Assembly: GCA_047967505.1 (NCBI GenBank)
Contig: CM106538.1
Source of the DNA: Dipteris shenzhenensis
Taxonomy: Eukaryota
Reading direction: 5' to 3' (one strand)
DNA: 64,000 nt
The notes beneath the pieces are model-generated. The model ran no database searches. It was not told the DNA's origin and was given only the letters and a program-made list of their open reading frames with translations. This document shows, piece by piece, positions 1 through 64,000 of the stretch. The position numbers and the translations under genes are program-made. The first letter of the stretch is position 1. Every line of letters starts with the position of its first letter.

Positions 1-2500
1 GGATCTTGTATGCAAAATCAAGCAAAGTGATCGGCCTCCACTGTCGGATATCTGATCTATCTCCCTCTTTCGGGATCAAACACATCCACTCCCAGCGCAA
101 GGACTGAGGGAGAAGGCCTGTGTCGAAAATCTCTTGGCAAGCTAAACGGAAAGGGGTGGAGATAATCTCCCTGAAGTTCCAGAAGAAGGCCGGAGTCAAG
201 CCATCCTCCCCCGGGCATTTCTGGGTCGGGAGAGCCTTGAGGGCTTCCTAGAGCTCCTCCTCTGTGAAAGGCTCCTCAAGTCTGCTACATAGGTCCCACG
301 AGACTACTGTCAGAACGTGATCCCAAACTAGCTCTCAGGCCACAAGATCGGCTAGGGTTATCCTCTCTGTCTGAAAGAGCTAGCTATAAAAATCGGTGGT
401 CATGTCAAGAATCTCCTTAAAGGATGACCACCGGTTTTTATAGCCATCCTCTCTGTCTAAAAGAGCTGCCTATAAAAACCGGAGGTCATGTCAAGAATCT
501 GTCTGAAAGAGCTCCTGAAGGGTCCTCCTCCGCCTGAGGGCGTGAGCCTACAGCTCCACACTGCTCCTCTGAATCGCATCGACAACCCACGCAGCCCAAC
601 CCTCACTTGATGCCATCTCTGAGTGCTCCCAGATCTCTGACATAACCTGCTGAATCTCCTCGTCTTGCAAGAGATCCTCTGGGATGCGGACCCCCTTTTG
701 GAGAAGACTTCAACGAGGCTGATCCAAGTGAAGTACCACTGGAGAGTGGTCGAACATCATCGTACCTACCAGAATCTCGATAGCGCCACCTCTACGTAAT
801 GCCCAATCTCCAACATAGAAGCGATCCAATCTCTCGAGCAATCCATCGTGTCTCCTCTGTCCCAAGGAGAAGAGAAGGTTGCCAGGAGTCCTGCTGAACT
901 CTGACACTCTCCATGGGTCTCTGCCACTGATCATGAAAATGAACTGCTCCTCGGTACTACGCTCTGCTACTGGTATCTCAGAGAACGAGACGCCGCCTTG
1001 CTTGTCTTCCCCAAACTCCAAGTTTTTGAAGTCCCCTCCAACAATCCAGGAGTCAACATTCGAAAGACACTCTGACAGCCTCCTCCAAAAGACCGGACGA
1101 TGCTGTCTACACAATAGGGCATACACGTTCAAGATTCCAATCTTGGACTCTCCCGTCCGAACTCCCATCCAAACTGCCCGTCTTGGAATGAGCTCGCCCT
1201 GATCGTAGACCTCTGGAGCCAAGGTCTGTGAGATTGAGATGCAAACCCCTCCGCTCCATCCTACTGCGGGAGACCACTCCTCTGAACCTCTCCCTAGAAG
1301 AAGGTGATGGCGTCGTCTGATGTCTGCTGCTGAAAACATGTGCTCCTGAATCATAGGAATGTCCACTGCTCGCCCTACCACTGCCCTCTGCAACTCGTGC
1401 CGGAGCATCAGGTATTGCGGTTGGCCACGAACACGATCGTGGAGCCCATGTATGTTCCAACTCACTATGGTCTAGCTCATGAGGACGAGGGAGTCGAGAA
1501 CAAGACTCCTGTGGGTAAGTGCCTGTCCTAGAAAGATTGACTTGTGTGATTTTGCCGAGGGTTTAAAGGGCGAGTAGTCAGTGTCTGTGCAACGTCGTAC
1601 TAGGGTGGATACCGACTCAATATCGATCTTCCGTGCTCACTTCATCATAAAGGAGACTTCCATCCCGAACAAATCCGCACACGTCTCAAGGACCCAGAAG
1701 TGTGCCTCGTCCACCTTTGCCTCCATCGGCAATTTAATAACTCCCGTCGCTAAACCACACACCAACTCCTCGCGCATGAAGCTCAACTGAAAGTTCACCT
1801 CCGCGCCATGGGCGTACCAAAGATCTAGTCCCTATCGTCCCATCCACTCGTCCATCATGAGCATAAGCTGATTACCCAAAATAGCATCAAACACCTCCGG
1901 GGACCACTTCTCCAACCCTGTGGAGACAAACAGAAATCTCCAAACGGAGTGTGTCTGAGATCCCACTCTGCACTGATCAAACCCCCCTTGAGGGGTTGAA
2001 GGACCATGAGCGTGATCTCCAATGGTAAAGGATATGAGTCCGGAATCTCCAGATAGTTCTAAGATCCTAACCTCCAGAAGTCTCATGGTAAGGGACGCCC
2101 AAGCTGGAGGTTGGGAGCTGTTGGCCGAGAGGACGAGCCTCGTCTCTCAAGATCCCTCTCTAAGCGGACCTGCTGCTGCAATGAGGAGACAAAAGGAGGC
2201 ATCGTCGTTCCCTTGTCTGATGGCAAAGGTGTCAAAGCGGAAGAAGCTGCTACTACCATCGGAGGGGAACTGAGGGGAACTGAGGGGAACTGAGGTGTCG
2301 AAGCGGAAGAAGCTGCTACTACCATCGGAGGGGAACTGAGGGGAAGGGAGGAGGCCCACAATGAGGCCCACAAGCGCCTTGTCCTGGAGAGACTGAACTG
2401 CCTGTTGTACCTGTTTCTTGTCAGCTGGGAAAAGAAGAACCTTGACGGCTATGGGAGTCAAGAGTGCTTCCATAGAGCCCCTCTGACCAGACCAAAGGTC
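1..2500 (-). mobile_element. L1-type LINE (degenerate ORF1, APE endonuclease, RT N-terminus) in an E2F intron
   Basis: ORF 710-1465 has endonuclease motifs SWNIHGL, QEH, GGDF, RLDRFY, DHSPV. Positions 1-300 encode K-C-P-G-E-D-G-L-T-P-A-F-F and LIPKE...RYPTV...ITLL RT-like text. An ORF1-like remnant lies at 1500-2480. Confidence 0.9.
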
Positions 2501-2579
2501 ACCACCAAGATTTTCTTTCACCGTAACAAACACGAATGCTCCCGCTGCAGTGGGGCAAATGAAAAGGAAAAGAAAGAAT

Positions 2580-3110
2580 GACGAGGCGAGGCGAGGCTGA
2601 GGAGAGAGAATGGGAGGACGGCATGGAAAGTAGAGGGGAGGAGAGGAAGGAGGGAGAGGAGGAGGAGGAATGAAGAGGAAGGAGGACGGGAGAGGCAAGA
2701 GAAGAGGAGGAGGAGGGGGGAGGCGGAGCGGCGAGGGGGATGCACTGATGGAAGAAGGGCAGAAGGAAAGGAGGAAGTGCGGGGCGGCAAGGAGGGGGAG
2801 TGGGAGGCAAGGAGGCGAAAGGAGGGGTGGAGCGGCGGAGAAGGCAGGGCGGGGGGCGGAGCAAGGGGCGGTGGCGTAGGGAAGAAGGCAAGGCGGGGGA
2901 GCAACAAGGGAAGGAGGCACGAGGTGGGGGCAAGGGGGGGGCGGAGGTGGAGCAGGGAGGGCAAGGTAGAGCGGAGAGGGAGGAGGGGCGAGGCAGAGCG
3001 AGGGCGAGGGTGAGGGCGAGGCAGGGAGGAGGGGCAACGAAGAGGAGGGGGCAACATGTGGAGCAGACAGGAGCCAAGGGCAGCAGGGGGGAGCTCACCG
3101 AGCAGCTCCT
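2580..3110. repeat. Purine-rich (G/A) low-complexity tract
   Basis: Nearly pure GGA/GAG/GGC composition; produces spurious Pro-rich ORFs. Confidence 0.85.
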
Positions 3111-3279
3111 CCATACCCAATCTGCAATACCTCGGGGTCGATCAGGTCATCGGATACAAGCATGTTTACATACAGCTTCCACTAAAAAATTTCACACGAT
3201 TAGTATTTCCAAGCCTGTTAAGAGGTATTTGGCAATCTGCAAGCACAATTGCAATAGGTAATTCGATTGAATATATCAC

Positions 3280-3328
3280 CTGAAAACAAGGCAAATCCTT
3301 TATATCTTCTTCAGTCACATAAAGCCAA
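3280..3328 (-). CDS. E2F: E2F coding exon 9 (marked-box start); further exons lie left of the window
   Basis: WLYVTEEDIKDLPCFQ, a conserved plant E2F motif; CAG|GTGA donor. Confidence 0.95.
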
Positions 3329-3443
3329 CTGCAGAGGATTTGATCAAGTCTCAACACCACTCTTATCACAACCCTTGATATGAAAAAGTGATCAACCTTA
3401 CCCCAACCAAGCAACACACCAACAATAGAAACTTAAAGGATAC

Positions 3444-3494
3444 TGCTTATTAATTTCGTCCTCACTTATGATCCTCAATCTTTCCCGTGTTTCC
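3444..3494 (-). CDS. E2F: E2F coding exon 8
   Basis: ETRERLRIISEDEINK-H; TGCAG acceptor, CA|GTAT donor. Confidence 0.92.
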
Positions 3495-3676
3495 CTGCAT
3501 ACAGATTTAGGCCCTTGTATATGTCACCATAAGAACCATAAGAAATATAAGTGACAATCTTAAAACCCTGATGTGTCAAAATCCCTAGAGGATGATGTGC
3601 AATCCTACGCAAAATTGTTCCTTTTAATATCGAATACATTATAGTTTATGTACAGAAATATCAGACAAGAAAGGAC

Positions 3677-3729
3677 CTGATGCAATTATCTAGCCTCTTC
3701 TCTTCTAAATGTAAGCTTTCCAACTCTGC
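3677..3729 (-). CDS. E2F: E2F coding exon 7 (coiled-coil/dimerisation)
   Basis: AELESLHLEEKRLDNCI-R; GCAG acceptor, AG|GT donor. Confidence 0.93.
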
Positions 3730-3856
3730 CTGCAAATGTCGACTCAACATATTAAACAGCACTGATTATCAATAGCAAATCACCACAAAGAATCTTGAAT
3801 GTTTCAAGTCCAATCAGTTAGCCAGTTGAACTACAAACAGAGATTCGTAGAATGAC

Positions 3857-3911
3857 CTTCAAGGAATCAATTTCCTCATTCACTTCACTTGGCCTTGAAA
3901 CACCCAGGCCT
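3857..3911 (-). CDS. E2F: E2F coding exon 6
   Basis: GLGVSRPSEVNEEIDSLK; TACAG acceptor, AAG|GT donor; phase fits. Confidence 0.93.
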
Positions 3912-4051
3912 CTGTAGCATATTTACACCACCACAATCAGTCACACGTGTATGGCATTGAAAACATGTCAACAAATTGATAAGATTGAAAGCTTAACGAG
4001 GCCTCCACATAGAAGTCAAGCATCAAATCCTTAACTTCAAAAAGCACTTAC

Positions 4052-4140
4052 TTCCAGCGAATTCTGTTCTTCAACTTCTTTTCAATCAGTCCAACACCTT
4101 CAAGCACATTTGTGATATCATAAATTCTGCGCTTTTGAAC
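4052..4140 (-). CDS. E2F: E2F coding exon 5 (DNA-binding domain, RRxYD motif)
   Basis: [30 protein letters not shown], the canonical E2F signature; donor AA|GTAAGT. Confidence 0.97.
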
Positions 4141-4414
4141 CTATTTCATGATTTAAGAAGGCAATGGTCACAATGCGAGCATTCATGTAAGCCTTCCCAT
4201 CCACTCATCCCATTTCCACCTTAAATTCAAATGAAGGAAAGAAAGGGGAGACCAAGCTTTGGCAGGATGACAAAAACTGTGGACTCTTGAGATTCAAAAC
4301 TGAGCAGATGATAAGTTATTAAAGGAAAAATTAAATATAGGCAATCCTCTCCTGCAATTATAAAGACACACAGGAAATGATCCCACATGGTGGCAAAGAA
4401 ACTCATCAACCTAC

Positions 4415-4500
4415 TCGCAATATATCAGCAGCTTTATTCAGGTCCAGAACTCCATCGTCTGCTTGCGTTATTAAATTTATAAACTTCTTTGTAAGCAGGC
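4415..4500 (-). CDS. E2F: E2F coding exon 4 (DNA-binding domain)
   Basis: [32 protein letters not shown] boundaries. Confidence 0.96.
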
Positions 4501-4590
4501 CTGAGACAAACAAGGAAGTTACAACCAAGTGCACTAATAGTAAAATGATTCAAGTCACGACCAAAGGATCTCTAAAAGATGTGACATTAC

Positions 4591-4650
4591 CAAGAGAGCT
4601 GTCATAGCGGCAGGTGCTCACAGGTGTACGGATGTTACACAGAGGGGAGC
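4591..4650 (-). CDS. E2F: E2F coding exon 3
   Basis: GSPLCNIRTPVSTCRYDSSLG, containing the conserved CRYDSSLG start of the E2F DNA-binding domain; AG/GT boundaries. Confidence 0.95.
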
Positions 4651-4762
4651 CTATAAAATCCAGAAAACACAATCAGCTTCATGAAATCGCTGTGAAATGG
4701 TGCATTTATTGCCATATTTTCCATAGATGAATTGTGGAAGAGTCTTACTCTCACGAGGTCCC

Positions 4763-4766
<4 letters not shown>

Positions 4767-4807
<41 letters not shown>
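4767..4807. repeat. (CT)n microsatellite
   Basis: Direct inspection. Confidence 0.95.
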
Positions 4808-4809
<2 letters not shown>

Positions 4810-4883
4810 TAGTGGACAATAATACACTTTCTTTCTTTCTTTCTCAATTAAAACAGCAAGTCATCATCGACACCTGAAGATAC

Positions 4884-5082
4884 CTATATTTGACCGCGGT
4901 GTCTGAGGCTCCACTTTGGAATATCTAGCAGGTTTAAGGTGACTGACCCTTCTCCTACCCTGCCCTGAGGATGGAGTCGTGACAGGACTGCCATCTGCCT
5001 CAGCACCACCAGAAACCTGACCAGAAGGCCAGTCATTCGGATCCATACTATAATCTTCATTCATAATTGATATTTCCTTCAC
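4884..5082 (-). CDS. E2F: E2F coding exon 2 (includes basic NLS-like segment)
   Basis: CAG|GTG acceptor; VKEISIMNED...TPSSGQGRRRVSHLKPARYSKVEPQTPRSNI-G; G|GTAT donor; phases consistent. Confidence 0.88.
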
Positions 5083-5639
5083 CTGTGGATCCCACAACTC
5101 TTTAACCAATAACATCAGAGTAGTTTGATTTACAAGAAAGAGCTTCTCATATGGTAAGGAAAACTGTGCAAGAACTGAGATGTAAGAGCATTCTTTCTTC
5201 TGAGGCCCAGTTGTGTAAATATTCTTTGAAGTATTTTTCAGGAATCCTTTCATAATGTCACTATGTTTTGAACTCTATCCCTCTTATAAATACCATAAAG
5301 ACCCGAAACCTTGGAGAATTTAAAGCAGCCCAAGGCTTTTGAACACAACCCTTCCTTTTACAATATATTCTATGATAACCCCTATGAAAACTTCAAATCT
5401 TAAACACATGTCCTACAACATGTTGACAAATGAAAAGGTAGAAGAAACCAAGGGAACCCCTGAAAAGCTCATGTTTGGTAGCCCTTTTTGACTTCGTCTG
5501 CATTACCATAAATGTTAAGTGCATTAAACACATTTCATGTACAAAAGGATATGATGAAAGGGTATAGTTCAAAAGAATTCCTTATAATATATTCGAGAAA
5601 AATTCGAAACACCAACTGCAAGAACAGAACAGTTTACGA

Positions 5640-6170
5640 AGGATGTGCATCAGCACATTACCTCTTGCATGATTTGTCAAAAAGCCAAGGATTATTGCAA
5701 CTTTTGCAAGGCCCAAAATTTCCTTGGGAGCATGTAGCCATGGATTTTATTGTGAATTTCCTCAAGCTCATTATCTGATTTCGACAATTATTGATCGATT
5801 CAGCAAACAAGCTCCTCCCATTCCATGGAAAACGAAATTGAAAGCTACAAAAGCGGAATCCCTTTAATATTTGTGCATAGTTGCAGTCACTAGACAGATA
5901 TTTCTTATTTGGATAGTAAGCTCAAGTAGCTTGGAAACAAAGTTGTAGTGTTCTTCACATCCTCAGACCAACGGACGGACAGAGCGAGACAAGGAGATGA
6001 GATCAGCTTTTGGGCCATATTCTTTTTCAAGTGAAAAGCTCCCATCCAATTTCCCACTCTCTGCGTAGCTTGGGAACTAAGTTGGAGTGTTCTTCACATC
6101 CTCAGCCCAACAGATGGACAGAGTAAGACGAGGAGATGAGATCAGCTTTTGGGCCATATTCTTCCTCAAG
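5640..6170 (+). mobile_element. Gypsy integrase fragment with ~140-bp tandem duplication
   Basis: GLLQLLQGPKFPWEHVAMDFIVN, IIDRFSKQA and HPQTNGRTE motifs; 5925-6030 is repeated at 6065-6170. Confidence 0.75.
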
Positions 6171-6174
6171 GCAG

Positions 6175-8780
6175 GAAACAGGGCTGCCACATGGGCAGCA
6201 CATGGGCTGCTGTAATCAGCCTGTAATCAGCCCCAAAACCTTAGAAAACAGCACCTCTGGTAAAATCACAGCCACAACTCTCAAATGCAATAGGTGAATT
6301 CAAATCACAGCAGTTCGATGCAAATCGCAGTAGATCTAAACAGTTCATTGCAGATTGGCAGCAGAGAAGAATTCGAATTTAAATCCATAAGGAAAATACA
6401 AATCTGATAGCTTCCTCTGATGAGAATTAGCAGTAAATCTCTTCTGGGTATCAAGACGGGGGGGGAGGGAGCAAAGAACACACCCACTGGGGGCCAGAAA
6501 TAAGGGCTGTCCCCCCCCCCGCGGTTTGCATTTCAGAATTCAATATCTATTACAACATTCAGCTCATGCAGAGCTCAGAGAAGGTACTACAGCAAATCGC
6601 AATTACAACAGAGATGAATGAAACTCAAAAATCGCCTCCTGACTAGGCAAAATACAAACTGACTCCTAGCTTTGGCAGATACAGCTAAAAATAGCAACCT
6701 TAGACGTGTGGTCCCTCTAGCACTTTGGACATCCAGTTTGCATGCCTTTCCCCATTAAAATTTGGGAATTTTAACCATCTCTAAGCACCTACCAAAAATT
6801 AAACACCACCAAGCACATTTTCACCCGTTGACAGTTAGCCGATGCAAGCATTCTGATTCTCTAGACTAATCCTAATCCTGTGTGGGCATCCCCACCACAA
6901 ACAATCTCAAAAATATTTTTAAAATGTCTAGTTGACAGAAGTTAACTCACTCTGACCGAAGTCAATTATCATATTTTCTCTTTATTTCTGGGAATAAATA
7001 CTTGGTGCATCCCCTTGGCTTCTATTCAATTATCCCCTATAGAAAGGCTTCTTTATACATCTGCAAGACATGTACATATTTTGAAAAATAATCGTGATCT
7101 ACCTACTTGGCATCAAGTCCCGGATAATTCTTAAACTTAACAAGATACCTGTGAAAAAAATCTACCCCTGGGGCCTCTCTTTTCCATGCAATAGACAATC
7201 TGCTCTAGTTCAAGGATCTCCTCCAACTCATCCACCTCTAGTCATTCTTCACGAATCAGTTCCACTGGCTCAAGCCCTTCCAAAGACTCACATGGAATCC
7301 ATTATAGATCTTTCAATGCTTGGATAAATCCATCTTACGAGCTACTTCATTGATCTCCCATGATCCGAAACGATCCATAATATCCGATGGACTGCTTTGG
7401 ATATGCATATTCCTTACCCTTCATCTTTTGGAGCCAAGGCTTTCCAAACTTTAGGAGCACCTAGTCACCAATCTGAAGATCGAGCTGCCTCCGATGTTTA
7501 TCTGGAACCTGATCTTGCAATCCTGGCTTGTTCAAGGGCTCCTTCCAGATCTCAGACATGTTGATCAACAATAAAAATTTCATCTTGTGTCCGTAAGATA
7601 CATGGTGGAATTGCCTTACCATAGATCCTTGAAAGGTGCTTTTCCCTTACAGTTGTGGAAAGTATTGTAGTATGCAAACTCCACCACTGGAAGATATCTT
7701 TTCCACTCAATCTTCTGGCCAAACACATAACATTTCAGCAAATCCAGAACAGTGAATTGGCTATTTCACTTTGTCCATCAGACTAGGGATGAAACGAAGA
7801 AGAAAAATCAAGCTTGGTGCCCATATTATCAAATATTCTCTCCAAAAAAGGCTGGTCATTCTAGGATCTTGATCACTGACTATGGACTTAGGCATACCAT
7901 TATGTTTGAAAACATGTGTCGAAAACACTTTAGCCATGGTATTCCATACAAGTATGAGGTGAGCTTGTTTGTAGACTCTGTCAATGACCATCCAAATATC
8001 ATCATTTCCTTGTCTCGACCTTGGCAGATCGAAGATGAAATCCATGGCTATGTTCTCCTTAGGTGCCTGAGGCACTGGAAAAGGCATCAAGAGATCAAGT
8101 ATCTTGCGCCTATCGTATTTCGCTTTTTGACAAGTAAGACATTCATATACAAATCGCTGAATAGCTTTACACATACAGGGCATAAGAATTACCTTTCCAG
8201 GGCCTGTTTAGTGGAAGCAATCCCTCTATGATCTACATAAGGTGGAGCATGACATTCTTCCATAATTTCCGACCTTAGAGTCCTAGTAACACACAAGAAT
8301 CATCTTTCATAAGATATCCATATTTTAAGAAATAATGGCTGGTTGATTCCTCCGCCTGCATTTTTTGTATAATCTTCCCAAAGTCTGGGTCTTTTGCATA
8401 TTGTACTTGCATCTGTTTCTAGTCCTAATGATAAGCAAGTCATTTTATTCACCTGGGACCTCCGAGATAAAGCATCTACCATTATATTCTGCACTCTAGG
8501 TATATGAACAATGTCAAAGTGGAACATGGACAAGAAATTGACCTATCTCATATGCTTTTCAAAAAGCTTGGTCTAAGTCAAGAAATACTTAAGACTTTGA
8601 TAGTCAATCTTGATTGTGAAATTAGCCCCCAAAAGGTAATGTTTCGATATTATCAAAGCATGATACATTACAATCTTCAATAGTATGATCTTCCGATCTT
8701 TCAGAGAGCAAATTACCTAGAAGAGTATCTGAAAGGCAATCTCTTGAAATTTTCAAGAAACTAAAAATTATTTCTATCTG
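6175..8780 (-). mobile_element. Degenerate chromoviral Gypsy (RNaseH end, integrase, chromodomain, probable 3' LTR)
   Basis: ORFs give NIMVDALSR, CLTCQKAK and IAMDFIFDLPRS...IVSDQDPRMTSLFW. 7100-7150 reads RYLVKFKNYPGLDAK(W->stop), chromodomain-like. Non-coding LTR-like sequence lies below ~7010. Confidence 0.8.
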
Positions 8781-8949
8781 GGAAACTCAATTGAGCATGT
8801 ATATCATTCTCTACTTCTTCAACAAAGACAGTATACGTATAAATTGCAGATTTCATTAGCAAAATGATCAGATACAACAGAAATGGTTTCCTTCCTCTTC
8901 TTTGCGACAATCCAATGCTTCTTTATCGAGGAGGACGGGGAGTTATGAC

Positions 8950-11915
8950 GGTGCGGACCCGTGGAATGAGTGTAAAAATTGGGCTGAAAATGGCAGCATG
9001 GAATTGCAATGGTACCCTTTGGTCCGATCCATGAGGTTCTTGGAGACCTACACAGATAGAGACATTGTCTTTTACACCGAGACACGTGAGAGCCTAGAGA
9101 GAAGCCTGCCCACAATGACGGATACACCTGGGAGTCAGCTCATAGGAGAGAGATGAGGAGAGACAGTGGAATACGAGGCTCTGGAGGTGTAGCTATTCTC
9201 TTTAGATCACAATATTCATAGTATAGAGAGAGGTGCATGCACAACATATGTGGATACGAGTCTAATTACTGGAGGCACGTCTGATCTTCATTGTCGTGTG
9301 CTACTTCCACCAAGATACATCATCCCATGCACATGAGGTCGCCACAGAGAGACACAACCCATCACGGAGTTCTCTAGACAAGGAGATATCCTCCTTCTCG
9401 GTGACTTCATTTGCACGCACAAGAGATAGGCAAGTGGGATTGCTGGATTTGGAGAATGACTCTCTCATAGTACCGGAGCTAGATCCAACACAGCTTGGGA
9501 TAGTGAGGCACTCGGTAGATGCACACATGTGATAGGGTATGGGCATCATCTACTTGAGCTGGGACCTGTCCACGACTTCATTACATATAATGGTCTCCAA
9601 AGACGGTCGTGGCTCACTTGCTTCCCAGATGGTGAAGGGACCAGTACAGCGGACTATCTGATGGGTCCCTTGGCCTTTGTACCACAGATAAATGACTTCA
9701 TTATGCCTTCCCCCTGCTCAAAGCTGAACACTCATACCTAGCTTTAGCATCTCAACTACCATGCCAACCATAGGGAGAGCCCCCTGTTAGAAATCAACCA
9801 ACAGAGGGTATGCACAACGAAAGACTGATAGAATAGCCTAGGAGCTCACATAGTGTGGTGTGGGGTGTGGAATCACAAACTTCTTAAACTTATGTACATA
9901 GCACAGGTGTGCAGACTCTAGACAATGAACCTATCAGATAGAGAGACCACCAAAATAATATATTTTCATCCAAAGCTATAAACACAATACAAATCCAAAA
10001 AAACCGACCAGCAGCATCATTCTGGCCGACCCAAACAGGCCGACCAGTCTGCTGCAAAACCAGCCCTTTAAGGGCTCCAAAACTGGGGCTGACTGCTCCA
10101 TTTCTTCATGCAGGTTCCAGCCTTGGTTTGGCCCTTCAACCAGGCCTGGTTGGCTGGCTGTATCCAGCCCAACCAGCCTGTCTAGTCAGGCCTTCTCCTC
10201 TGCTGTCCACCTGCCATCTCTACTGCGCCACTTGCAAGCTCTGTTGCAGGTCATATACCTGCCCACAAGCAATGCCACATGGCTCGCCTTTCAGTTGCCT
10301 TTCTCCTGGGTATTCTCCGCCATTTGGTGCTGCTCCAAACAAGCCTCTGACAGGCCAGATCCAAGCTAGACCTCCATAGCCAACTTTCCGTCCATCTATT
10401 GCAGCCACCATGGCTCCTCCAGGTTCTTCTTTCTTTCTCTGATCTCTGCCCCCATGGCAGCCATCTTGCTGCCCATGTGGCCATCCCCAGGACCCAAGTT
10501 CACCCCCCCCCCCATGTTCTCTTCATATAGGGGCTTACAGATGGGGAGGTGACCTTTCCAACACGCCCCACCCACACCCACCCATGTCCAGGTCCACTTT
10601 GACCATGCTCTTGATCCAATCTACGTGAGTCATCTAGCGCATGAGCTCCCGAACCTACTTGGAGAAGATGCAAACCTCACCCATTCTTCGGATATCCTTG
10701 TCTCAATGACACAAGATGTTGCGGCTAGATCCTTCTCCACAACCCGATCTGCAACATATGCCCCGATTGGGACGATGCCTCGGAATCCTTGGTATGATGA
10801 CAAGTGCAGACAAATGAGATCTTACCTTACATGTGAGCAAGCCTTGGGCCATCTTAGGACACATAAGGCGCGGCAAATTGCACGACTGACACGTCGTAAG
10901 AGGCGAGCTTTCCTCACACACAAGATGGAGAAGGTGATCTGATCTTCTCAAGGGGGAGACCTACCATTGGATGGGGGCTCTTGACTGAGAGGAAGCCACC
11001 TATTCCCATCACGGATCCAGGGGTTTGGCACAATTATGCGAGTTCACTCTATGATGTTCCGATGCAAACACCACCTAACATGTTATCCTTGCCCAAGGGC
11101 ACCACATGTCGTTTGTTCACTACACAGAATGTACAGGGCACGCTCTGCCAAAAAGGAAGAGCTCAAGATCATGAGGGCCTACGGATGGAGTATTTTGCAC
11201 ATGGGCAGGAGGAGGTCCTAGCTCCGATTTTAGCGGATATGTTCCACCACACTGTATGCCACGGCTTCCCCTCACAAATTGGAGTACTACCACCATTGTG
11301 CCCATACACAAAGCAGAAGATCCCATGGACAATGGGAATTACTGCACCCTTAAGATTGGCTACACTTTGGCCAAGCTATATGGGTCGGTACTAGAGAGGG
11401 AGATCAACAGTCACAAAGAGACAAATGGGCAACGGGCCTAGGCAAGTTTCCGACGATAGCACTCCACCCTTGACCACATCTTCACTTTGAGGGCCATCAT
11501 AGAGGAGGCGAAATCAAGGTGCCAAAAAGTCTACGCTTGCTTTCTAGACTTCCAAAAGGCCTTTGACACTATCACATGCTCCCGTATGATCAGGAGGCTT
11601 CAAGAGATGCAAATTCTAGAGGTTTTGATTTAGGAAGGAAGTGATGAGTCTATACAAGTCTGTCAAAGGGAGAGTTTGGGCCCCAGGGGGTCTATGAAAC
11701 TAGGTCGACAGCACCATCGGAGTGAAGCAAGGATGTTCTCTTTCACCGACCCTCTTCAGGCTCTATATTGACAAGATCCCATCCTTTATTGACCGCCTAG
11801 GAGGCGAAGGATCACTGTAGGCCGAATTGATAATACAAATATTGCTATATGCAGATGACATAATCCTTGTATCATCTTCAACAGAGGGGCTGCAAAGGCA
11901 TCTAGAGGCACTAGA
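8950..11915 (+). mobile_element. Degenerate LINE (endonuclease 8990-9780; RT 10570-11915) split by a solo LTR
   Basis: AWNCNG, IVFYTET and TSTADYL endonuclease-like motifs; PWYDDKC, IVPIHK...NY, DFQKAFD, GVKQGCSLSPTLF and YADDIILV RT motifs. Confidence 0.88.
9785..10563. mobile_element. Solo LTR (779 bp)
   Basis: Termini TGTTAGAAA...TTTCCAACA (imperfect inverted repeat), flanked by CCCCC/CGCCC (5-bp TSD, one mismatch); interrupts the LINE between its EN and RT regions. Confidence 0.8.
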
Positions 11916-11919
11916 GGTG

Positions 11920-12160
11920 TCTCATCATCAATTGCCTTTTTATCCCTTCTTGCAGTATGCATCAAAGGCCTCTGAGGTAAACTCCCCCCTTGGTCGATCT
12001 TAAAAGTCTTCAGCTTCTTATCTGACTCCTTCTCAACCTTGCCCAACTACTTGAACTTTGTGAAAGCTTAAGATTTATTGGCAATGCAATAGATCCAAGT
12101 ATATCTATTGAAATCATCAATAAACGTGAGAGAATACCCGGCTCCAAAGAGGCCTCTTGA
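11920..12160 (-). mobile_element. Copia integrase fragment
   Basis: YSLTFIDDFNRYTWIY...KVEKESDKKLKTFKIDQGG. Confidence 0.8.
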
Positions 12161-13004
12161 TGCTACTTGCCCCCCAGCAAGCCTAACAAGCTTCTGATTT
12201 GTCTGTCTTATGTGGAAGTCCATCCACCAATCCAACTTTTTGCATCACACAAGGGAAAAATCCACTCAAAAAGAACAGTAACCACCAACCAAGATGTTGT
12301 ACACAAAAATCGCAATCTAGGAGACTACAAGTACTGAGAGCTTCAGAAGGAAAAAATCTGCCACACTACACAGCTATTTCTTGGACCGGTTGTGCACCTC
12401 CCACGATGTTTCTTTGAGTTAAATCAATGAGTGTTTGTTGTGATCTTGAGGGAGTTTCTTGAGAGATTAGCTGAGAGATCTAAGGTGAGCTAGGGTTTGC
12501 CGTCTAAGCAACTCCACATCCTCATTAGGGGGCTTACAAGTGAGACGATGGACCCTATTTTCCAACAAGCCCACATGACTGCAAGGACTCAAATGAATGT
12601 TTGACAATGCAAGATGGGATTCAAAGACCTAAGATCAGCACGATCATGCCACAATAAGAACACTTCAAGATAGCTTTGACTATTCTTTGATGTGATATGC
12701 TTTATGCAAAGATGTACAAGTTTAAGTTCTTCCAAAAAAAATCATTATACCTTGGCCACATCATCGATGTTGATAGTATTCACCTAGGCCTTGAAAAAGT
12801 TCAGATACCGAATTAATGCCAATATTACATACTATCACAAAATGAGATCCTTTTAGGATTCACTATGGCTCTTAGAATTGAGGTCTATGGCTTTTATAAG
12901 TCAAAAGTCAACTATAGCACACGTCATATCCTCCCATGAGGAAGCTGTACAATGTTGTCTATGCTCTGAAGACATGAAGGCACTATCGTTATCGCTCCAA
13001 AATT

Positions 13005-15013
13005 TGTGAGAACACTACTATCAATCCTACATTGAAACAATACGACTTCAAGAGAATTCACAAACCGGAAAACACGAAATGCAATATAAAGGTTTTATTA
13101 TCACATGTAACAACACAAAAACTGCTTGCATTAATAAGACAAACTATAGACGATCCTCCTCATCCCTATGGGGCTTGTTGGAGAATCTACAAGCTTACAA
13201 CTTCATACTGGCTGCAACAAGCTATGAAGTATTGAAAGCTACACGCACACAGTGGACCCTTGGCATTGAGCCATTTGTAGATGAAGTCGCTAAAGATTTC
13301 GCTGGGAAGATCCAATCCTTCTGCTACTACACCGAAGAGACTCATGGAGCTGCTGAGCTCAGTGATGAGCTGACATCTGAGAGGTGCAATGTATGTGACT
13401 GTTTGGCGAGATCATGGCTCTGAAAAGGAAGGAGAGATTCACGAGTAGAGGTATAAGTCTTCAACGAGGCTAATATGGTTCTCCATGCACCACGAGACAC
13501 TTGTCATGCGTGCATCCATGTGTAGATTCCTCCACCAACCCCACGTGAAGCTTGCATCTCCAACACCCCCCTCGAGCTGAACAAGGGCAAAGACTTTCAA
13601 CAAACAAAGCCAAGATAAAGGGTCTGCCAAAAGAGATACACAAAACAAAGTGCTCTCTAAAAAAGCCACGAAAATAGATCATATCCTTCCAAAAGAAAGG
13701 AACCATCAAAAATGGCACCATGCCTCACGGTTGATTGCCAAAGATGAAGATTAAAACAAACTATTTGCAGAATGCATAAACACAAAACACACTATCACAA
13801 CCTGCCCAAAACAAGAGAAGATATGTGTTTATTCCACATGTGGTTCTGAGTAGTCAGAAGCCCATCCTACATCGTCAGATGTACTCGGATCAACGACACA
13901 CAAAAAGGAACCATCAAAAATGGCACCATGCCTCATGGTTGATTGCCAAAGATGAAGATTAAAACAAACTATTTGTAGAATGCATAAACACAAAACACAC
14001 TAGCAACCTGCCCAAAACAAGAAAAGATATGTGTTTATTCCACATGTCGTTCTGAGTAGTCAGAAGGCCCATCCTACATCGTCAGATGTACTCGGATCAA
14101 CGACATACAGTCCTACAAAATCCTCCACAACATGAGCTATTTCCTTGTGCCCCTTTCTTTTGAAGCTGTATCATCTCTCCTCTTAAAGAAATATTCCTTC
14201 GTATGCCCAGGCTTCTTGAGTAGTCACAATAGAGTTGCTTCTAGTCTCCTTTTTTTTTTTTTGGCTCTTGTTTTCAACAACAAAGAACTACTTCCATTCC
14301 CTCCGAAGTCTAACGTCGTTCCTCATCAACCATCTCCTCGAGTGACATTTTTGCATTGACACAAAGAATTTTGACAATCTCTGTATAACTTGGAGAAAGA
14401 CGCAACCTTTGAGTCATCGTCATCTACCTGCACACCAAGATCAGCTAGCTATCGCAAGATGGCTCTCATCCTACTCAAATGCTCCCCTAGTGTAACTCAA
14501 TCTTTCATTTGCAAGCTAAACTCTTGCTTGAGAAGAACTTTTGAGTTCTTCAACCGGGCATCAAAAAAGGGTCTCTGCTGCAACCCAAATTTCACAAGCA
14601 CTCTTGCTGAGATCAAGGTGATGATAAAATCTCGCTCCTAACGCTCTTCCCCGAAAGTGCTCTCTCATTCCTACTTTCCCGCTGCATGCTTCTTGTCGGA
14701 CGACTCAACTTGTACTACCTTGCCTAAGGCTTTCTTTTCTGTTTCAGCAATTATGGATCAGAGACCTTTTTCCACGAAGTATAGACGAACACCAAGCTGC
14801 CATGCAGAGAAGTTCTCCCCTATCAAAGTCACGAGTTTCATCGAGTCCTTAGCCTCCATCGTTGAACCGGAGGCTTTGATACCAACTGTGAAAACATTAC
14901 TATCTAATCCTATATGCAAACAATAAAACTCAGAGCGAATTCACAAACCCAAAAACACGACAAGTAATATAAAGGTTATATTATCACATGTAGCAACACA
15001 AAACTACTTCCAA
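13005..15013 (-). mobile_element. Non-autonomous gag-only LTR element (3' LTR 13005-13565; truncated 5' LTR 14887-15013)
   Basis: 13005-13130 matches 14887-15013. Minus-strand PBS TGGTATCAAAGCC at ~14872-14884; PPT GAGGGGGG directly before TGTTG at 13565. Decayed gag begins MEAKDSMKLVTLIGENFSAWQ at 14859; no pol seen. Confidence 0.75.
13695..14108. repeat. ~207-bp tandem duplication
   Basis: AAAGGAACCATCAAAAATGGCACC...GGATCAACGACA occurs twice in tandem. Confidence 0.92.
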
Positions 15014-15934
15014 CTTCCTGCATATGTTCATCACCATAGATAGACTTGTTGTCTTGTACAAAGCTATTGTTCTACCATTTGCCACCATAAACTTGTTGTC
15101 TTGAAAAGAGCTACTATTTGTTGTGGAGCTACAACTAGAAGTCACCATCAGTTAGTTGTCACAAACAACCGTCGCCATATTGGAGGTGAATCTGCAGCCA
15201 CCACATTTGGGGAGACTTTGTCCTCAAAACTGTTATCATCTCTACTCAGAGCTAGTAGCTGCTACAAACACTTCTCCAAATCTAGCTACCACCTTGATAT
15301 TGGAATTATTTCTAACAAGGAGGGGCTCTACGACCTCAAGCATCTCGCTATTCATGAACGAAGCCTCTAGTCAGCTCATCATAAGTTGTGAAACCACTAA
15401 TAGAGCATGAACCAAGATCTGCTAGCAAGCAACATCTATTGAAGCACGAAATCCTTGGCCTGCAACAACTAGTTCATCATAAGTAGTGAAATTACTAATA
15501 GAACATGGAGCCCAAATCTCATAGCAAGCAACCTCTATCTGAGACATGCAATCCTTGGCCTACAACAATTGGCTATACAAGCAAGTAGTCAACTTCAAAA
15601 TCTCAAGTGGGTTAACGAGCATCCGGCCCTCTTCTTCACAAAGTTGCTAGAGCTACATGCCAGTTGCTCTAGGTCTTGTAATTTCAAAAAATTGATAAGC
15701 TATGATGCCCCCAACTAGCCTAGGAGTGGTAAGGCATACTCGGTTCGTCTAGCCTCGATTCTTGTGCACCGTACAATTTGGAGACTTTACAGCATTTGTT
15801 CTCACATTTAGCCGTCATGCCTTGGGGTTTCATTTTCATGTCGTGGCAATGAAATTCAATCGATGGTAGATAGATTTACACTTGAGTTAGTGCAATCAAA
15901 TTACTTTGGGACTTGTGCATTTTGCATGGCAAAC

Positions 15935-18280
15935 AATGATCTCTAAGGAATACTTGCCCCCAGAAGACAAGTTAGATGATATCAACTATCCTACACGGTC
16001 CTACACCAAGAACTTGTGGAATATTATTGCAAGTTAGATGATATCAACTATCCTACACGGTCCTACCGGCATGTGGCAACAAAAATGTAATCATAATGAG
16101 CAATATTTGTTGATTCATCCTTCTCAGGTGAAGATGAAGCAGGTAGGATCCTTCAATTCATGATTCATGCATGGCTATCACATGACATTTATATACCTTT
16201 GTAAGACTAGAATAAGTCCAATCATACAAATTTAGATTTTTTGTTGTTCTAAAGATCAAAAATCTACACAAAAAATAAAAGAGAAAATGAAAGAGAGAAA
16301 AAAAGAGGTAAACAAAAACTTTTATGAAAAACAAAAGAAAGACATACTTAGCAAGAAAAGCAACACTTATGTCGTATTTAGTACTTGGTACTTGATAGTG
16401 GTACTTCTAAGCACATAACTTCATTCAAAAAGTTGTTTCTTTCCTTGGATCATGCACTTAACGCAAACACTATGACTTGTGCTCATAATGCCTCTTATGC
16501 CGTGAAAGGAATTGGCCAAGTTGAGCTTTTACTTGAGCATTTGGTCATCTAGTCTCTCTTCAAGATGTTTTATATGTTTCAAAATTAAAGAGAATTGTTT
16601 ATAGAGTAATTTTTTATGGTTACCATTTGTGACGTTTATGACTTCAGAACTAGCTACACCATTGTCATCACTAGAACATTGACTAGAAATCTGCACAATC
16701 TTGGTGCCTATGAGAGAGAGACAGTACTCTCTTATTGCAGCCACTCATTTGTGGCATGAGCATTTTGGGCATCTAAACTATGGTAGTTTGGCCAAGTTAC
16801 AATTATAAAATGTGGTTGTTAATCTCCCCAAGATGCATGCATTATCCAAATATGTTTAAAAGGGATGTTTACTTGCATCAGTTTCCTTCTCTAAAGATGG
16901 AAGTGCCAGTGCAGCCTGCAAGTTGCATTTAGTTAATAGTGATGTTTGTTGTCCAATGCTAACAACATCTATTGGTGGATATTCATTATCACTTTTGTGG
17001 ATGACTTCACTCATCATACTTGGGTTTATCCATTAAAATTTAAGTCCGATGTCTTTGCATGCTTCAAAAAATTTCATGCTATGGTTAAGAATGAAGGTGA
17101 ACACAAACCGAGTTACACTCCGCACTGACAAGAGGGGTGAGGATATCCCACAGAGTCAGTTGACTTTTTAGCATCTCGTGGTATAATGTACTATGCCATC
17201 CAAACCACAACAAAATGGCGTTGCAAAATGTAAAAAATAGAACCTTGATGGAGATGGCAGTGTGCATGATGAAGGATAAGGCTTTGGCCAAAAAATTCGG
17301 ATAGAATGCCATTATGTGTGCAAATTATGATCCACCAAGGCATTAGAGACTATTACTCTGTATGAGGCTTGCACAAAACGTAACCTAGTCATTTCCCACA
17401 TGAGAGTGTTTGGAAGCCTTGTTTATGGCATCTATGACACAAGCTTGAGGACAAGACACTTAAATGCGTCTTCATTGGTTATATACCTAGATGAATCAAG
17501 GAACATTCCCAAACTCATCCTCTAAAAACACAACATAGTGCAGTTTCAATCTCATGATAGTCACTCACAAGGTTAAAAACCATAAACTCCATCATGCATA
17601 GCAGGGACTAGCTACTATGACATCCCCATTGACGTCATCAATGCCCAACAATGGGTGTAGACCATAATATAAAAATATGCTCTCACACATACAAATCCAC
17701 ACCCACACATACTTGAGCATCCATTTATACAAAGTCTTCGTACTGAGTTTCTATCGGCACTCCGGAGGTGAAGGGCAGACTTAGCCATGACGAAGGCTAT
17801 CACTAAAGGAGAAGGCTAATCAAAAGGTAGTCCAAAATCTCTTCATTCAAGCTACAACTGCATGTGAAGTATAAACGTTTTCATTTTAGTCTCTCCCCAA
17901 CGAGCATCTAAATCTAAATCTAGCTGATAGGGCAACGCACCATTTAAGATAGAAAGAATTATCACAATACCAGCAAGCCGCAACTTGGACGAAAACTGCA
18001 CAAGGTGAAATTTGCATGTCCGCTAATACGGCAAAAGCATATACCTAGATAAATCCAAGAACATTCCCAAACTCATCCTCTAAAAACACAACATAGTGCA
18101 GTTTCAACCTCATGATAGTCACTCACAAGGTTGAAAACCATAAACTCCATCATGCATAGCAGGGACTAGCATCTTCATTGGTTATAGTTCAAAAAGCAAC
18201 AGTATCAGTTATACCAACCAATTACTAGAAAGATTATTACTAGTATGATACTGGTCTTTGCTGAAAATTTGGTTACAAAC
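15935..18280 (+). mobile_element. Highly degenerate Copia (gag, protease, integrase) interrupted at 17483
   Basis: LDSGTSKHIT-like protease, WHEHFGHLN, ITFVDDFTHHTWVYPLKFKSDVF; KCVFIGYS spans the insertion point. Confidence 0.82.
17483..18170. mobile_element. Unclassified ~690-bp element, copy 1, with 130-bp direct terminal repeats (17483-17612; 18041-18170) and 14-17-bp TSD
   Basis: Repeat ATACCTAGAT...GGGACTAGC at both ends; TCTTCATTGGTTAT duplicated at 17469-17482 and 18172-18185. Confidence 0.92.
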
Positions 18281-19310
18281 CTTGGTGGCCATTTGGGGCA
18301 GCAAGCAAGGGTCTTCCTAGGCAACCTCAACTAGGAGGATTGTTTTCCTTAGGGGATTGAGTGGCTCCCCTTTCTTCTCGAAGTCCTTCATACAGGTGAG
18401 CTCGCATTTCAGCCTCAACCTTGGTTTTTCTCTAGCTCTCTTACACAAGTTTTTTATTGTGTTGTTTTCGCATGTCTTGCATGATGTAATCCTCCCTTGA
18501 GCTTTGCTCTTGGAGTTTCTTGAAGTATTTCCTTGGGATCAAGGAGTCCACTCCAAGATCACTGAGTTGGCCCATGATCGCCACTTGTACATTGCATGGG
18601 ACGCTAGCTCTCATCCTCAAAAAACTCGCAAGAGCAAGTTCCTCTAGTCAAGGTGGATAATGAACATACAAAGATGATTCACCACTAGGGGTAGGCATGC
18701 TAGTGGCTGATCCACCGACACACCCACAAACCACAGACGCCTTCCCATAAAGATGTCTCCTATGCACATGGGAGTAAGCAGAGCACCGCACCAAATTCGT
18801 CCATTACACTCACCAAGTCTATCCATCCTTCTCGAGCCATACATAGCATCTAGAGGCAGCTGCACACAGGCCTATCTTCCAAAGCCAATCCCCAACTCAA
18901 AACAATGCACGATGAATGCTATTCACAAAGGATCGCATAGATTATATAAAGAGACGAGACATTGGCAACTTCTAGATAGATTATATACACCTTCATTGTG
19001 ACTTAGGAGCTATTGACGATGAGGAGCATGCACGTTTGGCTGCCTACACAAACATCAAAGCACAATCTCTGGACCTTCCTTGAACTACACCACAATTTCA
19101 AACTCCCCGTCTTGCAGAGCCGAAGGACAACTTTAGCAAAATACATTCCTGAGATTTCAAGCAAACAAGACCAACCCACACACTAGGGTGGACACAACCT
19201 TACAGACTTCCCTTGCTTAGGTGATCGCATATGTATCTCTATTGGAGTTTAGCTAGCCACTAGCTAGCACATAGGTTTCACTAGCTAGTCAAATTGCATA
19301 TACCATGCAC

Positions 19311-19313
<3 letters not shown>

Positions 19314-19370
<57 letters not shown>
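19314..19370. repeat. (CT)n microsatellite
   Basis: Direct inspection. Confidence 0.95.
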
Positions 19371-19374
<4 letters not shown>

Positions 19375-21344
19375 ATCCTGCTTCAACATGTATCCACTTG
19401 CTTGATGCTATTTCTTTTTGTTTTTCAATAGTATGCTTATTAAGAAATGAAATGTTTTCCTACTGTTTAGTTACGGACAATGGGGACTAGGTCTAGCATT
19501 TGAGGTTGGACCCCCTTGCTTGAGGTTATAAGCATTAGTGACCCACAAGAGTGATGGCCTCTCTTTGAGAGGGACATCTGGAAACCACACCCCACCTGAG
19601 TACCCAAACATGGGACCAATCAAATGCACAGATTGCATATTGACCTAGGAACCATTCAAGAGAATGTTCCCTGAGCTTTGAGTGTGGGCCTAGCAGCAAG
19701 CCAAGAGTAATGGAGATACAAGATAAGACGACAAACAAATGAGCTCAGTATGGCTCAATTATGATCTTAGAGTACGTCAATAGATAGTCCAAGCTGTTGA
19801 GAACCCGTGGGTGCGATCAGAATTGAATTCTGACAACTTTGAAATTTTAGAGTTTTTGGGAGTGACACATGGCAGACTGCCACATGGAATCTGAGCTGGC
19901 AGGTTAGTCCACCTATCCCACACATGTGGCAGCATGCATGGCAAGTGGCAGGGCATGCAGGCTAAGTGTCTGGCCCCAAATATTTGGGGCAGGTTGTGGA
20001 CTGTTCTCTTTGGGACTGCAGCCCACCAAAAATCTGAGACAAGTGTCCACCTTCCACTCTAAGCCTGGGGGGGGGAGGGACTGAGCCTATAAAAGGCGGC
20101 CTCTCCCCTTCATTCCCTACATGAAAATTCGTCACTTTTCTTCTCCCTCCTTTAGAATGATACAACAGAACCTCTCCAGCTCCTTGGATGCAACCAGCTT
20201 CTCCCCAAGCCATTCTCTCACCTCAGCAGCACTTTCTCTCTCTACAACAGCACATTCTCTCTCTACAGTTCTAGCCCCTTCTCTCCAGAAATCTGCCCCC
20301 TCTCAGCTCTTCTGGAACAGCAGCAGCATCCTCTCTCCTTCTCCTAGCCTGGAGCAGCCACAACCCCTTTCTCTCTCCTGCTGCAGTCTTTCTCTCTCTA
20401 CTGCAAAATTTCTCTCTCTAATGTTCCAGCCCATTCCCCTTGCAGAAATCTGCCTTTCTGTGCACCTCTGGAACAGCAGCAGCTCCTCTCTTACATCCCC
20501 TCCCTTGGGATCAGCATTGGCACTCTCTCTCTACAGCTATCACTCCATAAAGGCTTTCTCTCTCTAATGTTCCAGCCCATTCCCCTTGCAGAAATCTGCC
20601 TTTCTGTGCACCTCTGGAACAGCAGCAGCTCCTCTCTTACATCCCCTCCCTTGGGATCAGCATTGGCACTCTCTCTCTACAGCTATCACTCCATAAAGGC
20701 TTTCTCTCTCTAGCCTACATGCTGTATTTGTAAGCTGTTCTCATTCCAGCCCCATTTTTCCACACTCTCCTCACCCAAGGTAGCTTCAGAGGCATCAAGG
20801 ACTTCATCTACAAAGGGGTCAAGTCACGAAGGGAGCCTGTATTATCAAGTTTATCTCATTTACAGCACTATTTCATGTTGTTTCTACTATCTTTCTAGAA
20901 ACTAGTGCTTGCCTCTAATGTTGGATGTAAGTGGTGTTTGTTGCAGGCTTCTTCCTTGTGGATTGGGCAAGCCAAGAGTTGAAACCTGAGCTTGGAGTCC
21001 TCCTTTTTGTTGTCTACCTTGTACATATGCTCTTGAGTCTTGTATCTAGGTCCTAGGCTTTCACTGAGTTCATCAATTTGGAAGGTGCATTGCACCTTGG
21101 TCTTGTATCTCCATTTTTAAGAATAAAGTGAGCCTGGATAAGGAGGGGGGCCCGTCTTGGCCCCTCAATCATATTGCAATTTCCAATGATGTCACTTTGT
21201 GTTTAAGCTGTATAAGTCTTAATTCCAGCTTAATTGCAAACTCTTAAGTTCAAGTATATGTGTTTGGCAACTCGCAATCATTTCATTCAAACACCTTTGC
21301 AAAATCCGTTGCCTGAATTGATAGAAAGCATCGAGTAGTTTACA
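19371..21344 (+). mobile_element. Long solo LTR (~1.97 kb) inserted in a (CT)n tract
   Basis: Starts TGTCA, ends TTACA, with CTCTC on both sides; TATAAAA at ~20088; AATAAA at ~21122; internal ~150-bp tandem duplication (~20405-20712); no coding motifs. Confidence 0.72.
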
Positions 21345-21389
21345 CTCTCTCGCACACACACACACACATCAAAAGCTACAGGGCCATTA

Positions 21390-22962
21390 TGATTAGACAT
21401 TTGTTGCTTCGTAGATTTGCACAAGACGTTTGACACAGTGCCGAAAGCCCTGCTCATCAAATGTCGCCTCTACATAGATGAGCTTGAGACCTTTATTGGG
21501 ACCCTAGGAAGGGCTAGTTGCACTCTAGCCGGATCCTTGCTTTAGATTCTCTTGTATGCAAATGGCGCGGTCTTACTCTCTCCTCAGTAGAGGGTCTCCA
21601 ACAACACTTGGATGTGCTTCATACCTTCTATGAGACACATGACTTGGAAGGTCAACCTTGGTAAAACCACGGTCATGATCTTCCACACGTCTCGAGTAAC
21701 GATGCAGAAAGAGCATTTCACCTTGGATGGATTACTAGTGGAGGTGGTTGCATCCTACACATACTTGGGAGTCCTTTTCTTCGACCCCAATCGTCACGAC
21801 GCAACCAACCTTGTAGGCCCGACTAAGAAAGGCATACGCCGCACTAGCCAAACTCAAGCGACAGTGCTTTCACTCTCACTTCCAAGACTCTCGGACCAAG
21901 ACCCTTTTCTTTCAATCTTTGGTCCAAACAACAACTATGTATGGCAGCCCTTTTTGGGAGCCAGACCTATCACAAACAGATTGGGCACGAGTCGAGAGGC
22001 TTCAAGTTCTCATTCTTTCACGAATGATTCGCAGTAAGCCTCAACCCCACATTAGGTAGTCATGGCTGAGTTCAAAGTATCCCCACTACAACTCAATGAA
22101 ACATTTCAAGTTATCACGTATATATTGCATTAGACAGTACGGCTCTTGCACCACAGGGACTTAAGCTTCCTTGGTTGGCTTTATCCTCATCTATGGCATT
22201 AGTAGCAGAGGGTGACCAGAGGTGTTGGTATGCAAGTACATGCAGTTGGTTTGAGAGCCTATAGCTTTACATAGATAAGTTACCTCCCTTCCAGTACAGC
22301 ATCGAGGCCCCCCTCCATCATGCTCACATATCACAAGTTGAACTAGGTCATCCGAGGGGATCTTTTTATAGTGATACACATTCACAACTTGGTTGGCAAC
22401 TCGTTGGCTACCTATGAAGCTTTTTACTCAGGGCACATATGCCAGATCAGAGTATACAACTAGACTCCACTTACAGCAACATCACTGCCAAAAAATACCG
22501 ACCAACAAGACCCACAAAGACGATGGCTATAAGGACCCAAGCCAAAGATACGTGAGACTCGACGGATGGGGCACAAATCACATTAGAGGGCCTCCTCTCC
22601 ATATTCATATGACCGGAGACAACCTGTAGGAGTGACAGTGACATTTGTTTGCCGCGGGGCTATAGCTAAGAAACCACAACACACCACACATGTCAACAAC
22701 TGCCAACACTCCATCATAAGTTTTATGCAAACCCCTCTTAGGGTTGACACCCCCGCCAACTCCGTATCCTCTCAACGAGCCCGAAGAGTTTTATATCTAT
22801 GTATTTATGATCATGATTATGGGTTTTCTTTTGTATTTGTCATGGGTGTTGAAGCCTGCTTAGTGGCTCTAGTCCTCAGCTCATTGTATCAAGTTCTTTT
22901 AATCTCATAGCACCTTTGGTCTTTTGAAGACTTTGAATAAACTTCCTATCTTCTTTCTTTCT
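21390..22962 (+). mobile_element. 5'-truncated LINE remnant (RT C-terminal part and 3' end)
   Basis: CCFVDLHKTFDTVP, LLYA(N)G and VEVVASYTYLGV motifs; ends AATAAA followed by a CTTT/CT tail. Confidence 0.78.
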
Positions 22963-22975
22963 CTCTTTAACCTAT

Positions 22976-23665
22976 ATACCTAGATGAATCCAAGAACATT
23001 CCCAAACTCATCCTCTAAAAACACAACATAGTGCAGTTTCAATCTCATGATAGTCACTCACAAGGTTGAAAGCCATAAACTCCATCATGCATAGCAAGGA
23101 CTAGCTACTATGACATCCCCACTGACGTCATCAGCACCCAACAGTGGGTGTAGACCATAGTATAAAAATATGCTCTCACACATACAAATCCACACACCCA
23201 CACACTCTTGAGCATCCATTCATACAAAGTCTTCGTACTGAGTTTCTGTCGCCATTACGGAGGTGAAGGGCAGACTCAGCCATGATGAAGGCTAGCACTA
23301 AAGGAGAAGGCTAATCAAAAGGTAGTCCAAAATCTCTTCATTCAAGCTACAACTGCTTGTGAAGTCTAAACATTTTCATTTTAGTCTCTCCCCAAGGAGC
23401 ATCTAAATCTAAATCTAGCTGATAGGGCAACGCACCATTTAAGATAGAAAGAATTATCACAATATCAGCAGGCCGCAACTTGGACGAAAACTTCACAAGG
23501 TGAAATTCGCATGTCCGCTAATACGGCAGAAGCATATACCTAGATGAATCCAGGAACATTCCCAAACTCATCCTCTAAAAACACAACATAGTGCAGTTTC
23601 AATCTCATGATAGTCACTCACAAGGTTGAAAGCCATAAACTCCATCATGCATAGCAGGGACTAGC
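22976..23665. mobile_element. Unclassified ~690-bp element, copy 2, with 130-bp direct terminal repeats (22976-23105; 23536-23665) and 13-bp TSD
   Basis: Same sequence family as 17483-18170; CTCTTTAACCTAT duplicated at 22963-22975 and 23665-23677. Confidence 0.92.
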
Positions 23666-24534
23666 TCTTTAACCTATCCTAACTCCACTTAGCCTCGCCA
23701 ACCCCCAACCTTTCCGCTCAGCCTTGCCACCCCCTAGCTCTTTTGCTCAGCTTCGCCAATCCTTTTTCTACTTTGCTCAACCTTGCCACTCTACTCATCC
23801 CATCTTTTTTCCTCTCTTACCTAACCCACACAGGCCCCCTACCTAGATTGGACTCCCTCCCACGCCCAATCCATGGGTTATGAAATCTAAACCCTATGAT
23901 GTCCCCATCATCCCCGCCCTAGTCTCCTCCTTAGGCCCCTTCCTAATAAAACGAGGTGTGGGCTCTTCATATGCAGCCTCTGAGTCTCATCATCTTCGTG
24001 CTCAGCCCTTCTTATTTTGGAGATGAGTAATCACAAAGACCAAAAGAGTCCACTATGTCACACTATAGAATGCCACACTTACACTCCTTAGCTATTTGAT
24101 ACGTATATAGCCATCTATCTAGCACTCCTTACCTATTTAACAGGTATGTTATGTATTAACTATCTATCTATTTATCTGCCTACCTACTTTTCTATCTATC
24201 TATGCTTGGCCCTTTCAAATATGAGCAAACACAAAGAGTGGGATGAGGAGAGAAGGATGATTATGATTGGGACAGCAAAAGGCTTAACCATTGAGCAATT
24301 ACAGCCCATACTAACCGATATCTCAACGAGAAGGATTCACATCGATGCATCTAAGAGATTGAAGGCAATTGAATGCCCAAAGGAGCCTATGTTATTCAAA
24401 GGGTCACATGTCCAAGACAATGGACTTGCTCCAAATTAGAGAGAGGTCACACCTCCTCCACCACTTCCAACGACGCTATTCCTATGATCTTGGCAGTTTA
24501 ATGCATAGGCAAATTTTGTCTTCCAAGGACATTA

Positions 24535-24578
<44 letters not shown>

Positions 24579-25152
24579 GGAGCCTAGGCTTTATGCTAGA
24601 ACATTGAAAAAGAATACGTACATACATAGAGACACATGTATAGAGCAAACTTTATGGGACATAAACGGAAAGAGATAGTAGAATCAAGGCTAACAGAGCT
24701 TCCAGTAAAGCCAAACAAAGACACCAGCTGCATTGCCTGAAGATATTACTTGATGGGGAATGGGAGACTAAGCTAGGAAGGAGCTTCAACACAACCACCC
24801 AGATTACAACATTACCTTGCAGAAAAGGAGTAGAATGAACAAAACTTTTCATTATTATAGCTTCCAACTGTAGTTAATTAAGTGCACAGACGTCAGAAAT
24901 GATTGCCTTAGGGGATTCTTAATACGTATCATGTGCATTCATGCTGTCCGTTGACTTAAGAACAGCAGAGAGATAAACGCGGCCGAATTGTCTGTAACTC
25001 TGGCCAAAGACATCAGGTTCACGTGGACTTTCACATTTTTTCGAAGGCCTTTCATTCAGGATACTGGAAAATGCACAATTAAGGCAACTCATCTCAGAAA
25101 GTACCCGCCCTAGCAAACTAAGCCTTATCTGAAATGTAAGTAGATCACATAC

Positions 25153-25422
25153 TGAGAATTTAGTAACGAACGTGTCTTCTTCATGAGTATGGGTGGAGCC
25201 TCCGCTTCTGGGAAGCCAGGCCGCAGACGTTCCTGGCTCAACAAAGTGATGGTATTCTCCGGGCGAAGCGAACGCTGGTTTTGAAGAGGTGAAAGGACTG
25301 AAGGAACTCTGAGAAGGAAAATTGGGGGTGGCAGAAGCAATTGAAGCACCCCGACGTGCAGGCATAGAAATGCTCGTGAGGAAGTGCAAGCCACAACGGT
25401 CACCAGTTAAGATGTCGATCAT
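25153..25422 (-). CDS. E2F: E2F transcription factor, coding exon 1 (start ATG at 25422 or 25365)
   Basis: Encodes (MIDILTGDRCGLHFLTSIS)MPARRG...FTSSKPAFASPGEYHHF...EEDTFVTKFS, resembling the N-terminal F-x-S-x-K-P-x-F...Y-H-x-F motif of plant E2FA/B. Ends at donor TCA|GTATGT (phase 0), compatible with the phase-0 acceptor at 5082. Confidence 0.8.
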
Positions 25423-25429
25423 GACGCAA

Positions 25430-26150
25430 CTGTAGAACAGCGAAGGATAAAGGAGACGGAAAATGGGAATGTATTGAAGGGGAGGATGGAAACCAAAAAG
25501 GATGGGGAGGGTGAGAAAGGGGAGATGTCAAGGGGGAGAGGTAGGGATGAGGTTGACCTAAAGATACAATGAGCATTGTGAGTAAGGGGGTTGGGGAATT
25601 GTATTGGACAAAACAACACATGTGTTTTGAATGCAGAACTCGCGCCTCTTCTTCCCCCCAAAGTAGTTCTCACCTTAATTGCCCTTTTTACACCCTTTGC
25701 ATACACGACCAAAGACAATTGAAGACTCGCGTATATCCCCCACCTGCCTGGCTCTCACATCGGAGTGCTAATTTATGTCACCAACTTGTCATTGGTGTCG
25801 CGATTGGCGAAGATGGAACGGGCCAATCGTGCAGCGCGGCTGGAGGAGCTGGCCCTGGATTGGTTGGGCAGCCTTCTAGACATATCTTTTTGTGTCTGTG
25901 CCCAGGTTCCTCCCTCCTTTTGGACCAAGTAGCCCTTCACACCACCTTTTGGAGGATGGCCAGCGGATGTTTGTGAACCGAGACTACACAGGCGAGTTTC
26001 CCATTTCACGCCAGCTCCATCCTCGCCAATTAGAAATCCCTCCTACAAAACAACCTTTTCACACACATCTGTCCACCATGCTCCGAAAAAATATGCTAAC
26101 AAGTGAGTCACACCCCAACGTGAAACTAAAGGCGAGCAGTGTCGAATAAT
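25430..26150 (-). promoter_or_regulatory. Putative E2F 5'UTR intron (25430-25673), 5'UTR exon and CpG-retaining promoter with CCAAT boxes
   Basis: Pyrimidine tract plus TACAG acceptor just before the ATG; strong donor AAG|GTGAGA at 25673; CCAAT/ATTGG motifs near 25803, 25823, 25859 and 26026; CpG visibly more frequent than in flanking TE DNA. Confidence 0.5.
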
Positions 26151-27974
26151 GCTTCTCTAAGAATGGCGATGTGGTAAGTTTCCAGCAAGTGATTGGTCGA
26201 TAATATGCAGCAATTTCCCTGTCTAAGAATGGCTATGATAACCAAGCAATCCAACAAGGCAACCTTGTAATACTCATGTGCCTTGTCTAAGAATTACACT
26301 TGTAACATTTTCGAATTATACTTGTTTAAGAATGGTGGTGATAACCATGCACGCCAACATGGCAAGTGTCCAGCAATTGACTAGTCGATAATATGCAACA
26401 ATTTTCCTTACAATATGTAAGATTTTATATGCCTTGAATCGGATAAAGAGAAACTATGCATATTCTAAATGGCTCTTGGAGCCTTGGTGGAGTAATTCAA
26501 TGTGGAAACTATGCATGTATTGGCTAAAGGATTTCTCTCAACGTGGCCTGACATGGCATTCCAATCAAAAGCTTGAGGTTTTGGTTTTTGAGGAGCTTAG
26601 GCAGTGGTTGAAAATCTTTTTTAGGAGGTCATAGCTATGAATCCGGATTTGTAGGCTTCTAGTTTCCTCAATGAGAGTCAACTTGGGGAGCTGCATGGTC
26701 TCTTCTTCAATTGCCAAGCTCCTATTGCTAGTTGTTTGCATAAATTAGAGTGTCTTGACCTCCTCAGCTGAGTCATCAGACTTTGTCATGAGTCAAAAGT
26801 CCAATGTAAATGGCAAAATTCCTCCATGTCGGTGAGCATTTGCCATTTCGCATCTTAAGTCTATAAGTCTTTAGTGATACAAGTTTTGGGTCTTCATGAG
26901 CATCACCTAAACTTCGTCTTCTCCTATATTTCATGTGAAGGCTCAATTCGGGTTCTATCGTTGAATTGCATCACCATGCTAAGTTGGAAAATGCATAAAG
27001 TGTAAGAGAGAAGAAATAAGAAATTTGATAACTATATTAAATTATAAGAGAGAAGAAAAAAAATGTTTATGAATTTGCATAATTAGAATAAATAATTATT
27101 AGGAGAAAAATACTATATTCATCGCATTGTGAAGTTCTCAGACATTCTATGTGTTATTGAATCGAACATACAGAAGTACAAGATTTGAAAATACAAAGCT
27201 TGCCTTTAGCCTTGATTATCTAACTTCATACTTTATACTATAAATGCAAATTTTAGAAAAGTATTTGGGCCAATATCATCCGTTAGATGCTTATGATTGC
27301 ATGTACCTTTGCCTTACATATTATTAAGACTGCACAACCAAATAATAATATATTTTCTCATTCTCATGAAAAATTCCTCTATTCTCTATACTTTGAGATA
27401 TTGAGGAGAGCTAGAATGTATGGCCTTGTGTTTGATTAAACTTCCATTTTCATTAGGGTGGCACCTTGTAGATATGCCTTTGACCATATGCTTAATATAC
27501 ATGCTTAGCATGGAATATTCCTTTACTGGGCTAAATTTTTAAGAGAGTCTAGAGATGCCACTTTGTAAGGTTCCTATTCTTGAGTCTTTGCTGTCATCAT
27601 AAGCTCAAGTACAGCAATGGTTTCTTTAACATCCTTGAGAAATCCAACCTTACAATATCTCCTTTTGGGCTCCTATAAGAAAGCTTGTACTCTTGTGATT
27701 GTAATTGCATTCCCAATTAGTAAATTATGGATGAGACACTCTTCAAAAAACTCAAAGGAGAAGCCTCTATGATATGATTTTCTAGTTGAGCAATGCCCTG
27801 GGTCATATCATCAGTCTTTCTCACCTATGTAATGAGTTATGCAAAACTCTTACTAAGCTAAAACTACAAGGGGTGTGTGTGTGTATTAAGTCATAGAATA
27901 GCTTAATAACATTAACTAGAAATAATTTAGATATGGAGAATAAATACTTGAAGAACTCAAATTTAGTTTAATTT

Positions 27975-28110
27975 CAAATGTATCATTACAACCAAACCCC
28001 GTTAGGGTTACAAAAAATGAGTAAATAAGTGCTGAATCCGTCAAATGTATCATTACAACCAAACCCTGTTAGGGTTACAAAAAATGAGTAAATAAGTGTC
28101 AAATCCATCA
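27975..28110. repeat. ~67-bp tandem duplication
   Basis: TCAAATGTATCATTACAACCAAACCC...AATAAGTG occurs twice. Confidence 0.9.
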
Positions 28111-28427
28111 AGTAGTCCAGGCTCCAAGGTCACGGTCCACTTACTTGTTGCCACCATCCCATATGTTAGAACAATATAGCTTAATTTTGGTAGACATGTA
28201 ATGCATGTTTCCCCTAGCTTGTTATCACTTTACCTAGGAACAAGAACATCCCTCCGGATTCTAGAGTATAAAAGTATAATGATTTCACAAAGGAAAGCAC
28301 TGATAAATTATGCATTAACTCAGTTTTAGAGGAAATGTACCAATAGACTAAGGTTTCATTTAAAGAAAAAATTGATTAAAGAATAATTTAATCAAAAAGT
28401 TTGTGTGTGTAAACGCGCACGTGCATT

Positions 28428-28450
28428 AGAGAGGGAGAGAGAAAGAGAGA

Positions 28451-28504
<54 letters not shown>
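28428..28504. repeat. (GA)n microsatellite
   Basis: Direct inspection. Confidence 0.95.
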
Positions 28505-28506
<2 letters not shown>

Positions 28507-29439
28507 TTCATTTGTAAAAAGAGGTGTCTAGCACACCTCTAAAAAAAGGCTATTGATAAATTGATAAATAGAAATCTAGGAGCAAAGCACGAACTGAGAG
28601 AAAGAAACTCCATATGTCATGAGTAGCTCTTTTCATGTCTTGTCATATACTGTGTCCAAGCTGAGTAGTTGGCTGTAGGGTCCCATCATGTTCAAGATTT
28701 GGCATTAGTGTGCTTTAGTCATGTAATTGTGTGGACAATGTGATGTGGCCTTTGGCTACACATATTCTAAAATATGTAGAACACATGCTTTCAAGTAAAA
28801 CATGCTAAAGATGTATGATCATTATTAAAAAGTAGCACTCCAAGTGCTTGTAGATCCCACATGTCATCAAGGATGAGTTTGATTACATCTGAATGCCACC
28901 TCTACCTCAGTGTCTAATATGAAAGATTAATGAATGAACGTATTCTCATTGTGGCAAAGTCCCATTTTTCTTTAAAATATGTAGTGGATTTGCATTGTGC
29001 ATACATGTTGAATAAGCCTTCTTCCCTTCTACTCCTTTTTGAAAGTTGAGACAAGTGCAAAAGGAGTACATCACATGAAATGCACATTAGGGTTGGCCCT
29101 AATGTGCATTTCATGTGATATTTAATCCCTCCTTGATCCTGTTGTTTCAATCTCAAAAACTTCATGATGTAGTGGGTGAACTACGTTCTCTATCCATATT
29201 AAAGCATCTAAGGAAAGTGCATAGGTAAACCTTTGCTTAATTGTTCATGTAATTCAAATTCTCCACATTGGACAAGGTCCATTTTGCACATTAAAAACCC
29301 CTTATGTACGTATATTTTCAATGACTCCATAAACATATAAAACCCTTCTATTGATTGTATGTGCTATCTTACATATTTCTTAGGCATGGGCATCAGTAAC
29401 CTTCAAGCCATCTAGAGCTCCCCATAAGAACAAGCTCAA

Positions 29440-32400
29440 ACAAACTCTTCCTCTTTCCTCCACACCTCTTTCATTCTCCTACCCCTTCCATCACAAGTCC
29501 TCTTTTCATTCCCTCTATCTCCACCACCTCCCTTCCTCTGTCTTCCTCCCTCCACCATCACCACCCCCTTTCCTCTCTCTACCACTCCCATTCTCTCTCT
29601 ACCCCCCCTCCGTATCCATTCTCTCCCTACCACCCCATGTTTCCTCACCCCCCACACACTCTCTCTAAACACAACACTCTCTCTCTTCTCCCCCACACCC
29701 CCAGCACCCCACTCTCTCTAAGTCCCTCCACTCACTTTATTTCCCCCTTAGCCCTCCCTCTCTCTCACAGCCCCTCACTCTCTCTCTATCCCTCCCCTCC
29801 CCTCACCCCCCTCATTCCCACATTCTCTCTCTACCCCCTCACCACTCTCTAATACACTCACCCTCTATCTCTCTCCTTCCCCCCCTCATGCCCCACACTC
29901 TCTAAATTTTTCCCCTCTCCCAAAGATCCCCCCTCTCTCTAAAACTCCCCCCTGATGCCAACCCCCCTCGGTGGGCACATTGCCTTGGGCACAACACGCC
30001 GTCGGGGCTGGCTTCTGAAGCTTTTCTTATAGGTAGAGCCTACTCCATCAAGTTTTCTCTTAGCTTGTTTATCTTCAACATAGCTTCTTCCTTGCTTCTC
30101 CTCATCACAAGGTTCTTTGAACTTCACACCTCTAGCCAAGTACATTTGCCTTCTTTGCAAGGCCTCCTATGATTGTGTGACCCTCTCTTCATCAAGCTCC
30201 TACTTGCGCTATGTCTTTCACTGTCAATGCTATTATGCATAAGCATGAGAATCTCCTATTATTAAAATCGCCTACCTCAACTTCTTGCATTCTAGACTCC
30301 AATAAGATATTCCCATTCTTAGGCATTCCCATATGGGGTCTAAAACTCTTGAACTTTCCCTTTGTGTGTCAAGTTGTAGTCATGAGCTAATAGATCATTT
30401 TCATCTACCTCTATCTTTACCTATATTGTAAAATTCATTCTATACTTTTGTTGCCCTTAACTACTCATCAAAGCACCGAGAGTCTTATGCAATCAAGGAC
30501 TTACATTCCATGATGTTTGGCAGCTCTAGCTTCCTCTTGGCCATTGTGTATGGAAGGAGTGGTGAAGATGGTGGGTGGAAAGTGGGTGGTGGAGGTGGTG
30601 GTGGAGATGGGAGGGGAGGTGGTACAGATGGACAGAAAAAGAAGTGATGGTAGAGGGGAAAGAGATGGTGGAGGGGATGGAGATGGTGGAAGGTGGAGAT
30701 GGAGGAGGGTGTTGGAGGGGATGGGTGGAAAAAGGTGGAGTGGTAGTGGAAGGGATGGAATTGGTGGGAGGTGGAGGTGGACATGGTGGAGATGAGGGGG
30801 GTGGATAGGATGGACGGAAAAATGGTGGTTGTGGTGGTGGAGGTGGAGATGGTTGACAGAAGATGTGGGATGGAGGGGGAAAGCTTGACTGGAAAAATGG
30901 TGGTGGTGGTGGTGGTGGAGATGTTGATGGAAGGTGAAGGACATCAAGTGGAGGTGGATGGAAGGTGGGGGATGGAGGGAGGAGCTTGATAAAAAAAGTG
31001 GTGGTGGAGGTGTGGAGATGATGGACAGAAGGTGGAGGACAAAAAGTGGAGGTGAACGGAAAATATGTGGAACTTGGAGATGGAGGAGAGAGGGAAGTGG
31101 CTTGCAAAAGTGAGGGGAAAGAAATGAGAGCCAGGGGGGTTCTTTTATAGGATGTGGGGATTTAAAGGCTAAACTTTTTTATTAGTGGATTAATGTGGTC
31201 ATGTAAGTCAACAATGTAAATTGCCATCAATTTTGCATCAATTGGAAGCATTTTTGCACTCCTTTGCCTTGAGGGATATGTCTTGGATGGTTTTTTGAGG
31301 GGGAGTTCTTTTTCACACATGCAAACACGTGCTCCACTTTCCCTTCAGGCACTAACCTCCAGGCAACGATGCCAAAATGTTATCACTATCTCTTCATTTT
31401 TATTTTTCGTTGTGCTGTGGCAGCTCCAAAGGCAGTGCAGGATCGTCTCCAGGAAACCAGTAGAGCAACAATGACACTGGAGTGTATTGGTCTCCTATAG
31501 CTAAGTCGTTGCTTGTTGTAGCATAGGTGTTCACAAGCGTAGCATAGGTCCTTGAGTCATAGTCCAAAGAGAGGCCTATGTTGAAGCGTGGTGGAAAGCA
31601 GCTCTCGTACTCACTTAGTTGAGAAAGAGGGCTTGATCCCAATGATAGATGGAGGCTCTCGCCTCCAGAAGAGTCCAAGGGTTTAGAAGAAGGTTGTAGG
31701 GTTCAGAAGGGGGATAAATTTGAGAGAGCTAACTAGGAGCTCCAAGGTTCAAAGAGGGTTGCACGATTTAGGAGGAGACCAAGGTTGAGGAGTGGAGAGC
31801 TAGTCTCCACAACTTCAAGGGGTAAAGGATTGAGAAGGAGGATCAAGGGAGGAAGGAGGAGGAGGAAGAGCAGGGAGGAGGAGAAGGGCAAAGGAGGAGG
31901 AGGAGGGAGGAGGAGAAGGGAGGACAAGGAGGTGGAGGAGGGAGGAGGAGAAGAGGGGGGGGAATGGGAGATTGCAAGATTAGAGCATGCTATCACACAA
32001 TATTGTTGAGGGAGCATGGACCCTAGGACATCAAGCACATGAACACCATAGTGGACTTGAATAAGTGGACTTGAATACTGAACCCTAAAGAGTGGGAGAT
32101 TCATGCCATTAAGAGAGATTTATACATGTTGGTCTCTACACAATTCGTATAGGTACGTCCACAGTGGGACCTCTTGGACAAGAGTCCCTCCACTATTTGG
32201 GGGGACCCCTTGGGTCTCTACACTTTGTGGGGGAACCTCTTGAGTCCCTTCACTTTGTGGGGGAACCTCTTGAGCCCCTTCACTTTTTGGGGGGAACTCA
32301 AAAAGTGTAGGCTTTTATTATTTCTCTCTCTAGTTTTAGTATTTTCCTCTCTAGATCCTAATTTTGCAAGTATGGTTGGATCTCTTCTGGAGAGGATTTT

Positions 32401-33327
32401 GTCTCTTCTCCTCGTTTTTAGATTCATCATTCCTCTTTCAAGCCCAAGATATTAGAAACATAACTTTGTCGTTACTCTAGACACACAATGATCTCATCTT
32501 CGTCGCTCCAAACTATGCATTTGGACCTTGTTTCCATAGGGTTAACACCCTCCCCCCCCAAAAAAAAGGGGAGGCCACTTGGCATTTTAGTGGCTAAAAT
32601 GCCACATGGCATTTCAATTGTCGCCGAAGTACCATGTGGCCTCCTTTTTTTGGGGGACGGGGGGGTTGGGTGTGGGTGAGGGGGTGTTTTTTTAAATGAA
32701 AAGGGGGGGTTCTTAACTATGTGAGGGGGTGGGGTGTGTATTTTTCTTTGTTGAAGCTGGGGGGTGGGGAGGGGGTTCCTCACTAATGAAGGTTATAAGT
32801 GGTACTAGTAAATCATTTCTTGATCATTTCAATACTCCTTTCTTGGTAGTTTCTTGTCCCTCCCTCTCTCCTCCCCTCTCTTGGTAGTTTCTTGTCCCTC
32901 CCTCCCTCCCTCCCTCTCCTCTCCTTTGATCTTTTTGTCCCTCCCTCCCTCTCCTCTCCTTTCCTCTCCTCTCCTCTCCTCTTTTTCCCCCCTCCCTTCC
33001 CTCCTCTCCTTTTTTGTCCCTCCTTTCCTCTCCTTTCCTTCCTCTCCTCTCCTCTCTTCCTCTGCTCTCCTTTTTTCCCCTCCCTCCCTCTCCTCTCCTT
33101 TCCTTCCTCTCCTCTCCTCTCTTCCTCTGCTCTCCCTTTTCCCCTTTCCTCCCTCTCCTCTCCTCTTCTTTTTTATCCCTCCCTCTCTATTTCTCCTCTC
33201 CTCTCCTCTCCTTTTTCATCCCTCCCTCCCTCTCCTTTCTTGGTAGTTACTTGTCCCTCCTTCCCTCTTGTCAATGCTTGCTCAAGTAAGAGTTAGACTC
33301 CTCCCTCCCTCCCTCCCTCCCTCCCTC

Positions 33328-33372
<45 letters not shown>
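29440..33372. repeat. Cluster of polypyrimidine/polypurine low-complexity tracts (29440-29960, 30550-31130, 31830-31970, 32835-33372)
   Basis: Strand-asymmetric C/T or G/A tracts; source of spurious Pro/His/Ser-rich ORFs. Confidence 0.85.
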
Positions 33373-33376
<4 letters not shown>

Positions 33377-33869
33377 CTCGCTACATCATGGCTACCACTA
33401 TAACATTGTGCTCCCAAGTTGGATCTGGTTTTGTTATCTCTCTAAACAATGGGAAAGCCATCATCAACAACTCGTACTTGCAAACATTAGTAGGAGTAGA
33501 AGCAACATTTACAACATTGATGGCCGTGTAAGGTAATGGTCCAAATTGATGCATGGTGGAGGTAACCCCATGCCGTAATGTAGAAGATAGGGATTCTTAC
33601 ATTATTGAAGAGAGCATTTTGTTGTAGTATGAGGTAATATCCTGTGCACCTTGAGAACAACCCACTATATTCAAGCAAATTCTCCATGTGTGTTGTTCTA
33701 TATTCGTTTTGTTTAAATTTTCAAAAAAGATAACTTGTATTAATGTGCTGAAAAAAGATAATTTCTATCAATGTGATGAAAAAACCATAGCTTTCAAAAG
33801 GAGCTGAAGATGAAATACAAAGAAGGTTAGGTTGCCATCTATAATTCACTATTTTTGGATCTCACAGCT

Positions 33870-35720
33870 CACCGCCTAGAGAGATTCCAAAATAGGAGCT
33901 AGGAACCACGGCGGTGGTCTGTACGTTTGCGAACACCCCTTGTGGAAAGGGTGTAGAAGGTTCCTACTGGACATGTCTGGAAGAAACGTTCCCACCTTTG
34001 GCGGTTGCTCTCAAACCTAGAGTACTACGCTCTCAAATGGCATGAAAAGTAAATATGATATCTGAGCAGATGGCAGCAAGTAGGGTAGCCATTGGAGAAA
34101 TCCTTTGGCCTCCCATTGCTTGGCTGCACCGAGCGACCCAGATGTTTTAGGCAGTAATGTTGGATACTGTCTCCCACACACTATCCTCCAGTAGAGAGGG
34201 TGGGCATGAATGGGCAAGCTGAAGTACATCATGGGTCTCTATCAGGAGACCTGCTATCCATGTATCTTGTATGCCAGTGAGACATGATCAATCATGAAGG
34301 CATCGATGAGCTAGGCTGCATCCCCAGGTGAAGTTTCTGCTCATCCTCTATGTGTTGGCCACCACGATCCTAAGGGAAGCCAACCAAATCGAATGTGCAA
34401 CCTGATATCCCCATAGACAATGGGGGATTATCTTGAAAAAAACCTTTGTGCAGCCAATGCATTTGCCATCTACTTGCTTTTGCTCCAGCTAGGGGCAAAT
34501 GGGTAGCTCTCTATAAGCTAGCAACTAGGAGAAATATGAAATCTTATGCAAGTGCAAGCTCATCCAAAGATGAGGCTAGAGGCGGGAAATAACCTCTCTC
34601 AGGACATCTTGCTCAAGCTAATGTTGTTCCCTTAAGTGAGACCATGTTGCTCCCTCAAGTTGCAGGTGTTGTCACCCAATACGAGTCATGTAAGACGAGA
34701 AGGGGACCTCCTCCACCTTGTCCTGGATCCACTGAATGTCGCATAAGGGTTCGCCCTCCCAAATCCATAAGCACCACACTAATCCCTCTGGGGTCGATAG
34801 AACTATGGTGGGATCAATATACCATGTCCTACCTAGGCGGCCCACAACCCTGAACCTCTGCCATTCTAGCTCCTCCAAGCCTACCCTAGCTCATCCTCTT
34901 ACTCTGTCTCTAACTGCAGCGAGCCTCCAGGCCCCACCCTATAAAAACGCGACTGACAAAATCCGAGTGTCTCATGAAAGAAGTGTATAGCAGTACTCAG
35001 ATCTGCTGCGAGAACTAGCCTGACCCCAATAGTGGGGGGTCAAGGACTCCGTAAAATCTCCCACCATGAATCCAGGTTTGCTGCCTCAATCTCCAACATC
35101 CTAATACAAGGTGAGAGAGCCTCAGACCTCCATCTCTCTGGGCAGCCGCAGCTGCCCCAAAGGATCGAGTTGATCTACTGTCTCATTGTGCCCAGCCAAT
35201 GTGGGTCCATTGGCCTAGCATGCATGCCTCTGAATCTCTAACCTGCCAAATCAATGGTGGTTGTCACTCAAAATCCTCTTTATAAGAAGGCCTAGCACAA
35301 ACGAGTCCTCTTGCCAATCACTACCAAACTCTATAGAGACTCATTAGCATAGAACCCTTCCATCAAGGGAGCCTCGGAGAAGATCCACCTATAGGACTCC
35401 TGCCACTAACCTCCTATGCAAGGAGTGTTACCAAGAAGCCCCATTTGGAGGAGGAGCTTCCAAGTTTCAATTCCTTGGGTGAGGCCTCTCACCTATAGCT
35501 TGCCCAAGAGGGCTTTGCTCTGCATCTCTGGATCTATGATGCCTAGTCCACCCTGTACCTGAGGTAAAATCAAAGTCTGCCAGGCCACTCTTGCTCTAGT
35601 TTTGGGTGTTCCATCTAAGCTAGACCAAAGGAAATTCCATACCAAGTGTCACAGCTATCCCATGCAGCCCTGATGGAAACACCCATAAGAAGCGATATAC
35701 AAGGTTGTGGTAAGAAAGAG
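33870..35720 (-). mobile_element. L1 LINE 3' remnant (post-RT region)
   Basis: Minus strand reads RYRFL...ARVAWQTLILPQVQGGLGIID (typical plant L1 ORF2 W...P...GGLG motif), followed by decayed Trp-rich text. Confidence 0.75.
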
Positions 35721-36809
35721 TTAGGCGGAGCTCCAATACAATAGCTTGTGCCAAACGATCTCTAGGACTAGTTGCAAAAAATAGTGATAGAGAAGAAGAT
35801 CTAGACGACGATTCCGAAGAGAAAAAAGATGACTTAGACAAAGAAGATGACTCAGACAAAGAATCTGAAGCAAGAGAACAAGACTCAAATAAAAGATCCA
35901 AAGAAGAGAAAACAGTTTTAAAAAAAAGATCCGAAGCAAAAGAAACAAATTTAGACAAAAAATCAAAGGAAGAGAACAAACTAAATCTGGATGTAGAATT
36001 TGACCAAGGTGAAGAGAATCAAGATTTTCATACCCTACCAAATATTTTAAGGAGCGAGAATACAAATTCACCACTACTATAAGAAAATAATACAACGTCT
36101 GTGCTCAACAGATAACAGGATCTCGTACATAAGAGAGAAAACAAGATAGTATGGAGAATCAAAGATTTGATTACTGTAGAACTGATACAATAGATGGTGC
36201 TGCCTCTCAACTATGCACTCCTGTGAAAGAAGCTTCGATGGCATGCTGGAAACAATAGAAGATAGAGGCTGGAAGCTAAGGAATCAGGGTTGCTATAGCC
36301 AGTGATGAAATGGGCTTCACGAGCTTGCTCTTATATAGCCACCAGTTGTAGTCAGTTAGGCTCAATTGGTTGGGTGATCGACCTAGTCCACCCAAAATGG
36401 TCGACTGGGGGTCGGTCTCGAAATAGGCTACCGACTATAGGATAGAACCGGTGCGCAAAACATAGCAACTAACCTACGGTCTCCTTTTAGAGCCATTTGG
36501 GATCATCTGAGGCTCCAAACGAGCCCCGCAACCCAAGAGTGGGCTGCCCCGGGGAATGCTCTGTCTACCCTCAGTGCGGTCAGTCATAGGATGCCTTCTC
36601 AAACTTGCATATAGCCTAGTTGGCAGTGTGCCAACTCTATCTGAAGCCATCCAGCCATCAGGCCACACATGGCCCCCATCTGGTGTCCAAACCAGGACCT
36701 ACTGGATAATTGAGCTACTCAAATCTCCTCATATGGGGGGCTTACAAGTAGAGTTAGCTGGTTCCTGCGTATGGAGCATTGATATCTAACACCCTCCCTC
36801 AATGTCCAC

Positions 36810-39800
36810 TTACTTTTTCGGTCCAATGTCAAGTCGATGAAGATGCCTCTCTAGCAAGTCTCTTCCAAGAGCCTTCGTGAAGATGTCCGCAGCATTCTCT
36901 ATAGTTGGACAGTACACCAAGTCGACCTCTCCATCCATGATGAGCTTGTGTACAAAGTGATATTGAATCTCAATGTGTTTTATGCGAGTGTGGAACACCG
37001 GGTTCTTTGCAATCGCCATGCAACTCTGATTGTCACATGATAACTGTGTAGGCTTGTTCTGCACTGCACCCATGTCCCCCAAAATCATCCTCAACCACAC
37101 TGCCTCGCAAGAAGCAAAGCATGTAGATTTGTACTCGGCCTCAGTAGAAGAAAGAGCAATTGTGGGTTGCTTCTTGCTGACCCATGACACAACTCCAGAT
37201 CCAAGTGAGAAACAGTATCCTGTCACTGATCTCCTGCTATCAACGTCTCTTGCCTAATCCGAGTCACAGAATCCGGTCAATATATTGCCCTTGGTATAGG
37301 TGATGCCATAATCATTGATGTATTTCAGCACTCGCATCCCTGCCCTCCAATGGTTCTCCCAGGTATTATTGAAAAACCTGCTTAGTACACCAGTCACAAA
37401 ACTGATGTCCGAATGTGTGTTGCACAGGTAAATCAAGCTACCCACAAACCTTCTATACTTCACTTCATCCACCAGTGGTGATGAATCCTCGTTTGAGAGT
37501 TTCGCATCGACCTCCATAGGGGTACCAACTGTCTTGCACTCACCCATGCCAAATGCCTTCAATATCTCTCTAGCATACTTCAGCTGTGAAATGAAGATCT
37601 CTTTCGGCTCCTGCCAAACTTCAATCCCCAAAAAGAAATGCATCAGTACGAGGTCTGTCATTTCAAACTCTCTTCCTAGCAAATGCTTCGTCTGCGAGAT
37701 CTCCTCTTCATGGTTCCCTGTTATGACAAGGTCGTCCACATAAAGGACCACGATCATACACCTGCCTCCTTCTCTGAAGATATACAAATTTGCATCAGAT
37801 GGGCTCCTCTTAAATCTATTTTGCTGACAGTAAGCATCAATTTGCTGGTACCACAATCATGGGGCCTGTTTCAGCCCGTAAAGTGCCTTCTTTAGTTTGT
37901 AGACTTTACCTTTTGAACTGGGATCTCAAAACCTGGTGGTAGTTCCATGTATACCTCCTCCTTGAGATCTCCATTCAGAAAGGCAAATTTCACATCCATC
38001 TGAAACATGGGCCAACTTCCCTGGGCAGCTAAAGCCAAAACACTGTGAATTGTGGTTAGTCGAGCTATGGGAGCAAAAGTATCTTGATAATCAAAACCAT
38101 GTACCTATGCAAATCCTTTTGCCACAAGCCGAGCCTTGTACTTATCCAACATGCCGTCGGACTTGTTTTTCTTGTACACCCACTTGGTTCCGATTACCTT
38201 GCATTTTGGTGGTTGATCCACAAGGTCCCAAGTGTTGTTCTTCATTATGGAGCCATACTCCGACTGCATAGTCTCCATCCACCTATCATCGCCCTGTGCC
38301 TCTTCAAGACACTTAGGTTCATCAGCACGGATCACTTCTGTCATCAAAACATAGTTGACCAAGTGTTCCTGCGCCCTTCTTTGCTCCTCTAATCTCTTAA
38401 ACTGGTGGTGTTTGGATGGTTCCTCCTCAATGGTTGGAGGTTCTTTGCCATCCAAAAGCTACTTTACCCACTTCGGGAATGGCCGTTGCCATTGTGGTTC
38501 TGTAGGCTCTTCATCTTCTTTGTCTTGAATCCTCCCAAGCACTGTTGGGGGAGTTCGGTCTGCTATTGGTGGCAGTACTGAATGGATATCCTAGTCCTGG
38601 TTGTCTGGGAAGGAAGCATCCTCCTCCAATTGATGCAACTGTTCTGAGAAGACCACATCGTGACTTACAATTACCTTCTTGGTAACAGGGTTATAGAGAC
38701 AGTAACCCTTCGCCTCTTTAGTGTAGCCCAAGAAAATCCACTTTCGGCTCTTCGGTTCCCATTTGGTCCTAGTAGCATCAGGGACATGCATAAAACAGTC
38801 ACATCCAAAAACTCTGAAATGTGCAGCTGAAGGTTTCTTACTAGAAAAGGCTTGCAGTGGAGTCATCCCATTCACAGCTTTCATGTAGCTATGATTCAGG
38901 ATGTAAACTACAGTGTTACATGCTTCAACCCAGAAAGACTTTGGCAAATCTTTCCCTTTCATCATACTCCGGCCCATTTCGCAGATGATGCGCATCTTGC
39001 ATTCTGCTACTCCATTTTGCTGTGATGTATGTGGCGAGGGTTTCTGCCTCTTGATCCCGTGACTTTTGCAGTAACTTTCGAATTCAGTTGATGTGAACTC
39101 TCCACCTCTCTCTGATCTCAACTTCTTCACCTTCCTCCCCGATTCTTTCTCGACCATTACATGCCATTCCTTGAACCTACTAAAAGCCTTGTCTTTAGTC
39201 TTCAGGAAGTATATCCATATCCTTCTATTGTAGTCGTTGGTCAGCATCATGAAGCAGTAGGAACCACCCAAAGCTTCCATCTCCATCTTTCCATAGAGGT
39301 CCATGTGAATGAGCTCTATAGGAGCCTTTTCCCTGCTGGCCTCTTTAGGAAAGGGCTGCTAATGCTGCTTGCCCATCATGCAAGCTTCACATACATCGGG
39401 TAGATCTAAAATTTCTAGTAGGCTTGTAGTCATTCCACTTTTATGTATCTCCTTGAAAGAACTAAGGTTTAGATGACCAAACCTCTCATGCCACAACTTA
39501 GTGTTCATCACATCCGCTCGAGGACTGAAAGCTGAGAGTTCGTAAATGTTGTTACGCCCGTGTACCTTTACCAATGACCTTCCCTTGAAGATCCAAAATT
39601 TGTGCACCATTCTTATCGAATTGAACTTTGAGGTCTCGATCCATGATTGCGGAAATGGACAACAAGTTTCTCTTGATATCTGGCACATAAAGAACATCGG
39701 ACAACTGTTTTACATCTCCATCTGACTTGAGAGCAATCGTACCTGTTCCTTTTGCTAGACATTTTGCATCATCGCCGATTGCTACCAGGATGTCATTCCC

Positions 39801-40430
39801 TACCGGCTGTAGAGAGGTATACCAATCCTTCCGACTGGTCATGTGGCGTGATGCACCACTGTCAATGATCCACGGTTCATCCACAGGCACATGAACTGCC
39901 TCCATGCAAATCTCCTCAATTGCTACGAATAGCTTTATTGGTGCTGCCTGTGCACTGTTGTTGGACTCTTTCTTTACTCTGTTCTTCTCATCTGCAATCT
40001 TCTTTTGGCACTCATTCTGCTTGTGGCCTACCTTGTTGCAATAGAACCACTTGATCTTCTTCTTTCTCTTTTTATCATCAGAAGAAGATGGGTTACCAGA
40101 GTCCTTACCCTTACCTTTCTTTGATCCGGTCTAGAAAGCCGAATCTTCTCCAGCAGTCCTCGTCTTTTGACGCATCTCCTCCTCTAGAAGCATCGCGTTG
40201 AAATCCTCAAAGTTGAGGGGTGGATTTCTATTCTATGTATTTAGTGTCGTAACAAGACCGTCGTACTTTGGTGGGAGAATCCGTATGCACCTTCGTGCTA
40301 GATTCTCGCTGGTGATGGTGATGCCAATTGCAATCATTTGAGACAACTTCTCGTTCGCGAGTTGAGTCTCTAGATTCTGAATCCGCATTTGATTCATGGT
40401 CTCATACTGATTTTTCAAGACCGTCCATGC
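36810..40430 (-). pseudogene. Disrupted Copia gag-pol of the outer element
   Basis: WIIDSGASRHM, WHERFGHLN, LRSERGGEF, YKARLVAKGF, LYVDDL and ALSSTEAEY motifs, split by stops and frameshifts. Confidence 0.93.
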
Positions 40431-40436
40431 CTCCTC

Positions 40437-43400
40437 TATATGCAGCAAACTCAAGAAAACGAGTCCTATGGAGGAGGACATGGTAACTCTAGAGGTAGGG
40501 GGAGCCAAAGAGGCCGTGGTGGATGGCAAAGAGGCCAAAATGCAAACAACAATGTTGAATGCTACTACTGTGGTAAAATGGGTCATATGGCTAAGGACTG
40601 CTACAAAAAGCAGAATGACATTATGAATGGAAAATTGCAGCAAGGCAATTATGCATCTTCCAGTAGACAGGGTGATGACAGAAATGAGCATCTATTTATG
40701 GTGCAGCATATGACCAATTCTATGACAAGTGTAGAAGAACGCAATGATGTGTGGTATGTTGACTCAGGTGCATCAAACCACATGACAGGTCATGCAGAAT
40801 GGATGCAGGATGCAAGGAAAATGGAAAAACCAGGATTTGTGGAGACTGGTGATGATACTGCACATCCTATTGTGCAGATTGGTAAAATTCCTTTGTCTAT
40901 GCAGGATGGGAAAAAGAAATACCTATCTGATGTATTTCATGTCCCGAACATCACCAAGAACCTGGTTTCTGTTGGTCAAATGGTTGAGCAAGCTTGCAAG
41001 TCAGATTTAATCCTCATGGATGCTTTGTTGAGGATATGAAAAATAAAGGTTACTTGATAGCAAAAGGAAAGAAGAAGGGCAGGATGTTTACGTTGGATGC
41101 GGACATGCCTAAATTGAGTGCAGCAATGTTTGCACATGGGACCGGTGTTGTTGCAGATATTGATATATGGCATAAACGCATTGGTCATGTTAATATACAG
41201 CAACTTAAATCAATGCAAGCCTGAAATATTATTGTAGGATTGCCTAAATTCAAGGTTGCAGAAATGCATAAGGTTTGTGAAGCCTGTCAATTTGGAAAAT
41301 AGGCAAGGAAACCATTTCCTAGGCATGTTCAAGAGAGTAAAAAGCCATTGGAATTAATCCACTCTGATGTGTGGACTACTAAAGCTGCATCTATTGGAGG
41401 CTGTCACTATTTTGTCACTTTTATTGATGACTTCAGCAGAAAAGTTTGGGTGTATTTTATGACAAAGAAAAGTGAAGTGTTTTGGCACTTCAAAGCTTTT
41501 AAAGCTATGGTTGAAAAAGAAACAGGCCTACAAATAAAATGCCTAAGGTCAGATGGAGGGGGAGAGTACCTCTCAAATGAGTTCGCAAGGTTCCTGCAGG
41601 AGCATGGCATAAATCAACAATATTCATGCAGTCATACCCCACAGCAAAATGGACTTGTAGAAAGGAAAAACAGGCATATTGGAGAGGTATCTCGGGCCAT
41701 GCTAAATGAGAAAGATCTACCAGATTATTATTGGGCTGAAGCAGTTGCTACAGCAGTTTACATAATGAACAGGACTCCCACTGCAGCAATACATGGCATG
41801 ACGCCAGAGGAGATGTGTACTGGTAGGAAACCAGACATTTCTCATTTGAAAGTTTTTTGTTGCATTGCCTATGTTCATGTGCCAGATGAGTTGAGGTCCA
41901 AGTTGGATCCAAAAGCTGAGAAGTGCGTCTTTATTGGTTATTCTCTGTAGCAGAAAGGGTATAGATGCTATAACCCTTCTACTCGTAAGATTACAGTGAG
42001 CAGAGATGTTGTTTTTGATGAGATGAGCAGCTGGTATAAACCAGTAAATGTGATGATTGATGTAGATGCACAAAATGGTAATGCTGCATAGAATGAATTC
42101 AATGCAACAGTCACAAAATATCAGTGGACCTACAGTGTCCTCTAGCAGTGGTTCACATACTTCGCCATGGACAGGCAGATTGAGATCAGGAGAATCTCCT
42201 CAAAGCAATGCAGATAGTGGTACGCAGGTATCACAAAAAGGAAAAGAGAAGGTAGATCAGCCCATGTTTGATGTGAATGTAGGTCACTCTTATGTGAATG
42301 GTGAATCCAGTGGCTCAGAACAGAGCATTGATGATGAGTTGGGTATTCCTTCTGTTGTTACATCTAGAGTAAGGAAGACCAGGGATATTTTGAGAGCACC
42401 TGGAAGTGAGCCTATTTTGCACAGGTCTACCAGAGCTAGGTATCCTGTGGATAGGCTAAAATATGATGGATTTACAGCCATTCACTATGCCTATATGGTC
42501 AAAGTGATACAGGAACTAGAACCCACTTCTTTTGAACAAGCCATGGGAAATGAAAAATGGGAGAAAGCCATGGATGAAGAAATGGATGCCTTGGAAGCAA
42601 ATGCTACATGGGAATTGGTGCCTTTGCCTAAAGACAAGAATGCAATTGGCTGTAAGTGGGTTTATAAGATCAAGAACAATGCAGATGGTTCTTGAATAGA
42701 TACAAGACAAGATTAGTTATCAAGGGGTATGCACAGACATACGGCATTGATTATGAAGAAACATTCAGTCCGGTTGCAAGGATGGCAACTGTAAGAGCAG
42801 TCATTGCTATGGCTGCATCAAAGGGATGGTCCTTACACTAGATGGATGTAAAGAATGCCTTCTTGCATGGTGATTTGCAAGAAGAGGTCTTTATGGAGCA
42901 GCCACCAGGTTATGTTCATGCTATTCATCTTGAGTTTGTTTGCAGGTTGAAGAAAACCTTGTATGGCTTGAAGCAAGCACCTAGAGCATGGTCTGACAAG
43001 ATAGGACAGTATCTTGTCACTATTGGCTTTCATATTTCCAAGGCAGATTTCTCACTCTATGTGAGAAAAAGAGAGAAAGGGATTATGCTGCTTGTCATTT
43101 ATGTTGATGATTTGATCATCACAGGTGATAGTGATGAAGATATCCTTCATGTGAAAATGCTATTGAAGTAGAAATTTGAGATGAAGGATTTGGGAGAGCT
43201 ACGTTATTTCTTGGGCATTGAGGTTATTAGATCACCAAGTGGGATACAGCTCTTGCAGAGGCAGTATGGATTGGACATGTTGTCCAAATATGGGATGACA
43301 GGCTGTAAGCCTATTTCAGTTCCTTTGGAGCAGAATGTGAAGCTGAGCACAGATGCAGGTGAGCTTCTGGAAGACCCTACTATGTACAGATGCATAGTAG

Positions 43401-44398
43401 GAAGTTTGATTTATATGACTATTACCAGGCCAGATTTAAGCTATGCTGTTGGATTGATAAGTCAGTTTATGCAGGCTCCAAGGAAACCGCATTTGGATGC
43501 GGCTAGATGCATACTCAGGTATGTGAAGTCCACATTGCAGTATGGACTATTTTATGAGGCTGGGGTTCAGATACAGTTGCATGGATACACTGATGCTGAT
43601 TGGGCTGGTAGTATTTCTGATAGACGATCTACCAGTGGATATGTGTTCTCTTTTGGGAGTGCTACAGTCACTTGGAGCAGCAAGAAACAGCCTATAGTTG
43701 CCTTGTCAAGCATAGAGGCTGAGTACAGGGGTGCAGCAATGGCTGCATGCGAGGTAGCTTGGTTGCATAAGCTACTCTATGATATGCATCAGATGGGCCA
43801 GTTGTCATTTATTGTGACAGCATGAGCAGTATACACTTGGGAAATAACCCAGTCTATCATGCTAGAACAAAGCACATTGAGGTGCATTATCACTGTGTGG
43901 GAGAAGGTTTTACTAGGTCTTATTGATCTAGTTTATGTCAGCATAGAGGATCAGGTAGCTGACATATTCACGAAAGCATTGGGCGCAGAGAAGCTGCGCA
44001 ATTCAGAGACCTGCTTGGTGTGCAGGAATTGGGATTGAGCTCGAGGGGGAGTGTTGAGATATCGAGCTCCACTCGTGATATGCGAGGGTGACCATTGTGC
44101 ATTTATGTCACCGACTTGTTAGCTGCAGACACGGTTGGTACACCGCCTATGAATAATAGCTGGATGACAGCTATCCTTATCTACTCTAGTTTGTGGCTCA
44201 GTGAGTATGCCACCTTAGTTAGTCGAGTTTGGTTTGAGACCCACATATAGGGTTCTTCTATTTCTTTATACTAGAGTTCTTTTGGCTTTCACAACTAAGA
44301 AGAGGAAAACTGTTTTCAGCCTCCACCTTTGTGTGTATTCCCCCATTGTGCATGTGAGAAAGCCGCAAGTGAGACTCCTTCCCTCTCTCCCACTATCA
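40437..44398 (+). mobile_element. 5'-deleted Copia nested in the outer gag; 3' LTR 44052-44398; relative of the 49666-55125 element
   Basis: RGG-rich gag end, CCHC knuckle, WYVDSGASNHM, and IN/RT/RH with several stops. PPT GAGGGGGAG then TGTTG...CTATCA. The outer gag resumes on both sides (...IMALIQH | EAWTVLKNQ). Confidence 0.92.
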
Positions 44399-47300
44399 TG
44401 TTGAATTAATGCCATGATGGAATCACTAACACTCCAGATAATAGAACACAATGCATCTGCATTTCTTCTTGTCCATGCGAGAATCTCATCCGCAGTTGGT
44501 ACTATTTGTTGTCCTACATTGGCTGGATCCCCGGTCTCGCAACCCCAGCCTCACGTCCACCCCAGTAGCAGTGTCACAAAGCTCATATGCACTTAGGATG
44601 GTCTTCATCTTGAACTTCTAGTGTGGATAGTTAGAGCCGTCCAACTTTTCGCTTTCGTCGAACGGTGGGATTCGCAGTCTTGAGGGCTGGGCCATCTCTC
44701 ACAATCTGCTTGCAAACAGAAACACACTACCAAATCTTCTTGCTAGAGTCCGAGCTCTGATACCATGTAAGAAAATAATACAACGTCTGTGCTCAACAGA
44801 TAATAGGATCTTGTACGCAAGAGAGAAAACAAGATAGTATGGAGAATCAAAAATTTGATTACCGTAGAACTGATACAATAGATGGCGTTGCCTCCCAACC
44901 GTGCACTCCTATGAAAGAAGCTTCGATGGCATGCTGGAAATAGTAGAAGATGGAGGTTGGAAGATAAGGAATCAGGGTTGCTATAGCCAGTGATGAAATG
45001 GGCTTCACGGTCTTGCTCTTATATCGCCACCAGTCATAGTTGGTTAGGCTCAATTGGGTGACTGACCCAGTCTGCCCAAAATGGTCGATTGTGGGTTGAT
45101 CTTGAAATAGGCTACCGACCATACAATAAAACCGGTGCGCAAAACATAGCAACTAACCTACAGTCTCCGTTCGGCCCAGAGCCATCCAGGATCATTTGAG
45201 GCTCCAAACGGGCTTCGCAACCTGAGAGTGGGCTGCCCCGAGAAATGCTCCATCTACCCTTAGTGCGGTCAGTCACAGGATGCCTTCCCGCACTTGCATG
45301 TAGCCTAGTTGGTGGTGTGCCAACTCTATCTGAAGCCGTCCAACCATCAGGCCACACATGGCCCCCATCTGGTGTCCAAACCAGGACCTACCGAATAACC
45401 GAGCTACTCAAATGCCTTCTCCTCATATGGGGGGCTTATAAGTAGAGTTAGCTAGTTCCCACGTAGTTACACGAGAGTGGAGCATTGATATGTAACAAAA
45501 TTCATATGTGAGGGTTAAAGAAGTGAGTTGGAAGAATTGAACTTGGGCATGGCAAAAAGGCCGCAGAAAGTAAAACTTAGTGTACATGTGGAAGGAAATT
45601 TCAAAGCAGAATTGATGCAATTACTAATGGAATTTGAATATGTTTTTTCTCAAGAATACATCAACATGAAGGGGATCAATTTGAGAGTGTGTGTTCACTG
45701 CATAAATCTAAAAAAGGATGCAATTCCAATAGTGTAATAGAGGTATCGAATGAATCCTAACTATGTTAAGTTGGTCAAAGAACAAATAAATAAATTGATT
45801 AGAGTAGGTTTCATATACCTTGTGGAAAAAGTGATAGATTTCCCCAATAGTCATAGTCCCTAAGAAAAATGGAAAATTGTAGCTGTGTGGACTATAAAAA
45901 ATTGAAAGTAGCCTCTATCAGCAATCCCTTCCTTCTATCTTTTTGTGACACTATGTTGGACGCAGTAGTGGGCCATGAAGTGAATAATTTTTTAGATGGA
46001 TTCAATGGTTATAATCAGATCCAAATGGTAGAGGAAGATAAAGACAAAATGGCATTTGTGATGGAATGGGGGTGCTTGCATAAGCAATGTAATGAATCAT
46101 TCTAGGGATGGATGCAGAAAATTTTTGCACCATACCTCACAATTTTCATGTGAGTGTTTTTGGATTACTTCAGTGTGTTTGGCAAAAAAGATGCACATTG
46201 AACAACTTTGGCTCTGTTTTGGAAAATGTGGAGAGTCTCAGTTGAGCTTAAATCCGATAAAATGTGCATTTGCAATTCGTCGGGGTGTCTTACCTAGACA
46301 CATCATTTTAATAGAAGGGATGGCTATTGATCCAAGGAAGGTTGCTATAGTCTAGGAGGCTAGAGAGCCCATAAATGCTAAAGAGATCATGTGGTTCATT
46401 GGGCAAGTGAAATGGCACAATAGATTTCTCAAATATTGTTCCTATGTCTGCCAACCATTGACAAGATTGATTAAGAAAAATGAATAATTTATTTGGAGAG
46501 AGTAGCAGCAAAAATCATTCAAGCTATCGAAGAAAATGCTGGTGGTAGCACCTATCCTCATCCCATGGGACCAGAATCGAGATTTTCATGTCTCTATGGG
46601 CGCATCAGATAGTGCCATAGGTGCAGTCTTAGTGCAAACCGGGGTGGTTCCAGCTGATTTATTATGTCAATCGTACCTTATCATCATCTGAACATAATTA
46701 TTTAGTTACTGAAAGGAAAGCCTTGGGCATGGTATATGCTTTGCAAAAATTCAAGAATTATCTTTTGGGCAGTGTAGTGGTCTTTCATGTTGACCATCTA
46801 GCATTAATGTATTTGATCAATAAGCCACAACCATCCGAAAGGATAGTAAGATGGATCCTCCTCTTACAAGAATTCAGCTACTATAGAATAGTGCACACAC
46901 CAAGAAGAAAACATCTCATTGTGGATTACCTTAGCATATTAGAGTCCGGGGAACACCCAGGACAAGGAACTCTAGATGACATACCAGATGCATCTTTGTT
47001 CCAAGTGCAAGCCATTCGTGGAACACATTGGTATGACCAAACACTACAATTCTTGATAGATGGAATGTTTTATTTCTAAAATTTTCACAAGGGATTAGAG
47101 GCATAGATTGGCTCTCAAAAACAGACCATTTATGATCATTGCAGGAGCATTGTATAAAAGAGGAATAGATCAAATACTCCGACGATGTGTTCCAGACCAT
47201 AAGCAACATGCTGTTTTGTATTAGGCCCATCAAGGGACATTGGGTGGCCACTTTGAGGGTGATGTGATAGTAAGAAAGATCTTTCAAGCTAGATTGTGGT

Positions 47301-50300
47301 GGTTGGAAGCAATCAAAGACTCACATGAATTTGCAAAGAAATGGTGGCCATTTTGAGGGGGCTTTGAGGGTGATGTGATAGCGAGAAAGATTGTCCAAGC
47401 CAAATTGTGGTGGCCGACAGTAATCAAAGACTCACATGAATTTGCAAAGAAATGCTGGTATTGCCAAAGAGATGGACAACCATTTGATGTTGATAGATTG
47501 CCACTCAACCCAATCTTTCCACTTGAGTCCATTTCAAAAATGGGGTTTAGATTTTGTGGGGCCATTCAAGCCAGCCACAAAACACATTAGGAAAAAATAT
47601 ATTTTGGTAACCATGGATATTACACTAAGTGGGTAGAGGCACAAGCTATATGCGGCAATCCATCTGACAGTACATAAAAGTTCTTGTACCATAACATAAT
47701 TATGTGGTTTAGATTATCAGATCAAGGACACTTTCTCAACAAAGCCATTAAAAAAATGACAAAAGTTCATATGATTGTTCACAAAATTGCATCAACTTAC
47801 CACCCACAACCACCTGGATAGGTAGAAAGTTATAACAAAATCATGAAGTGGATTCTAAAATTTACAGTTTTGGAAAATAGTATGGACTGGAACACAAAGC
47901 TAGATTTAACATTGCGGGCATTCTGAACAACATTCAAGGTAAGCATGGAAATGACACCCTTCAAGTAAGTTTATGGAGTTGAGGCAGTAGACTCCATGGC
48001 ATTTGCGACAACTAGTTTACAAGTTTCAGCCAAGAAATTGAGTCTAGAGAAGTCGGTGAAGTTTGGATGATAGCAATTGAATCAATTGGAAGAATATTGA
48101 CTCAAAAGTTGACACATTGCACAAGTCATCCAAGAGCAAAGAAAAGACTGGATTGACAAAAACATCAAATTCAATTGTTCAAGGAAGGAGATTGGGTACC
48201 TATGTTTAATACAAAATCATGGACATTCTCAAGAAAGTTGAAATTGAGATATGATGGACCATTCAAAATTGTGAAGGATTTAGGCCAAGGAACATTTTGA
48301 TTGGTTGATATGCATGGTAATATAAAATTGAAAGTGGTCAATGGGTTCCAACTAAAGCCGTTTGTTTGATTGAGGAAAAAGTATGATCCGACTTCGAACC
48401 ATTTGGTTGAACATCAGACTCTTGGGTGATCCAACAGTCAGATCCATTGGGCCTTTAAATAAAGAAATCATGCAAGGGAGTGGCAACAATGACACTTCAC
48501 ACGTGCAAATATTGTAGCACATGCAAAAATCGGCACTTCAGTTCCTTCACAACAATCATTCTTACCTTTCCCATCATCCTTCATTTGCTTCAACTATGAG
48601 AAAATCATTTATTTGATTGCCATCGATCTATCAGCATGTGAATGACTCTCAAATCCATCATAAAGAGCATGCTCCTTCTGACAAAGAAGGAGCTACTGGT
48701 AGCTCATCGAGCTTACAAGTCATGTCATCTTCTTTCAATCCCTCAACATGGAAGCGGAATGGGCAGCATGCATTGCATTGGTCGCTCCATAGTCAAGTAA
48801 GCACCAACGTCAACGAGAAGGTAGTAGAATCTCCTCACCCGACAAAGAAAAGGTTAGCTAATGCTTCCACTTGTGATTTCCAAGACTTTAAATATGATAT
48901 GGATACTACTAGTTTGTGTAACATTGCATGGCTTCAAAAGATGGGGTTACACTAGTACTATTATCTTCCTTGGTGTGGGAGTGGGCCCCATGAATATGGA
49001 AGCATGGAGACAATTTGACCACTTGCGAGATATAAAAAGATATACTTACACCAAGATTGTTAGTCACATTTGAGTTAGTGGCTTGGGTGTTTAAACTACC
49101 ATTGATTCCAAATGCATCCATGAAAGCTCCAAGTAGATATCTAGATGAGGTAATGGTGCAATAATTTGGTGAGGAGTTACACTCAAAAGGATTCTTTTAT
49201 GTGAAGAATGCACTCAAAGGCCAGAGATGAGATCAGTGTGAGTGGTTCTTGGAGAGGGTGTTGCTTCTTATCAAATATGATTACATTTCAAAAGATAACT
49301 ATTCTCTTATGCATTTTGCCATGTTGGTCAATCCAATCAATTGGGCAGTATTCATGCACAAAAGAATCATGGGGGGAATAGCTGGCAAGAATAAGCAAAG
49401 GAGTATGACCCACATCAAAATTTGATCCATTCTCTATGCTCTTTATTTAAATTCTAGAGGGGCCACATCCTAGCCAATGTCTACCATTTTCAAATGAAGA
49501 GGATGAGGTAGAAGACAGATGCATTGGGGAAGAGCTCGCACAACAGAGGAAACAGTTAGAATTGTAAAGGAAGTTGGGTACAAACAAGCAGAGATTGAAG
49601 CATCAATGCACAAAAATATTTACAATCACCATTAAAGGTTGCCCACCAGTAGGTTAAACTCAATCTGTTGAGATATCAAGCTCTATCCCCGACATATCTC
49701 CTGGATGACTATCATTTATGTCACCGCCTATGTTAGTTGTACTCGTGGTGTAGTTAGACTACCACGTATGTTTTTGGTTTGGGTTCACATATGAACCACG
49801 TATTCTAGGTTTTGACATATAGGGTATTTCCCTCTTCTATTGTATTGTTGTTGTGTGCAAAAGTGAAGAAAGGCTTCACCCTCCAACCTTGTGTCCTCTC
49901 TCTTTTGTGTGTTGTGAAGAAAGCTGAACTTGATTCTCCTATCTCTCTCTCTTATTCTTTACATGGTATCAGAGCCTTGTTCGTGGTAAGGAGCTCAAGA
50001 AAGAAAGCCAAGTTTGTGGTGTCCTGGTAAGAGGACCAGTGTTGCTTTCCTACTTCGAGTTTGGGAGCAAATCTTTGCAGGTAGCACAGCCAGAAGTGCA
50101 GGAGTGCACTGCTTCAGATTGAGAGGCCCTTCGCGGTGCGGCGAGAGCGCAGTATATGCTGCGGGAAGGGGCAAAGCCCTCGGTGACTTTATTTTTTTGA
50201 TTTGAGGCCCTTTCGGGACCCGTTTTGAGGGCGGAAGTTCTTCGCAGGCACTCAGAAAAAGGCCCTGTTTTTGCTGTGCGACCACTGCGCGCGGCCAGTC

Positions 50301-50542
50301 GGTGGAAAGGTGCCACAGAAACTGCGTCGTATGCCTGTGTGCAGAGATATTGGGAGTTGCAGATTCATGCCTGTTGCCTGTTGATGCAAAATCGTCACTA
50401 GGAAGTGACTGTGTGGTGAAATACCACTTTCGTCAGTGTTGCAGATCTGCCCCTGTGAGGCTCTTTGCAGAAGTTTTGCTATTTGCCCTTTTGAGGCATT
50501 TGCTGTGTTTACAGGTTGCTGTTGCAATTCGTGATTTGTAAA

Positions 50543-52129
50543 ATGTCTGAGAATCTGTCTACCATTGTCAGTGAGAAGCTGGACAAGAACAACTTCCAAG
50601 CATGGAAGTTCAGGATGACAAACTTCTTTATGGGAAAGGGAGTTTGGGATTACATCAGTGGTGAAACTGCAGAACCAGTTTTGGGTGCTGCTCCCACTCC
50701 TGCTGAATTGAAGGCCTTTAAAGAATGGCATGAAAAAGCCAGAAAATGCCTGTATTGGCTGTCCGTTAGCATTTCAGATTCTATGATTGTGCATATACAG
50801 GATCTAGAGACGCCTAAGGAGGCATGGGATACATTGGTGAAGCTGTATAGCACAAATACCAAAGCACGAAAGATGCAGCTAAAGCAGGAGTTGCACAATG
50901 TGCAAAGGAAAAATCTGAATATAAATGAGTATTCCTTGAAGGTGAAAGGCCTTGCAGATTCTCTTGCCTCCATTGGAGCACCTGTTGATGATGAGGACTT
51001 AGTGTCCGTGACCTTGAATGGTCTTGGGAAAGATTATGCACAGTTTCGGACATCCATTGGAGTCCGTGAAACATTTCCTGATTTTCAGGAACTTATTGCT
51101 CTCTTGCTGAGTGAAGAGCAAAGGAATGGTGGTTCAGCCACCTCAGCTTCTCAAGAGACTGCTTTCTACTCAAATACAGGTAGAGGCAGGGGTAGAGGAA
51201 GAGGCCATTTTGGTGGCCGTGCAGGAAATCAGAACCAGCAGCAACAACAGGAAAACCAGTCCTATGGAGGAGGACGTGGTAGTTCTAGAGGCAGGGGGAG
51301 CCAAAGAGGCCGTGGTTCATGGCAAAGGAACCAGCAAGTAAATAGCAGCACAGAATGCTATTATTGTGGAAAGCCTGGACACAAGGAGAATACATGCTAT
51401 AAAAAACAGAATGACATCAAAAGTGGGAAGTTGCAGCAAAGCAACTATGCATCATCAAGTGGGCATGGTGACGACAGAAATGAGCACCTTTTTGTGATGC
51501 AGCATATGGTTAACTCCATGTCAGGAGATGCTGCAGCTTGCAATGATGTTTGGTATGTTGATTCAGGTGCCTCTAATCACATGACCAGTCATGGTGAGTG
51601 GTTTCATGATGTTAGAAATTTGGATAAGCCAGGTTATGTTGAAACAGGTGATGATACTGCGCACCCAATTACGCAGGTTGGTAAAGTGCCATTGGCTATG
51701 CAGGATGGCAAAACAAAGTACTTGGCAGATGTACTTCATGTTCCAAAAATCACTAAGAACCTGGTTTCAGTTGGCCAAATGGTTGAGCAAGGTCTGCAGG
51801 TTAGATTTAATCCTGATGGATGCTTCGTTGAAGACCTGAAAAATAAATGCCGCTTGGTTGCGAAAGGCAACAAAAATGGAAGAATGTTCACCTTGGATGT
51901 TGATATGCCTGAGGTGAAAGCTGCTATGTTTGCGCATGGGAGAGGTGTCATTGCAGATATTGAGATATGGCACAAGCGCATTGGGCATGTGAATATACAA
52001 AGGCTGAAATCTATGCAAACGAAAAACATTGTTGCAGGTTTGCCTAAATTCAGAGTTGAGGGAATGCAAAAGGTATGTGAAGCATGCCAAATGGGTAAGC
52101 AGGCCAGAGCAAAAGACCTTTGGAAGTGA
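50543..52129 (+). CDS. Copia Gag-protease-GAG-pre-integrase ORF, ending prematurely
   Basis: MSENLST...; RGG-rich segment, CYYCGKPGHKENTC knuckle, WYVDSGASNHM, WHKRIGH...CEAC. Confidence 0.93.
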   Translation: MSENLSTIVSEKLDKNNFQAWKFRMTNFFMGKGVWDYISGETAEPVLGAAPTPAELKAFKEWHEKARKCLYWLSVSISDSMIVHIQDLETPKEAWDTLVKLYSTNTKARKMQLKQELHNVQRKNLNINEYSLKVKGLADSLASIGAPVDDEDLVSVTLNGLGKDYAQFRTSIGVRETFPDFQELIALLLSEEQRNGGSATSASQETAFYSNTGRGRGRGRGHFGGRAGNQNQQQQQENQSYGGGRGSSRGRGSQRGRGSWQRNQQVNSSTECYYCGKPGHKENTCYKKQNDIKSGKLQQSNYASSSGHGDDRNEHLFVMQHMVNSMSGDAAACNDVWYVDSGASNHMTSHGEWFHDVRNLDKPGYVETGDDTAHPITQVGKVPLAMQDGKTKYLADVLHVPKITKNLVSVGQMVEQGLQVRFNPDGCFVEDLKNKCRLVAKGNKNGRMFTLDVDMPEVKAAMFAHGRGVIADIEIWHKRIGHVNIQRLKSMQTKNIVAGLPKFRVEGMQKVCEACQMGKQARAKDLWK

Positions 52130-54870
52130 TCCATTCAGATGTTTGGACAACCAAAGCTGCTTCTATTGGTGGATGCCATTATTATGTGACGTTTATTGAT
52201 GACTACACTAGGAAGGTGTGGATTTATTTTATGAAGCACAAAAGTGAAGTGTTCAGCCACTTCAAGGCTTTTAAGGCCATGGTTGAAAAAGAGAAAGGTG
52301 TGCATATTAAAGTGCTAAGATCTGATGGAGGGGGAGAGTACTTTTCAGAAGAATTTTGTGAATATCTGAAAGAACAGGGAATTCAAAGGAAGTACTCATG
52401 CAGGTCTACCCCTCAGCAGAATGGGGTTGCAGAAAGGAAGAACAGGCATATTGCAGAAGTAGGACGGGCGATCCTAAATGAGAAAAACATGCCTGATTAT
52501 TTTTGGGCTGAAGCAGTAGCAACTGCTGTTTATATTATGAACAGAACCCCCACTGCAGCTGTCCATGGCATGACGCCTGAAGAAATGTATACAGGCCAAA
52601 AACCAGATATTTCTCACTTGAAGGTATTTGGTTGCATAGCTTATGTTCATGTTCCTGATGAGAAGAGAACAAAGCTGGATCCAAAGGCAGAAAAATGCAT
52701 CTTTATTGGATATGCTCAGCACCAGAAAGGGTATCGCTGTTATAACCCTTCCACCCGCAAAATACAAGTGAGCAGAGATGTTGTTTTTGATGAAATGAGC
52801 AGCTGGTATGCACCAACTGTTATGGTAGGAGATGCAGATGCAGGAAATGGGAATGCTGCAATAAATGCAGAGCAGCAATCTCAAGCCTTGAGTGGACCCA
52901 GAGAGTCCTCTACTAGTGGATCTAATGCATGGACAGGGAGATTGAGATCTAGTGAATCGTCACATGGCAGCCCTGATAGTGTTGTGCAGGTATCACATAA
53001 GGGAAAAGAAAAAGTGGACCATGCTCCAGTGTTTGATGTGTCTGCTGGTAGCTCTCATGTTGATGGAGAGTCAAGCGGCTCTGAAATGAGCCTTGATGAG
53101 GAACTTGGGATTCCTTCTGTTGTTACACCTGGTGCAAGGAAAAGCAGGCATGATTTAAAGACTCCTGCAACTGATCCAGTTGTACAGAGGTCCACTCGTA
53201 TTAAGTATCCAGTTGACAGGCTGAGATATGATGGGTATACAGCACATCACTATGCTTATATGGTCAAGGTTCTAGAGGAGCCAGAGCCCACATGTTTTGA
53301 GGATGCAGCAGGGCATAAAAATTGGGAAGCAGCTATGGATGAAGAGATGGCTGCCTTGGATGCAAACCACACTTGGGATTTGATGCCTTTGCCTCATGAT
53401 AAGAAGGCTATTGGCTGCAAGTGGGTTTACAAAGTAAAGCACAATGCTGATGGGTCTGTTAGCAGGTACAAGGCAAGATTGGTTGCCAAAGGTTTTGCAC
53501 AGACATATGGAATTGACTATGAGGAAACTTTCAGCCCAGTTGCAAGGATGGCAACCGTGAGAGCAGTAATTGCTATGGCTGCTGCAAAGGGATGGTCTTT
53601 GCATCAGATGGATGTGAAAAATGCCTTCTTGCATGGTGACTTGCAGGAAGAGGTTTATATGATGCAGCCAGAAGGTTATGAGGATAATGCACACCCCGAT
53701 TTTGTATGCAGGTTGCGCAAAGCCTTGTATGGCTTAAAACAGGCGCCGAGGGCATGGTCAGACAAGATAGGGCAATATCTTGTCACTATTGGATTTCAGA
53801 TTTCCAATTTAGATTTTTCACTTTATGTGAAAAGGACAAACAGAGGGATTGTGCTTATAGTCATCTATGTTGATGACTTGATTATTACAGGTGATAGTGA
53901 TGCAGACATTAATGAAGTGAAGCTGCTGTTGAAGCAGAAATTTGAGATGAAGGATTTGGGAGAGCTGCGTTACTTCTTGGGCATTGAGGTTATTAGATCC
54001 CCGAGTGGGATATGGCTGTTGCAAAGGCAATACGGTTTGGACATGCTGTCCAAATATGGGATGACAGGCTGTAAGCCTATTTCTGTTCCATTGGAGCAGA
54101 ATGTGAAGCTCAATGCAGAAACAGGTGAGCTTCTTGAAGATATTACTATGTACAGGCGCATAGTAGGTAGCTTGATTTACATGACTATAACCAGACCAGA
54201 TTTGAGCTATGCTGTGGGGCTGGTGAGTCAGTTTATGCAGGCACCGAGGAAGCCACATTTGGATGCGGCTAGGCGCATACTGCGGTATGTGAAGTCCACA
54301 TTGCATTATGGATTGTTTTATGAAGCTGGCTGTGCATTACAGGTACATGGATACACAGATGCTGACTGGGCTGGTAGTGTCTCAGACAGGAGATCTACTA
54401 GTGGTTTTATGTTTTCCCTTGGGAGTGGTGCCATCAGTTGGAGCAGCAAGAAGCAGCCAACAGTTGCCTTGTCGAGCACAGAGGCTGAGTACAGGGGTGC
54501 AGCAATGGCTGCATGTGAGGTAGCTTGGTTACGGAAGCTACTTGCAGATATGGGACAGTCAGTTCATGCAGCAGTTGTCATTCATTGTGACAACATTAGC
54601 AGCATCATGCTTGCTAATAACCCAGTTTATCATGCTAGAACGAAGCACATTGAGGTGCATTATCACTTTGTGAGAGAGAAGGTTCTAGCTGGTGAGATTG
54701 ATCTTGTCTATGTCAGCACTGAGGAGCAGGTGTCTGATATCTTTACGAAGGCATTGGGTACCGAGAAGCTTCGCAGATTTAGGAGCTTGCTTGGTGTACG
54801 TGAGATGGATTTGAGCTTGAGGGGGAGTGTTGAGATATCAAGCTCTATCCCCGACATATCTCCTGGATGA
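52120..54870 (+). CDS. Copia integrase core-RT-RNaseH ORF (uninterrupted, -1 frame relative to gag)
   Basis: IHSDVW, LRSDGGGEY, YKARLVAKGF, IYVDDL, YTDADWAG and HARTKHIEVHYHFVRE motifs; 916 codons without a stop. Confidence 0.95.
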   Translation: MEVIHSDVWTTKAASIGGCHYYVTFIDDYTRKVWIYFMKHKSEVFSHFKAFKAMVEKEKGVHIKVLRSDGGGEYFSEEFCEYLKEQGIQRKYSCRSTPQQNGVAERKNRHIAEVGRAILNEKNMPDYFWAEAVATAVYIMNRTPTAAVHGMTPEEMYTGQKPDISHLKVFGCIAYVHVPDEKRTKLDPKAEKCIFIGYAQHQKGYRCYNPSTRKIQVSRDVVFDEMSSWYAPTVMVGDADAGNGNAAINAEQQSQALSGPRESSTSGSNAWTGRLRSSESSHGSPDSVVQVSHKGKEKVDHAPVFDVSAGSSHVDGESSGSEMSLDEELGIPSVVTPGARKSRHDLKTPATDPVVQRSTRIKYPVDRLRYDGYTAHHYAYMVKVLEEPEPTCFEDAAGHKNWEAAMDEEMAALDANHTWDLMPLPHDKKAIGCKWVYKVKHNADGSVSRYKARLVAKGFAQTYGIDYEETFSPVARMATVRAVIAMAAAKGWSLHQMDVKNAFLHGDLQEEVYMMQPEGYEDNAHPDFVCRLRKALYGLKQAPRAWSDKIGQYLVTIGFQISNLDFSLYVKRTNRGIVLIVIYVDDLIITGDSDADINEVKLLLKQKFEMKDLGELRYFLGIEVIRSPSGIWLLQRQYGLDMLSKYGMTGCKPISVPLEQNVKLNAETGELLEDITMYRRIVGSLIYMTITRPDLSYAVGLVSQFMQAPRKPHLDAARRILRYVKSTLHYGLFYEAGCALQVHGYTDADWAGSVSDRRSTSGFMFSLGSGAISWSSKKQPTVALSSTEAEYRGAAMAACEVAWLRKLLADMGQSVHAAVVIHCDNISSIMLANNPVYHARTKHIEVHYHFVREKVLAGEIDLVYVSTEEQVSDIFTKALGTEKLRRFRSLLGVREMDLSLRGSVEISSSIPDISPG

Positions 54871-56194
54871 CTATCATTTATGTCACCGCCTATGTTAGTT
54901 GTACTCGTGGTGTAGTTAGACTACCACGTATGTTTTTGGTTTGGGTTCACATATGAACCACGTATTCTAGGTTTTGACATATAGGGTATTTCCCTCTTCT
55001 ATTGTATTGTTGTTGTGTGCAAAAGTGAAGAAAGGCTTCACCCTCCAACCTTGTGTCCTCTCTCTTTTGTGTGTTGTGAAGAAAGCTGAACTTGATTCTC
55101 CTATCTCTCTCTCTTATTCTTTACACAATCTAATCAAGAAGCCCAAACTAAAAGTTTGGTGCAAAGCCACAAACCAAGACCATGCAATAAGGACGAACAA
55201 GAAGCCAAGAAGGCGATAGAAAAAGAAGTCAAAGAGACCATGCCAAAACAACCAGTGTAGGACAACCCAGAAGACAAGATGCTAGAAACCCAAGACAGTG
55301 TACCTCCGGTGGGAAACATGCCCATAGACTCACCACAACAAAAGAGCCCGACACAACAATCACCACATGTACATGAAAATGCAAATAACCATGAACAGAG
55401 CCTCGAGGAGGCCGAATAGTATCAGATTACATTTATGGATTTAGATGAGGAAATTGCCCTACTATAGACATTTCAAATGCAACAAAGAGAATAGTACAAA
55501 GGAATGGAGAAGCTATATTCAGAATGGCAACAACTAAAGGAAGATAATGATATTTTAATTGAACAAAATCAATTTTTAAAATAGGATTTACAATATAAAG
55601 TGGAGGAGTTAAAGTTGCTAACATAGCAACATGACAAAGAAAAAGTTGAGTTGCAACAGGATGCAGAATAGTTAAAACTCAAATGAGTGGAAATCAATAG
55701 ATAGCTGAAGCACTCAGAAAATGGTCAATTCCAATTCAGCACAGATGTTAAGAGAGATGGGTAGTTTAACTAAGGAGCATAGTAAGTTTTCTTCTAAAAA
55801 CTACTGTTGAAAGAGAAACTAGTAGCCCTCACTCCAATTGAAGGCCAGCTGAAGGCCATGCAGGATGAGGAGGAGTTGGAAATTCCAAGAACCTTTATGC
55901 CTCTAGTAGCACTATCTGAAATGTAGGATAAACTCATAGAGCACATGGCTAAATTGTGGTCACAGGTTAGCAACAGACTATTACATCTATAGACACAACC
56001 AGTCCAATACTAGGATGATCTACTCAAAATTTATCCAAATTTTTAATGAATAAAGAAGTTTAAGAATTGAAGAAAGAAATATATACATTGAAGACCAGGA
56101 TGGCTAGAACAAAAGAATCAAAACCAATAGGTCCCTTAGTTCATGAAGCTAAACAACCATAATCAGGGACGAGCGAGCTTGAAGTCTCCTCAGG

Positions 56195-59100
56195 TCAAAT
56201 TTTAGAGAAACTCAAATGTGGTACATAACCCAAATGGCATAAGAGTTTCATCCCATTTTGGCTCATATGGCCCAATCGGTAATGCCATAAAGAAGTGCTT
56301 GGCTGCTCGGTTATTGCAACAACATGATCAAACACCCCTGATACATGTAAGGGATACAAAGTCCCACACTTGGCACCCATGGCCAAAAGCATATAGCCCT
56401 TCTGAATTTTCCAACTCCTAGAACCAAAGATGGTTTGAAAACCAGCATCATCTAGCTGACCCGTTGAAATGAGACTCTTGGTCAGCTTAGGCACATGTCT
56501 CACATTTTTCAAAATAAATGTAGACCCATTTGCAAAAGAAAACTTTATGTCACCTACTCCCACTATGTCACATGCATAAACATTTCCAAGATGCACACAA
56601 CCTGTCTTTCCATTGTCATAAGTGGAGAACCATTCCCTATGGGGAGTAACATGGAATGAAGCACCAGAATCCAAAATCCAATCCTAAGAATATGCATCAT
56701 CTGAAGTGGTAAGCAACTCTATAGATAAACTAGACAGATAAACTAGACATGAAGAGAATGTCATTGTCACTATCATGTGTGACTGCATTGATCTCCTCAA
56801 TCTTCACTTTTCCTTTGTCCTCCCTTGGACTCTCTTCCTTCTGATTTGCATCCCAATTTGCATTATTTTTCTTATCCTTTTGCTCTCTTTTAAGCTTGTA
56901 GCAATCCTTTTTCATGTGGCCCTTCTTGCCACAATAGTGACACTCAATGTTCTGTGCCTTGGACTTGCTACGAGACTTCCCTCTTTCTTGAAACTTCCCC
57001 CTGGACTGTGATCTGTCCCTTTGTACATTTAAGGCTGCATCCTACTTGTTGCCTTCCATTGACTTCCATCTAATCTCCTCAGCCAACAAGCTACTAGCCA
57101 CATCATCAAAGTTCAATACTCCACCAAGTGCAGAGTTATTGATATTAGTACGGAAAGTATCCCACGAGGATGGTAATGAGCATAAGAGAAATATTGCCCT
57201 CATTTCCACATCGAAATTCAGCTTTTGAGCTTGAAGTTGACTGAAAATGATATTAAATTCATTCAAGTGCAAAGCTATGGATACTCCCTCCTTCATGTGC
57301 AGCGCAAACAATCTCTTCATGAGATAGACTTTGTTTGAGGTAGTCTCTTTCTCATATGTAGCACACAGCTTTTTCCATAAAGTTTCTGTAGTCTTTTTAG
57401 TGACTACTGTGAAATAAACTGTCTCCCCAAGATGAAGTCTAATGGTAGACTTTGCCAATGCATCCAACTCATTCCATTCATCCATGGACATAGCTGCATG
57501 CTTAGCTGCAATCCCTTACAAGGGTTTTATCTGCTTCTTTTAAATAAGCACATTCCTTATTTGTTCTTTCCATAAAGAAAAGTTTGTCCCATCAAATTTT
57601 TTAATGCTGCAAAACTCATTTTCAGACATGGAAGAGGATGCCATGATGCAAATAAAGCAAAATCCCAAATGCTATTGCCTGCAAGAGAGAATCACACCAA
57701 ATACCAGGTGCACCCAAATGTGTATGCCACAATAGAGTGAAATATCACCAAAACTCAAAGCTCAAAGCATCAAAAGATATAGCTGATTCATGTGCATGTA
57801 CTATGCATCCATATGAGCAAATCTAGCCCAAAAGAAAATGCAAACTACCATGGCAATCCAAAATGCCAATAAGTGCCAAATGGCTCAAGCATAAACACCG
57901 TCCATGGGCATATGCATCAACAATATCTCATCCAAGAGAGCATAACACTATCAGTGCATCACCTGCAATGTGTCAAATGGCTGTCCCTCAGCATAAAATA
58001 GCATCCATGTGCAAAGTGTCCATAAAAAATAGCATCCCACAAGGCAATTTGGGCCTATCAGCGCATCCAATAAGGATCGCAATGCATCCAAATGGCCTAT
58101 AAATCATCCACTGCAACACAATGCACACCACGAATGAGTGCACATGGCTCAAATTGCAACCAGAGTAATTTGCATAAGGTATGCTCAAGAAATCATGGTC
58201 CCATGACAATGACTACTACTGAAAATAGAACCTGAGATGCCTCAAAACATGGGCACCAATACATAATCAGACTTAGCAAGACAATCTGCAAATATCTCTC
58301 TTCTGCTAGAACTTCAAAATCCCAACCAATGAGTGAGAAATGGGAGTCAACACTTATCCACTGCCATGTGGCATAAATCTAAGCTTTCAAAACCTTAGAA
58401 TGCAAAATGCATAACAGAGAGATGAAATCAAATACACAAAGATCTATAACTCTAAAAATACTCCACCGAATCATGCAAGAACTAATAGATAGGGGTTTTT
58501 AGGCATCCGGAATGGAATGGGATAGACGGTTTTGGAAACCGTGGTTCCAATCACTGGGTCCAACACACAGATTGAAAAACATTTATGGAAACTGAATTGT
58601 TTGTAAACTCAACCGGAGTGCGAATGATGAGCAACTGGAGTCCACTGGAACTGACAGATCTGCAAATGTTTGCTCCAAACTTGAGTTCCAACCCCCGGGC
58701 AAAAAAACGTTAAAATTGACACAGTAAGTTAGAAATCCAACGAAATGATCCCAAATTCAAGAATGAAGGTGTTTCCAAGCTCCTAAAGTGAAATGGATAC
58801 CAAAAGCATGCAATGGTTGCCTCTACAAGTCAATACGAAGTCTTTGTCGTCGAACGGAATAGGCAAAAGCTAAAAAAACGATTTTTTCTTTAAAAACACT
58901 TAATAGGCTCTCAAAACCACTTTGAAAAACCAACGTGACGTTTTCAAAGGTACCTTCAAGGTCTCTGAACACTCGGATGCAAGTAAAGTCACCCACAAAG
59001 CTTCCCATAGAGCTTCTCCTTCTTCCCATAGAGTTGCTGAGCTTCCAAGCATTCATGCACGCTTAGCTAGATCACTCGGGCTCTAATACCAGTTGAGAAT

Positions 59101-59330
59101 GCTCTCAACGGAAGCAGAATGGAAGAGGGAGAGAGAGAAATAGAGAGCCACACAAGTTTTTTGTGGGTGCAAAACACCCTAATCTTCTTTTTCATTAATT
59201 TATATATGTATTTGAGTATTGTATATAACCGGGGTAAAGGCACAGTGACCTTTAACCCCCACATGGCGAGCATGACAAAAATAGTTGCATGTTTAACATG
59301 CACAACAACCCACCTTAGTACCAATCAACA
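56195..59330 (-). mobile_element. 3'-truncated Copia (5' LTR 59094-59330, ~1.4-kb leader, gag, protease)
   Basis: LTR TG...CA; PBS-like TGGTATTAGAGC at 59080-59091; gag FDGTNFSLWK and LLCSLPSSWD; LDSGASFHVTP and LWHYRLGHMS motifs; nothing beyond the pre-integrase region. Confidence 0.88.
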
Positions 59331-61050
59331 CCCATCCTAGAGTACAGGCACCTGGCACTCGCACAAGCACCCCTAGCTTCGAAGCTGAATCTTGTTCCTA
59401 TCTGAATCCAAGTCCCATGATTACTCAAAAATCCAAATCCACGACCTTATCCAAGAGCGCCAAGTCCAGCTCATCCCACAGTTCCAATACAACAACATCA
59501 AGCCGAGGAAGTGGATTCACAATTCGAGTATGAAGCTGAGTACCGAGTGTACTATGTGGAAGGAGCAGAAGGTTTAATACCAGTCTATGTGAATCAAGTT
59601 CGGCCAAACACATATTGAGCACCAATCAAGTGCTACGGTTGTGGAGAGAATCGCTCGATCATAGAGTGCCCTCATCGTGGTAGCCCCGCAACTTTCCAAC
59701 CACTCTATAGGGATTGTGATATTGGTCATGCCTGTATGGATTGTCCCATGAAAAATAAGGTCCCACAACAAAATGAGGCTAAGCCTGACATCGCAATTGG
59801 CATTATTGGGGTAGACCATCAAAGTCTAGGGCTGACAAGCATATTATCACAACCTATGAATGTAATTACCTGCCAGCAAAAAGAGGCCACCAAGGTTCCT
59901 AATATTCCAATTCAATCAAGACGACCTCTTCAAAAGAAAGCACAGATGCCTCTACCTTCACCAAGAAATGGCTCATTCACATCAGCTCCCAAGCCTCAAA
60001 TAAAAGAAGCTCCATATCCTAATGTAGAAGTGGAGAAGGCTCGATTTCAGGCACTTCAACAATGGGTGCAAAAGGAACAAGCTCACTTTGAGGCTAAGAA
60101 GCAAGCGCAAGATCCAATCCCTAACTTGGCCCCATCGAGATTGACACTGCACTTGAGCGCTTGTTCCAGCAACAAAATCCACCACATAATGTACCGCCAT
60201 GCCAACTTGAAGGTGCCGCACTCTCTAGCATTCTAACTTGCCCTGTCTCAATTCCCATTGGAATCCTCTTATAGAATTGTCCTAGTAGATATCTCTGTGC
60301 GGATGGGTGAGAGAGATGACATATGCAACATCACTATGCCTTTGGTCCATAAAGCATATGATGAAGTCCAAGCCATTATGGATGGTGGAGCAGGTGTGAA
60401 TGTCCTATCCAAGGAGCTCTATGATGAATGGGGTCTCCCACTAATGCAAAAGGCTAATTTCAACATATGCCTTGCAGATGATTCACGTGCAAAGCCCTTG
60501 GGAATAGTAAATGGAGTGTCAACAAAAGTCATAGGAGTCTGCTTTTCTCTTCAATTCACAATCTTGGATCTCCCTAAGAAATCCTATCAAATCTTGCTGG
60601 GAAGTCCTTGGTTGCATGAAGCATCAATACTCCATGATTGGGGAACTGATAGACTAACAATCCAAAATCACGACACTACAGTAAGAGTCAATGTGGGGAC
60701 ATAAGCAATAAAACCAATTGTGCCTAGAGCGCATTGGATGAAACCTCTTCCACCACAATCTCAAGCAAATTAGCCTCCCTACAACAACATGCCATAGTGG
60801 GCCATACACAACACAATGTCAATAATTGGATCTAAGCATTGGCAACCATTGAAAACTTCCATTCACTAGATTCTATCTTCTCATCTCACAAATTGATGTT
60901 GAGGTATGCAGGTAAATCCTCTACTCACACATGAAGAACCAATCAATCTAGAGGTGCCATTCTTTATGGTGGATCTTGAATAGAATAGGGAACCTGAAGA
61001 AGCTATCCATTCCCATAAGGACTCATATTTTCCTTGGGACATTGTAATGC
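59331..61050 (+). mobile_element. Degenerate Gypsy gag/protease
   Basis: Two decayed CCHC knuckles (CYGCGENRS, C-DCDIGHACMDC); protease AIMDGGAGVNVL...YQILLGSPWL. Confidence 0.8.
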
Positions 61051-61149
61051 ATTTTGGGTAATCATTTATCTCAGCCCTAGACTTTGGGTAGATCAGTCAG
61101 ACAGCGCTGCCCCCTTAGTGCCCTTCTTTATGCCATTGCTACACATCCT

Positions 61150-62200
61150 TTGCTCCTCTATTTGGACCATCTTACCACCCCACATAATTAATCCTCCATT
61201 TTTCAAATAGTTTTTGTGCAATAATTGTTGTTAGTGGATTGAAGTTTTTGTGTTGGTATCCCCCAATAAAGGTCACATCTCCTGCCATGGAGTGCTGATT
61301 ATGTTCTTGAAGACATACCACATCAGGCTGGTGTTTCATCAAATAACTCCAAAATAACCTCCATTTATTTATGTTGCAGAGGCCTTGAATGTTGTAGGTC
61401 ACACATTTGATTGTTGAAACATGAAGAAATATATAAATGCCTGAAAAATTAGAATTCCCTATGTACAAGTGTCTGAAATGGTAGGGACTAAGCATCAGCC
61501 TGCATGCTATCAAAAGACCCCAAGGCTGCAAATTCAATCTCATCTTCACATACAGGTATGTGTTTCTTGACCATCCCTTCATTGTTAATCCCTTAGGGGA
61601 TGTCAATGGCTGTCCAGGCATTGGGGAAGAGGCATCCTAATGTCGAGATTGCAAAGGTCTAGAACACAAATTTACTATCTTTTTCATTGTTTGCCATTCC
61701 TCATGAACATTTTCAATAATTTTTGCTTTACCACAAGATACAGAACCTGTTGCAATTTCCTGTAGGACGAGGAGGACAAATGACCTGGCCCAATGCTGAA
61801 GCAACCACTGGCAACTGTGCTCACATATAATCAAGGAACTACCACTTCAACCCAAACCAGACAGTGGTGTCGAATGAGACTACTGTAATCATGCATTTGA
61901 CAAGTGTACTTCATAAAACCCTCTGGACACAAAGTATACTCCTTTGTGGAAGGAGCCTTCAAGTAGGGCCTTGACCCATTGTGCCACATCATTGGTAGAA
62001 GGCAATTTTCCAGGGCAAAAAATAACTAAGGATTAGCATGATCTCATGAGGCATTACATATCTTCTTAAAACATGGTCCTTACCCATCTTGTATAGTTGT
62101 CTTGCAATGAGTTGATAGGGTGCAGCTTTTAAAATTAGTTTTCTAGCAGGCTCTTGTGGACTTTGTTTTTCTGAAGTCTCATTATCAAGATTCATCTGTA
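61150..62200 (-). mobile_element. Inverted mosaic of Gypsy integrase fragments and a LINE endonuclease fragment
   Basis: LYKMGKDHVLRRYV and FEKWRINYVG (Gypsy IN-like) flank TYNIQGL...PDVVCLQEH (APE N-terminus). Confidence 0.65.
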
Positions 62201-62299
62201 CATGTGGCTTAAACTTTCAAAACTTCTTACATTTGGAACTATGGGGTAAGTCTTCCACTAGCAAAGTATTCCCAAGTAAGGGTTCATTTGCTATGCATA

Positions 62300-63200
62300 C
62301 TCCTTATTGACTTTGTGGGTCGCATCCATCCAGCAGCAGCAAAGGGAAAACAAGTGCTACATCATTGTGGCCACTGATTACTTTACTAAATGAGCTGAAG
62401 CTAAAGCAGTTAGAAAGGTAGATGCTAAAAGCACAACAAAATTCTTATACGAGAATGTGATCACCCGATTCGGATGCCCCATTGAAATTGTGTTGGATAG
62501 AGGCACGCATTTTGTCAATGAGGTTATCCAAGAACTCTTGTCTGGCTTTATGGTAATCCATAGAAAAAGCACACCCTACTACCCCCAAGGGAATGGACAT
62601 GATAATCTACCAACAAAATATTATCCTCACCAAGGTAGTAGAACCATAGCATTCTGATTGGGCAGAAAAACTAAATGCAACCTTATGGGCATACAAAACC
62701 ATAGTCAAGGTCAGTATATGGAATACACCTTTTCAATTGGTGTACAACTGTTGTTGTGAAGCTATGGTCCCACTAGAATTTGTAATACCATGCCTACCCA
62801 TAGCAGTTTAGGAACAAATGGGAGATCATGCATCCCTGAAGGAAAGACTCTATTAATTAGAGAAGCATACACAGACTAGATTAGTCGCCTACCATGCCAT
62901 AACAATAGAAAAATACAAAAGAAAGGCATGGTTTGATAGAAATATTAAAGCCAAAGACATCAAGGAAGGTGACCTGGTCTTGCTATACAATGCCAAAGTC
63001 AACAAGGAAAAAATCAAGTATCTAGGTCAAGGACCCTATTGAGTAAGAAAAATGAATCCCATCAGAGCTATGCTACTAGAAACATTGGATGGAGTCCAAC
63101 TCAACACAACCATAAACGGGAGTCAATTGAATTGCTGCTACATCAACATGCAAGCCATCCCCGACAAAAATGAAGATTTGGGAACCCCAACTCTTCCTTA
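62300..63200 (+). mobile_element. Degenerate Gypsy integrase core and C-terminus
   Basis: YIIVATDYFTK, ITRFGCPIEIVLDRGTHF, STPYYPQGNG and GPY motifs. Confidence 0.85.
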
Positions 63201-64000
63201 GTTAGTATTAGATTATATCATGAGCACTCACTTGCATATGTACGTCTTCACTCATATAGGTAGCATCAACCAATTTCAACCTAGGGTTCAAAAGTGATGC
63301 CTCAATACTAGCTGCCCTATGAAATCCCAAAAATAACAAAAAAAGCATATAGTTAGTCCCTACCTAGTTACTAGGTCATGTGTACTCACACGCTTTCGCT
63401 TAGACACATAGTCAATTGCATGAATAATTGTGCTACACACTTTCATTCCACACTCTCAAAGCATGTGTAACAAAAAATCTCTCACAATACACACTCACAA
63501 GTGTTATACCTACATACCACAACTAATCTAATGATTAATGGTACACCATATAAACATGGATGCAGGTTTAGAAACAATTCCACCACTAAAGAGGATGCGA
63601 AGAAAGAGCCCACCGCCCCAGCCCCATGAGACCTCCTCAAGAGTTCACAGTAGCCGTGTACCTCCTCTCAACCAAGGTGACCATAGGCATTTGTGGTTCA
63701 GAGTGATAGCTTTAATGAGGATTCTGTGCATGACATGGAAACACAAGAAGTATAAATGCCACCCCAATCACCACCGACCTACACAACCATTGATGGGGCC
63801 CGATCCTTGGAGCTTGTGTGGCCTTCTACATCGACTTATGCTCTTTCTAATGCAACAACATCTTTCTTAGAGCAAAGGGGTCTAGGCAATTTGTATGAGA
63901 GCCTAAAATCCTTGGAGGATAGCTTACAATGACCAAATACATCAGGGACTTTCTCCATTCTTACCACTCTAGCGATGCATAGGTTGGCAAGTACGGCACC

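Follow-up and report, generated by a model that had tools for sequence, protein, structure and literature searches.

Structure of the element

The window, by which we mean the whole stretch of DNA that was analysed (64,000 nucleotides), contains two copies of a non-coding element with direct terminal repeats. One copy (e1) splits a degenerate Copia integrase and the other (e2) lies further along the window. The repeat is called A, or A' when read in the putative sense orientation, and the unique part between the repeats is called U. The features are as follows, with target site duplications (TSDs) given without strand.

16982..17482, continuing at about 18194-18265, plus strand: degenerate Copia integrase split by e1, located with tblastn
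17469..17482: left TSD of e1, TCTTCATTGGTTAT, in the Copia codons K-C-V-F-I-G-Y; possibly 17 nt long if 17466-17468 (GCG) is included
17483..17612, minus strand: window-left repeat A of e1, the 3'-terminal A' of the full unit in the putative sense orientation; the repeat truly begins at 17481
17613..18040, minus strand: unique part U of e1, non-coding, 428 bp
17630-17637 and 17668-17677: promoter-like motifs TGACGTCA and TATAAAAATA in the U of e1, read by eye
18041..18170, minus strand: window-right repeat A of e1, in the putative sense orientation the upstream 130-nt partial copy (pseudo-LTR)
18172..18185: right TSD of e1, TCTTCATTGGTTAT; the Copia match picks up again beyond it
22963..22975: left TSD of e2, CTCTTTAACCTAT, 12-13 nt
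22976..23105, minus strand: window-left repeat A of e2
23106..23535, minus strand: unique part U of e2, non-coding, 430 bp
23536..23665, minus strand: window-right repeat A of e2
23666..23677: right TSD of e2, TCTTTAACCTAT; the preceding C at 23665 is common to the element end

The copies span 17483-18170 (688 bp) and 22976-23665 (690 bp), and a pairwise comparison gave a full-length identity of 94.8%. Both have the arrangement A-U-A, with a 130-nt A at each end and a start-to-start distance between the A repeats of 558 in e1 and 560 in e2, which makes each copy 1.23 units long. The true match between the A repeats is 132 nt; the AT preceding ATACC recurs at the internal U-to-A junction (557-688 vs 17481-17612). 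The termini are ATACC...CTAGC (GCTAG..GGTAT on the other strand), and CTAG occurs near both A boundaries. The initial annotation had described two insertions of about 690 bp with common ends, the A-U-A structure, a period of 558/560 and ends that are not TG...CA, and the coordinates, the identity and the ends of both copies agree with that description. Its statement that there is no meaningful ORF, TIR or poly(A) also stands, as we found no ORF longer than 66 aa and no terminal inverted repeat in e1 or e2. A search of the 64-kb window with nhmmer for further copies or 5'-truncated copies gave 0 additional matches with E<1.

We considered TGACGTCA and the TATA in U as a promoter and set this aside. 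On the minus strand the start that they predict lies upstream of A' by about 27 nt and on the plus strand it lies close to 17700, and neither position coincides with an element end.

Insertion sites and target duplications

The TSD of e1 is 14 nt, or 17 nt on the assumption that GCG/GCA reflects a later CpG transition. For e2 it is (C)TCTTTAACCTAT, 12-13 nt, at 22963-22975 and 23665-23677. When we searched the whole 64-kb window for exact direct repeats of at least 12 nt at an offset of 650-750, we recovered just these two TSD pairs (2/2). Both TSDs finish in TAT on the plus strand. There is microhomology of 1-3 nt at both junctions, and at the putative 5' junction the microhomology to the target is 1-2 nt (G in e2, GC in e1).

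With the window's intact Copia polyprotein as a query, tblastn matched IN residues 28-205 to 16982-17482, stopping exactly at the insertion (KLEDKTLKCVFIGY), and residues 209-232 continue just past the right TSD of e1. Because the protein match resumes directly after the duplication, we consider the empty site of e1 to be validated. The closest named relatives of the Copia protein are from angiosperms at about 50% identity, and other relatives have 60-69%, which suggests that the host is probably a plant from a sparsely annotated lineage.

The initial annotation was therefore correct to place e1 inside a Copia integrase, given that the match halts at 17482 and restarts after 18185, and it was also correct that the two insertions have different duplications, 14(-17) nt and 12-13 nt. 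It had labeled the left flank of e2 as a LINE tail, and this label we could not uphold. No RT was found at this flank with Pfam (ORFs of at least 84 aa and read-through frames, E up to 1) or with phmmer against PDB, the RT-like motifs near it (21393-21800) were seen by eye only, and the sole match of a tblastn search for a LINE near e2 was a weak relative at 11538-11874.

Searches for LTR, ribozyme, SINE and PLE hallmarks

Searching for a Met-tRNA PBS with up to 3 mismatches gave 53 matches in the window, none of which falls in either element copy (0/53), while the genuine Copias of the window have exact PBS matches at 44754 and 49964. There is no polypurine tract abutting the downstream repeat on either strand of e1 or e2. 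The initial annotation had seen no PBS or PPT, and these searches confirm it.

Rfam applied to both strands of the element region at E<=10 found no hammerhead, HDV-like, twister, hairpin or other self-cleaving family, nor any other match, and at the gathering score it found no ribozyme and no SINE-type head in the entire window. The hammerhead core CUGANGA...GAAA has 5 matches in the window and 0 in e1 or e2. We also looked by hand for a P1 of the HDV-like kind, but of the first 7 nt just 6 find a match (6/7), and this candidate was dropped.

ARAGORN reported 0 tRNA-like genes, and between ARAGORN and Rfam no pol III head of the SINE type (tRNA-, 7SL- or 5S-derived) was found. The A' has T5 runs on the sense strand, and such runs would stop pol III. 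The element has no poly(A) or clear simple-repeat tail and ends just in ...GGTATAT. In the 64-kb window we found no LINE tail that resembles this end, no RT/GIY-YIG ORF and no LINE tailed by the element. Of the hallmarks of Penelope-like elements (PLEs), we found no hammerhead, no 30-40-bp tail and no adjacent inverted copy at e1 or e2.

RNA strand and folding

The RNA of e1 folds to -206.6 kcal/mol on the minus strand (z -4.41) compared to -135.1 on the plus strand (z -2.40). For the four A' copies the fold z-scores are -1.4 to -2.8 on the minus strand and -0.2 to -1.7 on the plus strand. Two hairpins stand out in the A'.

17489..17520, minus strand: 3'-proximal hairpin of A' with a 14-bp stem, followed by the 8-nt single-stranded tail AGGUAUAU
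17545..17578, minus strand: central hairpin of A' (UUUCAACCUUGUGA / UCAUGAGAUUGAAA, 7-nt loop), with 13-14/14 pairs on the minus strand and 12/14 on the plus strand

The 3'-proximal hairpin is present in 4/4 A copies, with 5 G·U pairs in the right A of e2 and one U·U mismatch in the left A of e1. On the plus strand these 5 G·U pairs would become A·C mismatches. At 2/3 of the variable sites in this hairpin the pairing is kept via G·U, and this is the case on the minus strand only. The folding points to the minus strand of the window as the likely RNA (sense) strand, although the junctions are near-symmetric and the plus strand is compatible with them as well.

The family in public sequencing runs

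We compared contigs from public sequencing runs with 17300-18060, which covers part of e1 and its Copia flank. Part of the element is present in at least 20 runs from 13 studies, and the contigs bearing it come from at least four organisms. The number of matching contigs was 761 in X1, 7 in X3, 505 in X5 and 80 in X6. Among the runs listed none is recorded as RNA, and the RNA status of X5 and X6 is only guessed. The contigs cover the element and not its flank, with a depth of zero over the Copia flank at 17300-17455, where depth means summed contig depth and not copy number. Since the element is multi-copy in several organisms, it is not a local duplication, an alternative that the initial annotation had raised and that these contigs rule out. 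The family seems to be abundant in several related organisms.

Among the matches listed, which comprise 23/372 loose ends and 15/32 joints, contigs begin to match at 17480/81 in X1, X5 (2 contigs) and X6. At least 8 contigs in X6 have unlike sequence before 17479/80, and some of the loose ends are merely diverged element sequence. Seven joints in the matches listed go back head-to-tail, and six of them land at 17480-17484, coming from 17529, 17543, 17556, 17730, 17863 and 18033 with a filler of 4-28 letters where one is given. The seventh goes from 17639 to 17596. In the run contigs, one end (17480/81) is constant across copies and is joined head-to-tail to copies with variable starts. The canonical U-to-A junction was found in a contig of X6 and in one of X3, the latter being a circularly permuted monomer of 559 nt with an even depth of 14-20.

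The depth in X1 and X5 is high over 17482-17790 and about 100-fold lower near 18040. As this is summed contig depth, we set it aside as evidence of 5'-truncation. Depth that is heavy at the 3' end would predict many 5'-truncated copies, and the window has two full copies and no fragment by nhmmer.

Exact 18-24-mers of the element gave no genuine match in collections of metagenome, genome and viral contigs. A single 18-mer match in viral contigs was rejected as chance, with an alignment limited to those 18 nt.

Mechanism and alternative explanations

The insertion signature fits an endonuclease/RT (target-primed) mechanism and not an integrase. We read it this way because the TSDs are variable at 12-17 bp, the junctions have 1-3 nt of microhomology, and TG..CA, PBS and PPT are all missing. 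The initial annotation had proposed a non-coding mobile element with pseudo-LTR-like repeats that is mobilised by an endonuclease-RT, and it gains support from the variable TSDs and the junction microhomology.

We believe that the two copies probably belong to a family of non-autonomous retroposons that insert by target-primed reverse transcription (TPRT) and have the minus strand as their sense strand, and that the full copies are partial tandem dimers with PLE-like pseudo-LTRs. The full-length copies behind this explanation are n = 2 (e1 and e2). The RNA unit would be 5'-GCUUUUGCC...CUAGGUAUAU-3', 558 nt from the minus strand. The RT and endonuclease would be supplied in trans, by either a PLE with a GIY-YIG endonuclease or a stringent-type LINE. 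The nicked target would prime reverse transcription, with its 3' end ...TAT pairing with the terminal AUA of the RNA, and the RT would probably recognise the G·U-rich hairpin of 14 bp, which lies 8 nt before the 3' end, together with the short (UA)n tail that follows it, as in stringent LINE/SINE pairs. The A-U-A structure would be a partial head-to-tail dimer, made up of a full unit that is immediately preceded by a 5'-truncated copy of 130 nt. Because the upstream piece is equal in length in both copies, we propose that the template RNA already extends from where the upstream A' begins to where the downstream one ends, and that the dimer is inherited and would not be rebuilt at each insertion.

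An alternative that we consider unlikely is that the RNA is terminally redundant, resembling pararetrovirus 35S RNA or the RNA of LTR elements. The 558-bp unit would be present in the masters as tandem arrays or circles. Transcription would start at one A', pass the promoter-proximal end signal in it and stop at the next A', and the resulting R-U-R RNA (R of 130 nt) would be inserted by TPRT in trans, with the dispersed A-U-A copies being dead on arrival. This differs from the partial dimer that we prefer solely in the source of the template RNA. It would account for the identical ends and the same 130-nt redundancy of both insertions, and the TGACGTCA and TATA pair in U, as read by eye, would suit it; however, the distances from the TATA to the ends misfit the start of A', and the sense 3' end is without poly(A) or an AAUAAA-like signal. 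The permuted contig of X3 also speaks for it, but is equally expected from A-U-A copies, and arrays of two or more full units were not seen. The four A copies have 7 variable sites when aligned, and the single site (1/7) that is informative on the relation of the A repeats is common to both A copies of an element; this is a point in favor of redundancy, yet such an element-specific site is compatible with either model. Very unlikely in our view is the retrozyme-like variant that the initial annotation had suggested, in which reverse transcription proceeds about 1.23 times around a circular RNA of 558 nt and a LINE or PLE enzyme then inserts the resulting cDNA. A length greater than one unit, the periodic arrangement of the family and the long variable TSDs would all follow from it, but we found no self-cleaving family with Rfam (neither in the element at E<=10 on both strands nor in the whole window at the gathering score) and 0/5 core motifs in the element, and the two independent insertions agree in both start and stop, which free-running copying of a circle does not predict. 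These results speak against the variant.

We also find it highly improbable that this is a DNA copy-and-paste element of the HUH/Rep kind, similar to Replitrons or Helitrons, whose direct terminal repeats would be accompanied by a hairpin close to one end. Hairpins do occur in A, and CTAG is found close to each A boundary. Replitrons likewise have direct terminal repeats and a right-end hairpin, Replitron-1 gives TSDs of variable length, and Replitron copy numbers in non-seed plants can be high (PMC10288648). However, the same paper gives Replitron terminal repeats of about 6 bp, compared to 130 bp here, saw no TSDs for families besides Replitron-1, and has Replitrons appearing to be absent from seed plants. 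HUH elements usually make no TSD, and both of our copies have one. If rolling-circle copying ran from one nick site to the next equivalent one, the product would be 1.0 unit long and not 1.23, and the Helitron pattern of TC...CTRR ends with A/T insertion is missing. The best hairpin is dependent on G·U pairs, so we take it to be a feature of RNA rather than DNA. A miniature LTR element with atypical ends that is mobilised by an integrase (TRIM/SMART-like) is scarcely credible. Its short non-coding core between direct terminal repeats is what we see here, but the TSDs are 12-17 bp and unequal where 4-6 bp would be expected, the ends are ATACC..CTAGC, the PBS is missing from the element and exact in the window's Copias, and no polypurine tract abuts the repeat. 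With TSD length, ends, PBS and PPT all failing, we rejected the LTR/TRIM reading.

Consequences for annotation

In automatic annotation, direct terminal repeats routinely lead to an element being called an LTR element or a TRIM. For this family that would give wrong "LTR ages" and the wrong class, and since the family is seemingly abundant in several related organisms, it is relevant to repeat libraries. A partial dimer would show that a TPRT enzyme inserting partial tandems can also give rise to direct terminal repeats in plants. If the partner is Penelope-like, PLEs would have a wider range and a greater impact in land plants than is known so far. If it is a LINE, we would have a "SINE" independent of pol III whose habitual inserted form is a 1.23-mer, which would be useful for the study of RT template jumping.

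Comparison with known systems

The RT of stringent-type LINEs recognises a 3' stem-loop and a short repeat tail, and such LINE/SINE pairs need no poly(A). Our element is like these pairs in being non-coding, in its TPRT signature with variable TSDs and target microhomology, and in having a hairpin near the putative 3' end and then a short UAUAU tail. Unlike them, it has no pol III head and the window has no LINE with the same tail, and its 130-bp terminal direct repeats are normally absent from SINEs.

Plant LTR retrozymes and TRIMs, which are abundant in plants (PMC5680766), are also small, non-coding and bounded by direct repeats. However, they have TSDs of 4-5 bp, PBS/PPT, TG..CA and, for retrozymes, hammerheads in the repeats, none of which we found here. 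Replitrons share direct terminal repeats, an end hairpin and, in Replitron-1, variable TSDs (PMC10288648), but they are DNA-level elements with repeats of about 6 bp, whereas the structural signal of our element depends on the strand and includes many G·U pairs.

PLEs offer a precedent for the architecture. According to PMC8557442, PLE pLTRs arise from partial tandems, Naiad and Chlamys PLEs have no canonical hammerheads, and the green lineage has non-autonomous Chlamys PLEs with pLTRs, of which MRC1 had initially been taken for an LTR element. LINE and PLE insertions leave TSDs of variable length (PMC9977147), and animal non-LTR retrozymes are PLE derivatives (bioRxiv 10.64898/2026.07.22.740005). 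Like MRC1 and Chlamys-N of Chlamydomonas, our element is short and non-coding, has head-to-tail pseudo-LTRs and variable TSDs, would take its RT/endonuclease in trans, and looks like an LTR element (PMC8557442 and PMC9977147). Partial head-to-tail tandems of the pLTR type are found both in e1/e2 and at the joints of run contigs, and the TSD lengths vary as in PLEs, with 14(-17) and 12-13 nt. Frequent 5' truncation is another PLE trait; truncated tandem partners appear in the run contigs, and there are no truncated copies at e1 or e2. Canonical PLEs of the Penelope/Poseidon type carry a hammerhead in the pLTR. In our element no hammerhead, 30-40-bp tail or inverted copy was seen, its partial copy is fixed at 130 nt in both insertions, and a PLE partner sharing its 3' end is hypothetical.

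Our search of published papers turned up no account of an element of this kind from land plants. The host appears to be a land plant, and in the literature covered (PMC8557442, PMC9977147) reports of endonuclease-bearing PLEs in land plants are limited to Selaginella (Chlamys) and, through horizontal transfer, conifers. We think it possible, though rather unlikely, that this land-plant family couples an LTR-like RNA logic (an R-U-R template with an R of 130 nt, from tandem masters or an inherited dimer) to TPRT, and that it may be the first hammerhead-less non-autonomous PLE family at very high copy number in land plants outside the lineages with reported endonuclease-bearing PLEs. In general, these copies look like an unusual family of an already known kind, an element that borrows its enzymes in the style of LINE- or Penelope-dependent elements.

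Two insertions with common ends

Two non-coding insertions, which we call e1 and e2, have a unique middle (U) between direct end repeats (A). These and the Copia element used to examine the e1 site are as follows (TSD, target-site duplication).

17483-18170, e1, 688 bp, A-U-A
22976-23665, e2, 690 bp, A-U-A
17469-17482 and 18172-18185, TSD of e1, 14 nt, TCTTCATTGGTTAT
22963-22975 and 23665/6-23677, TSD of e2, (C)TCTTTAACCTAT
49964-54867, plus strand, apparently intact Copia with an exact Met-tRNA primer-binding (PBS) motif at 49964
50495-52126, plus strand, gag-protease ORF of this Copia, 544 aa
52099-54867, plus strand, IN-RT ORF of this Copia, 923 aa, full Pfam domains

The initial annotation had described A-U-A insertions with common ends, and we found both, 94.8% identical end to end (K2P 0.05), with 25 transitions, 9 transversions and 2 gap columns between them. 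A is 130 nt at each end of e1 and e2, U is 428 nt in e1 and 430 nt in e2, and the A repeats start 558 and 560 nt apart, respectively. The true A-A match reported by blastn is 132 nt, because the 'AT' preceding ATACC recurs at the internal U-to-A junction. Only the label 'LINE tail' at e2 was not confirmed from that observation. Neither blastn nor a profile search (nhmmer --max) found further copies or fragments of the element in the 64 kb.

Each insertion was also said to have its own TSD. This holds, and a scan of the whole window for exact direct repeats of at least 12 nt, offset by 650-750, gave no others. We checked the e1 empty site by tblastn, with the polyprotein of the intact Copia from this window (52099-54867) as the query. 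Integrase residues 28-205 match 16982-17482, stopping at the insertion point with KLEDKTLKCVFIGY, and the match resumes with residues 209-232 directly past the right TSD, so a single 14-nt copy of the TSD restores collinearity. The three bases preceding the e1 TSD copies are GCG and GCA, with a CpG-type transition as the sole difference. The duplication may originally have been 17 nt, and the element's first 'GC' would then be junction microhomology. At e2, the element end and the target have one base in common, which reads C on the plus strand and G on the minus.

Classes that do not fit

The element ends are ATACC...CTAGC and not TG...CA, and there is no ORF longer than 66 aa and no terminal inverted repeat in e1 or e2; on these points, and on the missing PBS, the initial annotation was right. 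The lack of a terminal inverted repeat rules out a DNA transposon with inverted ends. Neither insertion contains the Met-tRNA primer-binding motif, even when up to 3 mismatches are allowed. As a positive control, the motif is found exactly at 49964 and 44754, adjoining real Copias in the window. The ends and the absent motif argue against an integrase-driven LTR element or TRIM.

No tRNA-like sequence was found anywhere in the window, which speaks against a tRNA-derived element. Rfam gave nothing relevant, either for 16500-24500 searched on both strands at E<=10 or at the gathering score over the whole window, and the hammerhead core CUGANGA...GAAA is absent from e1 and e2. With no ribozyme match and no hammerhead core, the retrozyme variant that had been proposed is not supported.

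Likely RNA strand

Indirect evidence, from predicted folds and hairpins together with the asymmetry of the joints described in the next section, makes it fairly likely that the minus strand is the RNA strand. The e1 RNA folds to -206.6 kcal/mol on the minus strand (z -4.41, 0/20 shuffles as good) and to -135.1 kcal/mol on the plus strand (z -2.40). Folded alone, the four A copies give z of -1.4 to -2.8 on the minus strand and -0.2 to -1.7 on the plus strand. Read on the minus strand, A (now A') terminates in a 14-bp hairpin with 5 G·U pairs, followed by AGGUAUAU, a tail of 8 nt; A·C mismatches would replace these five pairs on the plus strand. This hairpin holds 3 of the 7 variable sites among the A copies. 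At two of the three, pairing survives on the minus strand alone, where G faces C or U, and the third is a disruptive singleton. The central hairpin of A is paired at 13-14 of 14 positions on the minus strand and at 12 of 14 on the plus strand.

A family with one constant end

At word shares of up to 0.31, part of the element is present in 20 listed public runs. These belong to 13 studies, and their labels are organisms A-F and an algae metagenome. We matched contigs from four public sequencing runs (X1, X3, X5 and X6), at an identity of at least 85%, to 17300-18060, which runs from the Copia flank through A and U to 20 nt into the second A. This gave 761, 7, 505 and 80 matching contigs, respectively. 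Depth over the Copia flank (17300-17455) is zero in all four alike, and over the element the summed contig depth, which is not copy number, is very high in X1 and X5.

Matches start exactly at 17480/81 in X1 record 1, X5 records 16 and 17 and X6 record 24, and in X6 eight contigs have unlike sequence ahead of 17479/80. Among the loose ends seen (23 of 372), some are merely diverged element sequence. The match of X5 record 16, a 2148-nt contig, is confined to 17481-17624, which shows that the family includes shorter copies sharing this end. Both X6 record 25 and a 559-nt circularly permuted contig of X3, which has 19 mismatches, contain the canonical U-to-A junction. Among the joints listed (15 of 32), six of the seven that go back land at 17480-17484, from origins at 17529, 17543, 17556, 17730, 17863 and 18033, and dissimilar filler of 4-28 letters, where given, lies between the joined parts. 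The seventh runs from 17639 to 17596.

On the minus strand these joints read as head-to-tail junctions, in which the upstream copy ends at one base and the start of the downstream copy varies. This is the pattern of 5'-truncated elements made by target-primed reverse transcription (TPRT), and of partial tandems of Penelope-like elements (PLEs), and the element appears as a family with one constant end.

In X6 (organism D), a stretch of about 80-100 nt over the U-end/A-start junction is the most abundant by summed contig depth (500-1700 at 17976-18057 and 17481-17517, vs 16-380 elsewhere), and contigs diverge beyond about 17517 and 18057. Another repeat in organism D may share only this junction module.

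Proposed mechanism

The reading with the best support, given the TSDs, the absence of integrase hallmarks and the constant-end joints, is the general inference of the initial annotation: a non-coding pseudo-LTR (pLTR) element that an endonuclease-RT mobilizes. We consider it moderately probable. The sense unit would be 5'-GCUUUUGCC...CUAGGUAUAU-3', 558 nt, and TPRT in the minus-strand sense would place the constant element end at ...CTAGGTATAT. An endonuclease would nick the plus strand past ...TAT (GGTTAT^AG at e1, ACCTAT^CC at e2), and the nicked 3' end, able to pair with the AUA that terminates the RNA, would serve as primer for the cDNA. A second nick 12-17 nt off would yield the TSD, with the 5' junction sealed by microhomology of 1-2 nt.

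The A'-U'-A' structure (U' being U on the minus strand) would then be a 130-nt 5'-truncated copy immediately upstream of one full unit. Our tentative view is that the dimer is inherited via an RNA whose 5' end is base 1 of the upstream A' and is not remade each time by template jumping, because the upstream 130-nt piece is equal in length in e1 and e2 and X1 record 2 also stops at about 17614. A has a single informative site, which is A/A in e1 and G/G in e2 and is compatible with an inherited dimer and with template jumping alike. The start sites predicted from the U motifs TGACGTCA (17630-17637) and TATAAAAATA (17668-17677) coincide with neither element end.

Neighbouring sequence

Among named proteins, the intact Copia has its best relatives in angiosperms, and their identity is only about 50%. 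Two degenerate Copias lie head-to-head at 36846-44082 (36846-40487, minus strand; 40443-44082, plus strand), and the plus-strand one has 64-79% protein identity to the intact Copia. Within a CT-rich stretch, about 3 tandem copies of a 146-bp unit occupy 20232-20712. Between those at 20409-20554 and 20555-20700 the identity is 100%, suggesting that they duplicated very recently. By eye, a degenerate RT-like frame lies at 21393-21800 (FVDLHKTFDTV, LLYANGAV, KTTVMIF, YLGV), with a weak relative upstream at 11538-11874 (tblastn E 7e-5); the frame at 21393-21800 is recognized by neither Pfam nor PDB phmmer. A 111-bp tandem duplication at 47251-47458 (1.9 copies, 86% match) is near an ORF at 46633-47076 with Pfam RNase H-like (RT_RNaseH) domains.

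Comparison with known systems

The architecture of e1 and e2 is that of PLE pseudo-LTRs. As described in PMC8557442, full-length PLE copies have a truncated copy ahead, which forms the pLTR, and non-autonomous Chlamys elements likewise yield pLTRs and head-to-tail insertions; MRC1 had been wrongly taken for an LTR element of the non-autonomous type. According to the same account, canonical hammerheads are missing from the Naiad/Chlamys clades, Chlamys is found in streptophyte algae and in Selaginella, and conifers gained a canonical PLE by horizontal transfer (PMC8557442). In the cases given in PMC3846280, pLTRs are 181-218 bp, TSDs are 8-10 bp and unrelated cargo is moved between pLTRs, and PMC9977147 describes LINE and PLE insertions as having variable TSD length and frequent 5' truncation. 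The PLE hallmarks of hammerhead, tail and inverted copy are missing from e1 and e2. The architecture can be called PLE-like, but membership of the PLE group, which a partner element would define, cannot be claimed.

Stringent LINE/SINE pairs have a 3'-end hairpin, a short repeat tail and target microhomology, and in these three features the element resembles them equally. Replitrons, as portrayed in PMC10288648, resemble the element in their direct terminal repeats and, for one family, in TSDs of variable length, but differ in that the repeats are about 6 bp, TSDs are mostly absent and they are DNA elements. In the research papers searched, nothing comparable is described from land plants. We class the element as a further member of a general kind that is already known.
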